Positions 1-64,000 of a stretch of DNA of 64,000 nt are shown one piece after another (the first letter of the stretch is position 1; each line of letters opens with the position of its first letter). Made by a program: the position numbers and the translations under genes. Where the stretch lies: positions 1,600,001 to 1,664,000 of the forward strand of contig OZ253555.1 of assembly GCA_965262725.1 (NCBI GenBank). Direction: 5' to 3'. Below the pieces are notes generated by a model. The model did no database searches and had not been told where the DNA came from. It was given only the letters and a program-made list of their open reading frames with translations. The DNA is from Dehalococcoidia bacterium (lineage in GTDB: Bacteria > Chloroflexota > Dehalococcoidia > UBA2979).

Positions 1-1986
1 CCCGAGCACCGTGAGCGACTCGCCGCTGCCGGCGCGGCGGGCCCGGGGCATCGGGATGCTGCGCCGACCGGAGAGGTAGGCGCCGGTCAGGGAATCCGGA
101 TGCGCTGCCACCTCTGCCGGCGTGCCAGTGGCGACGACGCGCCCGCCATGCTCGCCGGCGCCCGGGCCGAGGTCGATCACGTGATCGGCGGCGCGAATCA
201 TCGCCTCGTCGTGCTCGACGACGAGCACGGTGTTGCCGAGATCGCGCAGGCGCGTGAGCGTGCGGATGAGCCGCTCGTTGTCGACCGGGTGCAGGCCGAT
301 GGAGGGCTCGTCGCAGACGTAGAGCACGCCCATCAGCGCGGAGCCGATCTGCGTCGCGAGCCGGATGCGCTGACCCTCGCCCCCGGAGAGCGAGGCGGCC
401 GCCCGGTCGAGCGTCAGGTACTCGAGCCCGACGTCGCGCAGGAAGGAGAGCCGCCCGCCGATCTCCTGCAGGATCTGGCGCGCGATCTGGCGCTCGCGCG
501 AGCCCAGCGGCGAGTCCGTCCCCCGCAGCGCCGCGATCCAGAGCGCGGCGTCGGCCACCGAGAGGGCCGCGACGTCCGTGATCGACCGGCCATCAACGGT
601 GACCGCCCGCATCTCCGTCCGGAGCCGCGCGCCGCCGCAGTCGGGGCAGGGCACGGCGACCATGTAGCGCTCGATGTCGGAGCGGACCCAGTCCGACTCG
701 GTCTCCCGGTAGCGCCGCTGCAGGTTGGTGAGGATGCCCTCCCACTGGATCTCGTAGCGGTTCCGGTGCCCGCGGCGCGTCCGGTACTCGACGGGGATGC
801 GCTCCTCGCCGCTGCCGTGCATCAGGAGGCGCCACTGCTCCGCCGTGAAGTCGGCGAGCGGCGTGTCGAGGTCGAAGCCGTGGATGGAGCCGAGCGCCTC
901 GATGCGGCGCCGGTACCAGGTGAGCGAGGTCGCCAGGCGCTGGAGCGGCACCAGGCCGCCCTGCGCGACCGAGAGCTTCCGGTTCGGTGCGACCAGATCC
1001 TCGTCGAGCTGCATCTGGACGCCGAGGCCGGTGCAGGCCGGGCAGGCGCCGTGCGGACTGTTGAAGGAGAAGTTGCGGGGCTCGATCTCACCCACAGAGT
1101 AGGGCGGGTGATCGCCGTCGGGGCAGGCGAAGTGCTCGGAGAAGGTCTGCTCCGGGCGCCCCTCGGGCGCGAAGACGAGCATTCCTTCGCCGAGGGCGAG
1201 CGCCTGCTCCGCGGAGTCCGCGACGCGTTGCCTGAGCTCGTCGCGCTCCGCACCGTCGGGCTCCGGGATCACGATGCGATCGACGACGACATCGATGTCG
1301 TGCCACTTGTAGCGGTCGAGCGCGGGGGCGTCGTCGACCTCGTGCACCTGGCCGTCGACCCGGACGCGGATGAACCCGGCCCGGCGCACGTCGTCCAGCA
1401 CCTGGCGGTGCTCGCCGCGCTTGTGGCGGATCATCGGGCCGAGCATGAGCGCCCGCGTCCCGGCCGGCTCCGTCAGGATCGCATCGACGATCTGCTGCAC
1501 CGTCTGGCGGCTAATGACCCGCCCGCAGTGGGGGCAGTGCGGGACGCCGGCCCGGGCGTAGAGCAGCCGCAGGTAGTCGTAGATTTCGGTGACCGTCGCG
1601 ACGGTCGATCGCGGGTTGCGCGAGACACCGCGCTGGTCGATCGAGATCGCGGGGGAGAGTCCCTCGATGTGATCGACGTCGGGCTTCTCCATGAGGCCGA
1701 GGAACTGGCGCGCGTACGCCGAGAGCGACTCCACGTAGCGGCGCTGACCCTCCGCGTAGATCGTGTCGAAGGCGAGGGAGGACTTCCCGGATCCGGAGAC
1801 GCCGGTGAGCACGACCAGGCGGTCACGGGGGATCTCGACCGAGATGTCGCGCAGGTTGTGCTCGCGGGCCCCCGTGACGACGATCTGGCCACGGGGCCTG
1901 GGCTCGGCGATCCCGTCGCCCGGGACCAGTGCGGCGTCGTCTCGCGGCCCCGGCCGGCCGCCGGGCGGTGCCGGCGCGCTATTCAC
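1..1986 (-). CDS. uvrA: Excinuclease ABC subunit A (5' part; runs off the left edge)
   Basis: Manual translation of the minus strand gives [62 protein letters not shown] start at 1986 follows an AAAGGAG RBS. Confidence 0.96.
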
Positions 1987-2308
1987 CTCACCGCGCTCCT
2001 TTGGTGGGTGCCCCGCCGGCACGCCGGTCGCGGCGCATCGCGCCGTGCGCCGGGGTGGGCCGAGCCCGTCGTGCGCCACCGATCTGATCTCGCTGCGGAT
2101 GGGTCCCGGCCGGGGGGGAGATGCCCAGGGTTTCATGATACCCGCGGCCTCTCGGCCGCCTCAAGCAGCGACTGCTCCGCGTCGAGGCTCCGCCGGGCCA
2201 TCTGCGGGGACGCGCAGCGGGCGCGCCGGGGAGCGCCAGCGCATCACCTGAGGACATAATCCCGGGTTCTGTCCCGCTGCCGGCGACGCCTCTCGCCGAC
2301 GGGCCCGC

Positions 2309-2782
2309 CTAGGTCGGGAGGGGAGGCGGCTCTTCGGGCGGATCCCGCCGGCCGAACGCATCGCCGGGGTCGTCGGGATCCCCGGGCTCCTCATCGTCGT
2401 CTCTATTGAAGATGGGCCAGATCGCTCCCTCGGGCACGTCCTCTCCGAGCTCGGCGAGGCGCGCGCGGATCTCGCGCTCCACCTCGGCGAGCTTCGCCTC
2501 GCTGATCCCCATCTGGGTGAGTGAGGCGCGCATCAGCTCGCTCACGCGCGTGTGGTCGCCCGAGATCAACGCCTCCGCGACCTCGAGCTGCGTCTCGACC
2601 GCCCGGAAGCGGGAGCGCCGCTCCTCCTCCTCCTCTGTGCCCAGGATCGTCGCCATCAGCCGCGTGAAGAGCGTCGACGTCCGCGCGATGCGGACGCGAT
2701 CGGCCGGGTGCTCGGGGAAGTCCCCGGTCACGGCTACCTGCAGTCCCGAGCGGCTGTCGGTGGCGACGTACTGCTGGGGCAT
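2309..2782 (-). CDS. Hypothetical protein with acidic C-terminal tail
   Basis: ORF 2309..2794 has natural composition; GGAGGAG RBS precedes the ATG at 2782. Confidence 0.75.
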   Translation of the reverse strand: MPQQYVATDSRSGLQVAVTGDFPEHPADRVRIARTSTLFTRLMATILGTEEEEERRSRFRAVETQLEVAEALISGDHTRVSELMRASLTQMGISEAKLAEVEREIRARLAELGEDVPEGAIWPIFNRDDDEEPGDPDDPGDAFGRRDPPEEPPPLPT

Positions 2783-2896
2783 CCACTCCTCCAACCCGAT
2801 GCGCCCGGCGAGCGCCTGAGGGGACGACCCCCCGGTGATGCTATCGCACGGCGCGGAGTCGGGGCGCGGGGCGCCTGACGCCCCTCTCGGCCGCGA

Positions 2897-4192
2897 TCAT
2901 GCCTCGCGCAACCCCCGGGAGCGGAGCAGCAGCGTCAGGACGAGGAGGCCGCCCGTCCCGGCAGTGAGCAGCACGGCGGCCGGCGCGCCCAGCAGCTCGG
3001 CGATCACGCCGAGCGCGGCGGCCCCGAAGGGCACGGTCCCGATGGCGAGTGAGATCGCGCCCATCGCCCGGCCACGCAGGTGTCCGGGCACGGCGGTGGT
3101 CGTGACCGTCCACTGCATCGAGGCGAAGGAGCCACGGCCGAGGCCGGCGATGAGAAGGATCGGGATGGCGACGAGCCACGACGGCGAGAGCGCGACGCCG
3201 AGCACGCAGCTCGCGACGAGCAACGAGCCGGCGACGAAGAGGAAGCCCCGCCCGGCCGCAAGCCCGACGGTCGCGATTATGCCGGTCGCGACCAGCGCGC
3301 CGAGCCCGTCCATCCCGCCCAGCAGGCCCAGGACGAAGGGCCCCTGTCCCCACTCATCTCGCACGAAGACCGGCAGCAGCTGCTGGTAGGGGAAGACCAG
3401 CAGGTTCATGATCATCGAGCCGATGAGCACGCCCCGCACCGCCGGGGTGGCCCACACGACGCGCAGCCCCTCGCGAATGTCGTCGACGAGGCGGCTTCTC
3501 GGCTCTTCCCCGCGCCCCGCGGTCGGCGCGCGGGGGGACGAGTCCGCCCACGCGGCGGATGCATCCGATCGGGCGCGCCGGCCGACCGCGCGCAGCATCA
3601 GCCAGCCGCCTGCGTAGAACGCGACCAGGACGGCGTAGGCGGCCGTGGCGCCGCCGACGAGCAGGAGCAGCCCCGCGAGCCAGCGCCCGACCATCGATCC
3701 CCCGACGAGGGAGCCCGCGTCCAGCGACATGGCGTTCACGGCGAGCGCGTCCGGGACGAGATCGCGGATGTAGGCGCGCCGCACGGGGAAGTCGATGGCC
3801 CAGGCCATGCCGGCGGCGAGGGAGACGATGTAGATCTGCCACACCTGCTCGCGCCCCGCGATCAGGAGCAGCGCGAAGCTCGCCGCAGCGGCGAGGTTCA
3901 GCGTCTGCGCGGCGAGGAGGATGCGCTGCTTCGGGAGCCTGTCCGCCTGCGCGCCGGCGAGGAGGCCGAAGAGACCCATCGGCGCCATGCGCGCCGCGCC
4001 GACGAGCGAGACCGCCAGCGGGGAGTCGGTCAGCTCCAGCGCCAGCCAGCCGAGCACGATCAGGTCCAGCCACAGCGCGGCGTTCCAGAGGTGGCCCGCA
4101 TACCACAGCAGCCGCCACGACGGCACGCCCAAGGAGGCGAACGTGCGACCCCCGATGCGGGGGCGCGGCGGAAGCTCGCTGGGTGAGGGCAT
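2897..4192 (-). CDS. MFS transporter (MFS_3/H+ antiporter-like)
   Basis: About 12 hydrophobic segments, motif GAQADRLPKQRIL, C-terminal [11 protein letters not shown]. Start position is estimated. Confidence 0.9.
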   Translation of the reverse strand: MPSPSELPPRPRIGGRTFASLGVPSWRLLWYAGHLWNAALWLDLIVLGWLALELTDSPLAVSLVGAARMAPMGLFGLLAGAQADRLPKQRILLAAQTLNLAAAASFALLLIAGREQVWQIYIVSLAAGMAWAIDFPVRRAYIRDLVPDALAVNAMSLDAGSLVGGSMVGRWLAGLLLLVGGATAAYAVLVAFYAGGWLMLRAVGRRARSDASAAWADSSPRAPTAGRGEEPRSRLVDDIREGLRVVWATPAVRGVLIGSMIMNLLVFPYQQLLPVFVRDEWGQGPFVLGLLGGMDGLGALVATGIIATVGLAAGRGFLFVAGSLLVASCVLGVALSPSWLVAIPILLIAGLGRGSFASMQWTVTTTAVPGHLRGRAMGAISLAIGTVPFGAAALGVIAELLGAPAAVLLTAGTGGLLVLTLLLRSRGLREA

Positions 4193-4274
4193 CGCCCCCG
4201 ATAGTGCACCCGGGCGCGCTCGCATGCACGGCACCGCCGGACCCCTCCCGGCGGGGCTCATGGACGCCCCGGTA

Positions 4275-5273
4275 TCACCCCGAGCGCGCGAAGGTCTCGA
4301 TCAGGCTCCGGTAGTTCGCGATGTGGCGCTCGTGCGGGACCGCCTGCCGCGGCGCGAAGAGCACGACCTGGTCGAGCAGCCCCTCGTAGCGCTCGAGCTG
4401 GTCGCGCACCTCGGCGGCCGTCCCGTAGAGGCAGCAGGCCTCGAGCATGCGATCGGTCACGGCATCGGCAACGTCGTCGAGCGTTCCGTGGCGGAAGGCC
4501 TCGCGGACCTGCCCCTTCTCCTCGTCCCATCCGCTCGCGTCGAAGATGCAGTCGAAGACGCGGGGTGAGAGGTAGAAGCCGAGGTTCGCGGCGGCGTCGC
4601 GCCGGGCCCGCTCCGGGACGTCGTCGATCACGGCGATCACGTCGCTGGTGAAGTCGAAGTCCTCCGTCGTGAGCCCCCTCGCCGCCAGCCGCTCCTCGAT
4701 CACCGGTCGGACGGTCTCGCGCAGGTACGGGACACTGTTGATCGGGTGCCCGATCAGTCCGTCGGCGGCGTCGCCCGCCGCGCGCAGCGCGTGGAGGTTG
4801 ACGGCGGCGAGGTAGAGGGGCACGGGGAACTCGCACGGCGCCGGGCGCCCGGCCTGCATCTGGAAGAAGCGTCCCTCCCATCGCACCGGCTCCTCGGCCG
4901 TCAGCAGCGCGCGCAGCAGCTGGAGGAACTCGCGCATCCGCGGTGCGGCGTGCTCCGCCTGATCGCCGTGGATGCCGAAGAATCGGTTGAGCTGGGGCTT
5001 CACGCCCGAGCCGTAGCCGATGATTGCCCGCCCGCCCGAGAGCTCGGCGAGGTCGCGCGCCGACGAGGCGTGCACGACGGGATGAGCGAGAGGCTGCACG
5101 ATCGCCGCAGTCCCGAGCCGTACCCGCTCGGTGTTCACCGCGTATGCCGCGAGCCGGACATAGCCGGAGGGCTGTGCGCTCCACACGGAGTCGAGGCCCG
5201 CCGCCTCCGCCGCCCGCGCCAGCTCGACGCCCTCGCGGATCCCGAACTCAAGCGGCCCAATCCCCAGCCTCAT
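4275..5273 (-). CDS. LLM-class flavin/F420-dependent oxidoreductase
   Basis: Motifs ARAAEAAGLDSVW, TERVRLGTA, ELSGGRAIIGYG, VPLYLAA, ADG. Confidence 0.9.
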   Translation of the reverse strand: MRLGIGPLEFGIREGVELARAAEAAGLDSVWSAQPSGYVRLAAYAVNTERVRLGTAAIVQPLAHPVVHASSARDLAELSGGRAIIGYGSGVKPQLNRFFGIHGDQAEHAAPRMREFLQLLRALLTAEEPVRWEGRFFQMQAGRPAPCEFPVPLYLAAVNLHALRAAGDAADGLIGHPINSVPYLRETVRPVIEERLAARGLTTEDFDFTSDVIAVIDDVPERARRDAAANLGFYLSPRVFDCIFDASGWDEEKGQVREAFRHGTLDDVADAVTDRMLEACCLYGTAAEVRDQLERYEGLLDQVVLFAPRQAVPHERHIANYRSLIETFARSG

Positions 5274-5374
5274 CTGTCTTCCCCCACCACTGGGCGCCGG
5301 GCGCGCGCGCGGCGCCCTCGAGCGATACCACGGCGCCCGCCGCGGCGCAAACGGGGCGTTCCCCTTCGTCTATC

Positions 5375-6067
5375 ATGGCCACCGTGGAACGAGCGGATCT
5401 GCCGGAGAAGGTCGCGGAGCCCGCGTCGAGCGCGGTGCTCGTCGTCGACGTGCAGAACGACTTCGTCCACGCGGAGGGCGTGCGCGCGCCGAGCTGGCCA
5501 GACGCCGCGCACAGGGAGATGGTCGAGCGCCGCCTCCAACCATTCCTCGCCGGCGCGCGCCTGGCCGGCGCCCGGATCGTCTGGGTGGTCATGGAGCAGA
5601 CGCCCGAGACCGTGTCGGCGGCGAACGCGCGGATGAAGCGCAAGATGTACCCGCGTGGCGACGGCCCCGCCCCCGACGATGCCGACCTCTGGGCGGCTGC
5701 CGCCTGTCGCCAGGGGAGCTGGGGAGCGGAGCTCTACCTGCTCCCCGGTCCGGGGGATCTCGTGGTGCCAAAGACGCGCTACTCGGCGTTCGTGCGTACC
5801 GACCTCGAGGAGCGGCTGCGTGCCGCGGGCGTGACGAGCGTGCTCGTGACCGGCGTGGTGATGAGCCAGTGCGTCGAGTCGACGGCGCGGGATGCGTACC
5901 AGCACGACTTCGACGTGGTGCTCGTCGAGGACTGCGCCGCCGCGCGCTCCGAGGAGGAGCGGGCGGCGACCGTGCGCGCGATCGAGCAGAGCTTCGGCTG
6001 GGTGCGCCGGTCCGAGGCGTTGCTCGAGGCCTGGGGCGTGTCGAGCGAGGTAGCCGCGTCGCCCTGA
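5375..6067 (+). CDS. Isochorismatase-family cysteine hydrolase
   Basis: VVDVQNDF, KTRYSAF and CVESTARDA give the D-K-C catalytic triad. Confidence 0.92.
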   Translation: MATVERADLPEKVAEPASSAVLVVDVQNDFVHAEGVRAPSWPDAAHREMVERRLQPFLAGARLAGARIVWVVMEQTPETVSAANARMKRKMYPRGDGPAPDDADLWAAAACRQGSWGAELYLLPGPGDLVVPKTRYSAFVRTDLEERLRAAGVTSVLVTGVVMSQCVESTARDAYQHDFDVVLVEDCAAARSEEERAATVRAIEQSFGWVRRSEALLEAWGVSSEVAASP

Positions 6068-6077
6068 GCCGGGCGCC

Positions 6078-7670
6078 TCACCAGTCCACGTACGACTCGG
6101 CGAGCTTCTCCGCCACAGCGTAGACCGTCAGGTTGAGCATCCCGCGCGGAATCGTGGGCATCACGGAGGCGTCGGCGACGTAGAGATTCTCGAAGCCGCG
6201 CACCCGGCCGGTCGCGTCGACCACCGCCTCCGGCTCATCCGGAGGTCCCATCGCGCAGGTGCCGACCGCATGGAAGTAGAAGCTGAGGTGGCCGCGCACC
6301 CACTCCCGGAGCGCCGGCCCCGACACGTGCGAGCCGGGCTCAAGCTCGCGTTCGAGCCACGGGGCGACCTCCGGGTCGCGCATCCGTTCGCGCGCCCATT
6401 CGACGGCGCGCGCCAGCGCCTCGATGTCCTCCTCGGCGCCGAAGCCGTGGTCGATGTGCGGCGGATCGCGCGGGTCGGCGCTCACGATCTCGACCCGCCC
6501 GACGCTCCGCGGCTGGACGTGCCAGGCGATGAACGGGAAGACGAGATCCTCGCCGCCGTCGCCCGCCGGCCGCTCGATCGCGAGGAGCCCATCGAGATCC
6601 TGCGTCGAGGTCAGGGTGATGTCGTAGTAGGCAAACGCGGGGTCGGTGGTCAGGCGCGCCGTGACCGACCCCCGTCGCGGGCCGCCCGCCGCCTCGAGCC
6701 GGGCCCGGGTCCCGGGGACGCCCGCGACGGCGAAGCGCACGCCGTAGTGATCCAGGAGCCGGCGCCCGACGCCCGGAAGGTCGTGCAGCGCCCTCCCGTC
6801 CCCGAGTGCCCTCCCGAGGAGCCCTGCGGGCCCGATCCCGGATCGCTGCAGCAGCACGGGGCTCCCGATCGCGCCGGCCGCGAGGACGATGCGGCGGGCC
6901 TCGACGGCTTCCTCTCCGCCCGGCGCCCGCACGCGAAGCGTGCGGGCGCGGCCCTCGCTCCACTCGATAGCCTCGACCTCCGTCTCCGCGCGGATTACCA
7001 GATTGGGACGGCCGCGCGCCGCATCGAGATAGGCCGCCGCGGCATGCACGCGGCGGCCTCCGGCAGCGCTCCGCGTCATCGCCCCGTAGCCCACGGGCGC
7101 GTTCGGGCCGGCCGGGTCGACGAGCGGCAGGCCGGCTCGCTCGCACGCCCGGGCGAAGGCCTCGAGGTAGGGCGTGCGGCGGTCGATCCGCGTAACCGTC
7201 AGCGCGCCGTCGCGGCCGCGCTCGGGATCGACCGGGCCGACCGCGGCCATGCCCTCCGCCTCGCTGAGCCGCTCGACGCGCCGGAAGGCCGGCAGCAACC
7301 CCGCGAAGTCCCAGCCCGGGAGGCCGCGGGCGGCCCAGCCGTCGTAATCCTGCCTCAGGCCCCAGTTGATCCCGAGCGCGTTGATCGAGGAGGAGCCACC
7401 GACCACGCGGCCGCGCAGGTAGGGCTGCGGTCGCCCCGAGAGCGGGGCGAGGTAGCCCCAGTCGTACGCCGTCTCGTGGCCGGGCCAGCGGTCCGACGCG
7501 ATCTCCTCGGGCCACCCGCCGCCGTCGGCCGGGCCGAAGTCGGGCCCCGCCTCCAGCAGCAGCACGCGCCGTTCGGGCCGCTCGCTGAGGCGGGCGGCGA
7601 GCACGCAGCCGGCGGTCCCGGCTCCCACCACCGCCACGTCGAAGGGCTCCCCGGCCCGGTCGCTCATCAT
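6078..7670 (-). CDS. GMC-family FAD oxidoreductase (choline dehydrogenase-like)
   Basis: VVGAGTAGCVLAARLSE, RGRVVGGSSSIN, HAVGTCAMG, VADASVMP. Confidence 0.93.
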   Translation of the reverse strand: MMSDRAGEPFDVAVVGAGTAGCVLAARLSERPERRVLLLEAGPDFGPADGGGWPEEIASDRWPGHETAYDWGYLAPLSGRPQPYLRGRVVGGSSSINALGINWGLRQDYDGWAARGLPGWDFAGLLPAFRRVERLSEAEGMAAVGPVDPERGRDGALTVTRIDRRTPYLEAFARACERAGLPLVDPAGPNAPVGYGAMTRSAAGGRRVHAAAAYLDAARGRPNLVIRAETEVEAIEWSEGRARTLRVRAPGGEEAVEARRIVLAAGAIGSPVLLQRSGIGPAGLLGRALGDGRALHDLPGVGRRLLDHYGVRFAVAGVPGTRARLEAAGGPRRGSVTARLTTDPAFAYYDITLTSTQDLDGLLAIERPAGDGGEDLVFPFIAWHVQPRSVGRVEIVSADPRDPPHIDHGFGAEEDIEALARAVEWARERMRDPEVAPWLERELEPGSHVSGPALREWVRGHLSFYFHAVGTCAMGPPDEPEAVVDATGRVRGFENLYVADASVMPTIPRGMLNLTVYAVAEKLAESYVDW

Positions 7671-7858
7671 CGCCCCTCAGACAGCACACGGGCGGGAGAG
7701 AGGGCGAGGGCCCGGTCTCGGGCGCGACCGCCTCGAGCGCTCAGCGGCCGCAGGGCGACACCGGACCTGCTGCCGCCATCAGGACCATGCCCCGGGGTGG
7801 CGACCCGGGGCATCCCGAGGGGATCGGCCGGCGGGCACGTCGGGATCGCGTCCGCCGC

Positions 7859-8461
7859 TCACGCGCCCCGGGGGTCGGCGCCCGCAGCGGCATCACCGCC
7901 GGACTCCCGCTCCCACCGGAGATGGATGGTCCCGACGAGGAGCGCGACGCCGGCCAGGAGCACGAGGGCGCGGGCGATGTTGCGCGCGTCCCCCGCATCG
8001 GTCGCGTTAGGGGGCAGCAGGGCGCCGAGGAGGTAGAAGGAGGAGAGGATCCCGCTCGGCGCCACGGTCGTCGAGGAGAGCAGCATGAGCAGGATGCCCG
8101 CGAGAAGAAACCCGGGCGCGATGGCGTGCCATCGTCGCGAGAGCCCGACTCCGCCCGCGACCAGGACGATCGCCAGCCCGAGGTGGATGCTTCCCACGAC
8201 CGCGTTGTGCTGGATCAGTCCGGCGAGGCCCTCCGTGGAGTCCCCCGCCAACGCGTCGCCGAACTCGGGCTGGGTTCCGAGAAGCGCGTCGACCGCGGTG
8301 GTCACGGCGAAGACCGCCATCATCAGCACGAGTCCCAGGCTGAGCTGGACGGCTCTCAGTGCCAGCATGTCCGCGCCACCGAACCGGTGGGCGAGCAGGA
8401 CGGCTGCGATGATGATCCCGATCACGAATCCCGACTGAAGACCGGCAGCCTCGACACCCAT
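7859..8461 (-). CDS. Hypothetical integral membrane protein
   Basis: The 3' part of ORF 7859..8851 has about 5-6 transmembrane segments; likely ATG at 8461. Confidence 0.7.
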   Translation of the reverse strand: MGVEAAGLQSGFVIGIIIAAVLLAHRFGGADMLALRAVQLSLGLVLMMAVFAVTTAVDALLGTQPEFGDALAGDSTEGLAGLIQHNAVVGSIHLGLAIVLVAGGVGLSRRWHAIAPGFLLAGILLMLLSSTTVAPSGILSSFYLLGALLPPNATDAGDARNIARALVLLAGVALLVGTIHLRWERESGGDAAAGADPRGA

Positions 8462-8872
8462 TGCCCACCCCTCCGCGCGGTTCCGCGGCAGCATACCGCC
8501 AGACCGGGCGGGGGGCCTCGGTCCGGACGCCCTGTTCGAACTCGCCTCGCGGGCAGGTGCCCTCGCCGTGCCGGCTGGACCGGGACGATGCCCGCGCGGC
8601 GGTTGTTCGTGCGGCCGAACTCTCCTCGCCGCGTGCAGCAGCGCAGCGTCGGGGAAGCGTAGGATGCGAGGACGACCGACGGCGGACCAGTGGTGTCCGG
8701 AAACAGAATGCGGGCGGGTGCCGGAGATGGAGCTGGAGCTGAACGGGGCGCGGAGCGGCCGTCCGGGCCCGGTGCCCCGGGCGCCCGGCCTCGGGGAATC
8801 TCCGGCGGGCGCCCTCCGCCGCTCGCCCCGCCCCGGCGAGCGGGAACTCACCGCCGCCCGAGGGGGTGGGGC

Positions 8873-9541
8873 ATGAGTGCCCTCTCCCGGTCGGGCTTCT
8901 TCGTGATCGTGGCTCTCCCGCTCCTCATCGTCTCCGTCGTCGCCGCCGTCATCGCCTTCCGGGTGGGTGGCGAGAGCGAGGGACCGCCGGTCACGCCCGT
9001 GACCGCGACCGTGACCGCGACTGCCACGGCAAGCGCGACACCCCCGACGCCCACCGCGTCGCCGCCCGAGACGCCCACCGCGACACCGTCCGCATCGCCC
9101 GTCGAAACGCCCACCGCGACGCCGTCTCCGCCGGCGGTGGAGGGTTCCCCCTTCTCGCTCTCCGACCTCGAGGAGGCACTCTCACCCGCGGGCATCCGGT
9201 CCACGGATCTTTACGACCCCCGATCCGCCTGCGCGGGAACGGGCGTGGAGGGCGTGCCCCTTGTCGTCGCCGGTGACGACACGGAACGCTTCGCGGTCTG
9301 GGTGCTCTGGGTCTATCCGGACAGCGAGGCGCGGAAGCGCGACTGGCGGACGGATCAGCGTGCCGAGCCGCTGCTGGCCGGCTGCGAGCCGCCCAACGGC
9401 TTCATCTACTGGAACCGCAACCTCTTGCTCTGGTTCGTCGGGTTCTACGGTGACGGCGTCACGCCCGGATCGCCGCCCCACAGCCGCGAGGAAGTGCGCC
9501 AGCACCCGATCATCCGGGCCTTCCTCTCGCTGGTCCCCTAG
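8873..9541 (+). CDS. Membrane-anchored protein with Pro/Thr-rich linker
   Basis: N-terminal TM segment, then TPTATPS repeats, then a globular C-terminal domain. Confidence 0.75.
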   Translation: MSALSRSGFFVIVALPLLIVSVVAAVIAFRVGGESEGPPVTPVTATVTATATASATPPTPTASPPETPTATPSASPVETPTATPSPPAVEGSPFSLSDLEEALSPAGIRSTDLYDPRSACAGTGVEGVPLVVAGDDTERFAVWVLWVYPDSEARKRDWRTDQRAEPLLAGCEPPNGFIYWNRNLLLWFVGFYGDGVTPGSPPHSREEVRQHPIIRAFLSLVP

Positions 9542-9849
9542 GCGTCTCAACCCGCCACGGCACGGGGCCGCCACCGGCACGCTCGGGTGAGAATGGCGCT
9601 TCATCCAGCGCCCGCCCCTCGCATCGACCGTCGCCTTCGCTTCTTCACGGCGTCCGGGAGCGCCCGCCGGACTTCCCGGGCCCCGTTCTCGAAAGCCCGT
9701 CCACCCCGCAGGCGAGGAGCGCGATCGGCTGTCGCGCGTGCAGCGTCGCTCCTTCGCCTCCCTTGTGCGACTCAACAGGCGGGCGCACGCGACCACGGCT
9801 GCCGGCCGAGCGAACTCGCGTACCATCCGCGAACCAGGGGGCTGGCACC

Positions 9850-10188
9850 GTGGCCTACGACGAGACGCTCTGCACGCGTGTGCGCGATCTGGTCGGCGAT
9901 CTCGTCGACCCCGCCGAGGTACTCGAGCGGAAGATGTTCGGCGGGGTCGCCTTCGTCGTGCGGGGCAACATGTGCTGCGGCGTCCACGGCTCCGATCTGA
10001 TCGCACGGCTCTCGCCGGAGGAGGGGGAGGCGGCTCTGGGTGAGCCCTTCGCGCGTCCAATGGACATGACCGGGCGCCCGATGCGCGGGTGGCTGCTCGT
10101 CGGGCCGGCTACCGGCTTCAGGGATGAACGGCTCGGTGGCTGGGTGCGCCGCTGCGTCGCCTACTGCCTCACGCTCGCGCCGAAGTAG
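9850..10188 (+). CDS. TfoX/Sxy N-terminal domain protein
   Basis: AYDETL...ERKMFGGVAFVVRGNMCCGV...GRPMRGWLLV. Confidence 0.88.
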   Translation: MAYDETLCTRVRDLVGDLVDPAEVLERKMFGGVAFVVRGNMCCGVHGSDLIARLSPEEGEAALGEPFARPMDMTGRPMRGWLLVGPATGFRDERLGGWVRRCVAYCLTLAPK

Positions 10189-10293
10189 CGCCGACCGAGG
10201 GGGTCGGCACCGACCGACGGCGACTGGAACCCGGATCCGGTCGCTCGATGGCGGCGAGTGCGAGTCCTCCCCGGGTGACGCGGGTCTGGGCTG

Positions 10294-10338
10294 TGGAGCG
10301 GGGGACGGGTCTCGAACCCGCGACCTTCTGCTTGGAAG
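10294..10338 (-). other. att site: 3' half of tRNA-Gly(TCC), end of the integrated element
   Basis: Minus strand reads CTTCCAAGCAGAAGGTCGCGGGTTCGAGACCCGTCCCCCGCTCCA (anticodon loop, T-arm, CCA). No 5' half lies upstream. Confidence 0.88.
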
Positions 10339-10536
10339 TCGCGCGGTTCCTCGTGCTCCCCAAACCGCTCCGTTCAGGTTCAAAATCGCCCGATTTCGCA
10401 CCCTCTGCACGGTCGAGGCAGTGGGTCGGCTCAGGCACGTCCTTCCAGTTTGGACGCAGGGTATCTGGTTTGGATGCTGATGCCAATGTGGTGGGAGTCG
10501 TTCCCGGATCGCTCTGGTCCTCTGGTTCGGCTCCCA

Positions 10537-11148
10537 TTAGCTGTGCGTCGCGAAGAGAGCGAGCTGCGAACCGGGCGTCGGCCGCACGCGCCGGACGATG
10601 AGCCGCACCGGGACGGCGTCCGGCGCGTGTGCGAACGGCGTGTAGGTCGTCTCTGAGACATCGGCGCCGCCCTCCAGCCAGTACGGAATCTCAGTCCACT
10701 CCTGCTCGGGGATCGCCTCGATGAGTCTCCGTAGCTTCGGATGCTGGCGCACCGTGACCGAGAAGCGGACATCCATCTCGCGGCAGGCAGCGACCACCGC
10801 GTGGGAGTAGAAGCCGCTGTCGGCGCGCACCGTGAGCTGCCCGTTCGCTCCGGCATCGCGGACTCGACCCACCGTCTCCTGCAAGAAGTGGGCGGCGCCC
10901 CGGCCGCTGTACGCACGACCCGAGCGCAGCCGAGCCATCGGCACGTCACCCGTCCCGGCCGCCACTGCGAGCAGCGGGTGATAGCCGCGCGCACCGGTGT
11001 AACCGGGGTGCTGCGCCCCCTCTTTGGCGAGTCCGTAGGTCTCGCACACCGTCGAATCGAGGTCGATGGTGAATGGCGCCTCGCCGGGGCCGGACCCGGC
11101 GGCCCAGGCGCGGGCGAGCAGCGCGCGACTCACGCGGTCGAGCTGGCG
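10537..11148 (-). pseudogene. IS1380-family transposase internal fragment
   Basis: TIDLDSTV, GYHPLLA and VRADSGFY motifs; both termini are missing. Confidence 0.85.
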
Positions 11149-11210
11149 AGCTCAACAGGGTCGCCTCGCCGGGAGATTGCAAAACAGCGTCGCGCGCGGA
11201 CGAGAGGGCA

Positions 11211-12347
11211 TCAGCGGCTGCCGTTCCTTGATCCGGGAACCGCCAGCCGCAAGAACTGCATCCCGGTGAGTTTCAGCGCCTGCTTGCGGTACGCTCGTGA
11301 GCACCACTCGCGGCTGACGCCCAGCTCGCCGGCGATCTCGGTTACCCGCTTCCCTTCGACGTAGCGCGTGAGGAACAGGTGCAACGGCGCCTGAAGCGGT
11401 ATGTCGCGGGCATGGGCGGCAGCGCGCTGCGCCGCATCCACGAGCAGCCCGCGCAGCGCCTGTGCCTCCGGCATCGGCGCCAGCGGGTTTGTCCGCTCTC
11501 GAACAGCCTCGAGCCCGGTGAGCGGTGAGTCCTGTAGCCAATCGAGATCGTGGAGATGCCCGTACGCCTCCAGCACGTGTTGCAGGAGAGCAGCATCGGG
11601 CCGAGAGCTGCGGGACATGGCACGAATCGCCCTGGTGGTGCTCGTGCCGATCATCTGCACGCCAGACCCGGCTGGTGCCGAGAGAAGGGAGCTGACGGGA
11701 ACAACGGTGATTCGTTGAGTCAACTCCGACCGCGCGAGACGCTGCGCCTCCTCCTTCAGGTCGGCGGCGGCTTCCGCCGTGTCCGCGCAGAGGAACACGT
11801 CGTCGAAAGCACCAACGTCCTGCAGGTGCGGGTGGAGCCCGCCAGCGTCGCCCGCCTCGATGACCTCGAAGGCGACGGACCGGGCTCCCTCCACGTCGCC
11901 GCCGCCCGGGACTAGGACCGCGACATCCGGTGAACGGTCGGGAGAGTCGAGCCCGCGACCAATCTCGACCGCCGCGTCGGGCCACGTGCGGCGCGCGTAC
12001 TCGGCGAGCCTGTGCGCGTAGTAGCGCCGTCGGTAGGCAAGAGGGCCCTGAGGCTCGTCTATGCGGACGTCAGCTGCCTCCAGGTGCCTTCGGCCGACGG
12101 GCGTGAGTTCGAGCAGCACGGACTGCCCCGATCGACGGCCCGTCGAGACGCGATGCGGACGCACGCAGCCCAGTTCGATGAGGCGTCGCCGGACCTGCAC
12201 CCCGTTGTACCGGCTCAGGCCGAGGCGCTGATCGCGCTCCAGTGCTGCCGAGAAGGGACGCGTGGCAACGTCCTCGAGATACCCGAACAGCCGCTCGCCT
12301 CTCAGAGCCTCGTCCGGCGGGTGTGGAGCGGGCAACCTGCCGCTCAT
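11211..12347 (-). CDS. wHTH plus restriction-endonuclease-like domain plus C-terminal sigma70-r4-like HTH
   Basis: LELTPVGRRHL, SPDVAV...VAFEV, EGKRVTEIAGELGVSREWCSR. ATGA overlap with the upstream gene. Confidence 0.65.
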   Translation of the reverse strand: MSGRLPAPHPPDEALRGERLFGYLEDVATRPFSAALERDQRLGLSRYNGVQVRRRLIELGCVRPHRVSTGRRSGQSVLLELTPVGRRHLEAADVRIDEPQGPLAYRRRYYAHRLAEYARRTWPDAAVEIGRGLDSPDRSPDVAVLVPGGGDVEGARSVAFEVIEAGDAGGLHPHLQDVGAFDDVFLCADTAEAAADLKEEAQRLARSELTQRITVVPVSSLLSAPAGSGVQMIGTSTTRAIRAMSRSSRPDAALLQHVLEAYGHLHDLDWLQDSPLTGLEAVRERTNPLAPMPEAQALRGLLVDAAQRAAAHARDIPLQAPLHLFLTRYVEGKRVTEIAGELGVSREWCSRAYRKQALKLTGMQFLRLAVPGSRNGSR

Positions 12348-14185
12348 CGGTCGCCCGCCGCCCCGACCCCGTCCGATGGCAGGAGCGCACGGCGACGCCG
12401 GTCCTCGTGCTGGTTCCGCCAGACCGGCCCCGCCAATCCCGCAGGATCCCGCTCGCCGCGCCACTCACATGTCATCACCATTGCCAGGTCCGGCGAGATC
12501 GACCTCGCCAGGCGCGCCACGCGATCCTCGGCGCGGTGGTCGGTGCAAACGAACACCAGCCCGGGCTTCCCGGGAAACTCCCCCCGCCACGCCGCGGCCG
12601 CGTAGTACCGCCGGTACCCCTCGAACTTCGCGCGGTAGTCGCCCGAGTCGAGCGTTCCGCGGTCGTACTCAACGAGGAAACACCGCGCCTCCGCACCGCG
12701 CACGAGCACGCCGGACGCATCCGGACGGATCCAGGCGATCCGCCCGTCCTCCGCCACGAAGCGATACGTCGACTCCGCCTCGTTTCGCCATTCCGCGAGG
12801 TGCCAGCCCGCGGCCCTGGCATCGAGGGCCAGGCGAGCGGCGAAGCGGTTCACGCCGAGCGTGTGCTCGCGGTGCCGGACCACCCGCGCGCGGTCTGGCT
12901 GCTGCGCGGAGACGAACGTGACTCCCCCGTGCCGCGCGTAGATGGCCGGAGGGACGCCGGCCCGAGCGGCGATCGACCGCATCCCCAGTTCCGTCAGCAG
13001 GTAGCGGGGCTCGTCGACGTCGTTCGTCTGGCCCGTTCCGGTTCCCTCCGGCGATTCAGCGTCGGCATCGATCACGCCGCAGCTCGTGATCCGCTCCAGG
13101 CGGCGCCCGATCAGCCCCGCCGGTTCGCGCGTCAGCGCCGCGAGCTCCGCGGCGCCCATGAGCGGATGCCGCGCCACCCATTCGATGAGGGTCTTCTCGG
13201 CCGGGCTTGTCGCAAGCGCGAGGTCGGCAAGACGTTGCCGGTCCGGCCCCACCTGCCCGCTCGTCGCCTGATCGAACGCGCGCCTGCTCAGCGACGCGCC
13301 GGTGCGGCGGGGCGGCGGCGTGCAGTCGTCGAGCGCCCGTTCGATCCGGACCGCGTCCAGGGTCGGCGCCTCCCCCCATCCGACCTGCTCGACGAGCGGC
13401 GCCGGCGCGCGGCCGGGCCGCCACCACCGCGCATCGCCCGCGCCGGCTGCGTGCAGCTCCTCGCGGGTGGTGAGGAGCAGGTCGAGACACCCGGAGCCTG
13501 CCCCGTCCCGCTTCGCCAGCGCCTCCTCCCACACCCGCCGCTCCCGGGGCGACGGGCAGATCACGAGCACGGGCGGGAGTCCTTCGGTACCCCACCGCCT
13601 GTCGACACGGGCGCTCGCCGCGAACCACCCGGCCAGCCTCCTGCGGCGATGGACGTCCGGCGCCGCCGCGCGGTCCCACGCCACGAGGAAGGGCGCGTGG
13701 ATCGGACCCGAGCGGAGGCAGCCGTAGCCCTCGGTGCCCGGAAGCCACCAGCGCTCGGCCCGGGGCAGGGCGAGCGGGAGCGACCGCGCGTCGGCAAGTT
13801 GAGCGATGCCGGAGCTCTCGAGATCGTCGGCGAGGTCGGCGGCGAAGCGATTCACGCAGGCGGTGATCTCAAGGCGGGCCACCCGCGTCGAGAGGTCGCG
13901 CGGGCGGACCGGGGCGGCGCCGGCGAGCGAGGCGAGATCCCGTCCGCACGCGGCTGCGAGGGCCGGTACCGCCTCGTCCCGCAGGACGGCGAGTCGCCGC
14001 GGTTGCAGCTCGGGCGAAGCCGCCGCGACGGTCTCGACCCACCCGCGCTCAGAGAGCAGGTGGATGAGCCGGCGGGCGTCGTACTCGTCCACGCCGAGCA
14101 GCCCGGCCAGCTCCGGCTCACCGCAGAGCGGGAGCCGTGCGATCCACGCCAGGGACCGCGCGAGACGCGCCGTCTCGTCACGCAT
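12344..14185 (-). CDS. Replication-relaxation (Replic_Relax) family protein with two tandem domains
   Basis: The C-terminal domain has HTLGVNRF, RPDASG and FLVEYDRGT. The N-terminal copy is degenerate (ITACVNRF, FLVAWDRAA). Confidence 0.8.
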   Translation of the reverse strand: MRDETARLARSLAWIARLPLCGEPELAGLLGVDEYDARRLIHLLSERGWVETVAAASPELQPRRLAVLRDEAVPALAAACGRDLASLAGAAPVRPRDLSTRVARLEITACVNRFAADLADDLESSGIAQLADARSLPLALPRAERWWLPGTEGYGCLRSGPIHAPFLVAWDRAAAPDVHRRRRLAGWFAASARVDRRWGTEGLPPVLVICPSPRERRVWEEALAKRDGAGSGCLDLLLTTREELHAAGAGDARWWRPGRAPAPLVEQVGWGEAPTLDAVRIERALDDCTPPPRRTGASLSRRAFDQATSGQVGPDRQRLADLALATSPAEKTLIEWVARHPLMGAAELAALTREPAGLIGRRLERITSCGVIDADAESPEGTGTGQTNDVDEPRYLLTELGMRSIAARAGVPPAIYARHGGVTFVSAQQPDRARVVRHREHTLGVNRFAARLALDARAAGWHLAEWRNEAESTYRFVAEDGRIAWIRPDASGVLVRGAEARCFLVEYDRGTLDSGDYRAKFEGYRRYYAAAAWRGEFPGKPGLVFVCTDHRAEDRVARLARSISPDLAMVMTCEWRGERDPAGLAGPVWRNQHEDRRRRALLPSDGVGAAGDR

Positions 14186-16733
14186 GGCGCCCTTGATGAT
14201 GGTGGCCGCGGTGGTCGTTGCCGCGGAGTGGTTGCCGGGGGGTCCGCGGGCTCTCGCGCTGATCCGCCGTGCTGGTCGGAGTCGTGTCGGCGGCACCCGC
14301 TCCCGCGGCACTCCCCGGCCCTGCCTCGGCCACCTCCTCCCGGGACTTCCGCTCGCGTCGATCTGACGAACGCGACGGCGAGCGTTCCCAGAGCGCCCGC
14401 GTGATCTCCTCGACCACCTGCTCCCGCGGACGGCCGACGCGGGCGGCGGAGCGCGCCGCGATCGCCCGGGCCCGTCCCGGGACGGTCGCCGGCGGCGGGT
14501 CGACCCGGAACGAGAACGCGGGCGGGCGGGCGCGGCCGTCCCACCAGCGCGCGTAGCAGGTGAAGTCGTCGAGCGAGACCAGGTCGGGGACCTCGATCCC
14601 CCCTCCCAGCTCCGGGGTGAGCCGGCGGGCATCCTCGGCGCTGACCCCGAAGACGGTGAGGCCGTCGGAGTTCGCGAAGATCGTCGGGGCGAGGTTGCGG
14701 TCGATGGCGTCGAGCTTGGCGAGCGACTGCGTCACCAGCACGAAGCTCGCGCCGTACTTGCCGAGCTCGGAGAGCATGCGCGTGTAGTCGACGGCGCCGA
14801 GCGTGCTCGACTCGTCGATGAGCCCGATCACCTTCCGCCGGCGCTCAGGCGGCAGCGCCACCTGCTCCTCGATCAGGAGACCGAGCAGGTTGAGCAGCGT
14901 CGCCCCCACGAGCGAGGCGGCGCCCTCGCCGAGCGCGCCCGTCGCGGTGTTGACGACGAGCACGCCGCCGTCACGCACGATCGCGCGCGGATCGAAGGTG
15001 GAGCGCGCCTGCCCGAAGACCAGGCGCGATGCCTCCGTGACCGTGAAGCGGCCGATCTTCGAGGTGACGGGGTTCGCGGTCTGCTGCTGCAGCACGCGCC
15101 CCGCGCGGTCGTAGTTGTCGCGCCACCAGGCGCGCACCGCCGGATCCTGCACCTCTGCGAGCACGCGCTCGCGCAGCTCCCGGTCGGTGAGCATCGGCGC
15201 GACGTCGAGCAGCGTGAACTGCGCCTCCCGCTCGTAGTGGCGGTTCGCGTCGAGCAGCGCGAGCAGCGATGCCCGCAGCGCGCCCTCCATGCGCGGCCCC
15301 CAGTTCGCCGGCCAGAGGCGGTTCATCATCGTGACGATGTGCTCGGTCGTGCGGTCGCGGTCGGGGAAGAGCGCGACGTCGAGCAGGTTGAGGCCGACCG
15401 GCCGCTCCAGGTTCGCGAAGTCGAGGTAGGTCGTGCGGTCCGCGAGCTCCTGCGGAACGGCGTCCAGCACCGCCTCGGCCAGGTCCTGGTGCGGGTCGAC
15501 CACCACCAGCGCCGTCCCGTCCGGGCCCCCGGCCGCCCCCTCCATCACCCGGGCTGCGAGGTGCCTGAGCAGCGTCGACTTGCCGCGCCGCGTCTTCGCG
15601 ACGATGAGCTGGTTGCGGTGCAGGAGCGGCGCGGGCAGGTGGACGGGAGCGGCGGCGCCGTCCGCATCGGAGGCGCCGACGCGCGCGCCGCGCGCCGCGT
15701 GGCCGGGCGCCGGCGGAAGCCGCTGCGCCGTCGTGCGGCGGATCCCGGACGGGGCGCCCTCGTGGTCGGGCAGGTGCCAGAGCCCGGCGAGCTCGGCGGT
15801 GTTCAGCAGCAGCGGCAGCTTCCGGTCCGGCCTGCGGCGCGGCGCGTGCGGAGCCGCGGGGCGCAGTCCCCCGCCCGCCGAGTCGTAGGCGCCGTAGGCC
15901 GCCGCGGTCTCACGAGCGAGCAGGCGCAGGCGCTCGGGGCCCGAGTCATGCCAGCCGATCGCGTGGACCTCGAGGCTCGCGCTCACCAGCGGCGAGCCGA
16001 GCTTCTGCTCCACCACGCCCGGCGGGAGCGGCTCGGGGGAGCGCAGCATGCGCATGACGAGCGCTCCCGCGAGCGGCAGGCCGACGAAGACGCAGGCACC
16101 GCCCGCGACCAGCAGCGGCCACTCCCCATCGAGGTACCACTCCCGTCCCTTCAGGCCGGCCGCGGCGATCACGAGCGCCCCGACGAGCGGGATCGGGCTC
16201 GGCCCCGCGTCACCGGCGGGTTCGCGCCGCGGCGCGCCGGCGGGCGCCGCCCGGCGGTGGAGGCGGCCGGCTGCCCCGGCCGGAGCCGGGCCGAGTGTCA
16301 GCCGGCAGACGACCCGCTCGTCTTCCCGCGGCGCCGCCCGCGCCAGCACCCCGGTCAGCGGTGAGGTCTCGCTCCGCCAGTCGCTGCGGAGCGAGAGGAT
16401 GTTCCCGGCGGAGGGCCTCAGCCCGACCACGACGGCCTGCTCCGCCCCGAGCACGCGGGCCGGGTCGAGATCGGCACGCTCCGGCGGGATCGGTTCGGCC
16501 CGCGCCTGCGGGTAGGCCGCGCGCAGCTGCGCGAGCGCGCGGTCGAGGCCCGCTTCGGTGGCGGAGCGCACGTACCAGCGCGGGCCTCCGGCGGCGCCCG
16601 TCGCGATCTCGAGCGAGATCGACTCGCCGGCCAGAGCGCCCAGCATCCCCCGCGCCGAGGCGACGCTCGCCTCCAGATCGCGGGGCGCGACGACCTCTGC
16701 CAGGTACGAGAGTTCAGTGCGTGATCGCGACAT
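14178..16733 (-). CDS. Type IV coupling protein (VirD4/TraD-like)
   Basis: Two TM segments, Walker A AKTRRGKST, VVDPHQDL, Walker B LIDES, TQSLAKL. Confidence 0.88.
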   Translation of the reverse strand: MSRSRTELSYLAEVVAPRDLEASVASARGMLGALAGESISLEIATGAAGGPRWYVRSATEAGLDRALAQLRAAYPQARAEPIPPERADLDPARVLGAEQAVVVGLRPSAGNILSLRSDWRSETSPLTGVLARAAPREDERVVCRLTLGPAPAGAAGRLHRRAAPAGAPRREPAGDAGPSPIPLVGALVIAAAGLKGREWYLDGEWPLLVAGGACVFVGLPLAGALVMRMLRSPEPLPPGVVEQKLGSPLVSASLEVHAIGWHDSGPERLRLLARETAAAYGAYDSAGGGLRPAAPHAPRRRPDRKLPLLLNTAELAGLWHLPDHEGAPSGIRRTTAQRLPPAPGHAARGARVGASDADGAAAPVHLPAPLLHRNQLIVAKTRRGKSTLLRHLAARVMEGAAGGPDGTALVVVDPHQDLAEAVLDAVPQELADRTTYLDFANLERPVGLNLLDVALFPDRDRTTEHIVTMMNRLWPANWGPRMEGALRASLLALLDANRHYEREAQFTLLDVAPMLTDRELRERVLAEVQDPAVRAWWRDNYDRAGRVLQQQTANPVTSKIGRFTVTEASRLVFGQARSTFDPRAIVRDGGVLVVNTATGALGEGAASLVGATLLNLLGLLIEEQVALPPERRRKVIGLIDESSTLGAVDYTRMLSELGKYGASFVLVTQSLAKLDAIDRNLAPTIFANSDGLTVFGVSAEDARRLTPELGGGIEVPDLVSLDDFTCYARWWDGRARPPAFSFRVDPPPATVPGRARAIAARSAARVGRPREQVVEEITRALWERSPSRSSDRRERKSREEVAEAGPGSAAGAGAADTTPTSTADQRESPRTPRQPLRGNDHRGHHHQGRHA

Positions 16734-17802
16734 CCGTGTCCCTCCTCTCCGCGCCCAGCAGCCGGAAGAAGGCGTCGCGGCCGCCCGGCCGCGCGCCCAG
16801 CTCGCTCACGTCCTTGACGCCCGCGGGCAACTCGAGGACCTCTGCGCGCCCTCCGAGCTCGGCGGAGAGCCGCTGCGCGGCGTCGCGACCGGCCTCGTCT
16901 GAGTCCATCACGAGCACGACCGAGCGCGCGCGTTCGAGCAGCCGCAGCACGCCCCGCCCGGGCTGCGTCCCGAGCAGCGCGCACGCCGGCAGCCCCCAGC
17001 CCGTGAGCGTCAGCCAGTCGAACGGCCCCTCGGTGAGGAAGAGGCGCCGCCTGCCGCGCTCGTAGCCGAGCAGCGGCTTCGGGAGCGAGAGACCCCGGTA
17101 CTTCGGCCCTCCGCCGCCCTCCGGCGCGCGGCCGACCATCCAGCCGCAGTGCGCCCCGCGCAGCTCCGGGATCACGATGCGGCCGGCCATCGCCTCGTCG
17201 CCAGAAGCGAAGAGGAGGCCGAGCTCCCCGGCGCGCTTCAGGCTGAGCCGGCGCCGCTTCAGGTAGGGCACGAGCCTCTTGCCGTCGCTGGTGCCGAGCC
17301 GGCAGCGCTTCGCGACCCAGGGCTGAACCCCCCGTCCCTCGAGGTAGCGGAGCGCCGCGGGCGTCTCGAGCAGCGTCTCGTGGTAGAGCTCGCAGGCCGC
17401 CGTGAGGATCAGCCGGTCGTCGAGCGACAGCACCGGGGCCTGGTCGGTCTCTTGCGACGGGCGGGCCCGCGGCGGGGGCGGGGGGGCGGCGGCGGCGGTC
17501 CCGATCGGACTGCCATCGGAACCGCCGCCCGCGGCTCCGCCTCCGAGCCGCAGAACGGCCTCGCGGAAGCCCAGACCTTCGGTGCGGCGGATGAAGTCGA
17601 TCACGTCGCCTGCGGCGCCGCAGCCGAAGCAGTGGAAGGACTCCGTCTCGGGATAGACGCAGAAGCTCGGGGTGCGGTCCTCGTGGAACGGGCAGCGTCC
17701 CGTCAGTCGCCTCCCCTGCCCGCGCAGCTCGACCCCGTGGCGCCGTACGACCTCGGCGATCGGGTTGCGGCGCTTCAGCTGATCGATGTCGATGTGACTC
17801 AT
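16714..17802 (-). CDS. DnaG-like DNA primase (CHC2 zinc finger plus Toprim)
   Basis: CPFHEDRTPSF...FHCFGC; TEGPFD; MDSDEAG. Confidence 0.92.
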   Translation of the reverse strand: MSHIDIDQLKRRNPIAEVVRRHGVELRGQGRRLTGRCPFHEDRTPSFCVYPETESFHCFGCGAAGDVIDFIRRTEGLGFREAVLRLGGGAAGGGSDGSPIGTAAAAPPPPPRARPSQETDQAPVLSLDDRLILTAACELYHETLLETPAALRYLEGRGVQPWVAKRCRLGTSDGKRLVPYLKRRRLSLKRAGELGLLFASGDEAMAGRIVIPELRGAHCGWMVGRAPEGGGGPKYRGLSLPKPLLGYERGRRRLFLTEGPFDWLTLTGWGLPACALLGTQPGRGVLRLLERARSVVLVMDSDEAGRDAAQRLSAELGGRAEVLELPAGVKDVSELGARPGGRDAFFRLLGAERRDTDVAITH

Positions 17803-19724
17803 GGCTGCACCTCCGTCCTGTCAGCAGCGCGTTCCGCGGGGTTGGTGGTGGCGAGGGCGTGCTCGAGCGGGCTCGCCTCGACGCGCAGCGCGATGTGGTT
17901 GCCGCGGGCCAGGAAGAGGCCCTCGCCCCGGCGGCAGGCGAGCAGGAACTCCCGCTCCGCGGCAGAGAGCCCGAAGGTCTCGGCGACGAGCCCGGCGGTG
18001 GAGCTGTCCTGCCGCATGAGGAGCTGCACCGAGCTGTTGGCGAGCACGGTGTGGCCCTCCGGCGAGGCCAGGAAGTCCCCCACGTCCTGCGTGACCGTGG
18101 TGAGGCCGAGCCAGCGCTTGCGCGCCCGGCGCGCGAGCTGCGCGAGGAAGCGCGCCCCCTCGGGGTAGCGCATCAGGGACCACGCCTCGTCGATCAGGAG
18201 CACGCGCGGTCTCGGGTCGCGCTTCACCCGCCCCCAGATGTGATCGGCTATGAGGTAGGTGGCGAGCGGGCGCAGTTCCTCCTCCAGTCCCTCCACGTTG
18301 AAGACCACGAAGGGACGGTCGAGCTCAGCCGTCGTGCGCTCCGAGAAGACGCGGCCGAGGCTGCCCGAGACGTAGCGCTCGAGGCGGCCCGCGAGCCCGT
18401 GCTCATCGCCGGCGCCCTGCAGCACCTCGACCAGGTCGCGCAGCACCGGCGCGGGGCGGTCGTGCGTCGCCGGGTCGGCGGTGATACCGGCACGCCGGTA
18501 GCTCTCGTAGAGCGCCCGGTCGAGCACGCCCTGCTCGTGCTGGCCGAGCGATTGGCCGGGCCCTGCCAGCATCAACGCGAGCAGTCCCTGCAGCGCCAGC
18601 ACGCGCTCCGCGAGCGGATCGCGCGCGTCGGGATCCGCCCGGTCCGGCTCCGGCCCGCCCGGCGGCAGATCGAAGGGGTTGATGCGGACGGGCGAGCCGC
18701 CGGAGAGGCGGACCATCTGCCCGCCGACCGCCTCGCAGATCCGGCCGTACTCGTCCTCGGGGTCGATGACGTAGTACTCGACCCCGAGCAGCAGCGCGCG
18801 CAGCGCCTCCACCTTGCAGGCGTACGACTTGCCGGCCCCGCTCTTCGCGAAGACGACCTTGTTCGCGTTCTCCTGGTCGGGTCCGAAGGGGTCGAAGATC
18901 ACCAGCGAGCTGTTGTGGACGCTCTCGCCGTAGAGCAGCCCGCGGCCGGCGGAGAGAGCGCTCGAGGTGAAGGGGATCATCGTCGCCACGCTCGAGGTGT
19001 CGAGGTTGCGGCGGCGCCCCAGGTGGTCCTGCCCGGCCGGGAGGCATGAGAGCAGGCCCGGCATCATCTCGTAGAGCGCCGGCCGGGCCGTGGCCATCAT
19101 CCCGCCGAGCGTCCCCTCGACGCGCGCCGCGGCCTGGTCGAGTTCTCGGACCGAGCGGCCGTGCATCCTGAGGTAGAGGCTCCCCGAGAAGACCCGCTCG
19201 TCGCCGCGCTCCAGCGCGTCGCGCAGCCGCTCGGCATCCTCGTACGCGACCTCGCGCTCGGCGGAGGCGATGCGCCCGCCCCTGGCGTCGAGCAGGCGCG
19301 ATGACTGGAGCTCCACCAGGCGGTGGGTCAGGCCGCGCACCGCGTCCCCCGAGTCCAGCGGCTCGAGGTGCAGGCTGAGGTCGAGCGGCTCGCCCTGGTC
19401 GATGAGACGCCCGAGCCAGTTCGGGGCGACGTGGCGCGGGTAATCGGTGAGCGCCAGCACCCGCGTGAGCTGCCCGTCGATTGCGAGGTGGCCCCTCGCC
19501 TCCTCTATCGCCGTGGGCGCGATCAGGTCGGCCGTGGAGCGCTCGCCCGCTGCGAAGCGGTGCGCGCCCGCCGAGCTGCCGGCGCCGCGATCCCGGCTGC
19601 GCAGCAGCGCCACCGGGCTACGCACGGGAGGCCGCCTGCCGGCGCCCGGAGAAGGCGGCGGGCGATGTGACGACGGGCGCCGCGACCAGAGCCTCGTGGC
19701 CCGCGGTGCCACCGGCGACGCCAC
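17799..19724 (-). CDS. VirB4-like conjugation ATPase
   Basis: AKSGAGKS, VIDPEDEY, LIDEAW, RRARKR, TQD. Start is uncertain. Confidence 0.9.
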   Translation of the reverse strand: MASPVAPRATRLWSRRPSSHRPPPSPGAGRRPPVRSPVALLRSRDRGAGSSAGAHRFAAGERSTADLIAPTAIEEARGHLAIDGQLTRVLALTDYPRHVAPNWLGRLIDQGEPLDLSLHLEPLDSGDAVRGLTHRLVELQSSRLLDARGGRIASAEREVAYEDAERLRDALERGDERVFSGSLYLRMHGRSVRELDQAAARVEGTLGGMMATARPALYEMMPGLLSCLPAGQDHLGRRRNLDTSSVATMIPFTSSALSAGRGLLYGESVHNSSLVIFDPFGPDQENANKVVFAKSGAGKSYACKVEALRALLLGVEYYVIDPEDEYGRICEAVGGQMVRLSGGSPVRINPFDLPPGGPEPDRADPDARDPLAERVLALQGLLALMLAGPGQSLGQHEQGVLDRALYESYRRAGITADPATHDRPAPVLRDLVEVLQGAGDEHGLAGRLERYVSGSLGRVFSERTTAELDRPFVVFNVEGLEEELRPLATYLIADHIWGRVKRDPRPRVLLIDEAWSLMRYPEGARFLAQLARRARKRWLGLTTVTQDVGDFLASPEGHTVLANSSVQLLMRQDSSTAGLVAETFGLSAAEREFLLACRRGEGLFLARGNHIALRVEASPLEHALATTNPAERAADRTEVQP

Positions 19725-20322
19725 CGAGCGTGGCCCGCCAGAGCGCCGCCAGTTCCTCGCCGCCCAGCCGCCGCGTGTTCACCCCGAATGAGCCGAGGCC
19801 CTGCGCCACCTCGCCGCAGCGGAAGGAGAGCGTGCGCCGCGCCCGGGCGAGGTCGCTCTGCCCCTGCGCTTGCAGGCCGCGGCGCCACGGCCAGCCCGGC
19901 GCGGCCCGCCCGGGTGCTGCGTCCACGTCCGCCGGGACGACCACGTAGAAGCGGCGGTCGAGCAGCGTCCGCTCGCGGGCGATGCGCCGCACGAACGCCT
20001 CGTGGTCGAGCGCGAGCCGCCGCAGCGTCTCCGTGCCCCGGCGGGCTCCCCCGAGACCGGCGAGGTAGCCCTCGACGTCGGCCGGGACCAGGCGCACCAG
20101 CACCTGCAGCGGGTAGGTGAGCCCGTTCAGGAAGCGCCGGTACCCGGCGAGGATCGCCTCCTGCTCCGGCTCCGACTTGAGCGCGAAGTTGACGCTCGAG
20201 GCCTCGAGCACCGAGCGGTAGTCGCCGCCGCGCAGGCACACGATGTCGCCTGCGATCTCCTCCAGCGGCAGGATCTCCTGCACGCTCGCGAGGCGCCGCC
20301 TCCTGCTACCGCGTGACCACAT
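19618..20322 (-). CDS. Conjugation protein (TraC/VirB4 N-terminal-like)
   Basis: SVNFALKSEPEQEAI...FLNGLTYPLQVLV...RRFYVVV; strong RBS; lies in the tra operon. Confidence 0.75.
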   Translation of the reverse strand: MWSRGSRRRRLASVQEILPLEEIAGDIVCLRGGDYRSVLEASSVNFALKSEPEQEAILAGYRRFLNGLTYPLQVLVRLVPADVEGYLAGLGGARRGTETLRRLALDHEAFVRRIARERTLLDRRFYVVVPADVDAAPGRAAPGWPWRRGLQAQGQSDLARARRTLSFRCGEVAQGLGSFGVNTRRLGGEELAALWRATLGGVAGGTAGHEALVAAPVVTSPAAFSGRRQAASRA

Positions 20323-20364
20323 GTGCCACTCCCTTCCTCGCCACCACCCGGGCTCCGCGTTCCA

Positions 20365-20550
20365 TCAGCGGTAGCGCCTCATGCGTGCTCGCCACGTGCG
20401 TCTCCTGATCCGGTGCGATTGCCTGCGTGCTTCCCGTCGGGCCCGCTGATGGGCCCGCTGATGGGCCCGCTGCTCGGCCCGCTGCTCGGCCGGGTGAGCG
20501 CTCTTCCCGAACGGCCGCCACCGCCGTCTCCGGTCAGGACGCGGTTGCAT
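20365..20550 (-). CDS. Small Arg-rich hypothetical protein with a 12-bp tandem repeat
   Basis: AGGAAGGGAG RBS before the ATG at 20550; fills the gap in the operon. Confidence 0.4.
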   Translation of the reverse strand: MQPRPDRRRRWRPFGKSAHPAEQRAEQRAHQRAHQRARREARRQSHRIRRRTWRARMRRYR

Positions 20551-20929
20551 GCACGTCTCCCTTCCTCGTCACCGGGTGGACGGGCGGCGCCGCGAGCGGG
20601 CGCAGCACCACCTCGCGAGCCGCGCGCGGAGGCACGGAGCGCTCGCGCGGCCTCCAGACGGCGACGCGGGGCACGGCCCAGTAGCGCAGCAGCACGAACA
20701 CCCACTCCTCGAGCGGGCGCCCCGCGGGCCGCCAGAAGACGAGCGGCAGCACCGCGGCCAGCACGAGCGCGGCCGCGCAGAGGCGGACAAGGAGTGGCAG
20801 CGGCAGATCGCCCGCGGCGCCGTAGGCCAGCGAGAGGCCGGCGGCGGCGGAGAGCAGCTGGCGCATCGTCAGGCCCAGGACCGCCCTGTCGGCGACGCCG
20901 AGGTGGGTCGGGATCTCGTGGCGCCCCAT
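20534..20929 (-). CDS. PrgI family protein (VirB3-like)
   Basis: HEIPTHLGVADRAVLGLTMRQL, two TM segments, GRPLEEW. Confidence 0.85.
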   Translation of the reverse strand: MGRHEIPTHLGVADRAVLGLTMRQLLSAAAGLSLAYGAAGDLPLPLLVRLCAAALVLAAVLPLVFWRPAGRPLEEWVFVLLRYWAVPRVAVWRPRERSVPPRAAREVVLRPLAAPPVHPVTRKGDVHATAS

Positions 20930-21159
20930 CACGCCATCGCCCCCTGCACGATGCCGGCGATCGCGCGCGCGAGCAGCACGATCGCGAACCCCGCGAGCGC
21001 GTTGAGGATCGCCGTCTTGCCCGCCTCCATCTGGCGCGGCGATCCGGTCGCCGACATGTAGAGGAAGGCCCCCCACATCACGAAGAACGCCGAGACCGCC
21101 GCCGCCACACCGATGCCGATGTCGAGCAGGTTCCCGAACAGCACGTTGATCTCTTCCAT
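20929..21159 (-). CDS. VirB2/TrbC-like pilin
   Basis: Two TM segments with GAFLYMSATGSPRQMEAGKTAILNALAG. Confidence 0.82.
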   Translation of the reverse strand: MEEINVLFGNLLDIGIGVAAAVSAFFVMWGAFLYMSATGSPRQMEAGKTAILNALAGFAIVLLARAIAGIVQGAMA

Positions 21160-21173
21160 CACTGGCTCCCTTC

Positions 21174-21716
21174 TCAGCCGGCGCCCCGTGCGCCGGCCGG
21201 CTCCTCGCTCATCACAAGCACCTCCGTCACCAGCCAGCGGCCGCCCTCGCGGACGAGCCGCAGGCGGACGTGCTGGGTGACCTCTTCCCGGGCGGCGCGT
21301 CCGGACGCCGGGTCCAGCCAGCTCCGCTCGTGCAGCGAGCGGACCGTCGCCTCCGCCGCGGCGGCCGAGAGCGCTTCGACCGAGACCGACTGGACGGCCG
21401 CGCGGCTCCGGCGGCCCCCGGCGATGGCGGCCGGATCGACCGCCGCTCCCGCGAGCGCCGCGCGGAGTTCGCCTGAGGTGAGCGCGGCGAGGCGCGCCAT
21501 ATAGCTGTCTGCGTCGCGGTAGTCGAAGCCGCCGTAGGCGACGACGAACGCGGACGCCGCGGCCTCCACGGCGGCCGCATCGGCGGCCCTGCGCGCGGCG
21601 CGGTCCTCACCGCGCCCGGCGAGGCGCGAGGCCCCGCTCCAGGCGGAGGCGACGGCGACCGCGGCGAGCAGCGCGGCGAGCGCGAGCAGCGCGTAGCCCG
21701 GTCCGCGCCCGGTCAC
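21174..21716 (-). CDS. Single-TM NTF2-fold protein (VirB8/Mce-associated-like)
   Basis: TM segment, FVVAYGGFDYR, C-terminal LRLVREGGRWLV. Confidence 0.65.
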   Translation of the reverse strand: MTGRGPGYALLALAALLAAVAVASAWSGASRLAGRGEDRAARRAADAAAVEAAASAFVVAYGGFDYRDADSYMARLAALTSGELRAALAGAAVDPAAIAGGRRSRAAVQSVSVEALSAAAAEATVRSLHERSWLDPASGRAAREEVTQHVRLRLVREGGRWLVTEVLVMSEEPAGARGAG

Positions 21717-22126
21717 GACGCCGCCCCGGCGGACGCGGCCGGCACGGGCGGTGGTGCCGTCATGAGCTCGGCGGCGGCATAGCTCTCGCGGGCGGGCGCC
21801 GGCGCCACGGCGGCCGCTGGCGCCTTGGTGCGGGCGCCGACGCCGCCTCGCATCGGGGCGATCGCCGCTGCCGGGAGCTCCGCGGGCACGCCGTGCGCAG
21901 CGCCGTCTCTGGAGATGGCGGTGGCGTGCTCGGGCGGAGGCGGAGGCGGTTCGGGACCGCCGACGCCGGGAAGTGCCGCGAGCAGCGTCGCCGCCAGCGC
22001 CGCCACGGCGATCACCACCACGAGCACGGAGGCGAGGACGAGCAGCAGGAGCGCGCCGGCGATGCGGAGCGCCTCGCGCGGGGGGTCGCCGAGCAGCGAG
22101 CTGACGATGAGCGCGGCCTGGAGCAC
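21713..22126 (-). CDS. Membrane protein, possibly a decayed lytic transglycosylase
   Basis: TM segment followed by AAHGVPAELPAAAIA, which resembles the start of an SLT domain, then low-complexity sequence. Confidence 0.5.
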   Translation of the reverse strand: MLQAALIVSSLLGDPPREALRIAGALLLLVLASVLVVVIAVAALAATLLAALPGVGGPEPPPPPPEHATAISRDGAAHGVPAELPAAAIAPMRGGVGARTKAPAAAVAPAPARESYAAAELMTAPPPVPAASAGAAS

Positions 22127-22129
22127 GTG

Positions 22130-23317
22130 CTACCTCCCCACCGCGCCGGCGGCGGCGCTACCGCGGCCGGCCGCGACGCCGGCGACGCGGCCGGCCACGA
22201 CGAGCGCGACGGCCGCCCCGGTGCCCGATTGCTGGACCTGGCCGTGGAGGAGCGAGGGCACCCGGAGCGTCAGGGCGGCGATGGCGATGCCGAGGAGCAG
22301 GGTCAGCAGCGCGTCCGCGGCGCCGCCGGGCACCAGCTCGACCATCAGCGCCGCGCCGAGGCGCAGCACGACGAGCTGGACCGCCTGCTGGAAGACCGTG
22401 ATCACGAAGAGGTGCGCCCACCAGCGCGTCCAGCCCTGCGTCTGCGGCAGCACCCAGCAGAGCACCATCAGCGGCGACAGCACGATCAGCACGTCCAGGA
22501 GCGCGAGCCGCATCAGCATCTGGAAGACCAGCAGCAGCGCCATCACGGCGTACGCGATCGCCACGAAGACGAGAGCGATCCCCTCCTGCGCGGCGTTCGC
22601 CTGCTCGTAGCCGGGCAGGCCGACCTGGCCGACGGCCCCGGCGAAGGCGTTGTTGACCTCGATGAGGACGCCCGCGAACTCGAGCGTGAGGTTGACGGCG
22701 AGTGCGGCGAGGATGACGCGGGGAAGCAGCTCCATCGCCCCGTGGTAGGGGCTGCCGATGTGCTGCCGGACGATGACGTTGAAGCCGCCCCACATCACCA
22801 CCACGGCGAGGCCGGCGTTGGCGATGGCGCGCGAGAAGTCCCAGAGGGAGCGCACGGTCGGGCTCTCGTAGGAGCCTGCTGCGGGGGTGCGCGTGACGAA
22901 GTTGAGCGAGGAGCCCCCGAAGCCGAGCGCCCAGTCGATGAAGCTGCGCATCGCCCCGAGCAGCTCCCGGCCGAGCGCGCTCACGACGCCGTCGAGGATC
23001 GAGGCCGCCCACTCGCGCGGGTCGAGCCCGCTCAGCAGGTCGGAGGGGCTCGGGAGCCCGGGAATGCCGATCGCGGGGGCGGCGCCGGGCGCTGGTGCGA
23101 CCGGGGCCGTCGCGGCGGCCGCCATCGGCCTCGCCTCTGGTGTGGGGCCGGCGGATGTGGGCGCCGCCGCGGCGACGAGAGGTGCGCCGGCCCGGGTGAG
23201 GGCCGCGAGCGGATCCGCCGCCTGCTCCGCGTGGGCGGGCACGGCCAGCAGCAGCCAGCAGACGAGCGCTCCGGCGACGGCGAGCAGCGGACCCCGCACG
23301 GCCAGCCCCTTCCGCAT
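22130..23317 (-). CDS. VirB6/TrbL-like conjugation membrane protein
   Basis: Polytopic protein with LMRLALLDVLIVLSPL...LPQTQGWTRWW...QQAVQ. Confidence 0.85.
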   Translation of the reverse strand: MRKGLAVRGPLLAVAGALVCWLLLAVPAHAEQAADPLAALTRAGAPLVAAAAPTSAGPTPEARPMAAAATAPVAPAPGAAPAIGIPGLPSPSDLLSGLDPREWAASILDGVVSALGRELLGAMRSFIDWALGFGGSSLNFVTRTPAAGSYESPTVRSLWDFSRAIANAGLAVVVMWGGFNVIVRQHIGSPYHGAMELLPRVILAALAVNLTLEFAGVLIEVNNAFAGAVGQVGLPGYEQANAAQEGIALVFVAIAYAVMALLLVFQMLMRLALLDVLIVLSPLMVLCWVLPQTQGWTRWWAHLFVITVFQQAVQLVVLRLGAALMVELVPGGAADALLTLLLGIAIAALTLRVPSLLHGQVQQSGTGAAVALVVAGRVAGVAAGRGSAAAGAVGR

Positions 23318-23377
23318 CGCCGCGCGCTCGCCCCGGTGGGCGGGGTGCGGCGATGCAGGGCTAGGGTGCGATCAGGC

Positions 23378-23460
23378 GTTCACAGAAAGTTCCGGCTGCG
23401 TTCCATGAGAGTTCAAAACGTTCCGGATTTGTTCCGGATTTGTTCCGGATTCGTTCCGAA
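23378..23460. promoter_or_regulatory. Helically phased GTTC direct-repeat array upstream of the tra operon
   Basis: GTTC occurs at 23378, 23389, 23400, 23411, 23420, 23431, 23442 and 23453; core GTTCCGGATTY occurs three times. Confidence 0.7.
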
Positions 23461-23756
23461 CACGCCAGAATCGGCTCAACGCGGGTCCGGGCGGCGTTTC
23501 CGCATGCTGCGAACACGTCGCGAGGACCGGCCGCATGCAGCCCACGAGCTCGCGTGCGACGGCGACGTTGGCCACCGCGACTGCTCGACGCGGTCAGGAC
23601 GTCGCCCTGCGGCATCGCCATGTGAGCCAGGGCCCAGGTTTACTTCCCACGAGCGTGTTTACAGACGCGAGGCGGGAACAGCGTCGTCGATGCCGCCGCT
23701 CAGCCTCGCGTAGCGCGGCCTCGGCCCCACCGCCCCACAAAAACACCAGGCTCCTA

Positions 23757-24932
23757 GTGTCCTGAGTCGTAATAGCGGCATATAACGGATAGGGTGTGGC
23801 ACAGCGGGGTTTTGCCCCATGGGGCAGACTCTGGAGTGTGATGAGCACCCGAATCGGACGGCCGACGGTCGCGATCGTCCTGAGCGACGAGGAGCGTGAG
23901 ACGCTGGAGCGGTGGGCGCGCCGGCCGACATCGGCCCAGGCGCTGGCGCTGCGCTGTCGCATCGTCCTGGCAGCGGCCGAGGGGACATCGAATAGGGCGA
24001 TCGCCGCGGCGCTCGATTGCCATCCGGTCACCGTCGGCAAGTGGCGCCGGCGCTTTGCGCAGTGGCGGCTCGATGGGCTACAGGATGAGCCGCGCCCCGG
24101 GGCGCCGCGCACGATCACCGATGCACAGGTGGAAGCGGTGATCGTCACGACGCTGGAGGAGCAGCCTTCCGACGCGACGCACTGGTCGACCAGATCGATG
24201 GCAGCCGCGCTCGGGATGTCGCAGTCGGCGATCGTCAGGATCTGGAGCGCCTTCGGCCTGAAGCCGCACCTCGTGGAGAGCTTCAAGCTGTCGCCCGACC
24301 CGCAGTTCATCGACAAGGTGCGCGACGTGGCCGGACTCTATCTCAACCCGCCCGACGCGGCCGTTGTGCTGTGTGTGGACGAGAAGACCCAGGTCCAGGC
24401 ACTCGACCGCACCGCTCCGATGTTGCCGATGATGCCCAACGTCCCTGCCCGCCAGACGCACGACTACATCCGTCACGGCACGACGAACCTCTACGCAGCG
24501 CTCGATGTCGCCTCGGGACACGTGATCACGGAGATGACCCCCAGGCACCGCGCGCGGGAGTTCCAGCGGTTCCTCACCCTCATCGACCAAAGCGTTCCCC
24601 GTGAGCTGGCGGTGCATGTCGTGCTCGACAACGTCTCCACGCACCGCACGCCCGCCATCCAGCGCTGGCTCCAGCGCCATCCCCGCTTCACCTTCCATTT
24701 CACGCCGACCTACAGCTCCTGGATGAACCTCGTGGAGCGCTGGTTTGCAGAGCTCACCAGCAAGTGGCTCCGGCGCGGCACGCACCACAGCGTCCCTGAT
24801 TTGATCCGCTCAGTGGAGATGTGGGTCGCCAGCTGGAACGAGAATCCGAGGCCCTTCATCTGGCACAAGACCGCGGACCAGATCCTGGACAACCTCGCCG
24901 GCTATCTAGAGCGTATTCCTGACTCGGGACAC
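23757..24932 (+). mobile_element. IS630-family element, copy 1
   Basis: Inverted repeats GTGTCCTGAGTC / GACTCGGGACAC, flanked by TA within CTAG. Confidence 0.93.
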
Positions 24933-24935
24933 TAG
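23841..24935 (+). CDS. IS630 transposase
   Basis: HTH region plus DDE motifs CVDEK, VLDN, NLVERWF. Confidence 0.95.
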   Translation: MSTRIGRPTVAIVLSDEERETLERWARRPTSAQALALRCRIVLAAAEGTSNRAIAAALDCHPVTVGKWRRRFAQWRLDGLQDEPRPGAPRTITDAQVEAVIVTTLEEQPSDATHWSTRSMAAALGMSQSAIVRIWSAFGLKPHLVESFKLSPDPQFIDKVRDVAGLYLNPPDAAVVLCVDEKTQVQALDRTAPMLPMMPNVPARQTHDYIRHGTTNLYAALDVASGHVITEMTPRHRAREFQRFLTLIDQSVPRELAVHVVLDNVSTHRTPAIQRWLQRHPRFTFHFTPTYSSWMNLVERWFAELTSKWLRRGTHHSVPDLIRSVEMWVASWNENPRPFIWHKTADQILDNLAGYLERIPDSGH

Positions 24936-25132
24936 ACGGTCTCGAACTCCAGCGCCGAGAGCTTGAGGTCCGGGGAACGCCGTGACAGGTGCAGCATCTC
25001 GACACCCACGACCTCGTTCGACTCGTTGTAGTCGAGCATCACGCCCGGCGAAACTTCCTGAGATTCGACGATGACGGACTCATCGAGACGGAGGTACAGG
25101 GCGTCGGCCTCGCGGTCCACGTGCAGTTTCAT
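24932..25132 (-). CDS. DUF2283 antitoxin
   Basis: MKLHVDREADALYLRL...VMLDYNESNEVVGVEML. Confidence 0.85.
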   Translation of the reverse strand: MKLHVDREADALYLRLDESVIVESQEVSPGVMLDYNESNEVVGVEMLHLSRRSPDLKLSALEFETV

Positions 25133-25380
25133 AGTTGGCCTCGCATATCCCGATCGAAGAATACGCTGACCACGCGCCACGGCTCAACGCGTGTGTTGAC
25201 GGCCACGCGAAGCACCCGGTCGCCGCGCTCCGGCAGCCGCCCGAAGAAGCGCTCCACCTCGGGGTCGGTCGGGTCGTCCGTCCGCAGCTCCGGCCCGTTC
25301 ACCACCCGCTCGACCCAGCCCAGGGGAATCAGTCGCTCGGCCATCGCCTGCCGCGCGTGCACGGTGACGCTCAGCTCCAC
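25129..25380 (-). CDS. DUF4258 (RelE-like) toxin
   Basis: TVHARQAMAER...RVLRVAV...VVSVFFDR; 4-nt overlap with the antitoxin gene. Confidence 0.82.
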   Translation of the reverse strand: MELSVTVHARQAMAERLIPLGWVERVVNGPELRTDDPTDPEVERFFGRLPERGDRVLRVAVNTRVEPWRVVSVFFDRDMRGQL

Positions 25381-25532
25381 TGTACCGGCACTCCCTGCTC
25401 GCTGGCCTTCATTTGTCGTCACCTCGGAGAGCAGCGTGGCGGTCTCCCGTTCGAAGGATATTTGGGACCAATCGCGGGTGCGTACGCGCGAGTCTTCACG
25501 ATCCACAACCGGTCACACCGAGGCTGTATCCC

Positions 25533-25562
25533 ATTCTAGAACAAGAGTTCTGAAACGGGCAA
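25533..25562 (-). promoter_or_regulatory. Sigma70-like promoter containing a LexA-type box AGAAC-N4-GTTCT (25538-25551)
   Basis: Minus strand TTGCCC-N18-TAGAAT, with AGAACAAGAGTTCT between and overlapping the two hexamers. Confidence 0.6.
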
Positions 25563-25685
25563 TGGACAGCTCCCAGTGGACGCATGAGCATCAGTTTGGC
25601 CAACTGGCGCTCGGGCCCTGCAGCGATTCGACCCCTTGCCTGGCCTCGTAGGATTGGTGCCGAAGTTGGAGAAGGCGTCGGCTCA

Positions 25686-26738
25686 ATGCCAAACGGCGGC
25701 TCGGATTGCTGCGGGACCTGCTGGTTCAACCGTGCGAACGCCGACGAGCCGAGCAGTGCGAATCACAATCACGAGATCCCGAGCTACTGCGAGATCCGCG
25801 AACTCGAGATTCCGAACCCGTTCTACACCTACTGCGCCAACCATCCGTATCACCGCCCGCAGCGCGATCCCATACCGATCGGTCCGGTGACCGTGCACGA
25901 GGCCGAGAGTGTCGAGAGTGAGCCGGGCCACTACGAGAGCGGTTCGTGGCGCGAGCCGTGGCGTGTCCTCGGCGAGACGGATCCCGAGGTCGCGTTGCTC
26001 CAGGAGGCGAGCCGCCCGCCGCCGGACGTCGCAACCCGAATCGCGGTGGACCCGGCGCCCTGGCGGACGGCAAGCGCGCGCGCATCGCGACCCTGGCGGA
26101 CGGCAATCGCCGGACTCTCCAAGCGCGTCTGCCTGGAGTGGATCGACGCGAAGTCGCTCGAGGATGCGGCCGGCGGGGAGCTGGCTGTCAGCCATGCCGG
26201 CACACTCACTGCGGCGCGCGTGTCCGCCCCCGACATCGAGCCCTTTCTCGCCGTCTCCATGTACGCGCCATGGAGGAGGCCGCACAAAGTGACCGGCAGC
26301 AGACGGATCTTCTCGGATGCATCGGCCCACCGAGTCATCTCCGACCTGTCCGTGCTCGTCGGCCGCGAGTCCGGTCACCGCATTCTGGCCGCCGGGGATC
26401 TCAACATCCTCCATGGCCATGGAGAGCGCGGCAGCTCGTACTGGGCCTCGCGCTACAAGACCGTGTTCGACAGGATGGAGGCGCTGGGACTCCCCTTCGT
26501 CGGCCCGCAGGCGCCAGACGGACGCCAGGCCGATCCATGGCCGCGGGAGCTCCCGAGGGACAGCAAGAACGTCCCGACGTATCACTCGAACCGCCAGACG
26601 CCGGACACGGCGACCCGCCAGCTGGACTTCGTGTTCGCCTCGAGAGAGCTGGCAGGCTCCGTGCGGGTACGGGCGCTCAACGAGCCGGATCAGTGGGGCC
26701 CCAGCGACCATTGCCGCCTGACGATCGAAATCTCGTAG
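25686..26738 (+). CDS. Cys-rich N-terminal domain fused to an endonuclease/exonuclease/phosphatase (EEP) domain
   Basis: MPNGGSDCCGTCWFN...YCEIR...YCANH, then LLQEA, AGDLN, LDFVF, PSDH. Confidence 0.8.
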   Translation: MPNGGSDCCGTCWFNRANADEPSSANHNHEIPSYCEIRELEIPNPFYTYCANHPYHRPQRDPIPIGPVTVHEAESVESEPGHYESGSWREPWRVLGETDPEVALLQEASRPPPDVATRIAVDPAPWRTASARASRPWRTAIAGLSKRVCLEWIDAKSLEDAAGGELAVSHAGTLTAARVSAPDIEPFLAVSMYAPWRRPHKVTGSRRIFSDASAHRVISDLSVLVGRESGHRILAAGDLNILHGHGERGSSYWASRYKTVFDRMEALGLPFVGPQAPDGRQADPWPRELPRDSKNVPTYHSNRQTPDTATRQLDFVFASRELAGSVRVRALNEPDQWGPSDHCRLTIEIS

Positions 26739-26876
26739 CGAGGCGTGGACGTGAGGGCACAGAGGAGCACGCCACGCCGAGCGTTCGCACTTCTCGCGGT
26801 GACGGGACGTAGCTCGTGAGTAGCGACAACGCAGCCCATGCCCGCATCGTGCGCCGCGCCGAGAAGGCTTCGTCGA

Positions 26877-27314
26877 GTGAGTGAACACGCGGCCCCGCCG
26901 CTGGAGCTGCGGTTTGACCGCCTCGCATCCCTCCTTCCCGTGTTCGAAGCTCCCGACTTCTCCTTCGGGACGTGGGGGGAAGGACGACGAGATCGGACCA
27001 CGGGCCTCGTGGAGCTGCCCTGGTTCAGTCTGTCGGAGGCTGCCGAGCAACTCGTCGACATCGCGTATGGGGACGGTTGGGTGCTGACGGAATTCGACTG
27101 GGGCGAGTGGAATTGGACGGGTCAGGCCCAGCGCTTCGAGGGGGATCCCGAGACGGTTGCGGATGCGAGCGCTCGCGAACTCGCGCAACTGCTCACCGCG
27201 CTCATTCGGCTGGATCGGTTCTCCGAGGGCACTCTGGCGGAAGCGGGTCAGTCAGGCCTCGTCACCGCCGTTCTGCGGCGCATCGACCGCCTCCACCGCG
27301 AGGCTGCCGGGTAG
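26877..27314 (+). CDS. DUF6508-like protein
   Basis: GWVLTEFDWGEW...LLTALIRLDRFSEG...VLRRI. Confidence 0.7.
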   Translation: MSEHAAPPLELRFDRLASLLPVFEAPDFSFGTWGEGRRDRTTGLVELPWFSLSEAAEQLVDIAYGDGWVLTEFDWGEWNWTGQAQRFEGDPETVADASARELAQLLTALIRLDRFSEGTLAEAGQSGLVTAVLRRIDRLHREAAG

Positions 27315-27529
27315 GGAGACCCGCCGTCCCCGCGCCGTCCCCGCGCCACCTATGGCAGACGCGCCCCGCCGCTGCGTCGCGGGGGTCGCGGGGGTCGCGC
27401 CACATGCTTTGCGGCTTGCCGGGGCGTTGCGCTCAGGTCGGCTCCCCTCGCAACGGACGTGTGGGACGGCTCACCGGCCGGACTCCGGGCAGGGCCGTCC
27501 CGAATGAGGGCCCTGCGGCGAGCCACCGA

Positions 27530-28278
27530 TCACCGGATCCGCTCAATCGTTCCGTCGGTCCCCCGCTCTCCTGAACCGAGCGGAGGGCCGATCGGCTTCG
27601 TGCACCGCCGGTCACGCCGACCGCCTCCTGTGATCCGCCATCCCTCGGTGTCGACGGGATCCCGCTCGCCGCTCGGCCCGGTCACGTAGCGCAGCGTGGT
27701 GACGATCGTCTCAACGGGGAGCTGATCGTGCTCGGGACGCTCCGGCGTGGGAAGCCCCATCGCTCCCCTGAGCGCGTCCGTCCAGTTGCGCATGTACCGG
27801 TCGATCCCGGCGGTCATCTCACTCATGGCGCGGAGGGCGGACGGCACGTCCACGGAGTCCAGAAGATCATCGGGAATGGTCAGGTCGAGATGCGAGATCG
27901 GGCGCGTCTCCGGAACGCAGCTCGAGGGTTCCGTGCCCCCTCCCCGGAACCACCGGAGACCCGGTCCGACCCGACCGGATCGATGTCGCTACAGTGCTCG
28001 ATGCCCGCGGCCCGGATGCACAGCCCGTCGAACGTCCAGCTCGTTTCGGACGCGACCTTGTGCATCGTCTCGCCGGTCGCCCCACGATTGGCCGCCAGCA
28101 TCCCGGCCTGGATCTCGGCGTCCAGGTCGTCGTCGAACGGCCGGCCGTGCACGGCCTCCGCATCGGCGATGTCGAAGAAGAGCAGCTGCTGCAGGGTGTG
28201 CCCCGACACGACGATGTTGAGCCGGCGCACGCGCACGCCGGCGATCTCCAGGCTCTGCTCCCTGACCGACGCCGTCAT
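27530..28278 (-). pseudogene. Hypothetical protein, probably frameshifted near 27970
   Basis: ATGA-coupled to the hydrolase gene. Protein-like sequence continues in another frame (ISHLDLTIPDDLLDSVDVPSALRAM). Confidence 0.45.
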
Positions 28279-29255
28279 CGAGGGGCCCCCGGCTGCTGTT
28301 CGGCGCTCGGGGTTCGGCGGCTGTGCTCGTGGAGGCGGTCGGCGAGCGTCGCGATCTCGGCCTCCATCGCCAGCTGCTCCCGCCACGGGGCCGGGATCGC
28401 CCCGGCGCCGTAGTGGGCGCCGGCGAGCTGCCCGTAGATCGCACCCGTTGTGTCGGCGTCGTCGCCCAGGTTCACGGCGAGGAGCGCCCCCTCGCGGAAG
28501 TCGCGTGCGCGGGAGAACGCCCAGAGCGCCGCCTCGAGGGACCGGACCACGTAGCCTGAGCCCTCGATCTCGGGAGGATCGCGTTCCGCGAACGACCCGC
28601 CGGAGACGCGCGCGATCTGCCCGGCCAGGGGCTCTCGCTCCCACAACCCGGCGACCGGGCAGTAGTCCGCGGAGAGGAGGGTCTCCTTCTCGACGCCTCG
28701 CAACGCGCCGACGAGCAGTCCGGCGAAGTAGCGGCAGGCATCGACCGCTTCCCGCACGCGGTGCGTCGTCCTCGAGCTGTCGGCCGCCCGGCGGATCGCC
28801 TCGGCGGGGTCTCCCGCGAAGTACATCGGCACCGGAGCGAGCCGCATCAGCGAGCCGTTGCCGGCCGAGTAGCGATCACTCGAGCCGGCGTAGGGCTCCC
28901 CCTCCTGCTCGAACCGCGACAGGGCCGCGCGGACGGTGACGCCGATGTCGAAGCAGTGCCCCGTCGAGGAGAGGTAGCCCTCCCGCCACCACCGCACATA
29001 GCGCCGCATCTGGTCCGCGGCGTCGAAGCCACCCCGCTCGACCAGACTCGTGGCCAGGCACAACGCCATCGAAGTGTCGTCCGTCCACTCTCCCGGCCGT
29101 AGCCCGAACGGCCCGCCGCCGACCATGTCGTCGATCGGTTCGAAGCTCCCGGGCGGGCTGAACTCGAGCGCGGTGCCGAGGGCGTCGCCTGCCGCGAGGC
29201 CCAGCAGGCAGCCCCGGAACCGCTCGCTGGCGGTGATCTGACCCGTGCGGCTCAT
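28275..29255 (-). CDS. ADP-ribosylglycohydrolase (DraG/ARH family)
   Basis: GLAAGDALG, WTDDT, GNGSLMR, NLGDDADTTGA. Confidence 0.95.
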   Translation of the reverse strand: MSRTGQITASERFRGCLLGLAAGDALGTALEFSPPGSFEPIDDMVGGGPFGLRPGEWTDDTSMALCLATSLVERGGFDAADQMRRYVRWWREGYLSSTGHCFDIGVTVRAALSRFEQEGEPYAGSSDRYSAGNGSLMRLAPVPMYFAGDPAEAIRRAADSSRTTHRVREAVDACRYFAGLLVGALRGVEKETLLSADYCPVAGLWEREPLAGQIARVSGGSFAERDPPEIEGSGYVVRSLEAALWAFSRARDFREGALLAVNLGDDADTTGAIYGQLAGAHYGAGAIPAPWREQLAMEAEIATLADRLHEHSRRTPSAEQQPGAPR

Positions 29256-29803
29256 CGCGCTCTAGGCTCCGTCCAGTCGCGGACGTACGCACGCTGTTCC
29301 TGTGTCTCCGGCGAGTGAGGCCGGCGATGCGCCTTCTCAACTCCCCTCCACCACTCGGCGACCTGGACCAGGGCCTCGTCTCCCGTCCTCCCGCAGCGCA
29401 CGAGCCAGCACCCGACCGCGGTCGCGGTCCGGCCGACTCCGCCCCAGCAGTGCAGGTAGACGGTCTCGCCGCCGTGCAGAGCGGCGTCGATGGCGTCGAG
29501 AATGCCGGTCATCTCTCTCGGGCTGGCCGGGACCGAGACGTCGACGACCGGATGCCGCTCATGCACGACGTGTGCGCCGAGGCGGGCGGCTTCCACCGCC
29601 GCGATCTCGGCATACGGCGCCAGCCCCTCGCCCGGCTCGGTGAGATCGATGAAATGGTCGATACCGGCGCTCAGTAGCGCCCGAAGCCTGGCCGCAGTCT
29701 CGTCGGGGTCCTTCGCGCCCGGGTACTCACCGGCCGCGAACCGGCCCGGGACGACCCAGTAGCTGTTGGGGAGCGGGCGGCCTTCGCCTGCTGGTGCGCT
29801 CAT
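29252..29803 (-). CDS. Dual-specificity/PTP-like phosphatase
   Basis: HCWGGVGRT (CX5R motif) and PETQEQ; 4-nt overlap with the ARH gene. Confidence 0.9.
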   Translation of the reverse strand: MSAPAGEGRPLPNSYWVVPGRFAAGEYPGAKDPDETAARLRALLSAGIDHFIDLTEPGEGLAPYAEIAAVEAARLGAHVVHERHPVVDVSVPASPREMTGILDAIDAALHGGETVYLHCWGGVGRTATAVGCWLVRCGRTGDEALVQVAEWWRGVEKAHRRPHSPETQEQRAYVRDWTEPRAR

Positions 29804-30123
29804 CTTTGCGGGCGCCTTGGTGCGCTCCGGGCCGCCCGCCCCCCTGCCGGGCGAGCGCCCGATGTACTGTAGCGCCCGCGCGCGATCCTCCGTGCTGGGC
29901 TGCGCCCCGCCGGGGCCGCCCATGGATCGACAGACGACATCCGCGAGCGGGGACCACGCCTTCCTCTCGCTCTCGGCGCTCGACGTGTGGCTGTTCGAGC
30001 ACGGGTAGGTGTACCGGGGGCGCCGTAGCCGTGCGGACGGTGGAGAGGACGATGTCACAACTGATCGAGCACCTGCGCTCCTTCAACAGGAAGGAGCGCT
30101 TCATCCTGCTGCGCGAGGCCCTA

Positions 30124-31297
30124 GTGTCCTGATTCGTAATAGCGACAGATAACGGGTATGGTGGCACAGCGGGGTTTTGCCCCATGGGGCAGACTCTGGA
30201 GTGTCATGAGCACCCGAATCGGACGGCCGACGGTCGCGATCGTCCTGAGCGACGAGGAGCGTGAGACGCTGGAGCGGTGGGCGCGCCGGCCGACATCGGC
30301 CCAGGCGCTGGCGCTGCGCTGTCGCATCGTCCTGGCAGCGGCCGAGGGGACATCGAATAAAGCGATCGCCGCGGCGCTCGATTGCCATCCGGTCACCGTC
30401 GGCAAGTGGCGCCGGCGCTTTGCGCAGGGGCGGCTCGATGGGCTACAGGATGAGCCGCGCCCCGGGGCGCCGCGCACGATCGCCGATGCACAGGTGGAAG
30501 CGGTGATCGTCACGACGCTGGAGGAGCAGCCTCCCAACGCGACGCACTGGTCGACCCGATCGATGGCAGCCGCGGTCGGGATGTCGCAGTCGGCGATCTT
30601 CAGGATCTGGCGCGCCTTCGGCCTGAAGCCGCACCTCGTGGAGAGCTTCAAGCTGTCGCCCGACCCGCAGTTCATCGACAAGGTGCGCGACGTGGCCGGG
30701 CTCTATCTCAACCCGCCCGACGCGGCGGTTGTGCTGTGCGTGGACGAGAAGACCCAGATCCAGGCACTCGACCGCACCGCGCCGACGGTGCCGATGATGC
30801 CCGGCGTCCCCGCCCGCCAGACGCACGACTACATCCGTCACGGCACGACGAACCTCTACGCGGCGCTCGATGTCGCCTCGGGATGCGTGATCACGGAGAT
30901 GACCCCCCGGCACCGGGCTCGGGAGTTCCAGCAGTTCCTCGCCCTCATCGACCAAAGCGTTCCCCATGAGCTGGCGGTGCATGTCGTGCTCGACAACGTC
31001 TCCACGCACCGCACGCCCGCCATCCAGCGCTGGCTCCAGCGCCATCCCCGCTTCACCTTCCATTTCACGCCGACCTACAGCTCCTGGATGAACCTCGTGG
31101 AGCGCTGGTTTGCAGAGCTCACCAGCAAGTGGCTCCGGCGCGGCACGCACCATAGCGTCCCTGATCTGATCCGCTCAGTGGAGATGTGGGTCGCCAGCTG
31201 GAACGAGAATCCGAGGCCCTTCATCTGGCACAAGTCCGCGGACCAGATCCTTGACAACCTCGCCGGATATCTAGAGCGCATCCCTGAATCGGGACAC
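30124..31297 (+). mobile_element. IS630-family element, copy 2
   Basis: Inverted repeats GTGTCCTGATTC / GAATCGGGACAC with TA duplication; close relative of copy 1. Confidence 0.93.
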
Positions 31298-31300
31298 TAG
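30206..31300 (+). CDS. IS630 transposase
   Basis: Near-identical to the protein encoded at 23841..24935. Confidence 0.95.
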   Translation: MSTRIGRPTVAIVLSDEERETLERWARRPTSAQALALRCRIVLAAAEGTSNKAIAAALDCHPVTVGKWRRRFAQGRLDGLQDEPRPGAPRTIADAQVEAVIVTTLEEQPPNATHWSTRSMAAAVGMSQSAIFRIWRAFGLKPHLVESFKLSPDPQFIDKVRDVAGLYLNPPDAAVVLCVDEKTQIQALDRTAPTVPMMPGVPARQTHDYIRHGTTNLYAALDVASGCVITEMTPRHRAREFQQFLALIDQSVPHELAVHVVLDNVSTHRTPAIQRWLQRHPRFTFHFTPTYSSWMNLVERWFAELTSKWLRRGTHHSVPDLIRSVEMWVASWNENPRPFIWHKSADQILDNLAGYLERIPESGH

Positions 31301-32508
31301 GGGTTCTCTGAACAGGTCGCCGCGTCGTTACTGGAGCACATGCACACTCCGATGACTATATGCGATCATGGCACTCCTCCGGGAAAGGGGAGCGCTGCCA
31401 TGCATCAGCCGACATTCGCGAGAGTCGAGTTCGAGCGGGATGGCTACAAGACGCGCCGCCAGAAGTTCCTCGAACGGCTGGATGGCCTCGTCCCGTGGCA
31501 GAGGTTCGAAGCAGCCATCGAGCCCCACTACCCGAAACCGGGCCGCGGGCGGAGGCCCTACCCGCTCTCCGTGATGCTGCGCATCCATACCGTGCAACTC
31601 TGCTACAACCTCAGCGACCCCGGCATGGAGGATCTGCTCCACGAGGCCGAGTCGGTGCGAGCCTTTTGCTTCCTCACGCTCTCCGAGCCCATCCCCGACG
31701 AGACGACGATCCTCAACTTCCGGCACCTGCTCGAGCGCCACTCCCTGGGTAGCAGGATCCTCCAACTCATCAACGAGCACCTCACGAGCAAGGGATTGAA
31801 GCTGAGCGAGGGCAGCATCGTGGATGCGACCATCATCTCGGCGCCATCGTCGACGAAGAATCGCGGGCGGGCGCGGGACCCGGAGATGCATCAGACCAAG
31901 AAGGGGAAACAGTGGTTCTTCGGGATGAAGCTGCACATCGGCGCCGACAGGGATACTGGACTGGTCCACAACTTCACGACCACGCCTGCGAACGTGTCGG
32001 ACGTGTCTGAGACGCACCGCCTGCTGCACGGCGAGGAAGCCGAGGTCTACGGCGACGCCGGGTACCGGGGCGTGCAGAAGAGACCCGAGAACGCGGACTC
32101 CAGGGTCAAGGACTGGAACGTGGCGATGCGCCCGGGCCTCCGGCGTGCGCTCGACCCGGAGAGTCCTGAGGCCGTCGAGGAGAAGCGGAAGGCATCGGTG
32201 CGAGCGCTGGTGGAGCACCCGTTCTACAGCGTGAAGCGGCGCTTCGGCTACGCCAAGGTGCGGTACCGGGGTCTCTTCAAGAACCACGAGCGGTGTGCGG
32301 TCTTGCTGGGGTTCCACAACCTGCTCACCGCGAAGCCGCACCGTGCCTGACCGTGGGTGGAGTGCGCCCTCCCCGCCCCACACGGGGCGAGGAGGGGAGC
32401 CACAGGGGCCCGCGAGGGGGCGGATATGACCACTGTCATCGGGAATCCGCCTGAGAGCGCCTGACCGCGGCGAAACTGGGTCGCTAGACCCACCTGATCA
32501 GACTTGCC
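31301..32508 (+). mobile_element. IS5-family element
   Basis: Imperfect 16-bp inverted repeats (GGGTTCTCTGAACAGG versus GGCAAGTCTGATCAGG) with a CTAG duplication. Confidence 0.9.
31400..32350 (+). CDS. IS5 transposase
   Basis: IPDETTILNFRHLLE, VDATII, FGMKLHIG, GDAGY, RALVEHPF. Confidence 0.95.
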   Translation: MHQPTFARVEFERDGYKTRRQKFLERLDGLVPWQRFEAAIEPHYPKPGRGRRPYPLSVMLRIHTVQLCYNLSDPGMEDLLHEAESVRAFCFLTLSEPIPDETTILNFRHLLERHSLGSRILQLINEHLTSKGLKLSEGSIVDATIISAPSSTKNRGRARDPEMHQTKKGKQWFFGMKLHIGADRDTGLVHNFTTTPANVSDVSETHRLLHGEEAEVYGDAGYRGVQKRPENADSRVKDWNVAMRPGLRRALDPESPEAVEEKRKASVRALVEHPFYSVKRRFGYAKVRYRGLFKNHERCAVLLGFHNLLTAKPHRA

Positions 32509-33584
32509 CTAGGTACCGACGCGCTGGGCGACGACTTCCGCAGTCGGCTCGGGGATCTAACCGGCGCCACGGTCCCCGCCGACGCGTTCGTCGCGATGGA
32601 CTACCATCTCGACTGGCTGCAGATGGCGCTCTACCTCGCCGGTACTCCCTCGCCGCCGCAGCCAATCCCCAATGACGACGAGCTCGTCGTCGGGAACCAG
32701 GAGGATGCGGACCTCATCGTGGCCTTCGAGGGCGACTCCACGACGCACGTCGTGCTGGTGGAGGCGAAGGTGGAGACGGGGTGGACGAACGGCCAGCTCA
32801 AGTCAAAGCCAGAGCGGCTCAGCAGGATCTTCGCCGAGGGCCGGCCCGGTGCTCACCTGGTAACGCCCTGCTACGTGCTCGCATCCCCCGAACCGCCCCC
32901 TCCGGGCATCAGCACCGCCGGATGGCCCTCCTGGATGAACCTCGGCGGCGAGCCGCTCTGGATGGAGCTCGCACGGCCACCCGGGCTCAAGAAGCCGACG
33001 CGCTGCACCGCGCAGGGGGAGACCTCGCGTCGGGGCGGCTTCGTTCGCATCGATTCGTTGAGCGGCGCCGGCTAGACGACGTCGAGCGGCACCGGTCAGC
33101 GCGAGACAGAGCGCGGCGGCCCGGGGGTAAACCGTGTGACTCTGCGGGATTCGTCCTCTGGACCGCGGGCCGGTGCAACAAGCGCGCCTCAGGAGACCGC
33201 TACGCTGTCGCGGGGGAAGTGCATTGCGGACGCACTCCACGATCTGGGCCCGAGAGCGATGGCGGCGGGGTCGAAGCCGACGAGAGCGTGGCGAGCGTGA
33301 GGCCGCAGCACAGTGAGTCTTCGCTCCCGTTGCGAGATCGGCCGGGCAGGGACAAGCCTGCCCGGCCACCTCACCACGAACGCTCCGCCGACGAGATGAC
33401 CCCCTTGGGAAGTAGCTCGAGGCGAGCCGTCGCTCCTGGCGCATCGGGCAGCCACACCCGGTGCGGGCGACCTACTTCGCCTATCGGGAGACGCTGTAAG
33501 CGCAGGCCCTGCAAGCGGGCGGGCCACCGGCCCGCCCGGAGGCTGCGGCGCGGGCTAGCTAAACGAGCAACTGAGGGAGACGAC

Positions 33585-33715
33585 AGGAACTCCGGGTGAA
33601 GCGCGGGTGCAGCGGGTCGGTCTCGGCCACCGGGGCCGGAAAATTGTCGATGACGACGTCGCGCGGCACACCATCGAAGAACGCCCACGCCGCTTCCAGT
33701 CCCTCGGCGGCAGCC
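33585..33715 (-). pseudogene. IS21-family (IstA) transposase remnant
   Basis: Manual translation gives EGLEAAWAFFDGVPRDVVIDNFPAPVAETDPLHPRFTR. Confidence 0.7.
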
Positions 33716-34323
33716 TATGGAGAAGGCGCTGGCGCGAGCGAGCAGGGCGGCCGCCACGCGCCGGCGTCGAGGCTGGCCTGGAGCGCGGCGCGGCGCGGCG
33801 CGTTGTGATGTTCGGCGAGCTGCCGCGGGCCTCAGGGCTCGGCGAACGCGAACCCGAACGAGTACGCCCTGAGGGCGAGGCCGGGCACGGCCCGCGCGGC
33901 CATCACCGCGCGCGGTCAAAGGCTCCCGCGACCAGATGCCGCCGGCAACGATCGTCAGCCCGGGCTCGAGTTGGTCGATGTCTCGCGGAGCGCCCACAGG
34001 AGATCCCGCTCCAGTGCGAACGCGAACTCGCCGCCGTACTCCCCGGTGGCCGCGTGCCCGCCTGCGAACTGGGGATTGAGGATGGTGCGCAGTGACACCA
34101 CTTGCCGGGACGTGACCCACGACTCGCTGTCTGTATCATGCCGATGGGGCCCGGGCACAAGTCTGTTCGTTGCCTGTTGGCCCCATCGGCATGGGCGCTA
34201 CCTCGCATCTTTGCGGGGCCCTCACGCCGATCTCGAGTACGGCCGGCCGAGAGCCGGCTCCGGGGTGACCGGCTCGGACAGACGGCTCTCGTGTCCGGGG
34301 CGTCGGATGGGTTGTGCATCAGC

Positions 34324-34893
34324 GTGCCAGCATCCGTTGACCTCGACCGGCTTCTCAGATTCCGTCTCGCCGTGGGCCGCTTCGGCGAGATGGACGTCGC
34401 TCGCTGGTGGAACACGACGGGACTGCTCGGTCCGCGAGGGGCCACTGTTCTGTCGCGTGGTCTCCCTGCTACGCACTACTTCGCTCAGGCGCGAGTCGTC
34501 TTTGCCGTTGCGCATGCGCGCTGTGAGGAGGTGTTCAGTCCGCCGAGTGGCGCGATTACCCTGTGGGATCTTCCCGCAGAACTCGAGCAGCAGTTCGAGG
34601 AGCACTGGCAGACCTGGCTCGGCGAGGTGAACGACTGGCGTTCATTCTTCGAATCGCTCGCAGGACTCGGGGAAGCCGATCTCAGCGCCACGCTGGGGCA
34701 CGCGGCTTTCATCTTGCCTGAGCAGATGGAGGCCGCGGAGCGGCTCCGTCGATCGGCTGACGGTCGCGCTGTCCTCGTTCCCGCAGGTCGCGAAGTGGAC
34801 GATGATCTGATCTCACTGCTGGCATTGGGATTCGCGAAAGGGGTGCCCGGCCAGCTCGCCGTGCCGTATGCGAGCTTGGGCAATTCGACGTGA
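34324..34893 (+). CDS. brxE: BREX protein BrxE
   Basis: LRFRLAVGRFGEMDVARWWNT...THYFAQAR; first gene of the BREX operon. Start is estimated. Confidence 0.78.
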   Translation: MPASVDLDRLLRFRLAVGRFGEMDVARWWNTTGLLGPRGATVLSRGLPATHYFAQARVVFAVAHARCEEVFSPPSGAITLWDLPAELEQQFEEHWQTWLGEVNDWRSFFESLAGLGEADLSATLGHAAFILPEQMEAAERLRRSADGRAVLVPAGREVDDDLISLLALGFAKGVPGQLAVPYASLGNST

Positions 34894-35678
34894 ATGATCC
34901 CCGGGCATTCATCGTCTCCTCGTTCACGATCATCAAGGGATCACTGATCGACGAGACTTATTCTGCCTTTCGTGACTGGGACTTATCAGCCTCGAAGTCG
35001 GAGAACTTGCGGCGCCTCATGGCAACGAACACTATCGGCGCGCGCAGCGCCCACTGGCTCCGGGATGTGTCGTTCGTGGTGAGCCGCCGCTTCGATCCTG
35101 AGAATGGAGACCGTCCGCTCGTCGAACTCGCCCAGCGTGGCTGCTCGCGGGAGATGTGGAATCCGCTGTTGCTCTGGCACATGACGCGGCACGAGTTTCT
35201 CGTGCGAGATTTCCTCGTGTCGTGGCTGCACCCACGCTACGTCGAAGGCGTCTACAAAATCCGTCCACACGATCTCCTGGCATATCTTGCAGGGTTGCGG
35301 TCAATCGACGGGATCCAGGTCGCGGAACACTGGACCGACTCAACAACGGCAAGGGTTGCGTCCGGACTACTCCGCATTGCGGAGGACTTCGGGCTACTCA
35401 CTGGCGGTTCAGTGAAAGAGTTCATTCCCTACCATCTGCCCGAGACGAGCTTCCTCTATCTGCTGCATGCCATCGCGGACGCGGAGCGGAACCCGCGGCG
35501 GGTCATTGACGCGCTCGCCTGGCGCATGTACTTGATGAGTGCCGAGGACGTAGAGCGTGAGCTATTCCGGCTCCACCAGTTCCGCCGGCTGCGCTTTGAA
35601 GTCGCAGGTTCTCTCGCAGAGCTCGATCTTCCTTGCCGATCGGCCGCCGAATTCGCGGAGACGATGACGTGTGACTGA
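34890..35678 (+). CDS. brxA: BREX protein BrxA (DUF1819)
   Basis: WTDSTTARVASGLLRIAEDFGLL; position between brxE and brxB. Confidence 0.8.
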   Translation: MNDPRAFIVSSFTIIKGSLIDETYSAFRDWDLSASKSENLRRLMATNTIGARSAHWLRDVSFVVSRRFDPENGDRPLVELAQRGCSREMWNPLLLWHMTRHEFLVRDFLVSWLHPRYVEGVYKIRPHDLLAYLAGLRSIDGIQVAEHWTDSTTARVASGLLRIAEDFGLLTGGSVKEFIPYHLPETSFLYLLHAIADAERNPRRVIDALAWRMYLMSAEDVERELFRLHQFRRLRFEVAGSLAELDLPCRSAAEFAETMTCD

Positions 35679-36246
35679 CGTACGCGAGCGCCTGCACGCA
35701 CTGGAGGCCATTCTCAGGGCCGCTGACCCACGGCCTACGATCAGCGCCTACCACGACATGCCGTACGCGATCTTTCGCTACGACCCGACAGACGAATTCC
35801 TTCTCCGTCAGGAAGTCACGCTGCTCCGCACTCGTCTAGAGCAGGCGGGCAAGCGCGTCACGGTAATCTCGCTCGCCGAGTGCATGCATTCCGCACTGGA
35901 AGCGGAGGGTCTCGGCAGGGATGCGCTCGCCGACGCAGAGCGGTCGGTCGGGCTGGAAGCAGCGATTGACACGGTGCATGAGGTACTGAGCCAGTACCAA
36001 CCGCTCGACCGCCTCGTCGCCGGCCGCATCCCTGCGGATGCCGATCCGCTGATGGACATTGTTCTCATCGTGCGGGCAGGAGCTCTTTTCCCCGCCTATC
36101 GGACGTCGTCTCTGCTGGAACAGCTCAAGGGCCAAGTGATGGTCCCGGCGGTACTCTTCTACCCTGGGATCCTCGATGGTTCTGCTGGTTTGAAGTTCAT
36201 GGCGGTGCTGGACGCGGAGCACAATTATCGGCCGCGGATCTTCTGA
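35671..36246 (+). CDS. brxB: BREX protein BrxB (DUF1788)
   Basis: IFRYDP...GALFPAYRTSSLL...VLFYPG...NYR. Confidence 0.85.
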   Translation: MTDVRERLHALEAILRAADPRPTISAYHDMPYAIFRYDPTDEFLLRQEVTLLRTRLEQAGKRVTVISLAECMHSALEAEGLGRDALADAERSVGLEAAIDTVHEVLSQYQPLDRLVAGRIPADADPLMDIVLIVRAGALFPAYRTSSLLEQLKGQVMVPAVLFYPGILDGSAGLKFMAVLDAEHNYRPRIF

Positions 36247-36248
36247 GG

Positions 36249-39200
36249 ATGGCTGACATGACGACGAACGCGATCGGCGACCTGTTCGCTCAAGATGTTC
36301 ATCGGAACATCGAAGAGGTAATCAAGGTCGATCAGACCGACAAGCAGATCATTCGCGATGAGCTGAGCGAGTACGTCATTACTGACTCCATCCGCGAGCA
36401 CTTCACTGAGATCCTCGAGCGCTACTGGGAGACGCCTCAGAAACCGCACGAAGGGATCGGCGTCTGGGTTTCGGGCTTCTTCGGCTCCGGTAAGTCGAGC
36501 TTCGCGAAGTACCTCGGACTCGCGCTGGAGGACCGAAATGTGCTCGGTGAGGGCGCGGCCGAGCTGCTGGGCCGCCGCTCGACGGACGACAAACTGCGCG
36601 TCCTGCTCACGAACATCGCCGAGCATATTCCGACAGATGCCGTGATTTTTGATGTCTCGACCGATCGCGGTATTCGCACGGGCAATCAGACGATGACGGA
36701 GATCGTGTATCGCCAGCTGCTCGAGCGCCTAGGATACGCGCGTGATCTCGATCTCTCAGAGCTCGAGATCACGCTCGAGGGCGAGAATGGGCTCGATGAC
36801 TTTGAGGCGAAGTTCCAGGAGATTTTCGCGAAGGACTGGGATGTCGAGAAAGGCAAGGTAGCGCTCGCGGTTCAGCAGGCAAGCCGGGTGATGCACGAGC
36901 TCGACCCCTCGACGTACACCACGGTAGACAGTTGGCGGGAATCCGCGATGCGGCGCGCGGATGTCAGCGCGAACGCGCTTGCTGACCGTTGCGGGCAACT
37001 GATACAGCGTCGCCGGCCGGGCCGCAGTTTGGTCTTCGTTGTCGACGAGGTCGGACAGTTCGTCGCTCGGGACGTGCAGAAGATGCTCGACCTCCAGGGG
37101 GTCGTGCAGGCACTTGGGCGGGCGGGCCGGGGGAAGCTCTGGCTGATCGTGACCTCGCAGGAGAAGTTGAGCGAACTTGTCGGTGGGCTCGATGCTTCGC
37201 GCGTGGAGCTCGCGCGGCTGATGGACCGGTTCCCTCTGCAAGTGCACCTCGAGCCGTCGGACATCTCTGAAGTGACCAGTCGCCGCGTACTCGCGAAGAA
37301 CGCTGATGCCGAGCGGACGCTTCGCGAGTTGTTCGCTCAGCACCGTGGGAAGCTGAGCGAGAACACCCGTGTGTCAGCTGATGTGCGCCTGCCCGAGCTG
37401 AGCACTGAGTCCTTTAGCGATCTCTACCCGCTACTCCCGTACCAGATCGACTTGATCATCAGCGTGGTCTCTGGACTACGCACAGCAGGAGGCGCCAGCA
37501 AGCACGTGGGTGGCGCCAATCGCACGGTCATCAAGCTGGCGCAGCAGTTGCTCGTGCACCCGAATATCGACCTTGCTTCGCAGCCGGTCGGCGCGCTCGC
37601 GCGGATCGATCAGGTCTACGACCTGGTGTCGGCGAATATTCCCAGCGAGCTGCGGGGCAAGATTTCGGACATCGGTCGTGGCGTTGACCATCGGTTGTCT
37701 GAGCCGGTGGCAAAGGCGATCTGCCTTCTGCAGTACGTGCAGAGCGTTCACCGCACTCCAGAGAACATCGCTGCGACTCTCCACCCAGCGCTGGACGCGG
37801 ACTCCCGGCTGCCTGAGGTGTACGCGGCGCTTGAGGCGCTTGAGCGTGCACACATGGTGCGCCGCGGCGACGAGGGATACCGAATCCCCTCACCGGCCGA
37901 GGACGACTGGGAGCGACAGCGCGGCGGTTTCGCACCGCGCCCGGGGGATGTGCATCGGCTCCATGCTGAGGTCGTGACGGCGCTCTGGCAGCCGCAGCCG
38001 TCGCATCGATTGCTCGATGTCAGGCTCTTCAAGGCAGGGCTGAGCCTCGGCGGACGCGAACTCGTGCAGGGCGATATCACCTTCCACCTCACCCTCGCTG
38101 AAGGCGGGGGTGCGTACGACAGCGAGGTGGAGGCGGCGCGGACGCGTAGTCAGACCGAACCATCGACCGCGTTCTGGGTCGCCCCCCTGACCGAAGCCAT
38201 CGACCGCGAAACGGTTGAAATGTTCCGCTCGCGGGAGATTCTTTCCCGCAAGGAGCGGGATGCTCAGACAAAGGATGAGGCCCAGCTCGTTGCTGAGGAG
38301 CGCGTGCGAATGCGACGCCATCAGGATGAGCTGCGTCGCTTCTTCCGACAAGCGCTCGTCGGTGGCAGCATTTTCTTCCGTGGGAACGACCGTAGCCCCG
38401 GCGAAGCGGCTGAGGTCTTGAGCGCGGCCACGAACGTGCTGGCGCAGGCTCTTCCGCAGGTCTTCGACCGCTTCTCCGACGCCGCCGCGCGGGTGACTGC
38501 GAAGGATCTGGATTCGATCCTCACCAACGAGAATCTGAACGGTCTCGCACCCGTCTTCAGCACTTTGCACCTGGTCGGGGAGGAGGCAGGGAGGCCGGTC
38601 TTCAACACCGAGAGCGGTCCGCTCACGGAGATCCTCGGTCGCATTGAGAACCGCGCCAGCTACGGTGAAGTCGCCGACGGGCGCTACCTTGCGAATGAGC
38701 TGGCCAAGGAGCCGTACGGGTGGGAGTTCGACGCCGTCCGTTTGTTCGTTGCTGCGCTGCTGCGGGCCGGGAAGGTCACTATGACGAGCAAGGGGCAGAC
38801 CATCGAATCCGCCCTTTCGCTCGATGCCCGGACCACATTCAACAACAACAACCTGTTCCGCCAGGCCTCGGTCAGACCAAAGGTCGGTCTCGACTTCACG
38901 GAGATCGTCGATGCCTCCACGCACTTCAAGGAAGTGTTCGGCAACGACATCGCGGAGCTCGAGCAGAGCGCCGTCGCCCGGGCGATTCGGGAGGAGCTGC
39001 AGCGACACGAGCAGGAGTTGAGCGAAACTCACAGCCTCCTCGAGCGTCACGGGTTGCCGGGTGTTGCGATCCTGCGGGACGCGCTCGACCAGATGCGGGC
39101 GATTCGCCAGGGCCCTGAGGATCAAGCGATCCTTGCGTTCAGCGCCGCGTATCGCGAGCTGAAGGAGGCTATTAGACGGGCGGCAGAGCTAACGCAAACA

Positions 39201-39794
39201 CTGTCGAAGCCGCGGCTGCTCGACCTCCAACGTGCGGCAACGGCCCTCGGGCCTACGTGGCGATTTCTCCAGCGGGAGGTTGACCTGCCTGAGGACTGTC
39301 GCGAGCAGGCAGCGCTGCTTGAGGACTTAATGGGCAGAGAGACATTCTTTCGTGAGCTGCCCGCGATCGACCAGAGCACGCGTGTGCTTGAGTCCGAGTT
39401 CGAGGGACGGCACGCCGCCGCGGTCGAGGCACGCGTCGCCGCATACAGCAGCGCAATGGAGCAGCTTCGTGCAACGCCTGTCTGGGACGCGCTGCACCCC
39501 GACCAGCAGACACGTATCTCAGAGCCGCTGCTGGTCCGTTCGAGAAGAGATGGATGCGAGACCGAGACAGTTCCCATGCTGCGAGAGCAGACCGACGCGT
39601 GCTCGGCGCTACTCGGCCGGACGATCGAGGAAGTGCTTCGGCTCGTCGATGGGAACCGCGTCGTGCCGTTGCCTGCCTCAAGCTACTTTGCGGGAGGCAT
39701 CGAGACCGAGGAGCAACTGGATCAAGCGCTAGCCGGCCTGCGCGAGCGATGCCTCGAGTTGATCGGGGCGGGTAAGAAAGTGCTGGTTCAGTAG
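36249..39794 (+). CDS. brxC: BREX P-loop ATPase BrxC
   Basis: IEEVIKVDQ, VWVSGFFGSGKS, VDEVGQF, VTSQE, YPLLPYQ. Confidence 0.93.
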   Translation: MADMTTNAIGDLFAQDVHRNIEEVIKVDQTDKQIIRDELSEYVITDSIREHFTEILERYWETPQKPHEGIGVWVSGFFGSGKSSFAKYLGLALEDRNVLGEGAAELLGRRSTDDKLRVLLTNIAEHIPTDAVIFDVSTDRGIRTGNQTMTEIVYRQLLERLGYARDLDLSELEITLEGENGLDDFEAKFQEIFAKDWDVEKGKVALAVQQASRVMHELDPSTYTTVDSWRESAMRRADVSANALADRCGQLIQRRRPGRSLVFVVDEVGQFVARDVQKMLDLQGVVQALGRAGRGKLWLIVTSQEKLSELVGGLDASRVELARLMDRFPLQVHLEPSDISEVTSRRVLAKNADAERTLRELFAQHRGKLSENTRVSADVRLPELSTESFSDLYPLLPYQIDLIISVVSGLRTAGGASKHVGGANRTVIKLAQQLLVHPNIDLASQPVGALARIDQVYDLVSANIPSELRGKISDIGRGVDHRLSEPVAKAICLLQYVQSVHRTPENIAATLHPALDADSRLPEVYAALEALERAHMVRRGDEGYRIPSPAEDDWERQRGGFAPRPGDVHRLHAEVVTALWQPQPSHRLLDVRLFKAGLSLGGRELVQGDITFHLTLAEGGGAYDSEVEAARTRSQTEPSTAFWVAPLTEAIDRETVEMFRSREILSRKERDAQTKDEAQLVAEERVRMRRHQDELRRFFRQALVGGSIFFRGNDRSPGEAAEVLSAATNVLAQALPQVFDRFSDAAARVTAKDLDSILTNENLNGLAPVFSTLHLVGEEAGRPVFNTESGPLTEILGRIENRASYGEVADGRYLANELAKEPYGWEFDAVRLFVAALLRAGKVTMTSKGQTIESALSLDARTTFNNNNLFRQASVRPKVGLDFTEIVDASTHFKEVFGNDIAELEQSAVARAIREELQRHEQELSETHSLLERHGLPGVAILRDALDQMRAIRQGPEDQAILAFSAAYRELKEAIRRAAELTQTLSKPRLLDLQRAATALGPTWRFLQREVDLPEDCREQAALLEDLMGRETFFRELPAIDQSTRVLESEFEGRHAAAVEARVAAYSSAMEQLRATPVWDALHPDQQTRISEPLLVRSRRDGCETETVPMLREQTDACSALLGRTIEEVLRLVDGNRVVPLPASSYFAGGIETEEQLDQALAGLRERCLELIGAGKKVLVQ

Positions 39795-39805
39795 GGCGGG
39801 GCAGC

Positions 39806-41719
39806 GTGGACAAGGACGTTCGGAATCGCATTCAGCGCGCGACGCAGGAGGTCCGTGCGCTGCTCGAGCGCGAGTTCGGCGAGCAGCTCGAGGGGCTCTT
39901 CGACATCCGAAGGAACGGCGTAATCGCCCCCGAAGCCGGTCCCCATCTCACGCCCAGGGAACGATTGTTGCGGGCGAAACTGATCGCGTCAGTCGAGCAC
40001 TTTCGCTCCGGTGGTGCTTCGCCGAGCGAGGCGGTCGCCCGCTATCAGCGCGACGCGGCATTCACAACGCTCAACCGCTTTGTCGCATTGAAGATGCTAG
40101 AGGCGAGGCAGCTGCTTCAAGAGTGTGTCTCGCGGGGAGACCAGTCCGCCGGCTTTCGGGAGTTCGTAGGTCTGGCGCCTAGCCTCGCGCAGATGCCCGA
40201 CCATGGCTACCGGCTCTACATCGAGAGCATCTTTGATGAGATTGGCCGAGAAGTTGGCGTGCTCTTCGACCGCCGCGATCCTGCGAGTCTGCTCTGGCCG
40301 CGCCGGAATACGCTACGGGAGCTGCTGGCAACGTTGAACGCCGCAGACCTAGCCGATGTCTGGGCGCAAGACGAGACGATCGGCTGGGTCTACCAGTTCT
40401 TCAACTCCGGTGACGAGCGCCGACAGATGCGCGACGAAAGCCAGGCGCCGCGGAACAGTCGCGAGCTGGCCGTCCGCAATCAGTTCTTCACGCCTCGCTA
40501 CGTGGTCCAGTTCCTTACCGACAACACGCTCGGACGCACTTGGTACCAGATGCGGTCAGGCGACACGGCCCTGGCGGACCGTTGGGAGTACTTCGTCGGC
40601 GACGAGGGGGTCGCGGTGCCCCGCGATAAGAAGGATCCCCGCGATATCAAGGTCCTCGATCCCGCATGTGGTTCGGGCCACTTCCTGCTATACGCGTTCG
40701 ATCTGCTGCTCGACATATACGAAGAGGCGTGGAGCGATCCTCAACAGCCGCGTAGCGAGGCCGGCACGACGCTGCGAGAGGATTACGAGGATGTGCCTTC
40801 GCTGCGTCGATCCCTCCCTGCGCTGATCGTCCAGCACAACCTCCACGGCGTAGAGATCGACCCGCGTGCGGCGCAGATCACGGCGTTGGCGCTCTGGTTG
40901 CGAGCGCAGCGCGCCTACAAAGAGTTCGGCGTCACCCCGACCCAGCGTATGCCGATCACTCAGACACACATCGTGATTGCCGAACCGATGCCAGGCGACC
41001 ATGGCATGGTCGACGACTTTGCGGCAGGCCTTGAGCCGGCCCTGTTGCGCGACCTCTTCCGGAAGATGGTTGGGGAGATGACTCTCGCAGGGGGACTTGG
41101 GTCGCTCCTCCAGGTAGAGCGCGCGATCGCAGCGGAGCTCCACCGCGCCCGGGAACAGTTCGTGAGGGAGCGCTCTGAGACGAAACCGAGCCTGCCCGGG
41201 TTGGAGCCCGAGCGACGACAAGGGGAGCTCGATCTATCCGGCGTCGACGACGATGCATTCTTTCATGAGGCAGAAACTCTCATCGTTGATGCGCTGCGTA
41301 GGTTCGCCGAGTCCACGACAGGCGGGGCAGGCGTTCGTCGACGCCTCTTCGCGGGTGACGCCGCACAGGGTGTCGCCCTCATCGAGCTGCTGCGGACGCG
41401 GTTTGACGTGGTGCTCATGAATCCGCCGTTCGGGGCTGGGAGCGTCATCGCGAAGCAGGCATTCGATAAGGCTTACCCGCGCACGAAGAACGATCTCTAT
41501 GCGGCCTTCGTCGAGCGCGGCATCCAACTGCTCCATGAGCGCGGAATGCTCGGCGCCATCACGTCCCGCACCGGGTTCTTCCTGTCAAGCTTCCAGAAGT
41601 GGCGCGAGGAGATCCTCCTGGAGGAGGCTCCCCCGACGGTGTTCGCGGACCTCGGCTACGGCGTGCTTGATGGCGCGATGGTCGAGGTCGCTGCGTATTG
41701 CCTCGAGGTCGCTGCATGA
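39806..41719 (+). CDS. pglX: PglX N-terminal part: adenine methyltransferase catalytic subunit
   Basis: IGWVYQFF, QFFTPRYVV, LDPACGSGHF, NPPF, DLYAAF. The ORF ends before the target recognition domain (TRD). Confidence 0.9.
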   Translation: MDKDVRNRIQRATQEVRALLEREFGEQLEGLFDIRRNGVIAPEAGPHLTPRERLLRAKLIASVEHFRSGGASPSEAVARYQRDAAFTTLNRFVALKMLEARQLLQECVSRGDQSAGFREFVGLAPSLAQMPDHGYRLYIESIFDEIGREVGVLFDRRDPASLLWPRRNTLRELLATLNAADLADVWAQDETIGWVYQFFNSGDERRQMRDESQAPRNSRELAVRNQFFTPRYVVQFLTDNTLGRTWYQMRSGDTALADRWEYFVGDEGVAVPRDKKDPRDIKVLDPACGSGHFLLYAFDLLLDIYEEAWSDPQQPRSEAGTTLREDYEDVPSLRRSLPALIVQHNLHGVEIDPRAAQITALALWLRAQRAYKEFGVTPTQRMPITQTHIVIAEPMPGDHGMVDDFAAGLEPALLRDLFRKMVGEMTLAGGLGSLLQVERAIAAELHRAREQFVRERSETKPSLPGLEPERRQGELDLSGVDDDAFFHEAETLIVDALRRFAESTTGGAGVRRRLFAGDAAQGVALIELLRTRFDVVLMNPPFGAGSVIAKQAFDKAYPRTKNDLYAAFVERGIQLLHERGMLGAITSRTGFFLSSFQKWREEILLEEAPPTVFADLGYGVLDGAMVEVAAYCLEVAA

Positions 41720-43881
41720 GGACCGTCTTTTTGCGCGCATTGGAGTCCGATGACAAAGCGTCGGCTCTGCTTGGAGCGATCCGCGGATCAGCCTCGGAGC
41801 GAGGTGGACGTTTCGATGTGCAGGCGGCCGCGTTCGGGCGCGTGCCGCGTTCACCATTCGCGTATTGGGTAAGCGATCGTCTGCGCACTGTCTTTGCCGA
41901 CCTCCCACCTTTCGAGGCGGACGGGCGTGTCGTGAAACAAGGCCTTGCGACTGCCGACGACTTCCGGTTCGTGCGCGCGTGGTGGGCTGTTCCGGTACGC
42001 GTCTTGGGTTTGCGGTGGTTCCCGTACACAAAAGGCGGGAGCTTCTCGCGTTTCTACGCCGACACCCATGTGCTCGTGAACTGGCACCGCAGTGGGGCTG
42101 AAGTGAAGGCGAACGTCAACGAACGCGGGCAGATTCGCTCGAACGTCTGGATGCTTCGGGATACCGCGGCCGAATACTTCTTTCGTCCAGGCATCACCTG
42201 GCCGCTCCGGGGGGTTCGCTACTCAGCTCAGGCCGTTCCCGCGGAATGCGTGTTCAGCGTCGCAGGTAAGATGGCCTTTGCTGATCCCGCTGATCTTCTT
42301 TGCGTGCTTGCACTATTCAATTCGACTGCCTTCGACAAGTTCATCGCGTTTTTTGCTGGGAAGATCGGTGGGGTGCAGTATGAGGTCGGCCTTATCAAGT
42401 ACGTGCCGATCCCGCTCCTGAGTGCCGATGATGAGCGCTGTCTAGCCACACTCGCCAGCCGCGGTTGGTCGATGAAACGCTCGCTGGACTCGGCTGTTGA
42501 AAGCTCGCACGCCTTCATAGCCCCCGCGCTTGTGCGGGTTGAGGGTGCCCCGCTGAATGCTCGCGCGGTAGCGTGGGCTGAGCACATTCACCTTGTAGAA
42601 GACGCGCTTGCGGGGATACAGGCGGAGATCGACGAGCGCTGCTTCGAGCTCTACGGCATTGATGAGGCTGATCGGCGCGCCATGACGGAAGGCTTCGACA
42701 CCTCGGGCGACGCTGCAGAGGATGATGACGCCGAGGTCGACAACTCAGCCGCCGAAGCCGAGGATGCGGATAGCGCCGAAGCCGACGCGACCGGTCTGAC
42801 CGCAGAGCTGGTGTCGTGGGCGGTGGGGGTGGCCTTCGGGCGCTTCGATGTGCGGCTCGCTACTGGCGAGCGGGCACTTCCGGCGGAGCCTGATCCGTTC
42901 GACCCGCTGCCGATCTGCTCACCCGGGATGCTCACTGGCGACGACGGCCTGCCGCTCCGCGCGGCGCCTGAGGGCTACCCACTCGCCTTTTCCGAGGATG
43001 GCGTCCTCGTCGACGACCCAGGCCACGCGCGCGATCTCACCGCCGCGGTACGCGCCATCTTCGACACGGTGTTCGGTGCCGACGCCGACGCCCGCTGGCG
43101 TGAGGCGGCCGAGCTCCTCGATCCAAAGGAGCGCAACCTGCGCAGCTGGCTCGCGAAGGCCTTCTTCGAGCATCACCTCAAGCGCTACTCGAAGAGCAGG
43201 CGGAAGGCGCCGATCATCTGGCAGCTCGCCACGCCGTCGGCGAGCTATTCGGTCTGGCTCTACGCGCACCGCCTGACAGCGGACAGCCTCTTCCACGTCC
43301 AGAACGACGTCGTCGCGCCGAAGCTTGCGCTCGAGGAGCGCCGACATACAGCGCTCGTGCAGGCCGCTGGTCCGAACCCGCCTGCGAGCCAGCGCCGAGA
43401 GATCGCCGAGGTGGAGACGTTTGTCGAGGAGTTGCGAGTCCTGCTCACTGAAGTGAGGCGGGTGGCGCCGCTCTGGCAGCCCGACCTCAACGACGGGGTC
43501 GTGCTCACGATGGCGCCGCTCTGGCGTCTCGTGACCCAACATCGGGCGTGGCAGCGGGAGCTGAAGTCGGCCTGGGATGCGCTCTGCGCCGGGAGGTACG
43601 ACTGGGCGCAGAGCGCAATGCACCTCTGGCCTGAGCGCGTCGTGCCGAAGTGCGCCGAGGATCGCAGCCTCGCGATCGCGCACGGCCTGGAGGAAGTCTT
43701 CTGGGTCGAGGATGCGACCGGGAAATGGGAACCGCGACATTCGCCAACGCGCTCGGTCGAGGAGCTCGTCAGTGAGCGGACGTCACCTGCCGTGAAGTCA
43801 GCGCTGCAGAGCCTGGTCGATGCACCCGCACTCGCTTCCAATGGGCGGGGGCGACGTTCTCGAGCGGGGTCGTCGACGTGA
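41716..43881 (+). CDS. PglX C-terminal/specificity subunit 1 (TRD1)
   Basis: PRSPFAYW, QGLATADDFRF, WFPYTKGG, RPGITW, RKAPIIWQL, DLNDGV, YDW; ATGA overlap with pglX. Confidence 0.88.
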   Translation: MRTVFLRALESDDKASALLGAIRGSASERGGRFDVQAAAFGRVPRSPFAYWVSDRLRTVFADLPPFEADGRVVKQGLATADDFRFVRAWWAVPVRVLGLRWFPYTKGGSFSRFYADTHVLVNWHRSGAEVKANVNERGQIRSNVWMLRDTAAEYFFRPGITWPLRGVRYSAQAVPAECVFSVAGKMAFADPADLLCVLALFNSTAFDKFIAFFAGKIGGVQYEVGLIKYVPIPLLSADDERCLATLASRGWSMKRSLDSAVESSHAFIAPALVRVEGAPLNARAVAWAEHIHLVEDALAGIQAEIDERCFELYGIDEADRRAMTEGFDTSGDAAEDDDAEVDNSAAEAEDADSAEADATGLTAELVSWAVGVAFGRFDVRLATGERALPAEPDPFDPLPICSPGMLTGDDGLPLRAAPEGYPLAFSEDGVLVDDPGHARDLTAAVRAIFDTVFGADADARWREAAELLDPKERNLRSWLAKAFFEHHLKRYSKSRRKAPIIWQLATPSASYSVWLYAHRLTADSLFHVQNDVVAPKLALEERRHTALVQAAGPNPPASQRREIAEVETFVEELRVLLTEVRRVAPLWQPDLNDGVVLTMAPLWRLVTQHRAWQRELKSAWDALCAGRYDWAQSAMHLWPERVVPKCAEDRSLAIAHGLEEVFWVEDATGKWEPRHSPTRSVEELVSERTSPAVKSALQSLVDAPALASNGRGRRSRAGSST

Positions 43882-46038
43882 AGACCGTCTTCCTCCGCGT
43901 GCTAGAGGCGCGGGACAAGGGCCCGGCTCTGCTCGGAGCCATCCGCCGACCGGGAGCCTCCGGAGCAGGTCGGCGATTCGAGGTCTCCGTTGCGAGTTTT
44001 GGCGGGGTGCCTCGGTCTCCTCTTGCCTACTGGGTGAGTTCGAGGGTGCTCAGCCTGTTCGCGGACCTGCCACGCCTCCAAGCAAATGGGCGTGTCGCTG
44101 CATCGGGCGGCAAGACCCTCGACGACTTTAGGTGGATCCGCGGATCGTGGGAGATCGTTCCTGAGGCGGTGGACCGATGGCTTGGCTACGCCAAGGGCGG
44201 CACCTTCTCACCCTACTACGCTGACGTTCACCTCCTGCTTGACTGGCGCGATGACGCGAGGGCGCTGAAGACTTACTTGGTCAACTACCGCGAGAGTCGG
44301 GGGTGGTCACCTAACTGGACGGCCGAGTTGCATGGCAGCGACCATTATCGCCGGCCTGGACTGACCTGGCCCAGACGCACGCAGAGTGGGCTCGCGCTTC
44401 GGGCGATGCCGGCCGGGTGTGTGTTCGCGGACAAGGGTCCAGCTGCGTTCGTTGCGAACGACTGTGGCAGCCGCCTACTGGCGCTTCTGGCAGTTTCGAA
44501 CTCCATGGCTTTCAAGTCGCTTGTCGAGCTCCAAATGGCATTCGGGTCGTTTGAGGTTGGCGTCATCCAGCGCGCCCCTGTTCCCCTCACTGTTGGTGGC
44601 GATGAGAGCGGGCTCACACAACTGGCTTACCGTGCGTGGTCGTCGAAGCGCTCCTTGGACACAGTCGTCGAGACGTCGCACGCCTTCACGCTTCCTGCGC
44701 TACTCCAGTCCGAAGGCGGCTCGCTCGCTGGTCGCGCGGCAGCGCGGGCTGAGCACGTGCGCCGCATCGAAGACGAGCTTGCGGCCATCCAGGCGGAGAT
44801 CGACGAGCGCTGCTTCGAGCTCTATGGGATCAACGAGGAGGACCGCCGCGTCATCACCGAGGGCTTCGGCGGCTCGGGCGACGCCTCGGTAAGTGACGAC
44901 GGCGACGGCGACGGCGAATCAGACGATGCCGGGGCTGCGCAGGATGGGGTAGCTGAGGCGGTTGGCCTGACGGCGGAGTTGGCGGCGTGGGCGGTGGGTG
45001 TGGCATTCGGGCGCTTCGATGTGCGGCTCGCCACGGGGGAGCGAGCGCTCCCGGACGAGCCCGAGCCGTTCGACCCGCTACCGGTCTGCTCACCCGGGAT
45101 GCTTACCGGTGACGACGGCCTGCCGCTCACTGCGGCGCCCGAGGGCTACCCGCTCGCCCTCCCGGAGGATGGCATCTTCGTGGACGACCCCGGCCATACG
45201 CGGGATCACACCGCCGCAGTGCGAGCGGTCTTCGACGTCGTGTTCGGAGGCGACGCCGATGCGCGCTGGCGTGAGGCGGCGGAGCTCTTCGATCCGAAGG
45301 AGCGCAGCCTGCGCACCTGGCTCGCGAAGGCCTTCTTCGAGCATCACCTCAAGCGCTACTCGAAGAGCAGGCGGAAGGCGCCGATCATCTGGCAGCTCGC
45401 CACGCCGTCGGCGAGCTATTCGGTCTGGCTCTACGCGCACCGCCTGACAGCGGACAGCCTCTTCCACGTCCAGAACGACGTCGTCGCGCCGAAGCTTGCG
45501 CTCGAGGAGCGCCGACATACAGCGCTCGTGCAGGCCGCTGGTCCGAACCCGACTGCGAGCCAGCGCCGAGAGATCGCCGAGGTGGAGACGTTTGTCGAGG
45601 AGTTGCGAGTCCTGCTCACTGAAGTGAGGCGGGTGGCGCCGCTCTGGCAGCCCGACCTCAACGACGGGGTCGTGCTCACGATGGCGCCGCTCTGGCGTCT
45701 CGTGACCCAACATCGGGCGTGGCAGCGGGAGCTGAAGTCGGCCTGGGATGCGCTCTGCGCCGGGAGGTACGACTGGGCGCAGCTCGCAATGCACCTCTGG
45801 CCCGAGCGCGTCGTGCCGAAGTGCGCCGAGGACCGCAGCCTCGCGATCGCCCATGGTCTCGAGGAGGTCTTCTGGGTCGAGGACGCGAACGGGAAGTGGG
45901 AACCGCGACATTCGCCAACGCGCTCGGTGGAGGAGCTCGTCAGTGAGCGGACGTCACCTGCCGTGAAGTCAGCGCTGCAGAGCCTGGTCGATGCACCCGC
46001 ACTCGCTTCCAATGGGCGGGGGCGACGTTCTCGAGCGG
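42620..46038 (+). repeat. About 1.25-kb direct repeat pair (about 42620-43867 and about 44790-46038)
   Basis: The C-terminal halves of the two specificity genes. 43147-43867 and 45318-46038 are near-identical at an offset of 2171. Confidence 0.92.
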
Positions 46039-46061
46039 CGTCGACACTGGGGGCGGATTAG
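43878..46061 (+). CDS. PglX C-terminal/specificity subunit 2 (TRD2)
   Basis: Paralogue of the previous gene with a divergent TRD (SGGKTLDDFRW, YAKGG, RPGLTW); GTGA overlap. Confidence 0.88.
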   Translation: MKTVFLRVLEARDKGPALLGAIRRPGASGAGRRFEVSVASFGGVPRSPLAYWVSSRVLSLFADLPRLQANGRVAASGGKTLDDFRWIRGSWEIVPEAVDRWLGYAKGGTFSPYYADVHLLLDWRDDARALKTYLVNYRESRGWSPNWTAELHGSDHYRRPGLTWPRRTQSGLALRAMPAGCVFADKGPAAFVANDCGSRLLALLAVSNSMAFKSLVELQMAFGSFEVGVIQRAPVPLTVGGDESGLTQLAYRAWSSKRSLDTVVETSHAFTLPALLQSEGGSLAGRAAARAEHVRRIEDELAAIQAEIDERCFELYGINEEDRRVITEGFGGSGDASVSDDGDGDGESDDAGAAQDGVAEAVGLTAELAAWAVGVAFGRFDVRLATGERALPDEPEPFDPLPVCSPGMLTGDDGLPLTAAPEGYPLALPEDGIFVDDPGHTRDHTAAVRAVFDVVFGGDADARWREAAELFDPKERSLRTWLAKAFFEHHLKRYSKSRRKAPIIWQLATPSASYSVWLYAHRLTADSLFHVQNDVVAPKLALEERRHTALVQAAGPNPTASQRREIAEVETFVEELRVLLTEVRRVAPLWQPDLNDGVVLTMAPLWRLVTQHRAWQRELKSAWDALCAGRYDWAQLAMHLWPERVVPKCAEDRSLAIAHGLEEVFWVEDANGKWEPRHSPTRSVEELVSERTSPAVKSALQSLVDAPALASNGRGRRSRAASTLGAD

Positions 46062-46062
46062 C

Positions 46063-48600
46063 TTGCACGCACTCCACGACTACCTCTGTCAGCAGCTCGA
46101 GGATCTGCTCCGCAAGCGTTCGGTCGTCGTCTTCTACGACCCTCGCCGGGAGTTCGCACCCTTCTTCCGTGAGTTGAGCGACGGTGGCTCAGAGGCTGGG
46201 CAGCTCCGGCACGTTGTCATCGGTTCACTGCCGGCAGCACTCGTGGAGTACAACGGCTCGTTCTACCAACTTCGCGCTGAGGTTGAGGAGCTGGTGGGGG
46301 AGGATCGACCGGCGCCGCTCATGCTCTACGTCCCTGGCGTCAATCGAGACCCGAAGAACTCCGTACTCATGGAACTCGAGCTCGGCGGCAGCCGTTACGA
46401 GCAGCCGCTCAACCGTCTCGCGCTCAACGTTCTCCGCAAGAGCTTCTCCGACGGACAGATCGATGAACTGCTCCGCCTGGGAAGCACGACTTACGAGGAC
46501 ATCGTGTCGTTCCTCCAGCAGGCTGAGGAAGGCGAACCCGCGTCGGCGCTCCGCGGGCTCTTTGGAGGCCTCCGTAGCGAGCCGCTCATCGCCGAGTGGC
46601 TCGCAAGTGTCGAGCGCGACGATGCGATTTCCGAAAGGGATGCGACTTCTGAGCTGTTCAAGTTGCTCGAGACCCGCGTGGGCCTGGCCCTCACCGAGGC
46701 GTCATCGCTCAGCGAAGCGCGGGAGCGGGCGGCACGGTACGTGCTCATTGGTGAGTTCCGGGCCGACCTCTCTGGAGAGCCTCCCCCGTCGATCTCGCTC
46801 GTCCCAGTCCCCCAGTCGAAGGAGCACCAGGCGCGCATCGCCGAGATAGCTCGCCTGCTTCGCCGTGACCGGCCAGACCGGTATGCCGCACTGGCAGACA
46901 GGGTGGAGCGAGAGCTGGGACTTCAGGATGCGCCCATCGCGCCCTCTCAGCTCGGTGCCGTGGACACGTTCGGATTCGAGGAGAGACGTCTGCTTGAGCG
47001 CGTCGGTGAGCTCATCGCGACCAAGGCATATGGCGAAGCCCTGGACGTGATCTCGGGCCGTCGACGCAGCTTCTGGGTGGACCGCGATGTGCCACGCCAG
47101 GCGCAGTGGGAGGCCAGCCGCCTCATGGCGACCTTGGGCACTGCAATTGCTGCGGCTCGTGTAGAGCTTCCGAAGTTTGGGGTCGATGCGACGGCGTGGG
47201 TCGAGGCGTATGCCGCCGACCGCGGCTGGCATGAGATCGACCGGCTGCACCGTGCGCTTGAGACCTGGGTCGCGAAGATGAGCGAGGAGCCCGAGAGCGA
47301 ACAGGCGTTGGCGGTCATCCGTCGCGAGCAAGAGGACCTGCTTCAGCTGATGGCGGAAGGATTCGGGAAGGCCTTCCAAGCAGCTGGCTGGACGGTTCCG
47401 AACATCCTTCACCAGACGGGCATCTATCCGCAGGTCGTGGAGTCGCTGCCGGGCCCGGTCGCTTACTTCTTCGTCGATGCAATGCGTTTCGAGATGGGCG
47501 CCGAGCTGGCGCAGCAGCTCCAGGGCGCAAGCGACCTCAGGCTGCGGCCCGCCATCGCGGCGCTCCCGTCGATTACGCCGGTCGGCATGGCCGCGCTCCT
47601 GCCGGGCGCATCGGCGAGCTTTTCGGTCGTGGAGGGGCGTGGGCGAATCGCCTCCCGCATGAACGGCACCGCAATGCCAGGCATCACTGAGCGTATGAGG
47701 TACTTGAAGGCGCGGGTTGTTGGTCTCCGCGAGCTGACGCTGGACGACGTTCTGCGTCGCCGGATGCCCGAGCTTCGTCGGAGCGTCGATTCCGCGCCAC
47801 TGGTGATCGTTCGTTCGGACGAGATCGACGCGCTCGGGGAGAACGTGCAGGACTCCACTGCGCGAGCCGCCATGGAGAGTGTAATCGGCAACATTGCTCG
47901 GGCCGTACGAAAGCTGGCCGCCGCCGGCATCGAGCGGTTCGTGATCACGGCCGATCACGGGCACCAGTTCGCCATCCGCAAAGAAGAAGATATGCGTACG
48001 GACAATCCGGGCGGCGACGCTCTCGAGGTTCACCGCCGTTGTTGGATCGGGCGTGGTGGAACCACGCCGCCGGGCACCGTCCGGGTGACCGGAGCGGAGC
48101 TCGGCTATGACACCGACCTCGAGTTCGTCTTCCCGACCGGGCTCGGTGTCTTCAAGGCTGGCGGCGGCCTCAGCTTCCATCACGGCGGGTTCAGCCTCCA
48201 AGAACTGGTGATCCCAGTCGTCAGCCTCCGCATTGCAGCAGAACCGGTGAAGCCGCAAGGCGGCCAGCGGGTTCGTCTCGAAGACGTCCCTGCGCGCATC
48301 ACGAATCGGATGTTCGTTGTCCAGGTCGTTTCAAGCGCCGACCTCTTCGATACGGAGCCGCTGTCGCTCCGGGTCGTCTTGCTCTCGGGAGACGAACAGG
48401 TCGGCCAAGCAGGCATGGCGACTGGGGCGGAACTCGATAACGTAAAGAGCGAACTGCAGCTCGCGCCCGGGACGGCTGCCAGCGTGGGTATGATGCTCAT
48501 GCGCGATGACATCACTTCGCTGCGCATCCTAGTCCAAGACGCCGTCACCGATGCAGTGCTCGAGCAGTCGGAATCCATCCCGGTGCAATTAGGGATATAG
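46063..48600 (+). CDS. pglZ: BREX alkaline-phosphatase-fold protein PglZ
   Basis: VDAMRFEMG, LPSITPVGMAALLP, ITADHGH, HGGFSLQE; TTG start. Confidence 0.93.
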   Translation: MHALHDYLCQQLEDLLRKRSVVVFYDPRREFAPFFRELSDGGSEAGQLRHVVIGSLPAALVEYNGSFYQLRAEVEELVGEDRPAPLMLYVPGVNRDPKNSVLMELELGGSRYEQPLNRLALNVLRKSFSDGQIDELLRLGSTTYEDIVSFLQQAEEGEPASALRGLFGGLRSEPLIAEWLASVERDDAISERDATSELFKLLETRVGLALTEASSLSEARERAARYVLIGEFRADLSGEPPPSISLVPVPQSKEHQARIAEIARLLRRDRPDRYAALADRVERELGLQDAPIAPSQLGAVDTFGFEERRLLERVGELIATKAYGEALDVISGRRRSFWVDRDVPRQAQWEASRLMATLGTAIAAARVELPKFGVDATAWVEAYAADRGWHEIDRLHRALETWVAKMSEEPESEQALAVIRREQEDLLQLMAEGFGKAFQAAGWTVPNILHQTGIYPQVVESLPGPVAYFFVDAMRFEMGAELAQQLQGASDLRLRPAIAALPSITPVGMAALLPGASASFSVVEGRGRIASRMNGTAMPGITERMRYLKARVVGLRELTLDDVLRRRMPELRRSVDSAPLVIVRSDEIDALGENVQDSTARAAMESVIGNIARAVRKLAAAGIERFVITADHGHQFAIRKEEDMRTDNPGGDALEVHRRCWIGRGGTTPPGTVRVTGAELGYDTDLEFVFPTGLGVFKAGGGLSFHHGGFSLQELVIPVVSLRIAAEPVKPQGGQRVRLEDVPARITNRMFVVQVVSSADLFDTEPLSLRVVLLSGDEQVGQAGMATGAELDNVKSELQLAPGTAASVGMMLMRDDITSLRILVQDAVTDAVLEQSESIPVQLGI

Positions 48601-48603
48601 GCC

Positions 48604-50646
48604 ATGATCAACGTGCAGGCTCCCGCCCGCGACGCGCTAGACGACAAGGTCAACCGCATCTTTGCCGGAAAGGCCGTGAGAAAGGACCTCGTCCGCAAGG
48701 TCAAGGTCGGTGCCAACGTTCCCGTCTTTGTTCTGGAGTACCTGCTCGGGAAGTACTGCGCTTCCTCGGACGAGATGGCAATCCAGATGGGGTTGCAGGT
48801 CGTCAACAACACTCTCGCCGAGAACTACATCAGGCCCGACGAAGCGCAGCGTGCTCAGAGCAAGGTAAAGGAGCTGGGGCGCCACACGTTCATCGATAAG
48901 GTGAAAGTGCGCTTGACGGACTCCGAGTACTGGGCTGAGGTGACGAATTTCGGTCACCGCTTTGTCCACATCCCTGACCACTACGTTCGTGATTTCGATC
49001 GCCTGCTCACCGGTGGTATCTGGGCGCAGATCGACATGCGGTTCGAGTATGACGAGGAATCGCGGGGCAAGAACCCGTTCTGGATTGAGAAGCTCACGCC
49101 GATCCAGCTCGCTACATTCGATCTTGATGAGTACCGCGGGCTGCGTGCCGAGTTCACCACTGACGAGTGGCTGGACCTCATGGTCCGGAGCATGGGCTAC
49201 GAGCCGTCGATCATGGATCGGAGACTGAAGCTCCTCTTCCTGCTCCGCCTCATCCCACTGTGCGAACGCAACTACAACTTGGTCGAGCTTGGTCCCAGGG
49301 GAACCGGTAAGAGTTACGCGATTCAGGAGTTCTCACCCTACGCGGCTCTGCTGACGGGGCCGACGACGGTCGCCAATCTCTTTGGCCATATGAGCGGCAG
49401 GCAGAAGGGTATGGTCATGATCTGGGACGTCGTCGGCTTCGACGAGGTCGGGGATCTCCAGAAGATGCCGAAGGAAGTGATCACCACGCTCAAGACCTAC
49501 TGTGAGTCTGGTCAGTTCCAGCGTGGGCAAGAGGCGATGGCGGGCTACGCCAGTATCGCCATGTTCGGGAACACTCAGCAACCGGTAGACGTGATGGTCC
49601 AGACCGGGCACCTCTTCGCACCGCTGCCCGAGGTGATCCGAGATGACATGGCATTCATCGACCGCATGCACTTCTACCTCCCGGGGTGGGAAGTGCCAAA
49701 GATGCGCAACGAGCACTTCACGGACCATTACGGATTCGTTGTCGACTACCTCGCGGAGGCGCTTCGCGAGCTGCGCAAGCTGAACTACACTGAGACTCTC
49801 GATCACGCTTTCTCGCTCGGCTCCCACTTGAACGCTCGCGACCGCAAGGCGGTTCGTCATACCGTCGCCGGTCTCGTGAAGATCCTGCATCCCAACGGCG
49901 ACGTGTCGAAGGACGACATGGAGGAGATCGCTGCGCTGGCGCTCGAAGGTCGTCGGCGAGTCAAGGAACAGCTCAAGAAGATGGGTTCCTTCGAATATCA
50001 CCAGACTTCGTTCAGCTACATCGACAACGAGTCCGGTGAAGAACACTTCGTTGGTGTACCCGAGCAAGGTGGTCGCGATCTCATCTCCCCGGACCCGCTC
50101 GCACCGGGCACGATCTACGCGGCTTCCGTGACAAACGACGGAACAGTCGGTCTGTATCGGGTGGAAGTCACAACGTCCAACGGAACGGGGAAGCTGCGCC
50201 CGGCGGGAGCACTGCGGGGGCTCGTGAGAGAGTCCGTCCAGCGTGCGTTCGGCTACCTGCAGTCGAATCAGACTTCGTTTGGCGTGGCGAGCGCACTCGA
50301 CGGTTCAGACCTCCACGTCGAAGTCGTTGATCTGCTGGGCAATCGCGCCGATGCAGAGATCGGGGTCGCGTTCTTCATCGCCGCCTACTCAATCTTGCGG
50401 CGGAGCGCCCCACTCCCGGCGCTACTCGTTCTCGGTGATCTCAGCATCCAGGGGAACATCAAGCCGGTGACGTCGCTCGTTGAACCATTGCGACTCGCGA
50501 TGGACAACGGTGCGAAGCGCGCACTGATCCCGATCGAGAATAAGCGCCACTTCTTCGACGTTCCTGCGGACATCCTCGAGATGGTAGATCCGGTTTTCTA
50601 CGGCGATATGCGAACGGCTGCCTTCAAGGCCTTGGACCTGGGCTGA
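48604..50646 (+). CDS. brxL: BREX Lon-like AAA protein BrxL
   Basis: NVPVFVLEYLLGKYC, ELGPRGTGKS, FDEV, and a Lon-like C-terminal domain. Confidence 0.93.
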   Translation: MINVQAPARDALDDKVNRIFAGKAVRKDLVRKVKVGANVPVFVLEYLLGKYCASSDEMAIQMGLQVVNNTLAENYIRPDEAQRAQSKVKELGRHTFIDKVKVRLTDSEYWAEVTNFGHRFVHIPDHYVRDFDRLLTGGIWAQIDMRFEYDEESRGKNPFWIEKLTPIQLATFDLDEYRGLRAEFTTDEWLDLMVRSMGYEPSIMDRRLKLLFLLRLIPLCERNYNLVELGPRGTGKSYAIQEFSPYAALLTGPTTVANLFGHMSGRQKGMVMIWDVVGFDEVGDLQKMPKEVITTLKTYCESGQFQRGQEAMAGYASIAMFGNTQQPVDVMVQTGHLFAPLPEVIRDDMAFIDRMHFYLPGWEVPKMRNEHFTDHYGFVVDYLAEALRELRKLNYTETLDHAFSLGSHLNARDRKAVRHTVAGLVKILHPNGDVSKDDMEEIAALALEGRRRVKEQLKKMGSFEYHQTSFSYIDNESGEEHFVGVPEQGGRDLISPDPLAPGTIYAASVTNDGTVGLYRVEVTTSNGTGKLRPAGALRGLVRESVQRAFGYLQSNQTSFGVASALDGSDLHVEVVDLLGNRADAEIGVAFFIAAYSILRRSAPLPALLVLGDLSIQGNIKPVTSLVEPLRLAMDNGAKRALIPIENKRHFFDVPADILEMVDPVFYGDMRTAAFKALDLG

Positions 50647-50939
50647 TCGTCGCAGAGTCGCTTCGTGACAGGAGTCGGCTGCATAGCAAGCGCTTCGGGC
50701 CTTCCACTGCTAGGCCTCAGTTGCGAGGGTGCGAACAATTGACCAGAACGCACGTTCGTCTGACCGGACCCCGTGTTCCACCACCGCGCATGAGCACCAG
50801 TTCGGGACACTGGGGGTCAAGAATCCCATCCCGAGCGTGTCCTCTCCGCCGTTGGTCGGCTCCCTCGAAGTAGTCTGGATCGTTCGTAGGCTCGGATGCT
50901 GTTGCGAGGGGGACGCGCTCCGTGGCGCCGCAGCCACGC

Positions 50940-51230
50940 CTACGGCAGCCGCCGGAAGGAGAGATCTGCGACTACTCCAAAGTGGTCCGAGAGGTTTCTC
51001 TTCTCATCGACATTGCTGATCACGTCCGCTCCCTCGACCGCCAGTTCCTCACTCAGCGCAATGTGGTCGATGCTCCTGCGCCCCTCGACGGCAAGCGACG
51101 AGGTCGCGATCGTCAGGCCCGGCGTGAAGGCCCGGCCCAGTGCCGACCTGACCTCGGCGGGTGCACGGCCGCCCGCCCCGACGACCTGGTTGAAGTCCCC
51201 CATCACTATCAGTCGTTCCGCAGTGCCCCG
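50940..51230 (-). pseudogene. C-terminal fragment of an EEP nuclease
   Basis: IVMGDFN, IDHI, LSDH motifs; the N-terminus is replaced by the IS110 remnant. Confidence 0.75.
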
Positions 51231-51231
51231 T

Positions 51232-51403
51232 CCGGGGAGCCGAAGGACTCCGCGCGAGCGAGGAGCGCCTCGATGTCGGCCTCGTCGTTCGCGACGGCGC
51301 CGGCGAACAGCGGCGAGCCTGCCGCGTCCAGCACGTCGGCGAAGTGCTCTGTCTTACCGATGTCGAGGCCGATCCACACGGTCGTTTCGTCGGGCGTACC
51401 CAC
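51232..51403 (-). pseudogene. IS110 recombinase N-terminal fragment
   Basis: VWIGLDIGKTEHFADVLD...VANDEADI is the first strand of the DEDD RuvC-like domain; GGAAGGAG RBS. Confidence 0.85.
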
Positions 51404-51449
51404 TGCAACTCCTTCCGGGTTTCCCCCTCACTCAGTAGGAAGGCCACAG

Positions 51450-51625
51450 GCGCGCTCGGCGTCATCCACCTTACAAATCAGCGATTGGCTCGCATGTCCC
51501 CATCAGAGGTTCACGCGCCGAACAGTGCCGGTGGCAACACCACCCGAGCCGTCCGTTGCGGCAGGGCCAGTTGAGCCATGCCGGCACTGCTGGGCTTCCC
51601 GGGCTCAGAGGTTACCGAGCTCGTT
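51450..51625 (-). ncRNA. Putative IS110 bridge RNA
   Basis: A 5' hairpin followed by two stem-enclosed internal loops (CAGTGCCGG/CCGGCACTG and TCGGCG/CGCCGA). Guide GTAAGG is complementary to CCTTAC at the element end. Confidence 0.72.
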
Positions 51626-51654
51626 GGAAGAAGGTAAGGGGTTATAACCCAACG

Positions 51655-51699
51655 CTTCTAATCCGCGGGTCGCGGGTTCGAATCCTGCCGAGGGTACCA
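51655..51699 (+). other. att-like 3' half of tRNA-Arg(TCT)
   Basis: CTTCTAATCCGCGGGTCGCGGGTTCGAATCCTGCCGAGGGTACCA; no 5' half is present. Confidence 0.82.
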
Positions 51700-51809
51700 A
51701 CCGCCAGATGCGCTTCTTGGGGCTATCAGGTGGCTTCCCGAGGGCACTTCAGTCCACGGAATGGGCCAAACCATGGTGGAAATTCTTCAGCGTCTCGCTG
51801 ATCCTACCG

Positions 51810-52343
51810 TCACCGGGCGCCGCTCACGACAGCGACAATCACGCCCGCGGTACACGCGAGGCCATAGAAGCACATGAGAACCAACGGAATCTGCTTCTCC
51901 AAGCGGGTGAAGGGCCGATAGAGTGATGGGTTCTCCCCTTTGCCAAGCGCAACCCACTCAGCCCCGAAGACGGCCGCTGGGAGGTGTTGCTCCAGCAAAC
52001 CAATGATAGAGAACTTCGCAGTGTTCAGTTGCCGGAACGACGTGACCATTCGCCACCATACGAAGCACGTGAAGACGCCCGTCATTCCTACAGCCACGCC
52101 CACCCCGCCACCGACGGGAGATAGTACGTCCCCTTCACGAAGCAGGATGCCGGTCGCGATCAACAGCGCCGAGTTGATCGACAGAAAGAATGTATTCGCT
52201 GTTTGACGACGGGCTACGACGCGCTCGGACGACTCGACTATCAGCCGGTACTGATCGAGCAGTAATTGTTGCGCCCTATCGCTGGAGGAAGGCGAACCAC
52301 CGGGGAACAATACATCGTCGAGAGCCGCCTCATCGTCGGTCAT
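51810..52343 (-). CDS. Three-TM membrane protein (RipA/SLATT-like pore effector candidate)
   Basis: LLDQYRL...RRQTANTFFLSINS...WWRMVTSFRQLNTAKFSII...LE; ATGA-coupled to a TIR gene. Confidence 0.75.
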   Translation of the reverse strand: MTDDEAALDDVLFPGGSPSSSDRAQQLLLDQYRLIVESSERVVARRQTANTFFLSINSALLIATGILLREGDVLSPVGGGVGVAVGMTGVFTCFVWWRMVTSFRQLNTAKFSIIGLLEQHLPAAVFGAEWVALGKGENPSLYRPFTRLEKQIPLVLMCFYGLACTAGVIVAVVSGAR

Positions 52344-52726
52344 ACCGTCACACCAGAGAGCTTTCTCATGATCGCGTCGATCTGCCACGGGATCGGCGCA
52401 ACTCCGAGTTCCTCGAGAGCGGCGGGGAATCGCTGTATGTCATCCCTCAGCCACACCGCGATCACGTCATTCCCGAGTTCCGCGCTCTTGCGGACTTCCC
52501 AGTTCACGGCATCACTGCGGTAGGTGTTCTTTCCGACGAGGCAGATGGTCGCAGAGCACATCCGCAGCAATCTCTCAACGTTCGCCCTCCAAGCGTTTTC
52601 AAATGACTCTTTCACCGCGTAGTCGCGGCATTCGAGGTCGAAGGGGCTGCTCACCACTTGCTCTCGAAAGGTGTTCGAGAGTGGCTGATCCTCCATCGCG
52701 AAGCTGAGGAATACGTTTAGCGTCAT
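52340..52726 (-). CDS. TIR domain protein (DUF1863/ThsB-like) 3
   Basis: VFLSF, TICLVG, SDAVNWEV with the catalytic Glu. Confidence 0.85.
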   Translation of the reverse strand: MTLNVFLSFAMEDQPLSNTFREQVVSSPFDLECRDYAVKESFENAWRANVERLLRMCSATICLVGKNTYRSDAVNWEVRKSAELGNDVIAVWLRDDIQRFPAALEELGVAPIPWQIDAIMRKLSGVTV

Positions 52727-52811
52727 GGGATACTCCTCTCCGCACGTCCGGCGCCCGAGGCAGCACGATCACACCGGATCTACGTCGCGAGACGCGTCGT
52801 AGCGATAGACC

Positions 52812-53201
52812 CTATCGGGATCCTGCGATCAGCCTCTTGAGGTTCTCCCATGTCCACTTGTACATTATATCAGCCGTTGCGGCAGATCGCGGCTTCTGAC
52901 ACGTCTTCTTGCTACGTCCGTGCAGGAGGAAGACATCATTGCCTTCGTCTAGTGTAATGTCGAATTCAACCGAGACACCCGTTGCGGAGTTCGTATGCTC
53001 GCCACAAATGATTATAGTAACATCCGTTCTCCGGATGCGACTACGAACTTTGTCCTTCCAGTTTCCAACGAACGGCTCCCTCAGCGACCAGTCTTGAATA
53101 CTGAACGGTGAGTCAGGGTTCTTCGCCTGGCCGACGAGCAAGTTGCGAAGGTCTTCGTCATGTTCGAAGTCAAAGCTGATGAATGCGCGCTTGGCAGCCA
53201 A
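52812..53201 (-). CDS. TIR domain protein (DUF1863/ThsB-like) 2
   Basis: RAFISFDFEHD, DWSLREP, GVSVEF, YKWTWENLK; TTG start with RBS. Confidence 0.85.
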   Translation of the reverse strand: MAAKRAFISFDFEHDEDLRNLLVGQAKNPDSPFSIQDWSLREPFVGNWKDKVRSRIRRTDVTIIICGEHTNSATGVSVEFDITLDEGNDVFLLHGRSKKTCQKPRSAATADIMYKWTWENLKRLIAGSR

Positions 53202-53498
53202 TGGGGTGATCCCCCTCTCGTCACCTGAGACTCGGAAGACGGAAACACTCTCGGATCCAGCCGAGCCTAGGCAACAGCGTATCACGCCGGAACGCGGCGG
53301 GCGTCTCCATTGTGGATCGGCGGCCAGGGTCGCCGGCCCCACCCGGATATCGTGGCTCCAAAGGGGTACGCACAGCGCAAAGTCGGTCGCTCGCCGCCGT
53401 TGACGGCGACCACGGGGGATCTCAGTTCGTGGTCGGCAGGACCCCACAGCAAGAACTCCTTGCGCTGCCGCCGTGCATTCCCTTCAGCTTGGTGCTCC

Positions 53499-53909
53499 TC
53501 ATCCAACGGCGCGAATCGCAGAGACAATGCTGTCTGTGTTCCACGCGACAATTGCATCGGCTGCATTTCGCACCGTGGCCGAGATCTTCGTGTTACCTCG
53601 AGGCTTCACCGCAATGACGGGTTTCGGTCTACTGAAGCCTGTCTTTGCCAACTTCACCTCGGTTGTTATCCATTTGCTGTATGTAGAGTAGACTCCGCCC
53701 ATCACAAGGATCACGTGACACGGCTGCATATGATTGGAAATCGCTTGCCGCAGTGCACGGTCGGTCGGTGCGTTGTGAATCGGGTCGTCGGGGGGTACGG
53801 AATAATTCCTGAATACGAAGTACGGTCGTTCCTCCAACAGACCAACAAGGCGCTCGTAGTGGTCTGAGTATCTCCACGAATGACTGATAAACAAGTTGTA
53901 CTGTCTCAA
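53499..53909 (-). CDS. TIR domain protein (DUF1863/ThsB-like) 1
   Basis: YNLFISHSW, NYSVP, SKWITTEV, KPVIAV, AWNTDSIV; AAGGAGG RBS. Confidence 0.88.
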   Translation of the reverse strand: MRQYNLFISHSWRYSDHYERLVGLLEERPYFVFRNYSVPPDDPIHNAPTDRALRQAISNHMQPCHVILVMGGVYSTYSKWITTEVKLAKTGFSRPKPVIAVKPRGNTKISATVRNAADAIVAWNTDSIVSAIRAVG

Positions 53910-53963
53910 GTGCACCTCCTTCAATGTCGCCGCGTTGGCCGCGAGGCGCTGATGCTAGCAGCC

Positions 53964-55403
53964 TCACTGCGCGGAAGCGCCAAGGGCCGCTCTGCACGCA
54001 GAATTGGCGATGGCGATGGCGAGGTCCTTTCTGGTGTCGGCGTACTTGAGCTGGCGGAGCGCTTCTCGGTAAGCGACGCAGAGTAACTCCAAATCGCTCG
54101 CGGCAGCGCCAGAAGCCCAGCTTCGACAGGCGCGAACGAACTCTGGCACCGGGCTCGCCGCGGCCCACCTCTCTACGTCAAACCAGTGCTCTGCTGTTTC
54201 GGCGGTGGCCCAATCCCCGATCGCCCCTCGGCCTTGGGGATGAAAGAGCAGACTTAGTTCCAGCACGATCGGATCCAGGCAGGCGGGTGCGGCGCCCAGA
54301 TTCCCGAAATCGATCATGAGCGGCTCACCTAGCGAGTCAACCAGGATATTCGCTCCATGGAGATCCCCATGCTGATAGCATGTCGAGACCGTCGCCCCGG
54401 ACCCTTCGAAGGCCCCGTCGTCACGGTCGCCGAGCTCAACCTGATAGTCGACGAGAACCGAATCTGGGACAACCTCACGACGAAAGTCGCGGATTCGCAC
54501 ACTGCTGTTCTCCTTCGTATTGAGCCATGGCTCGACCTTTTGGTGGAGCTTCGCAACGGCGGCCCCTGCCGCCGCATCGTCATCCGCTATGAGGTTGAAG
54601 AGAGAGCGGTCGAAACCCGTTACCAGTTGGTAGAAGACCGCCCCTCTGGACCCGAGGCCGGCGGTGATCTCGTCAGCATGGCTCGCAAACGTAGTTGGAC
54701 CGAGGAGCGTAGGGAGGCATCGGTTGTACTGCTCGATCTCGCGGAGAATTGCACTCCTACTATCGAACTTCGCGAAGACTAGCGCCCGCACGCCCGTCCG
54801 ACTCTTCACGGTTGCTCTATAGGTCTGGGCTCCGGACAGACCTCCGCCAAGGGGCTGGATGTGGATCACTGATCCATCGTTCCGCCGTGCGAAGACTTGC
54901 AGGCCGAGTTCTACGTGGGCTGGAATTAGCATCTTCGCTTCTCGATCTACGACAATGCGACTCAGCTCGTCCCGATTCGCTACGAATTCTCTTGTCCACG
55001 CTATCGCTTCCGGAAGTTCTTCTTTCGAAAACTGCACAACCATAGGGAAGTTCTCGCGCGTTCCGAAGATGTCCTTGTTCTCTCCCAAGCTCAGCGACTC
55101 ACGGATATTCTTCGCGGTGGCGTACCCCGTAAGAAACATGCAGGGCACGCCAGGACGGATCTCTCGAGCTCGCGCTTGAACGAACAAGCCCTGGGTCTCG
55201 TCGATGGCGAGCCCGCCGTCTGAAGGAGGAATACGAAGGTCACAGATGATGAGGTCGAACTCCTCGCCCTCGTCCTCTATGAGTGCGACCGCGGACGCAC
55301 TACTCCGAGCCGGGACAACACGGAAACTACTGTCGAGTGACACAAGTTCGGCCGACACTTCTTCGAGCCAGTGTTCCTCATCCTCGACGAAGAGAACTCG
55401 CAT
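53964..55403 (-). CDS. Response-regulator receiver fused to an APH/protein kinase-like domain
   Basis: Receiver motifs VEDE, ICDL, LTG; kinase motifs GGGLSGA, FAK, HGDLHGANIL, IDFG. Confidence 0.88.
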   Translation of the reverse strand: MRVLFVEDEEHWLEEVSAELVSLDSSFRVVPARSSASAVALIEDEGEEFDLIICDLRIPPSDGGLAIDETQGLFVQARAREIRPGVPCMFLTGYATAKNIRESLSLGENKDIFGTRENFPMVVQFSKEELPEAIAWTREFVANRDELSRIVVDREAKMLIPAHVELGLQVFARRNDGSVIHIQPLGGGLSGAQTYRATVKSRTGVRALVFAKFDSRSAILREIEQYNRCLPTLLGPTTFASHADEITAGLGSRGAVFYQLVTGFDRSLFNLIADDDAAAGAAVAKLHQKVEPWLNTKENSSVRIRDFRREVVPDSVLVDYQVELGDRDDGAFEGSGATVSTCYQHGDLHGANILVDSLGEPLMIDFGNLGAAPACLDPIVLELSLLFHPQGRGAIGDWATAETAEHWFDVERWAAASPVPEFVRACRSWASGAAASDLELLCVAYREALRQLKYADTRKDLAIAIANSACRAALGASAQ

Positions 55404-56410
55404 TAGCGTAACTCGGTGGGCTGTGGCCATCTAATCTCGCACGCGACTCCGCGCTGCTCGCGTGGCCGGAGTTCGACGGTGCCACCGAGGGTGGCCATCG
55501 CGCGCCGAGCAAGGGGGAGACCGATGCCGAAGTGCTCGCTCTTTGGCTTGCCCGTCGCCCACATCTCGAACACTTGGTCGGCCCCAGCCGGCAACCCGAT
55601 CCCTTCGTCTAGCACGACGATCCAATAGTCCCGGTCTGTGATCCCGTAGTTGATCACGACTGCAGGGGATGGCAGCACGGTGTCGCCCGACATCGGGACG
55701 GCTAGTCCAACACCCCGTCTCCTCGCGTTGACGGATCCGGTTTCAGATCCAGTACTGGTGCCCTCCGCAGGGGCTCGCCTGTCAGCGCTTGCACGGTCCT
55801 CCATAGCCTCCACAGCGTTTCTCACAGCCTGAGCCAGCGCCAGCTGTACTAGACTCTCGTCGCCTACCACATGGGCTGGATCTATGCCGACGGCCATGAC
55901 CATAGACCGGTCCTCCTCTTCAAGCTCGGACTCGACCGTCTTTGCAACCAGATCAGAGAGATTGAACTCCGTCCAGGTCGGAGCGCTAGCGGACTCGCCC
56001 AGAAGCTCGGCAGCGCGTAGGAACGAGACGATCCTCTCGATTGAACGACTCGTGTTACTGCTCTCGAAGTCAGCGAGTTCTCGCCTGGCACGAAGGCGCA
56101 ACAAGCCGACTAGAGGCTTAAGTTCGTGTAGCAGCATGGTGGTCGCTTCGGCGGTGGCTTGAGCGCGGACCTCGCGGGATATCTCGCTCAGTTCTTCTGT
56201 CTCGAACCTGGGTGTAAGGGCAACGCCATCGAGGCGATCACGCGCGCGACCGAGTGCTGATCGAACCCACGAGTCCGTTTCGCGGGCGAGAGCTGCGTCG
56301 ATGTCTGCGCCGTGGGTTGACGTTGCAGCAGTGCGAAGAGCCCGAGCTCCCCGGAGGCGCTCGGATGCGTCGGCCGACTTCAGCAGGCTGAAGGCTTCCG
56401 CTGCGTCCAC
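55403..56410 (-). CDS. Soluble HEAT-repeat histidine kinase
   Basis: HEAT-like ERLRGARAL/WVRSAL; H-box LHEL, N-box RNAVEA, DEGIG, GIGL. No TM segment. Confidence 0.88.
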   Translation of the reverse strand: MDAAEAFSLLKSADASERLRGARALRTAATSTHGADIDAALARETDSWVRSALGRARDRLDGVALTPRFETEELSEISREVRAQATAEATTMLLHELKPLVGLLRLRARRELADFESSNTSRSIERIVSFLRAAELLGESASAPTWTEFNLSDLVAKTVESELEEEDRSMVMAVGIDPAHVVGDESLVQLALAQAVRNAVEAMEDRASADRRAPAEGTSTGSETGSVNARRRGVGLAVPMSGDTVLPSPAVVINYGITDRDYWIVVLDEGIGLPAGADQVFEMWATGKPKSEHFGIGLPLARRAMATLGGTVELRPREQRGVACEIRWPQPTELR

Positions 56411-58254
56411 TAGATGCCTGGAAAGACCCGGCCGTAGAACTCGGCCCGGCGCTGGAATGCCTTGAGACCGCCCTCCATCACACTCGTCACTGCGCGAACA
56501 CTCTCCTCATCGTTGAGTTTACCCTCGTGGAGCACGAAGGCACGGCGGCCGTCAGACCCCATGAGCACTATCCTGTCGGCCTCCCCGAGGACGGGGATGT
56601 TCGCATTGTGCGAAGCGAAGATCATCTGGTCGTTGGGTCGTCGGCTGCGCAACGTCCCGACAAGGGTGTTAGTCACGAATGAATTGTCGAGGTGGTCCTC
56701 CGGCTGATCGACAATCAAGGTTGGTAGAGCAGCCTGTAGCAGGACCGAAAGCACAACCGTGCATCTCTGACCAATCGAGAGTGCCCCCGTGGGTTTGTAC
56801 TCGGTACCGTCGAGAAGCTCAAGAGTAACGCCATCGCCGACCGGAGCAGAAATGATTGCCGCAGTGTCGCTGCTCCTCAGGTGAGCGATCATAGCGGCGG
56901 CGCGTTCTTGCGAAATCTCGGCAACATCAGCCAGCGCAAATGCATCGTCTGCTTCGACCGTCGTCACGAGCTCTAAGGGCGACATACGTGATGCGACTCG
57001 TGGCGCCAATGTGTTGTAGTGCAGGCCACTGCCGACGAGGTTGGCGATTATCGCATTCACATAGGCGCTGACATCCGCAGCCCGTGTTACGGTCGCGCGG
57101 ATGCTTGGACCAAGCTCCTGGTTGAGCTGCTGGGCAACCAATTGCCTGCTTTCGAATTGAAGATCAAGTGTCCGATCGAGGTGTAGGTATGTTTCGCCGC
57201 GACGGTGACTAAGAACTCCCACTTGTTTAGTCTTCTCGGCATGCGTGTTCTGGATGGCCGCGAGTTGCCCGTGTTTCTCCCTGAGTGTGCCGACTTCCCT
57301 CGCGATCGCGCCCAGCCCCTCATCGAGCTCTTCGAGTCGTTGCCTAAGCGCCCGGCTGTGCTCCTCAATTTGGGAACTCTCTATCCGCTTCTGGTCTAGG
57401 ATCGTGTCCACTTCAGAACTCCCGGAAGAAAGCTCAACGAGCGCGTGGCGTAATGCCGAGACCACCTCGCCCAAGTGCTTGCGGATGTTGGAGAGGGCGG
57501 ATTCATCTCCAGCACCAGGTGGCCACTGAACAGTTGGGGCCCGAGCAAGGACACCATCAACCATGGCCGTGTAATTCGCGAGTGCTGTAGCGTTTGCGTG
57601 AAGCGCTGCGATCTGCAACGACAGGCGCTCACCGACCTGTTGAAGGTCGCTCAGCTCCTTACGCTCAGTAGTAGTCGCCGCCGCTCTTTGGAGCGCGTCA
57701 TCCTGTCGGCGAGCAGCCTCGAGTAGGGCAGAGGGTGTTTCGGCTAGTGCGGCAGCCTGTTCATTCAGCCTGGACGCCTCGGCGATGAGCAGACGAAGCT
57801 CGGACGTCTCGGCCCTGAGTCGCGAAATCAGCCCCAAAGCGTGACTGCGGCGGTCGCCGGCATCCGGTCGAAAGCGGTCGAGCAGGGCGATCCGTCCCTG
57901 CGCCTGAGCTCCAACTGCCTCGACTTCGTTCTGAGCAAGCACGAGCGGCGGAGCCCCTGTGGACTCGGTGCGAGGGGACTCGTCCTTCGCAGAGCGCGAG
58001 ACCCTTATCTGTCCTGCAGCGGTCTCGAGAGTCACGGTGACCAAGCCGTCTTGCAGAACCGCCTGAGCATGGCTCCGACCTCGCTCCGCAGCTTCGCTAG
58101 TCAGCGCGCCGGCATCGAGGCAGAACCGAACGAGCTCAATGAGCGATGTCTTGCCGGTACCGCGCCCGCCAATAAGGACGGTCATCCCTGGAGCGATCGG
58201 AAGATCAAGCCCGTCGAGGAAGCCTCCATCGACCTGCAAGTGTGTGATCGCCAA
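56410..58254 (-). CDS. Coiled-coil ABC ATPase (TrlF/Ppl-like, no PHP domain)
   Basis: GGRGTGKT, LSIGQR, IVDQPEDHLD, ASHNANIPV. TTG start after CAGGAG, with a TATACT -10 box at 58278-58283. Confidence 0.88.
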   Translation of the reverse strand: MAITHLQVDGGFLDGLDLPIAPGMTVLIGGRGTGKTSLIELVRFCLDAGALTSEAAERGRSHAQAVLQDGLVTVTLETAAGQIRVSRSAKDESPRTESTGAPPLVLAQNEVEAVGAQAQGRIALLDRFRPDAGDRRSHALGLISRLRAETSELRLLIAEASRLNEQAAALAETPSALLEAARRQDDALQRAAATTTERKELSDLQQVGERLSLQIAALHANATALANYTAMVDGVLARAPTVQWPPGAGDESALSNIRKHLGEVVSALRHALVELSSGSSEVDTILDQKRIESSQIEEHSRALRQRLEELDEGLGAIAREVGTLREKHGQLAAIQNTHAEKTKQVGVLSHRRGETYLHLDRTLDLQFESRQLVAQQLNQELGPSIRATVTRAADVSAYVNAIIANLVGSGLHYNTLAPRVASRMSPLELVTTVEADDAFALADVAEISQERAAAMIAHLRSSDTAAIISAPVGDGVTLELLDGTEYKPTGALSIGQRCTVVLSVLLQAALPTLIVDQPEDHLDNSFVTNTLVGTLRSRRPNDQMIFASHNANIPVLGEADRIVLMGSDGRRAFVLHEGKLNDEESVRAVTSVMEGGLKAFQRRAEFYGRVFPGI

Positions 58255-58376
58255 CGGCTGCTCCTGTCGTCTTAGTGAGTATAGGCGTTCCAACGTGCCA
58301 CATTCACGGGATGCCGGGGGCCAATCCGGGTGTGTTCCGCGGCCCGTGGGGAGTGGCAATGGGATCGGTAGCCAGT

Positions 58377-58463
58377 GCGAGGATTGAAACACGATGACTC
58401 AGGAGCTCGACTTCACGCACTCGCTGGGAGCGCCCGGCCTACGGGCCGGGCGCGGATTGAAAC
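58377..58463 (+). CRISPR. Orphan CRISPR mini-array: partial repeat, 36-nt spacer, full 37-nt repeat
   Basis: GCGAGGATTGAAAC, then spacer 58391-58426, then GGAGCGCCCGGCCTACGGGCCGGGCGCGGATTGAAAC (10-bp stem, ATTGAAAC end). Confidence 0.72.
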
Positions 58464-58505
58464 GACCCGCGCGTGCTGGTTACATGTGGCATCGCCGCCA
58501 CAACT

Positions 58506-59063
58506 TCAGCTCAGCAGCGCCACGACCGCGCCGAGCGCGATGAACGGCCCGTAAGGCACGCGGGCACCCCAGCCAGCTCGCCGGGTGACCAGCAGCACCG
58601 CGGCCGTCACGCCTCCCGCGATCGCGGTCAGGAGGCCGGCCGATAGCACCCCTGGATAGCCAACGACCACTCCCATCAGCGCGGCCATCTTCACGTCGCC
58701 GCCACCGAGTCCACCTCCGCTCAGTCCGCGGATGGCGATCGCGACGGTGAGCGCGCCGAACCCGCCCGTGAGCGCCTCGGCCACCCCGCGGTCGGGCCAG
58801 GCGCCGGAGACGGCGAGCGCCAGGACCAGCGCCGGGTAGACGATCCGGTTCGGGATGACGCGGCGGCGGAGGTCCGACCAGGCCAGCGCCATGAAGATCG
58901 CACTGAAGCCCGAGCCCAGGGCGATCTCCACAGGCTCCCGCCCGCGCATCCCGAGGATCGCCCCGACCAGGAGGGCCGCTCCCGCGAGCACCGGGTACGC
59001 GGCCCACGGCTCCCGGGCCCTCACCAGCCACGCGGGGCGCCCGCCCGCGACGTGCCCCGTCAC
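58506..59063 (-). CDS. Prepilin peptidase (A24)
   Basis: SDLRRRVIPN, GGGDVKM, VPYGPF. Confidence 0.9.
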   Translation of the reverse strand: MTGHVAGGRPAWLVRAREPWAAYPVLAGAALLVGAILGMRGREPVEIALGSGFSAIFMALAWSDLRRRVIPNRIVYPALVLALAVSGAWPDRGVAEALTGGFGALTVAIAIRGLSGGGLGGGDVKMAALMGVVVGYPGVLSAGLLTAIAGGVTAAVLLVTRRAGWGARVPYGPFIALGAVVALLS

Positions 59064-62000
59064 ACGACCGCTCCCGGCTCCCGGGCCAGGAGCTCGGCGA
59101 GCAGCTCCCTCGTCTCCTCGGCGGGCGCGGCCCGCGGGTCGTCCAGCTCCTGCTGCAGCGCCTCGGTCAGCGCCTTGAAGACCTTGCGGACCCCGTTGGT
59201 GTCCCGGAACGCTGCGAGATGGCGCATCCGTCCACGCGCGGCCACCTCGTCGGTCGGATCCTGCTCCAGGACCACCCCGTAGAGGAGCGCCGCCCGCTCC
59301 CGCTCCCCGAGGCGTTCGGCGATCGCCGCGCCGCGGCTCGCCCCGTCGGCCGCTCGCCGGCGGTAATCGGCGCGGTAGGCATCGAGCCACGGGAACGGCT
59401 CTCCCGCGAGGAAGTCTCCCCGGCAGAGCGCCGCGGCGCGCTCGTACTCGGCAAGCGCGTCCACGTCGGGGAGCACGGCCGCGCGCCTGAGCGCGAACTC
59501 GAACTCGTCGAGGTCGATGCGGAAGAGGGCGGTCTGGAGCTCGTATCGCTGGCGGGCTGTCACGACCGGCTGTAGCTCGTCGCTGCCCGCCGCGGACCGC
59601 ACGACTCCCCGCAGGCTGCTCACGGCATTCGCGATGGTGTGCCGGAGGCTCGCGTCCCAGGGGGAGTCCGGCCACAGCGCCTCCGCGACCGACTCGCGCG
59701 GCACGGGCCTTCCGCCCTGCGTGGCGAGGAACGCCAGCAGTTCGCGGGACTTCGCTATGGGCCAGCCCGCGACGGGGGTGGTTCCGACCCGCAGCTCGAA
59801 GGGGCCGAGGCAATTCACCGTGAAGACCGCCTGCGCGGCGGGCGGGTCATCCTCCGCCGCCGGGGCGAGGTCGGCGTGAGTGAGCAGCGCCGACTGACGG
59901 ATCGCCTGCTCGGGCCGGCTCATGCCGTCCGCCGCCGCCACGGGTTGCGGCTCCGGCAGCGTCACCGGGCTTTCGTCCCGCGGGGTTTCGCCGGAGGCAA
60001 TCGCTTCGCCGGGCGCCTCGCCGGGCTGCGGCGCGACCTCCCAGCCGGGCTGCTCCGGGGGGACGGCCGACCGCACCCGCGTGGCCTCGCACCCGGCATC
60101 CTGCTCGACCACGGGCCCCACGGGCTCGGAACGATCGGGCGCGGGCTCGCTGTCTGGTCGGACGGGCGCACAGGCCACGGTCTCTTGCCCGCCGCCGTCG
60201 TGCTCTGAGAACCCGGCGAGCGGGTCGTGGGGCATGACCGGGTGGGCGAGGGCGGCGCCCAGACCTTCGGCGCTGCCCTCGTGAGCGTCGCCGGTCCGCA
60301 GTCGTCCGTCGGGCGAGGGGCGCGCGTCCGGCTCCCCGGGAGGCGGCAGATTTCCAGTCATCCGGCCGAGCACCTCTGTCGGCGCCGCCGGGTCCGCGCT
60401 CTCGCTCCACCTGGCCGACGTATCCCGCCGCACGTGCACCGGCTCGAGCAGCAGCGGCTCGTCCCGGCCGGTCCTCAGGACGATCGCACCGGGCGGGATG
60501 CCGTCCGCGTCCCCGTCCGCTCCGTCTCCCGCGGCACCGAAGGCGACCAGCGCTCCGGAGTCCGCGAGGCCGTCCGCGGGTTGGCCCGGCGGCAGGCAGC
60601 GGATCACGAAGACCCCGGCCGCCGGCCCGTAGCGCACCGCCCCGGCGGGCACGTCGCCGCCGCCCCCGGCCAGGTCGAAGACGGCGACGAGCGGCCGGCT
60701 CACCCCGTCACCCGGGCTCCGGCTCCGGATGATCTCATCGAGCTCCTCCGCCAGGTCCGCGGCGCCGCCGGCCCCGGCTGCGCCGAAGTAGAGGAGACCC
60801 GCATCCGCATCGAGCAGCCGGGCGGCGTCTGCGTCCACGCGGAATGAGAGCTCGTTCGGGGTGCGGGTCGTCTGGAGCGTCGCGACCCACGAGCGCAGCA
60901 GCGCCCGCCGCTCCCCGGCGGTGCCGGTCACGGTCACGCTGCCCGCGGCCGCGAGGTTGAGGTAGACGATGCCCGCATCGGTCGCGCCGACCGGCACGAC
61001 GAGCGCGGGCGAGGCGTACGGCGCCTCGCCGAGCGCGTCTGGAGGCCGCCCGGACGCACCCAGCGTCAGTGCGACGCGCGTGGGGCCGTCCGCCGCGGCC
61101 TCGACATCGCAGCCGAGGCGGCGCTCGAGGTCGTGGCGCGCCGCGAGCAGGGCGCCGGCATCGCCGGGCGGGCACGCCACCGTGAACTCGAGCCCCGAGC
61201 CCCCTTCGAGCACGAGTAGCGGCATCGAGCCGGCGAAGCCCAGGTCGGCGAGCGCCGTCCCGAGCGCCGCGGTGGCGAGCGCGACGCGGCCGGCGTCGCC
61301 CGGACCGTCCCCGCCGCGGCCCGCGCGGGGGCGGAGCCGCAGCGAGCCTGCGCGGTGCAGCCGCTGCACGAAGAGGGCCGTGCCGCCGATCACCACGAAG
61401 CCCGCGGCGCTCCAGGTCACCGTTCGCGGAAGATGCGGCCATTCCCAGTCCCACCCGCCGCCACCGCCGCGCGCGGCGGCGGCGTCCCCGGGGGCGCCCC
61501 CCGACATCGCGGTGCCGGCGCGGACGGCGGCGCCATCCGGGGCGTCAGCGAATCCCGGCTGCGCCGCGCTCTCCACCGGGAGGGGCGCGGGGGGTGCTGC
61601 CGGAGCCCGGGCCTCCGCCGGCAGGATCGCCGCGCCGTCCCGGAGCGGCAGCTCCAGCAGCCATCCCGGGTGGATCTGGTTCGGGTCGGTGAGCCGGGAG
61701 CCCGCTTCCACCTCGCGCCCGCTGTTGCGCTCCCAGATCTCGACCCAGCGGAAGCCGTCCCCGAGGAAACGCTCGGCGATCCCCCAGAGGTGGTCGCCGC
61801 GGCGCACGCGGTAGGTCGTGACGTCGTCGCCGGCGTCCACGCTCGGCGCGGGCATCGGCACGCGCAGCACCCAGCCGGGGCGGATGACCCGCGGGTCGCT
61901 GAAGCGTTCGCCGCCGTCCATCGGCAGGCCGCGGCTCGCCTCGAAGATCTCGACGAAGCGACTGCCGTCCCCGTAGCAGCGCCGGGCGACCTCCCACAGG

Positions 62001-62584
62001 TCGTCGCCGGGCGCGACGGTGTAGAGGACGCACCGCGGCGCCGGAGCCTCGGGCGCGGCCTCGGCGGGCACCGGAGGCGCGTCCACCCACGCCACGAGCG
62101 GCGGCGGCGCCGCCGCGGCGGCATACGCGGGGCCGGCCGCGCCCCAGGCGTGCGCGGGCAAAGGCAGCCAGCTCGCAGCGAGCAGCGTGCCCGCGACGCC
62201 CCCGTCCACGAGGCGGCGCACGGCCGGGATCGTGACCAGATTGCTGAGGCGCAGGCCTGTGCGCGCCCACCGCGCCCCGCCGCTGAGCCGGCCGGCGAAG
62301 AGCAGCGCGAGCCTCAGCCCGACGCTGAGCGCGAGGTACGCGAGCACGAGCCAGGCGACGGCGGCCGCGGCCGCCACCAGGTCCGAGTCGGCGAGCTCCG
62401 TGCCGGAGAGGACCTCGCGGATGTGCGCGCCGTCCGGCGCCCGGGGTCCGCCGCCCAGCTCCCGCAGCACGAACCCCAGCACCGCGCCCCCGAGGAGCAG
62501 GGCGAGCAGGCCGAGCGTCCCGACCGCGTCCCCGCGCCGCCGGGCGCCCGCCCCGCTCCCCTGCCGCCTCACCACGCCTGCCAC
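59060..62584 (-). CDS. Membrane protein with two LysM domains, a degenerate FtsK-like domain, a wHTH and a BTAD activator domain
   Basis: YTVAPGDDLWEVA...IRPGWVL; YRVRRGDHLWGIA...IHPGWLL; LGPFEL...KSRELLAFL...EALWPD; RGDFL...DPTDE. Confidence 0.87.
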   Translation of the reverse strand: MAGVVRRQGSGAGARRRGDAVGTLGLLALLLGGAVLGFVLRELGGGPRAPDGAHIREVLSGTELADSDLVAAAAAVAWLVLAYLALSVGLRLALLFAGRLSGGARWARTGLRLSNLVTIPAVRRLVDGGVAGTLLAASWLPLPAHAWGAAGPAYAAAAAPPPLVAWVDAPPVPAEAAPEAPAPRCVLYTVAPGDDLWEVARRCYGDGSRFVEIFEASRGLPMDGGERFSDPRVIRPGWVLRVPMPAPSVDAGDDVTTYRVRRGDHLWGIAERFLGDGFRWVEIWERNSGREVEAGSRLTDPNQIHPGWLLELPLRDGAAILPAEARAPAAPPAPLPVESAAQPGFADAPDGAAVRAGTAMSGGAPGDAAAARGGGGGWDWEWPHLPRTVTWSAAGFVVIGGTALFVQRLHRAGSLRLRPRAGRGGDGPGDAGRVALATAALGTALADLGFAGSMPLLVLEGGSGLEFTVACPPGDAGALLAARHDLERRLGCDVEAAADGPTRVALTLGASGRPPDALGEAPYASPALVVPVGATDAGIVYLNLAAAGSVTVTGTAGERRALLRSWVATLQTTRTPNELSFRVDADAARLLDADAGLLYFGAAGAGGAADLAEELDEIIRSRSPGDGVSRPLVAVFDLAGGGGDVPAGAVRYGPAAGVFVIRCLPPGQPADGLADSGALVAFGAAGDGADGDADGIPPGAIVLRTGRDEPLLLEPVHVRRDTSARWSESADPAAPTEVLGRMTGNLPPPGEPDARPSPDGRLRTGDAHEGSAEGLGAALAHPVMPHDPLAGFSEHDGGGQETVACAPVRPDSEPAPDRSEPVGPVVEQDAGCEATRVRSAVPPEQPGWEVAPQPGEAPGEAIASGETPRDESPVTLPEPQPVAAADGMSRPEQAIRQSALLTHADLAPAAEDDPPAAQAVFTVNCLGPFELRVGTTPVAGWPIAKSRELLAFLATQGGRPVPRESVAEALWPDSPWDASLRHTIANAVSSLRGVVRSAAGSDELQPVVTARQRYELQTALFRIDLDEFEFALRRAAVLPDVDALAEYERAAALCRGDFLAGEPFPWLDAYRADYRRRAADGASRGAAIAERLGERERAALLYGVVLEQDPTDEVAARGRMRHLAAFRDTNGVRKVFKALTEALQQELDDPRAAPAEETRELLAELLAREPGAVV

Positions 62585-62603
62585 CTCACTCCCTCCCCGT
62601 CCG

Positions 62604-63542
62604 CTAGCGGTTCGCGGTCAGCACCGACTGCAGCTGCTGCACCGGGTAGGAGCGCGTGTACGTGCGCCGGATCGGGTCGAGCGGCAGCCAGGGACCGCCG
62701 TTCTCGCTGTAGCGGGCGCTCCAGGTGATCCGCAGCCGCACGGAGAAGGCGCCGCCGGCCTCAAACGATGACCGCCCGTAGCTGTGCCGGATGTCGCTCT
62801 GCGCCGGGTACGACCGCCCGACCGAGCGCGTGTACAGCGCCGCGCCGTCGCCGAAGCTCCAGCGGTAGCCGGTCGGAGTGATCTCGACCTCCACCATGGA
62901 GCGGTCGAGAGCCGACGATCCGCTCAGCGTCCCGCCGGAGTAGCCCCGGACCCAGAACCACGCCGGCATCGCGACGAGGCCCGTGCCCGGGTTCACGCCG
63001 ACCGATACCTGCGGCAGGCCGACGATGCGGAACGCCGACGCCCGGACCAGCGCGGGGTCGACCGGGGGGATCGGCGGCTCGCCGACGACGACGTCGGGGA
63101 AGCCCTGCGCATCCGTCGGCACCCAGGCGATCCCGAAGTAGCCGTTGTCACAGGTCGCGGCCCAGGGGAAGGTGCCGGGATTGGCCGCAAGGCCGTCCAC
63201 CACCCACTGGGTGCTCGAGTCGCCGACGTTCACGGGCGCGGCCGTGCAGCTCGGTGGGTCGCCGGACCCGGGCGTACCGGGCGTGCCGGGGGTGCCGGGC
63301 GTGCCCGGGCTCCCGGGGCTGCCCGGAGTCGATGTCTCGCTCTCTATGTAGATCGTCACGCCGTCCGGTCCGGACTCCACGATGATCTCGACGGAGGTCT
63401 CCGGCCGGTTGGGCATCGGCGCGGCGCCCTGGCCGGGAACCGACGCGCCCTCCCCGTGGGCGGTGCCGGCCCCCGCCCACGCGAGACCCAGGACGACCAG
63501 GGCGAAGAGGTAAAGCAGGGCGGCCGCTCCGCGCGGGCGCAC
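62604..63542 (-). CDS. Secreted protein with PG(S/T) repeats and a PKD-like C-terminal domain
   Basis: Signal peptide, GLVAMPAWFWV, YRWSFGDG, HSYGRSS, ITWSARY. Confidence 0.75.
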   Translation of the reverse strand: MRPRGAAALLYLFALVVLGLAWAGAGTAHGEGASVPGQGAAPMPNRPETSVEIIVESGPDGVTIYIESETSTPGSPGSPGTPGTPGTPGTPGSGDPPSCTAAPVNVGDSSTQWVVDGLAANPGTFPWAATCDNGYFGIAWVPTDAQGFPDVVVGEPPIPPVDPALVRASAFRIVGLPQVSVGVNPGTGLVAMPAWFWVRGYSGGTLSGSSALDRSMVEVEITPTGYRWSFGDGAALYTRSVGRSYPAQSDIRHSYGRSSFEAGGAFSVRLRITWSARYSENGGPWLPLDPIRRTYTRSYPVQQLQSVLTANR

Positions 63543-64000
63543 TATCGCGGGCCTTCCCGCTGGCTCTCTACGGCGATCCATCTCTCACCTGCCTTCTCCA
63601 TGAACACCGTGTCGCGCAGCACCTGGCCGCCCCCCTCCGCCCGCGGCGGCTGCTTGCTGACGGGGTCGACGTAGAAGCTCCTGTTCGTGATCCGGTCCAC
63701 GACCACCGCGGAGGCGGGGGAGGTCACGACGACGAGCGGGTCGTGCTCGACCACGACCCGAAGCGCCACGCCGCTCTCCCTGAGGGACGCGATCTCATCG
63801 CGGATTCGCCGCAGCTCCTCCCCCGACGCGAAGCCCTCCATGAGCGAGGCGTCGAGCCAGAGGGCGGCCAGGGCGTAGGCGTCCCAGTACGCGAGGTAGG
63901 AGGCCTCGACCTTCTCCTCGACGGAGGGAGCCGGCGCCGGCGCCGGCGCCGGCGTGGGCGTGGGGGTGGGCTCGGTGGTTGGTGAGGCCGCCGCCGTCGC
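63542..64000 (-). CDS. Secreted or lipoprotein with Pro-rich linker and NTF2-like domain (5' end outside the window)
   Basis: PTPTPTPAPAP, VEASYLAYWDAY, C-terminal GERWIAV. Confidence 0.7.
   Translation of the reverse strand, partial: ATAAASPTTEPTPTPTPAPAPAPAPSVEEKVEASYLAYWDAYALAALWLDASLMEGFASGEELRRIRDEIASLRESGVALRVVVEHDPLVVVTSPASAVVVDRITNRSFYVDPVSKQPPRAEGGGQVLRDTVFMEKAGERWIAVESQREGPR

Follow-up and report, generated by a model that had tools for sequence, protein, structure and literature searches.

The type 1 BREX operon described here encodes PglX as two proteins, a catalytic half (XN) and a recognition half (XC), and carries the gene for the recognition half twice, in tandem and with different TRDs. 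The operon is complete and occupies positions 34102-50646 of the window, that is, of the whole stretch of 64,000 nucleotides that was analysed. As shown in Table 1, all six core genes (brxA, brxB, brxC, pglX, pglZ and brxL, by Pfam and PADLOC) lie at 34890-50646 on the same strand, preceded by a BrxE-family gene for which neither Pfam nor PADLOC gave a match. The open frame of pglZ runs from 45991, the PDLC02559 match begins at ORF residue 25, and a TTG at 46063 is the probable start codon. The operon is situated in an island of lower GC content and two transposases adjoin it.

Table 1. Features of the BREX operon in the window.
Feature	Description	Position	Strand	Evidence
BrxE-family gene	first gene of the operon	34102..34893	+	NCBIfam NF033447 BrxE_fam, 132.5 bits (cut-off 40)
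brxA		34890..35678	+	Pfam BrxA 8.3e-17; PADLOC PDLC02454 2.3e-85
brxB		35671..36246	+	Pfam BrxB 8e-16; PADLOC PDLC02459 3.2e-53
brxC (pglY)	ATPase, 1181 aa	36249..39794	+	PADLOC PDLC02476, 1669 bits, model 1-1180 of 1180
XN	PglX N-terminal half: helical bundle and N6-adenine methyltransferase, 637 aa	39806..41719	+	PADLOC PDLC02526
XC1	PglX C-terminal half: docking segment, TRD, spacer, C-terminal region, 721 aa	41716..43881	+	PADLOC PDLC02532
XC2	second PglX C-terminal half, different TRD, 727 aa	43878..46061	+	PADLOC PDLC02532
Shared tract, copy 1	466 nt, in XC1	43146..43611	+	pairwise DNA alignment
Shared tract, copy 2	466 nt, in XC2	45317..45782	+	pairwise DNA alignment
pglZ		46063..48600	+	PADLOC PDLC02559 3.3e-273
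brxL	Lon-like	48604..50646	+	Pfam BrxL_ATPase 2.6e-123, BrxL_N, Lon_C

A preliminary description of this DNA had noted a methyltransferase ORF ending right after its catalytic domain and, behind it, two intact paralogues of 727 aa, each entered through a 4-nt stop/start overlap. The end of XN is where it was described, and both overlaps could be read in the DNA, as gctgcATGAgg at 41716-41719 between XN and XC1 and as cgacGTGAag at 43878-43881 between XC1 and XC2; the two XC genes thus stand in tandem and appear translationally coupled. Both paralogues are intact, but the length of 727 aa applies to XC2 only, since the ORF of XC1 reaches it from an upstream TTG (41698) and measures 721 aa from the overlapping ATG (MRTVFLR). 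This ATG is preceded by GAGG, 7 nt upstream, and XC2 has a GTG start with a weak Shine-Dalgarno sequence. The scaffold motifs mentioned earlier are found in both copies (PRSPFAYW / PRSPLAYW, KGG and RPGITWP / RPGLTWP).

XN carries motif I (DPACGSGHF) and motif IV (NPPF) of the N6-adenine methyltransferase that belongs to BREX type 1, matches Pfam Eco57I (7.8e-19) and MmeI_Mtase (6.9e-10) as well as BrxX 9EWZ in the PDB (2.7e-34), and is the sole copy in the 3.67-Mb genome. It covers positions 1-639 of 640 of PADLOC model PDLC02526 (1018 bits), and positions 3-657, the first half, of the fused model PDLC02527. XC1 and XC2 cover positions 2-680 (4.4e-244) and 2-678 (1.3e-202), respectively, of the 682 of PDLC02532, and XN and XC jointly account for both halves of the fused model. 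The proposed division of PglX into a catalytic chain and a TRD/C-terminal chain is thus borne out by full-length matches of each gene to its own half-model. In agreement with this, no single polypeptide reaches 500 bits against the single-chain model NF033452 (BREX_1_MTaseX): stop codons divide the pieces, with 399.2 bits for XN over model positions 4-609, and 272.2 for XC1 and 238.8 for XC2 over about 651-1209.

The closest PDB relatives of XC1 and XC2 are PglX/BrxX chains. XC1 residues 45-241 align with positions 649-852 of Salmonella PglX 8C45, its TRD region, and residues 431-606 with positions 1016-1205. [quoted passage not shown] An identity of the XCs with HsdS, with a Methylase_S domain, two TRDs and HsdM/HsdR partners, was rejected: neither protein matches any Pfam family, Methylase_S included, both correspond instead to the part of single-chain PglX that comprises TRD and C-terminal region, and Pfam and PADLOC searches of the operon's genes found no hsdR or hsdM. 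XC carries the name 'hypothetical protein' in source records and, with no Pfam family to mark it, such loci can resemble a truncated pglX.

The doubled XC is genuine, since the junction between the end of XC1 and the start of XC2 is bridged by independent contigs from two studies. A Logan contig of 982 nt, present in X1 and X3, two runs of one sample, and in X5, from a separate study, equals 43838-44819 with 0 differences, and another of 2199 nt extends from XN into XC1. The tract of 466 nt shared by the two copies forms a contig of its own, about twice as deep as the adjoining ones (73.5 versus 34-45, 25.5 versus 13-15 and 3.4 versus 2), a hint only, contig depths being coarse. The preliminary description had named two ways in which its reading could fail, a mis-assembly of two strain variants into a duplication and a sequencing frameshift that only simulates the split. 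Strain variants are frequent in data of this kind, and the assembly, which looks single-contig, is of modest completeness (91.55%). However, the bridged junction would be absent from either single-copy variant, other genomes have tandem XC pairs too, and the split is common to 115 of the 139 informative related loci in the best-80 sets defined below; we therefore regard both artefacts as extremely improbable. Run X6 stems from another organism. Its XC2-like contig, compared over 826 nt, shows 16 differences and one gap of 6 nt, and of XC1's TRD the run yielded just 40-nt pieces, a weak hint that relatives carry a single cassette.

Related loci were drawn from the best 80 of 486 genome matches and the best 80 of 158 metagenome matches, and those showing both sides, the XN side included, were taken as informative (n = 139). 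In these best-80 sets, informative loci span many phyla. The split form with a single XC accounts for 115 of them and the purely fused form for 17; a second XC-bearing gene occurs in 7, and three XC genes in none of the 139. Locus L152, whose single XC has a frameshift near residue 505, was classed as split with one XC. The same break recurs in unrelated genomes, as in a lineage with a two-gene PglX, and in at least 17 loci 3-5 kb of other genes (gaps of 3.2-5.3 kb) lie between XN and XC, which indicates that the halves are separate cistrons. Moreover, PADLOC-DB 2023 holds separate full-length models for the two halves, PDLC02526 and PDLC02532. Therefore, the split PglX is already known and is the normal state of its lineage, not a new system, for which this locus had been called the strongest candidate, or a peculiarity of this locus, and the rare part is the doubled XC. 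The count of specificity genes in homologous loci, which the preliminary description had proposed as a check, lends its idea of specificities gained by adding cassettes limited support: a second XC-bearing gene does occur, but a third was not found among the 139.

The loci with a second XC-bearing gene differ in its state. The second copy is frameshifted in L037, cut by the contig end in L113 and displaced to a position upstream of brxC in L095, and in L032 the second XC-bearing gene is a complete fused pglX. Given the rarity of the doubled layout (7 of the 139) and these four atypical cases, it could often be transient. In L051, L090 and L098 both XCs are intact, with C-terminal regions diverged to 61-66% identity, and the 4-nt start/stop overlap between XC genes was found again in L051 (ATGA) and L098 (TTGA). 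C-terminal regions homogenised within a genome were seen in L037 (100% and 91%) and L095 (89% and 92%). None of 40 related genomes of the host has the system, save for a short fragment in G020.

XC1 and XC2 are 70% identical overall, with 40-41% identity over residues 41-240, 62% over 241-340, 84% over 366-480 and 98% over 481-721. The contrast between differing N-terminal loops and near-identical C-terminal parts that was reported initially is thus confirmed (40% in the TRD versus 98%). Synonymous divergence is a mosaic as well: dS is 0.009 for codons 481-640, but 0.17, 0.49, 0.93 and saturated elsewhere, with pS of 0.75 at the saturated synonymous sites of the TRD. The 98% identity of the C-terminal parts and the tract of 466 nt with one mismatch indicate gene conversion, and this tract is a substrate for homologous recombination. 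Both XCs keep every family-invariant column (alignments A1 and A2) and, judged by NG86 dN/dS ratios of 0.24, 0.27, 0.18 and 0.17 for the four segments that allowed measurement, are under purifying selection.

The TRD of XC1 is 68% identical to that of P0013, from a different source, and 41% identical to that of XC2. With TRD columns, a clade of XC1 and XC2 was rejected by the AU test (p-AU 0.0035), whereas with C-terminal columns the two are sisters (SH-aLRT 95). The same incongruence was observed in L051a/b and in P0004/P0015, a putative pair. On these trees, the TRDs of XC1 and XC2 belong to different TRD clades and are not recent duplicates, in line with the original view of two intact second chains that differ in their TRDs.

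The preliminary description had also called for modelling of the complex, which was carried out in three runs with XN 230-637 and XC2 1-340, XC2 being the modelled paralogue. The model scored an ipSAE of 0.82 in the three runs, compared with 0.34 for the best control; among solved complexes, 58 of 80 attained this mark, and among mismatched pairs 2 of 110. Contact agreement was at least 90% and partner pLDDT at least 82. In the model, XN 609-617 is paired with residues 3-9 of XC2, whose helix 14-22 lies against XN 230-236 and 261-264. Ten of the 12 interface positions within XC2 3-22 are identical in XC1 by alignment, and the docking segment at the N-terminus is kept in both proteins. The favourable score stands with the reservation that it may reflect the solved single-chain PglX/BrxX structures (8C45, 9EWZ), and the model shows a fit of folds rather than binding of proteins.

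Our preferred reading, held at about even odds, is that XC1 and XC2 share the single XN and thereby give this system two motifs. Since XN is single-copy in the genome, there is one methyltransferase subunit to share, as had been supposed. Both XCs would be expressed from the coupled genes, and each would dock on XN through the same N-terminal beta-strand and helix, producing two XN:XC holoenzymes that would feed the same BrxA/B/C-PglZ-BrxL machinery. The host would then be methylated at, and phages excluded through, two asymmetric motifs simultaneously. The identical C-terminal tract may serve as a recombination handle by which TRD cassettes are lost, swapped or homogenised, and gene conversion would keep the C-terminal regions of XC1 and XC2 nearly identical. 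Three features of the locus count against the two-motif reading: the identical direct repeat of 466 nt would allow easy loss of one cassette via recombination, the two XCs must compete for one XN pool, and translation of XC2 depends on its GTG and weak Shine-Dalgarno sequence.

The doubled locus could also be caught in the course of a TRD replacement, in which recombination or horizontal transfer has brought in a second XC allele, only one XC matters for defence and the surplus one will later be removed across the identical C-terminal tract. The rarity of the layout (7 of 139 informative loci in the best-80 sets), the very recent exchange between copies indicated by the one-mismatch tract and the frameshift in the second copy of L037 are consistent with such a transition, as are the XC2-like allele of X6 with no sign of XC1's TRD and the lower-GC surroundings with their transposases. 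But a surplus copy is hard to reconcile with two intact genes that keep all invariant columns at dN/dS of 0.17-0.27, with the same arrangement in two studies or with the precise 4-nt coupling in three independent pairs. Furthermore, the pairs of L051, L090 and L098 are intact despite their C-terminal divergence, so XC pairs can persist for long, and we rate a replacement in transition as unlikely, at about half the weight of the two-motif reading.

The mosaic of segment ages (dS from 0.009 through 0.17, 0.49 and 0.93 to saturation) and the homogenised C-terminal regions of L037 and L095 would fit a different role of the direct repeats, namely that gene conversion or unequal crossing-over between cassettes reshuffles or removes TRDs within the population. 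This would resemble phase variation without an invertase and may add to co-expression; pglX is a known target of programmed variation by inversion (PMC9881135). Crossover between direct repeats, however, yields loss or gain and not a reversible switch, and no deletion joint between the copies was seen in the contigs of four runs, a weak argument as contigs drop rare variants. Among the flanking ORFs tested, which include two transposases besides other genes, no recombinase of the tyrosine or serine type was found, and the locus showed only two weak pairs of inverted repeats, one being a palindrome that both copies contain, with no inverted partial copy. We regard such switching as improbable. 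A phase-variable pglX shufflon was rejected, the copies being direct and complete, with no inverted copy and no recombinase among the flanking ORFs tested. Less probable still is a single complex of XC1 and XC2, paired like half-HsdS units via spacer and C-terminal helices, which would read a bipartite site with two TRDs and two XN. In favour of it, identity is maintained in the C-terminal regions needed for such pairing, and PglX has spacer helices that mimic those of dimerised HsdS (PMC11341690), but 115 of the 139 informative loci in the best-80 sets work with one XC, and single-chain PglX/BrxX acts as a monomer according to PMC12839542.

Beyond this locus, we tentatively propose, at somewhat less than even confidence, that a large environmental lineage keeps its BREX specificity in a subunit that can be detached and exchanged horizontally. 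Strand complementation would join XC to a methyltransferase that stays constant, the conserved C-terminal region of XC would be at once its adaptor to the BREX machinery and the recombination handle by which TRDs are swapped, and two stackable subunits would give one machine two self/non-self codes. To our knowledge, structural and engineering work on PglX has dealt with single-chain enzymes only, and we know of no validated code from TRD residues to motifs for the split lineage. A recognition half that is a stable separate protein would be a ready-made means of swapping BREX specificity, loci with two XCs allow testing whether one BREX machine serves two motifs, and the split lineage offers a view of how new specificities may be acquired without a lethal intermediate.

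The preliminary description had set this arrangement apart from the inversion shuffling of pglX, and rightly so, since the copies are direct and complete and neither a recombinase among the flanking ORFs tested nor an inverted copy was found. Truncated inverted pglX copies were reportedly described by Goldfarb in 2015. Programmed pglX variation by inversion occurs in Lacticaseibacillus rhamnosus and Brevibacterium casei, and the B. casei PglX is split after the variable region, into N-terminus plus middle and then C-terminus, so that a natural two-protein PglX has been reported already (PMC9881135). As in those systems, exchange affects the variable TRD and spares the constant parts; but B. 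casei uses inverted partial copies and a recombinase (PMC9881135), whereas here the break lies before the TRD and the copies are direct and complete.

Single-chain PglX/BrxX (Salmonella PglX 8C45/8Q56; E. coli BrxX 9EWZ/8ZEK) has the same domain order as XN plus XC, from helical bundle through gamma-class N6A methyltransferase, TRD and spacer helices to the C-terminal region, and shares the operon context brxA-brxB-brxC-pglX-pglZ-brxL, whereas the present locus encodes two proteins, with two XC genes. The break between XN and XC falls about 40 residues before the PglX hinge, published at 654-659 (PMC11341690). As the break is ahead of the hinge, XC starts with the strand and helix that are packed into the methyltransferase domain in the model. 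The sequence pattern of XC1 and XC2 is also that of domain-restricted concerted evolution of tandem paralogues, in which, likewise, recognition parts diverge or are replaced while the common part is homogenised by gene conversion; this general process explains the pattern and is silent on function.

In Type I restriction-modification, one HsdM/HsdR may be shared by several HsdS, as with hsdS genes on plasmids of Lactococcus. Unlike HsdS, XC has one TRD and not two, there is no HsdR-type motor-nuclease, and BREX would be expected to methylate one strand of a short asymmetric site. As in Type I systems, catalysis and specificity reside in separate subunits, the specificity subunit is exchangeable and several of its kind could serve one enzyme, and TRDs are shuffled against conserved regions by recombination. 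If the reading of XC as a detachable subunit is true, BREX specificity would be modular like that of Type I systems, by an independent route.

The BREX genes of the window form a single, tightly packed operon on the + strand, in which PglX is represented by its N-terminal methyltransferase half (XN) followed by two tandem C-terminal halves with a TRD (XC1 and XC2). Of the two 727-aa paralogues joined by 4-nt overlaps in the preliminary description, the overlaps were found at both junctions (gctgcATGAgg for XN/XC1, cgacGTGAag for XC1/XC2), but XC1 is 721 aa long from its overlapping ATG. Such overlaps are typical of translational coupling. The GC content of the operon (0.60-0.65) is lower than that of the upstream flank (0.72). 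Its surroundings look like a defence island, of which the 8xMP, ThsB-like TIR, receiver/TCAD9/APH-like and HATPase_c genes may be further defence or signalling members.

Features of the BREX region in the window, and genes inserted between XN and XC in related loci (L-numbers)
Feature	Position	Strand	Description
tRNA-Ala	27870-27948
Transposase (two genes)	30158-31300; 31340-32350		one DDE_3 with HTH domains, one DDE_Tnp_1 with DUF772; just upstream of operon
BrxE-family gene		+	first in operon order; opens 34102-50646 operon
brxA, brxB, brxC		+	after BrxE-family gene, before XN
XN	39806-41719	+	637 aa; motifs I DPACGSGHF, IV NPPF; Pfam Eco57I, MmeI_Mtase
XC1	41716-43881	+	Pfam none; second half of PADLOC and NCBIfam PglX models
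XC2	43878-46061	+	Pfam none; second half of PADLOC and NCBIfam PglX models
pglZ	frame open from 45991, likely TTG start 46063	+
brxL		+	last operon gene, after pglZ
8xMP, ThsB-like TIR, TCAD9/receiver/APH, HATPase_c matches	51810-56410	-	downstream of brxL
XN-XC inserts	L139:5902-8735; L129:5030-9745
XN-XC gaps of 3.2-5.3 kb also	L021, L022, L024, L028, L035, L044, L076, L104, L119, L131, L133, L135, L136, L143, L146

XN fills positions 1-639 of a 640-position PADLOC-DB (2023) model and XC1 positions 2-680 of a 682-position one, and the two match the two halves of the 1332-position fused model of the same database. Against solved structures, XC1 residues 45-241 and 431-606 align with 649-852 and 1016-1205 of Salmonella PglX (8C45), whose TRD, spacer helices and C-terminal region are placed at 662-849, 850-960 and 961-1225 in passages of PMC11341690. 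The NCBIfam model is matched by XN at positions 4-609 and by XC from about 651, each piece scoring under the cut-off; no Pfam-A model matches the stand-alone XC family, and its members with a name are called 'hypothetical protein' at their sources. Due to the missing Pfam match and the low NCBIfam scores, automatic annotation would give a short methylase and then unnamed genes.

By this NCBIfam placement, the first 35-45 residues of XC, with the consensus MKTVFLRxLEAEDKAxALLxAIR, are the counterpart of the hinge in single-chain PglX together with the end of its methyltransferase domain. A complex of XN 230-637 and XC2 1-340, modelled with our own alignments A3 and A2, reached an ipSAE of 0.82 in all three runs versus 0.34 for the best control. 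Among solved complexes, 58 of 80 attained that mark, and among mismatched pairs 2 of 110; these counts are rough since own alignments were used. The runs agreed in at least 90% of contacts, with a partner pLDDT of at least 82. In the model, XC2 3-9 pair with XN 609-617 and the helix 14-22 lies against XN 230-236 and 261-264; within residues 3-22, 12 positions take part in the interface, and XC1 has the same residue as XC2 at 10 of them. Solved structures of single-chain PglX/BrxX exist, so the good score may only reflect recall of the intramolecular packing. The model shows a predicted compatibility of the split with the PglX fold and says nothing on actual XN-XC binding.

In a word-indexed protein search with XC1 (8000 scored), 2584 proteins were obtained at E ≤ 1e-10, and most of the best 120 were about 720 aa long. 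Related loci were collected by scanning a single genome for each species, which gave 486 stretches encoding relatives, and JGI metagenomes, which gave 158; the best 80 of each were kept, and all their ORFs of at least 150 aa were compared by BLASTP with the BREX proteins of the window. The XN side was not reached in 11 of the best 80 genome loci; the other 69 comprised 56 split loci with one XC, 10 with a fused gene only and 3 with two XC-bearing ORFs. For the best 80 metagenome loci, 10 did not reach the XN side, and the remaining 70 were split with one XC (59, counting L152 with its single frameshifted XC), fused only (7) or doubled (4). Both collections together gave 115 split loci, 17 with a fused gene only and 7 doubled ones among the 139 informative loci of the best kept. 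The record titles name Acidobacteriota, Actinomycetota, Pseudomonadota, Myxococcota, Planctomycetota, Cyanobacteriota, Chloroflexota and others. The PglX split is ordinary in this lineage. Of the modular PglX previously proposed as a new system, the division between XN and XC is retained, but the split itself is common to those 115 loci and has PADLOC-DB models of its own.

By our own count from the annotation tables, 3.2-5.3 kb of other genes separate XN and XC in at least 17 loci. The inserts encode a ParA/MinD-like ATPase and an unannotated 510-549-aa protein, to which the longer one adds an AAA_21 ATPase and a DUF4276 protein. This separation makes XN and XC independent cistrons. The gap with its ATPase genes has the look of a cargo slot that divides the pglX halves.

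Among the doubled loci, L051, L090 and L098 carry two intact XC genes after XN, with identities of 37-55% in the TRD and 61-66% in the C-terminal part, and are old pairs whose two genes have both stayed open; a 4-nt overlap between the two XCs is also present in L051 (ATGA) and L098 (TTGA). L095 has an extra full-length XC (L095:23-2284) about 600 nt upstream of brxC, beside the usual XN-XC pair, and the C-terminal parts of its two XCs are 89-92% identical. The second XC of L037 (L037:12184-14297) takes two reading frames (residues 5-66 in one, 70-694 in another), being either frameshifted or mis-sequenced, and its C-terminal part shares 91-100% identity with that of the first copy. The second copy of L113 ends at the contig edge. 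In a Planctomycetota MAG (L032:8184-15864), the stretch between brxC and pglZ holds XN and XC followed by a complete fused pglX, which places split and single-chain PglX in one operon. Three XC genes were seen in none of the 139 informative loci among the best kept.

The host genome, one 3.67-Mb contig, contains two XC copies in total and a single XN; another, weak XN match (G000:C1:1464681-1464950, E 9e-4, residues 257-365) falls within an open frame of 1113 aa and probably belongs to a large methyltransferase that is unrelated. Independently assembled Logan contigs from four sequencing runs were aligned to 41500-46200. In X1 and X3, from one sample, and in X5, from another study, a 982-nt contig spans 43838-44819 with 0 differences and so connects the unique 3' end of XC1 with the start of XC2. 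XN is linked to XC1 by a 2199-nt contig, and another one leads out of the shared 3' repeat to pglZ. The shared tract of 466 nt was one contig at about twice the depth (73.5 versus 34-45, 25.5 versus 13-15, 3.4 versus 2), a hint only, as these depths are coarse. Since two single-copy strains cannot assemble into such a junction, the doubled XC is real, and the duplication withstands the suspicion of a strain-variant artefact.

The fourth run, X6 (other organism, other study), contains contigs about 98% identical to XC2 from TRD to spacer (44339-45713), which over 826 nt show 16 differences and one gap of 6 nt; the TRD of XC1 was present only as 40-nt pieces, and contigs cannot show absence. A relative may have only the XC2 allele.

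As noted in the preliminary description, XC1 and XC2 differ in their N-terminal part and are nearly identical in their C-terminal part: amino acid identity is 40-41% at residues 41-240 (TRD), 62% at 241-340, 84% at 366-480 and 98% at 481-721. Synonymous divergence (NG86) is saturated in the TRD (pS 0.75) and amounts to 0.93, 0.49, 0.009 and 0.17 at 241-340, 366-480, 481-640 and 641-721, with dN/dS of 0.24, 0.27, 0.18 and 0.17 in the measurable segments. These unequal segment ages argue for recombination and not for faster protein evolution of the TRD. Trees were built for 59 proteins (XC1, XC2, both XCs of L051, the first of L037, and 54 of the 57 search proteins P0004-P0060, three being outside 650-760 aa) by a quick IQ-TREE search (LG+G4, SH-aLRT support only). 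On TRD columns, XC1 groups with P0006, P0008 and P0013 (68% identity to the latter), and XC2 falls in a separate 10-row clade (support 98) with P0039, P0054, P0015, P0014 and the L037 protein. On C-terminal columns, XC1 and XC2 are sisters (95), as are P0004 and P0015 (97) and the L051 pair (97), and P0014, P0021 and P0041 group together (100). In AU tests on TRD columns, run post hoc to the tree with paralogue sisterhood as the natural prior hypothesis, an XC1+XC2 clade was rejected (delta lnL 100.9, p 0.0035), as was P0004+P0015 (p 0.024). The pair is thus a mosaic and not a simple duplicate.

The best explanation, in which we place middling confidence, is that both XCs are used in parallel: each would partner the one XN, giving two XN:XC enzymes and thereby two motifs. 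It is suggested by the single XN, by two intact, coupled XC genes under purifying selection, by the predicted docking segment in both and by TRDs from different lineages. Gene conversion explains the near-identity of the C-terminal tract. It may be favoured because both copies have common partners to fit in this part, and the tract also offers a handle for cassette exchange or loss. The main rival, a transitional state in TRD replacement, draws on that easy loss of one cassette by recombination, on the rarity of the two-XC layout and on the damage to some second copies elsewhere, all of which speak against parallel use; we consider it rather unlikely. Recombinational switching between the two XCs ranks below it as improbable, and a joint XC1/XC2 complex is highly improbable. 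An artefact has a negligible chance, given the XC1-end/XC2-start junction in independently built contigs of two studies.

No published description of a break at the XN/XC position was found in the literature, and in the main text of the 2026 BREX survey (PMC12839542) the word 'split' has 0 uses. The sole published PglX split found is that of Brevibacterium casei, where, according to PMC9881135, the break follows the variable region and the system operates through inversions, whereas the break in the window precedes the TRD. The operon of the window belongs to the BREX-1 lineage in which two genes encode PglX, and it has two specificity genes.

Follow-up and report, generated by a model that had tools for sequence, protein, structure and literature searches.

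The question raised by this locus is whether three adjacent genes, encoding an ABC ATPase (A), a histidine kinase (B) and a receiver fused to a kinase (C), form a defence system that signals by phosphorelay, as a first-pass annotation had suggested. The genes lie in a 64,000-nt stretch of a Dehalococcoidia bacterium contig (OZ253555.1), called the window here. We found that interpretation partly supported. With a probability of roughly 60%, the trio is a self-contained conflict system, anti-phage and/or anti-plasmid, on mobile DNA and signaling by phosphorelay.

Organization of the locus

Three long minus-strand ORFs span positions 53964-58392. Genes A (58254-56410), B (56410-55403) and C (55403-53964) overlap by 1 nt at each junction, as had been read from the sequence before. 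At 56410 the last base of the TAG stop of A is the first of the GTG start of B (ctaGTGgac), and at 55403 the last base of the TAA stop of B is the first of the ATG of C (cgcTAATGcga). The three genes are translationally coupled. Read from the ATG at 55403, C begins with MRVLFVEDEE, as is usual for a receiver; were the in-frame ATG further upstream, at 55430, used instead, C and B would overlap by 28 nt. Gene A starts with TTG at 58254, six bases 3' of AGGAG. In an alignment with 27 relatives this start fell in the same column as 15 and at most five columns from five more, the remaining seven being longer only because the ORF caller picks the first in-frame start. The non-coding region upstream of A is presumed to be its promoter region; no sigma-70-like site was found in it by a simple scan, and the sequence GTTTCAATCC occurs in it twice (58381-58390 and 58454-58463). 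The features are:

58255..58505, minus strand: upstream non-coding region, from the prepilin-peptidase gene to gene A, at the right edge of the low-GC island
56410..58254, minus strand: gene A, 614-aa SMC/Rad50-type ABC ATPase with a long coiled-coil insert
58147..58170, minus strand: Walker A of A, GGRGTGKT, residues 29-36 (G29, G32, G34 and K35 invariant in 20/20 sequences)
56683..56781, minus strand: ABC signature LSIGQ (492-496) and Walker B/D-loop TLIVDQPEDHLDN (512-524) of A
55403..56410, minus strand: gene B, 335-aa cytoplasmic histidine kinase, with two HEAT-like hairpins (1-62), DHp (69-140) and CA (147-329)
56123..56128, minus strand: H-box His95-Glu96 of B, predicted autophosphorylation site (invariant in 32/32 sequences)
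55661..55798, minus strand: low-confidence CA-domain insert of B, 46 residues (205-250), pLDDT <50 at 227-244
53964..55403, minus strand: gene C, 479-aa response regulator, with receiver (1-125), linker helix and TCAD9/APH-like kinase (about 176-479)
55239..55241, minus strand: Asp55 of C, predicted phospho-acceptor, in DLRIP (invariant in 73/73 sequences)
54303..54371, minus strand: kinase catalytic loop HGDLHGAN (345-352) and DFG (365-367) of C

Domains and motifs of the three proteins

Judging from profile matches, gene A is a relative of the TrlF/Ppl family that lacks the N-terminal PHP domain. It matched NCBIfam TrlF_fam_ATP (E 3e-64) over profile positions 291-944 of 944 and, partially, the C-terminus of Ppl (8.5e-16 with PADLOC, and 1.3e-19), both below the curated cut-offs (218 bits vs 350, and 69.7 vs 1000). 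The absent N-terminal part of the TrlF profile, ~290 residues, is what we take to be the PHP domain, as in Ppl. TrlF itself carries the annotation ‘histidinol phosphatase’. Pfam gave AAA_21 (28.6 bits) and SMC_N (31.3 bits), and Rad50 and SMC heads were PDB profile matches. Residues S493, G495, Q496, D516, Q517, P518, E519, D520 and H521 were invariant in 20/20 sequences; Q108, the Walker B/D-loop DQPEDHLD (516-523) and H549 were also intact.

Gene B matched Pfam HATPase_c (1.7e-9, 38.5 bits) and gave an AlphaFold model with a pLDDT of 86, whose Foldseek matches were CpxA, HK853, ZraS (TMt 0.73), CusS and BceS (8g3a_D, E 1.7e-9). Its kinase motifs were intact: N-box RNAVEA, G1 DEGIG and G2 GIGL. 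The HEAT repeats claimed for B held in part. The model has four N-terminal helices forming two hairpins (residues 3-60, pLDDT ~97), but the matches of Pfam HEAT_2 to family N-termini (8 of 12) were all below its cut-off (best E 4.2e-5, 24.2 vs 27.7 bits), and the window's own copy gave none. The CA insert is missing in most relatives, the family being mostly 292-309 aa long vs 335 here. This disordered stretch of 46 residues is unusual, and we counted it against the conflict-system reading.

In gene C, Pfam recognized TCAD9 (1.2e-12, 48.1 bits, cut-off 40), Response_reg (8.2e-8, 32.8 vs 30.2) and APH (1.3e-6). The model was confident (pLDDT 94.2, pTM 0.90), and the best solved structures for the kinase domain were APH(3')-Ia (E 2.3e-7), AmiN (amicoumacin kinase), LxmK, glucosamine kinase, choline kinase and maltokinase. 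Residues H345, D347, N352 and D365 were invariant in 73/73 sequences; K127, the G-loop GGLSGA, K212 and E222 were intact. The fold is nearest to small-molecule and peptide kinases, so a cell-killing protein-kinase activity is not implied, and the label ‘toxic protein kinase’ is unproven for C.

Pfam, models and Foldseek bore out the earlier reading of the trio as ABC ATPase, sensor-less kinase and receiver-kinase. The catalytic motifs, described as intact, were indeed either invariant or conserved at 90% or more in the sequences compared (20 of A, 32 of B, 73 of C). The histidine kinase is cytoplasmic as claimed: no 19-residue window in A, B or C qualified as a membrane helix, with Kyte-Doolittle maxima of 1.87 in A (Walker B strand), 1.21 in B (insert) and 1.62 in C (kinase core). 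Structure prediction weakly suggested a contact between A and B (ipSAE 0.55, 0.55 and 0.52 vs 0.00 for the best of three controls), at a pass mark reached by 116/157 solved complexes and 2/215 mismatched pairs, with only 18 of the 157 solved complexes, plus both passing mismatches, at an ipSAE of 0.60 or less; at least 48% of the contacts agreed between runs and the partner pLDDT was at least 68.

Proposed mechanism

In the conflict-system reading, a dimeric, SMC/Rad50-like A would sense an invader cue, for instance a phage protein or the ends or structures of foreign DNA. A would control the small sensor-less kinase B, probably via its N-terminal HEAT-like hairpins. B would then autophosphorylate at His95 and pass the phosphate to Asp55 of C, and this phosphorylation may free the TCAD9/APH-like kinase domain from the hold of the receiver. 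The freed kinase would phosphorylate a target, be it a protein, a nucleotide or another small molecule, which would block infection, keep a plasmid from establishing itself, or arrest the cell. In TrlF and Ppl, a PHP phosphoesterase on the ATPase's own N-terminus would provide the output. This domain is missing in A, so the phosphorelay appears to replace it.

Conservation, genomic context and alternative explanations

Genes A-B-C form a conserved mobile cassette. In a set of 52 metagenome loci encoding a C homologue (E <1e-25), B lay directly upstream of C in 40 of the 41 with at least 900 nt of upstream sequence, and A upstream of C in 29 of the 30 with at least 2800 nt. The gene order recurs in dozens of unrelated contigs and is therefore not due to chance. 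It was retained as ATPase, HATPase_c and TCAD9 in two divergent copies (L058, L061). Of the A/B junctions at 38 loci, 19 had a 4-nt overlap and five a 1-nt overlap. Eleven plasmid records covered 80% or more of A; nine of them, which are all those at ≥30% identity, also held C, and the other two were annotated TrlF proteins.

The distribution of the cassette is rare and patchy. We found 389 clusters among 1.84 billion representatives (E 1e-30 or better), and no copy in 400 other sampled genomes of the same phylum. Taxa that carry it are Actinomycetota, Alpha-, Beta- and Gammaproteobacteria, Dehalococcoidia and Planctomycetota. No homologue was found among 50,697 phage records, which we count as neutral.

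In the window the trio sits in a defence island, which supports the earlier interpretation: the island has 57-67% GC in a backbone of 72-78%, and BREX (34890-50646) and two ThsB-like TIR genes directly adjoin the trio. Elsewhere the flanks vary, and no conserved fourth gene was found beside the cassette (24 loci, 122 flank ORFs). The flanks held mobile-element genes (integrases, TrwC/TraI/MobA relaxases, a coupling protein, transposases), defence genes (type I, III and IIG restriction-modification, DISARM DrmD/DrmMI, CapP, Schlafen, STAND), RES-Xre and HipA. The TCAD9 kinase domain is also met in other conflict systems; in L064, L065 and L081 it adjoins ThiF E1, DUF6527 and Multi_ubiq genes.

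The many conjugation-gene neighbours fit plasmid biology as well as defence. The cassette could be a housekeeping regulator of a plasmid or ICE, whose SMC-like ATPase monitors the replication, transfer or damage state of the element's own DNA and whose relay tunes a kinase regulating maintenance, transfer or entry exclusion. In line with this, 47 plasmid records carry the cassette (7 conjugative), it often directly adjoins relaxase or coupling-protein genes (L014, L015, L017, L033), MobF is adjacent in Rhodococcus pdjl-6-1, the NCBI annotation of A has a ‘double-strand break repair’ GO term, and a recognized PADLOC defence gene was found within 4 kb at only ~8 of the 24 long loci, about one third. 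We nevertheless consider this role unlikely. Chromosomal-island copies without transfer genes sit beside BREX, restriction-modification or DISARM; the position of the cassette relative to transfer genes is not fixed, and there is no DNA-binding output domain. For a core plasmid function the cassette occurs far too rarely and patchily, and the anti-phage protein Ppl is among the closest ATPase relatives of A.

More doubtful still is an addiction module, similar to toxin-antitoxin systems, in which the kinase is a toxin restrained by relay and ATPase, the cassette mainly stabilizes its carrier element and any phage effect is secondary. The tight translational coupling and the location on plasmids and islands near toxin-antitoxin pairs (Fic/VbhA, RES-Xre in L033, HipA in L053) agree with it, as does the accessible text on the relay system Detocs, which turns toxic once its buffering receiver is lost (10.1101/2023.01.24.525353). 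However, the cassette has no small labile antitoxin-like gene, and three large enzymes, each having invariant nucleotide-binding or catalytic motifs and two being ATP-dependent, would be costly for mere addiction. At L027, a natural copy, an IS110 insertion removed A, while C stayed at full length and B was retained in a shortened form (237 aa), which argues against the loss of A being lethal. A small-molecule kinase for antibiotic resistance or metabolism, switched on by a two-component signal, is very improbable despite the structural and Pfam APH matches of C, because there are no conserved transporter, biosynthetic or catabolic neighbours, the obligate partner is a soluble SMC/Rad50-like ATPase and not a ligand-binding sensor, the context is one of defence islands and mobile elements, and a small-molecule substrate would fit the conflict-system reading too, only the purpose being rival.

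Comparison with known systems

As stated before, the trio has no experimental characterization: our literature search found no paper describing the cassette and no experimental work on it. A PADLOC v2 check gave no full-length match, with partial matches for A, receiver-level matches only for C (PDC-M60B, 1.5e-6) and none for B.

Several known systems come close to the cassette. Gene A has the ABC ATPase head and coiled-coil body of Ppl/TrlF (NCBIfam NF042955, NF045780; PADLOC Ppl). Like the cassette, TrlF genes occur on conjugative plasmids, one of them between brxL and a relaxase gene; beside the two annotated plasmid TrlF genes inspected (2652 and 2604 nt) no TrlG-like partner was annotated. 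TrlF of Photorhabdus pairs with TrlG, an AlbA_2/HATPase_c_4 protein, whereas in the cassette B and C always come after A.

BceS, a kinase without its own sensor domain, relies on the ABC-type ATPase machine BceAB for sensing. It resembles B in being sensor-less and is among its structural matches (PDB 8g3a). Both BceAB, a transporter, and the kinase BceS reside in the membrane, with a DNA-binding regulator for antimicrobial-peptide resistance as output, whereas the cassette is all soluble, with an SMC/Rad50-like ATPase and a kinase output.

TCAD9 (PF19974) is the APH-like kinase domain found in the vWA-MoxR-VMAP ternary conflict systems (Kaur et al., PMC7159879), an association also present in PMC10910872, and the effectors of these systems include active APH-like kinase and receiver domains (eLife 2020, PMC7159879), according to the accessible parts of these papers. 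The effector domain of C is a TCAD9 member with intact active-site residues, placed under a complete His-Asp relay with an ABC ATPase; the cassette has no vWA, MoxR or VMAP gene.

Two validated phosphorelay defences had been overlooked by the first-pass annotation; both are described here from the accessible parts of the preprints. Detocs (DtcA, DtcB, DtcC) is a two-component relay whose defence requires His and Asp and whose effector domain is modular (Rousset et al., bioRxiv 10.1101/2023.01.24.525353). It shares with the cassette a cytoplasmic histidine kinase with N-terminal helical repeats and a receiver whose fusion partner is an enzyme and not a DNA-binding domain. The large DtcA carries TPR repeats, whereas B has 335 aa and two HEAT-like hairpins; a stand-alone ‘buffer’ receiver, DtcB, is part of Detocs and an ABC ATPase is not, the reverse of the cassette. 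The effectors named there are PNP (80%), REase, TOPRIM and a transmembrane alpha/beta hydrolase, with no kinase among them. We therefore rejected identity with Detocs on the missing DtcB-like receiver, the ABC ATPase and the kinase effector.

In the anti-phage system Ambrosia (AbrR, AbrA, AbrB, AbrC, AbrD), an ATPase-linked histidine kinase and a receiver are essential, and defence is lost when the receiver Asp is mutated (van den Berg et al., bioRxiv 10.1101/2025.09.30.679545). An ATPase-linked histidine kinase plus a receiver protein is also what the cassette encodes. The Ambrosia relay is proposed to act through a receiver-wHTH on the transcription of methylase and HNH nuclease genes, an XRE repressor being also part of the system; its ATPase is a GHKL module on the kinase. 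Identity with Ambrosia was rejected as well, since the cassette has no methylase, nuclease, XRE or DNA-binding output and its ABC ATPase is a protein of its own. Neither HEF_HK nor Response_reg_2 of Pfam was among the matches of the trio at E 0.1 or better. With His-Asp relay defence already validated in Detocs and Ambrosia, the novelty lies in a variant and not in a new principle, and the cassette is a credible new variant of phosphorelay-type defence.

Gene content and layout of the cassette

The three minus-strand ORFs at 53964-58392, here termed the cassette, were the following:

58254-56410, minus strand: gene A, an SMC/Rad50-type ABC ATPase (614 aa)
56410-55403, minus strand: gene B, a histidine kinase (335 aa)
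55403-53964, minus strand: gene C, a receiver joined to a TCAD9/APH-like kinase (479 aa)

The best start of gene A was a TTG at 58254, preceded six bases before by an AGGAG. It fell in the same alignment column as the start in 15 of 27 relatives, and at most five columns off in 5 more. The last base of the gene A stop (TAG) was the first base of the gene B start (GTG, 56410), and the last base of the gene B stop (TAA) was the first base of the gene C start (ATG, 55403). These shared bases confirm the gene coordinates and 1-nt overlaps reported in the first-pass annotation. Among 38 loci, the A/B junction had a 4-nt overlap in 19 and a 1-nt overlap in 5.

A promoter and terminator scan of the region upstream of gene A gave none, the counts being at shuffle level. 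Within the 250 nt upstream, the 10-mer GTTTCAATCC occurred twice on the minus strand (58381-58390 and 58454-58463), 73 nt apart. The pair may mark where a regulator binds, or may have no meaning. Allowing up to one mismatch, the window had three matches against 1.19 expected, and 9 of 100 shuffles reached three. A CRISPR-like reading was dropped, there being two copies only and a window count near chance.

Gene A carried a Walker A motif, Q-loop, ABC signature, Walker B motif, D-loop and H-loop, with ~350 residues of coiled coil in between. Every one of these motifs was found, with no variation among 20 sequences. The region 130-380 matched coiled-coil chains and the heads matched Rad50/SMC. 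This full motif set, split by a long coiled coil, identifies gene A as an SMC/Rad50-type ABC ATPase. In Pfam, AAA_21 was recognized (28.6 bits, cut-off 27), and SMC_N scored 31.3 bits, under its cut-off of 40. The best family match was the NCBIfam TrlF family AAA-like ATPase (NF045780, equivalog; E 3e-64). At 218.2 bits against the curated 350, and covering profile positions 291-944 of 944 only, gene A is outside TrlF as curated. The resemblance to the anti-phage protein Ppl was restricted to the last ~120 residues: the NF042955 match covered positions 759-878 only, with 69.7 bits against a cut-off of 1000, which places gene A outside Ppl, and the PADLOC Ppl profile (PDLC02208) matched at positions 777-889 of 894 only. 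Since the TrlF match begins at position 291 and the Ppl match is confined to the C-terminus, gene A is a TrlF/Ppl relative without their N-terminal domain.

For gene B, the only Pfam domain was HATPase_c (38.5 bits, cut-off 26.4), and HisKA was absent among hits at E ≤ 0.1. The AlphaFold model (pLDDT 86) had four N-terminal helices, a DHp hairpin bearing H95, and a Bergerat-fold domain, with fold matches to CpxA, HK853, ZraS, CusS and BceS. H95, E96, N198, D268, G270, G272, G295 and G297 were invariant in 32 of 32 sequences. With its histidine on the DHp hairpin and its N, G1 and G2 boxes, gene B is a class I histidine kinase (DHp plus HATPase_c). The N-terminus formed two helical hairpins, modeled at high confidence. 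HEAT_2 was detected in 8 of 12 N-termini of the family, always under the 27.7-bit cut-off, and the copy in the window was unmatched; these hairpins are HEAT-like, below threshold. A 46-residue disordered insert in the window's protein was missing from most relatives. No membrane-like segment was found in A, B or C.

Gene C had a Response_reg domain (PF00072, 32.8 bits, cut-off 30.2) followed by TCAD9 (PF19974, 48.1 bits, cut-off 40), modeled as one confident body (pLDDT 94.2, pTM 0.90). Across 73 sequences, D55, K127, G188, S190, E222, H345, D347, N352 and D365 were invariant, and E7, D8, D50, K212 and L189, the last completing the G-loop with G188 and S190, were conserved in at least 90%. The N-terminal part is a response regulator receiver by its score, acceptor Asp, Lys and acidic pocket, with a Z of 16 to receiver structures. 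The C-terminal part is a TCAD9/APH-like kinase, with conserved Lys, Glu, HxD...N and DxG residues. Its best matches among solved structures were APH(3')-Ia (Foldseek E 2.3e-7), amicoumacin kinase, LxmK, glucosamine kinase, maltokinase and choline kinase, and the nearest Atlas clusters were TCAD9/APH. The gene C profile matched receivers only among PDB sequences. The 50 matches listed by a wide VIA-align search with the whole model were likewise all receivers, which is uninformative on the kinase domain. PHROGs gave generic kinase or receiver matches only.

Conservation and distribution

A profile scan of metagenome contigs recovered 111 relatives of gene C, from which 80 loci were kept, 52 of them with a gene C hit below 1e-25. 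A scan of genome contigs with the single gene C protein gave one spurious 16-residue match only. A gene B homologue lay directly upstream of gene C in 40 of the 41 loci having at least 900 nt upstream, and a gene A homologue lay upstream in 29 of the 30 having at least 2800 nt. The exceptions were L027, with an IS110 transposase in place of gene A, and L050, with a 295-aa HNH ORF before gene C. Even the distant loci L058 and L061 retained the order ATPase, HATPase_c protein, TCAD9 protein. The flanks of the 24 long loci had no conserved fourth gene. Genes A, B and C are three intact enzymes, coupled and co-inherited.

Relatives of gene C at E ≤ 1e-30 numbered 389 among 1.84 billion representatives at 50% identity, nearly all of 460-490 aa. 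Named carriers were Cryobacterium, Arthrobacter, Pseudarthrobacter, Mycobacterium paragordonae, Rhodococcus, Rhizobium, Dehalococcoidia and Planctomycetota. No relative was found in 400 other sampled genomes of the window's own phylum (up to four candidates scored per genome), nor was there a match in phage records.

Forty-seven plasmid records carried gene C, seven of them conjugative. The hosts were Piscirickettsia (36), Klebsiella (3), and Rhizobium, Shinella, Phaeobacter, Rhodococcus, Leclercia, Caballeronia, Vibrio and Pantoea (one each). On a Klebsiella pneumoniae IncF plasmid and a Rhodococcus plasmid, the genes were annotated as ‘AAA family ATPase’, ‘HAMP domain-containing sensor histidine kinase’ and ‘response regulator’ or ‘phosphotransferase’. 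The gene A type of ATPase was found on 11 plasmid records at a coverage of at least 80%. Nine of these (at least 30% identity) were exactly plasmids bearing gene C, and the remaining two were annotated TrlF proteins. In Piscirickettsia salmonis plasmids (e.g., NZ_CP013976.1), 34-36 records had a full-length gene C homologue. There the gene A query aligned to its last 134 residues only, in most cases at one of two sites listed as ‘hypothetical protein (x2)’, and the ATPase may be divergent or broken.

Genomic neighborhood

In the window, the cassette formed the closing end of a low-GC island (57-67% GC, ~30 kb to 58.45 kb) in a backbone of 72-78%. The island also carried two transposases, BrxA, BrxB, BrxC, a split PglX, PglZ, BrxL, an 8xMP membrane protein and two ThsB-like TIR proteins. 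The operon-strand neighbors of the cassette were the TIR genes and a prepilin peptidase. Features in and next to the island were:

27870-27948, plus strand: tRNA-Ala(GGC) called by ARAGORN, 79 nt, anticodon at position 32
28275-29255: ADP-ribosylglycohydrolase, left of the island
29252-30058: DSP-PTPase ‘Swiss Army Knife’ phosphatase, left of the island
30158-31300: DDE_3 transposase, after the phosphatase
31340-32350: DDE_Tnp_1 transposase
39806-41719, plus strand: N-terminal Eco57I/MmeI-type methylase ORF of the split PglX (BREX methyltransferase)
41698-43881, plus strand: first tandem PglX ORF, 727 aa, end to end on PDLC02532 (E 4e-244)
43878-46061, plus strand: second tandem PglX ORF, 727 aa, end to end on PDLC02532 (E 1e-202)
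51810-52388, minus strand: 8xMP octameric membrane protein (PF24838, E 1e-34), next after the TIR ORFs
52812-53447, minus strand: ThsB-like TIR ORF
53499-53924, minus strand: ThsB-like TIR ORF, just downstream of the cassette

The tandem PglX ORFs look like a duplicated specificity half. PADLOC at 1e-10 matched neither TIR ORF nor 8xMP; together these possibly form a TIR plus membrane-effector defence unit. The tRNA-Ala(GGC), lying inside several long ORFs, may be a false call. No att-type direct repeats flanking the island, at a length of at least 13 nt, were shared between 58255-58700 and 22001-36300.

Among 122 flank ORFs of the 24 long loci we recognized integrases, TrwC/TraI/MobA relaxases, a coupling protein, transposases and ArdC. 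The neighbors also included type I, III and IIG restriction-modification, DISARM DrmD/DrmMI, CapP, a Schlafen/pAgo-like protein, a STAND NTPase, DUF4062, RES-Xre and HipA. Only about one third of the long loci had a recognized defence gene within 4 kb. This mix of neighbors is characteristic of mobile cargo and defence hotspots, and the cassette is real, conserved and mobile. The main rival explanation, that the cassette serves plasmid biology, draws on the relaxases and the conjugative plasmids, and has to be weighed with the restriction-modification, DISARM and BREX genes found beside the cassette. We favor a phosphorelay with a role in defence, at a probability of roughly 60%.

On a conjugative plasmid of Klebsiella grimontii (L086, NZ_CP055413.1 112211-114862), a full-length gene of the TrlF ATPase family had brxL on one side and a MobH relaxase on the other. 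This position next to brxL echoes the BREX-adjacent cassette in the window.

Proposed mechanism and significance

In the proposed defence phosphorelay, ATPase A would be the sensor, and B and C its output. The argument for this is chiefly one of domain replacement. In TrlF/Ppl relatives, the ATPase has an additional domain at its N-terminus; in gene A this domain is absent, and a kinase and receiver-effector always follow. Two inspected TrlF genes of conjugative plasmids were 2652 and 2604 nt long, with no TrlG-like partner annotated beside them. According to the accessible part of the Photorhabdus source, TrlF is paired there with TrlG, an AlbA_2/HATPase_c_4 protein.

Gene B has no sensor domain and would therefore need a partner. 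An analogy is BceS, one of its fold matches, which depends on the BceAB ABC transporter. For the predicted A-B complex, the ipSAE values were 0.55, 0.55 and 0.52; the highest of three controls was 0.00. Among solved complexes, 116 of 157 attained the pass mark, as did 2 of 215 mismatches, and passing values up to 0.60 included only 18 of the 157 solved complexes together with both passing mismatches. Contact agreement between runs was at least 48% and partner pLDDT at least 68. The modeling gives weak support to an A-B contact.

In the model of gene C, the receiver packs onto the kinase domain, an arrangement compatible with gating by phosphorylation. As regards the target, the fold points to small-molecule or peptide kinases. 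The APH-like kinase of conflict systems may act on low-molecular-weight substrates, as suggested in the available text of Kaur et al. (PMC7159879), and TCAD9 was linked to vWA-MoxR-VMAP systems in that of PMC10910872. At three further loci (L064:4387-7957, L065:3712-7291 and L081:2798-5250), TCAD9/APH kinases of ~500-630 aa adjoined ThiF-type E1, DUF6527 and Multi_ubiq genes, which puts the kinase domain also in ubiquitin-like conflict operons. Together with the vWA-MoxR-VMAP link, TCAD9 behaves as a reusable conflict-system module. At L060:300-7498, a receiver-TCAD9 protein (553 aa) directly followed a 1846-aa GAF-containing protein, not an ATPase and small kinase; this locus is another wiring of the same effector.

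A bolder proposal, which we make tentatively and hold to be somewhat improbable, is that gene A would be the first SMC/Rad50-like ABC ATPase to signal an invader via a His-Asp phosphorelay, not a fused nuclease. The cassette would then deploy an immune enzyme of a new kind as its effector, an APH-like (TCAD9) kinase gated by its receiver. This kinase would disable infection by adding phosphate to a phage component, or to an essential nucleotide or small molecule, and not by degrading DNA, NAD or ATP.

SMC/Rad50-like ABC ATPases are a well-understood sensor class (Ppl, Lamassu, Gabija, PARIS). To our knowledge, the only defence systems using bacterial His-Asp signaling are Detocs and Ambrosia, neither of which explains how infection is sensed. 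The cassette combines this sensor class with a minimal kinase and with an enzyme as its output, and every step is open to mutation and assay on its own. It could reveal the means by which an ABC ATPase switches a histidine kinase, and the role in immunity of a TCAD9/APH-like kinase, a domain shared with vWA-MoxR-VMAP and ubiquitin-like conflict systems. It is also carried by conjugative plasmids in genera of clinical and agricultural relevance, and may shape both phage and plasmid susceptibility there.

Comparison with known systems

The first-pass annotation had read the three genes as a candidate phosphorelay defence system and named PADLOC as a check. PADLOC v2 gave no full-length match, with zero families for gene B, partial hits for gene A, and receiver-level PDC-M60B/C for gene C. 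Our literature search returned no description of the cassette; candidate lists in the supplements of Detocs, Ambrosia and DefensePredictor could include it. In the accessible text of DefensePredictor (PMC13092281), HATPase and REC are named in a figure legend for one predicted system.

Ambrosia (AbrR/A/B/C/D), in the portion of its description available (bioRxiv 10.1101/2025.09.30.679545), pairs its relay, made of a HATPase-kinase and a receiver-wHTH, with a methylase and an HNH nuclease, and has an XRE regulator in the cluster. Methyltransferase, HNH nuclease, XRE and wHTH output, the parts named there, are all absent from A, B and C.

Detocs is nearest to the cassette in its logic. As far as its MacSyFinder rule is described in the accessible text (bioRxiv 10.1101/2023.01.24.525353), it requires a kinase (DtcA), a stand-alone receiver (DtcB) and a receiver-effector (DtcC), all three together, the effectors being PNP, REase, TOPRIM or hydrolase, with no ABC ATPase in that description. 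The cassette falls outside this rule, since neither the window nor the 24 long loci had a stand-alone receiver ORF, and an ABC ATPase takes that third position instead. Both systems fuse a receiver to an enzymatic effector that does not bind DNA, in gene C as Response_reg plus TCAD9/APH in 479 aa. The cassette, set apart from Detocs by gene content, is most likely a conflict system that works like Detocs and belongs to no named family.
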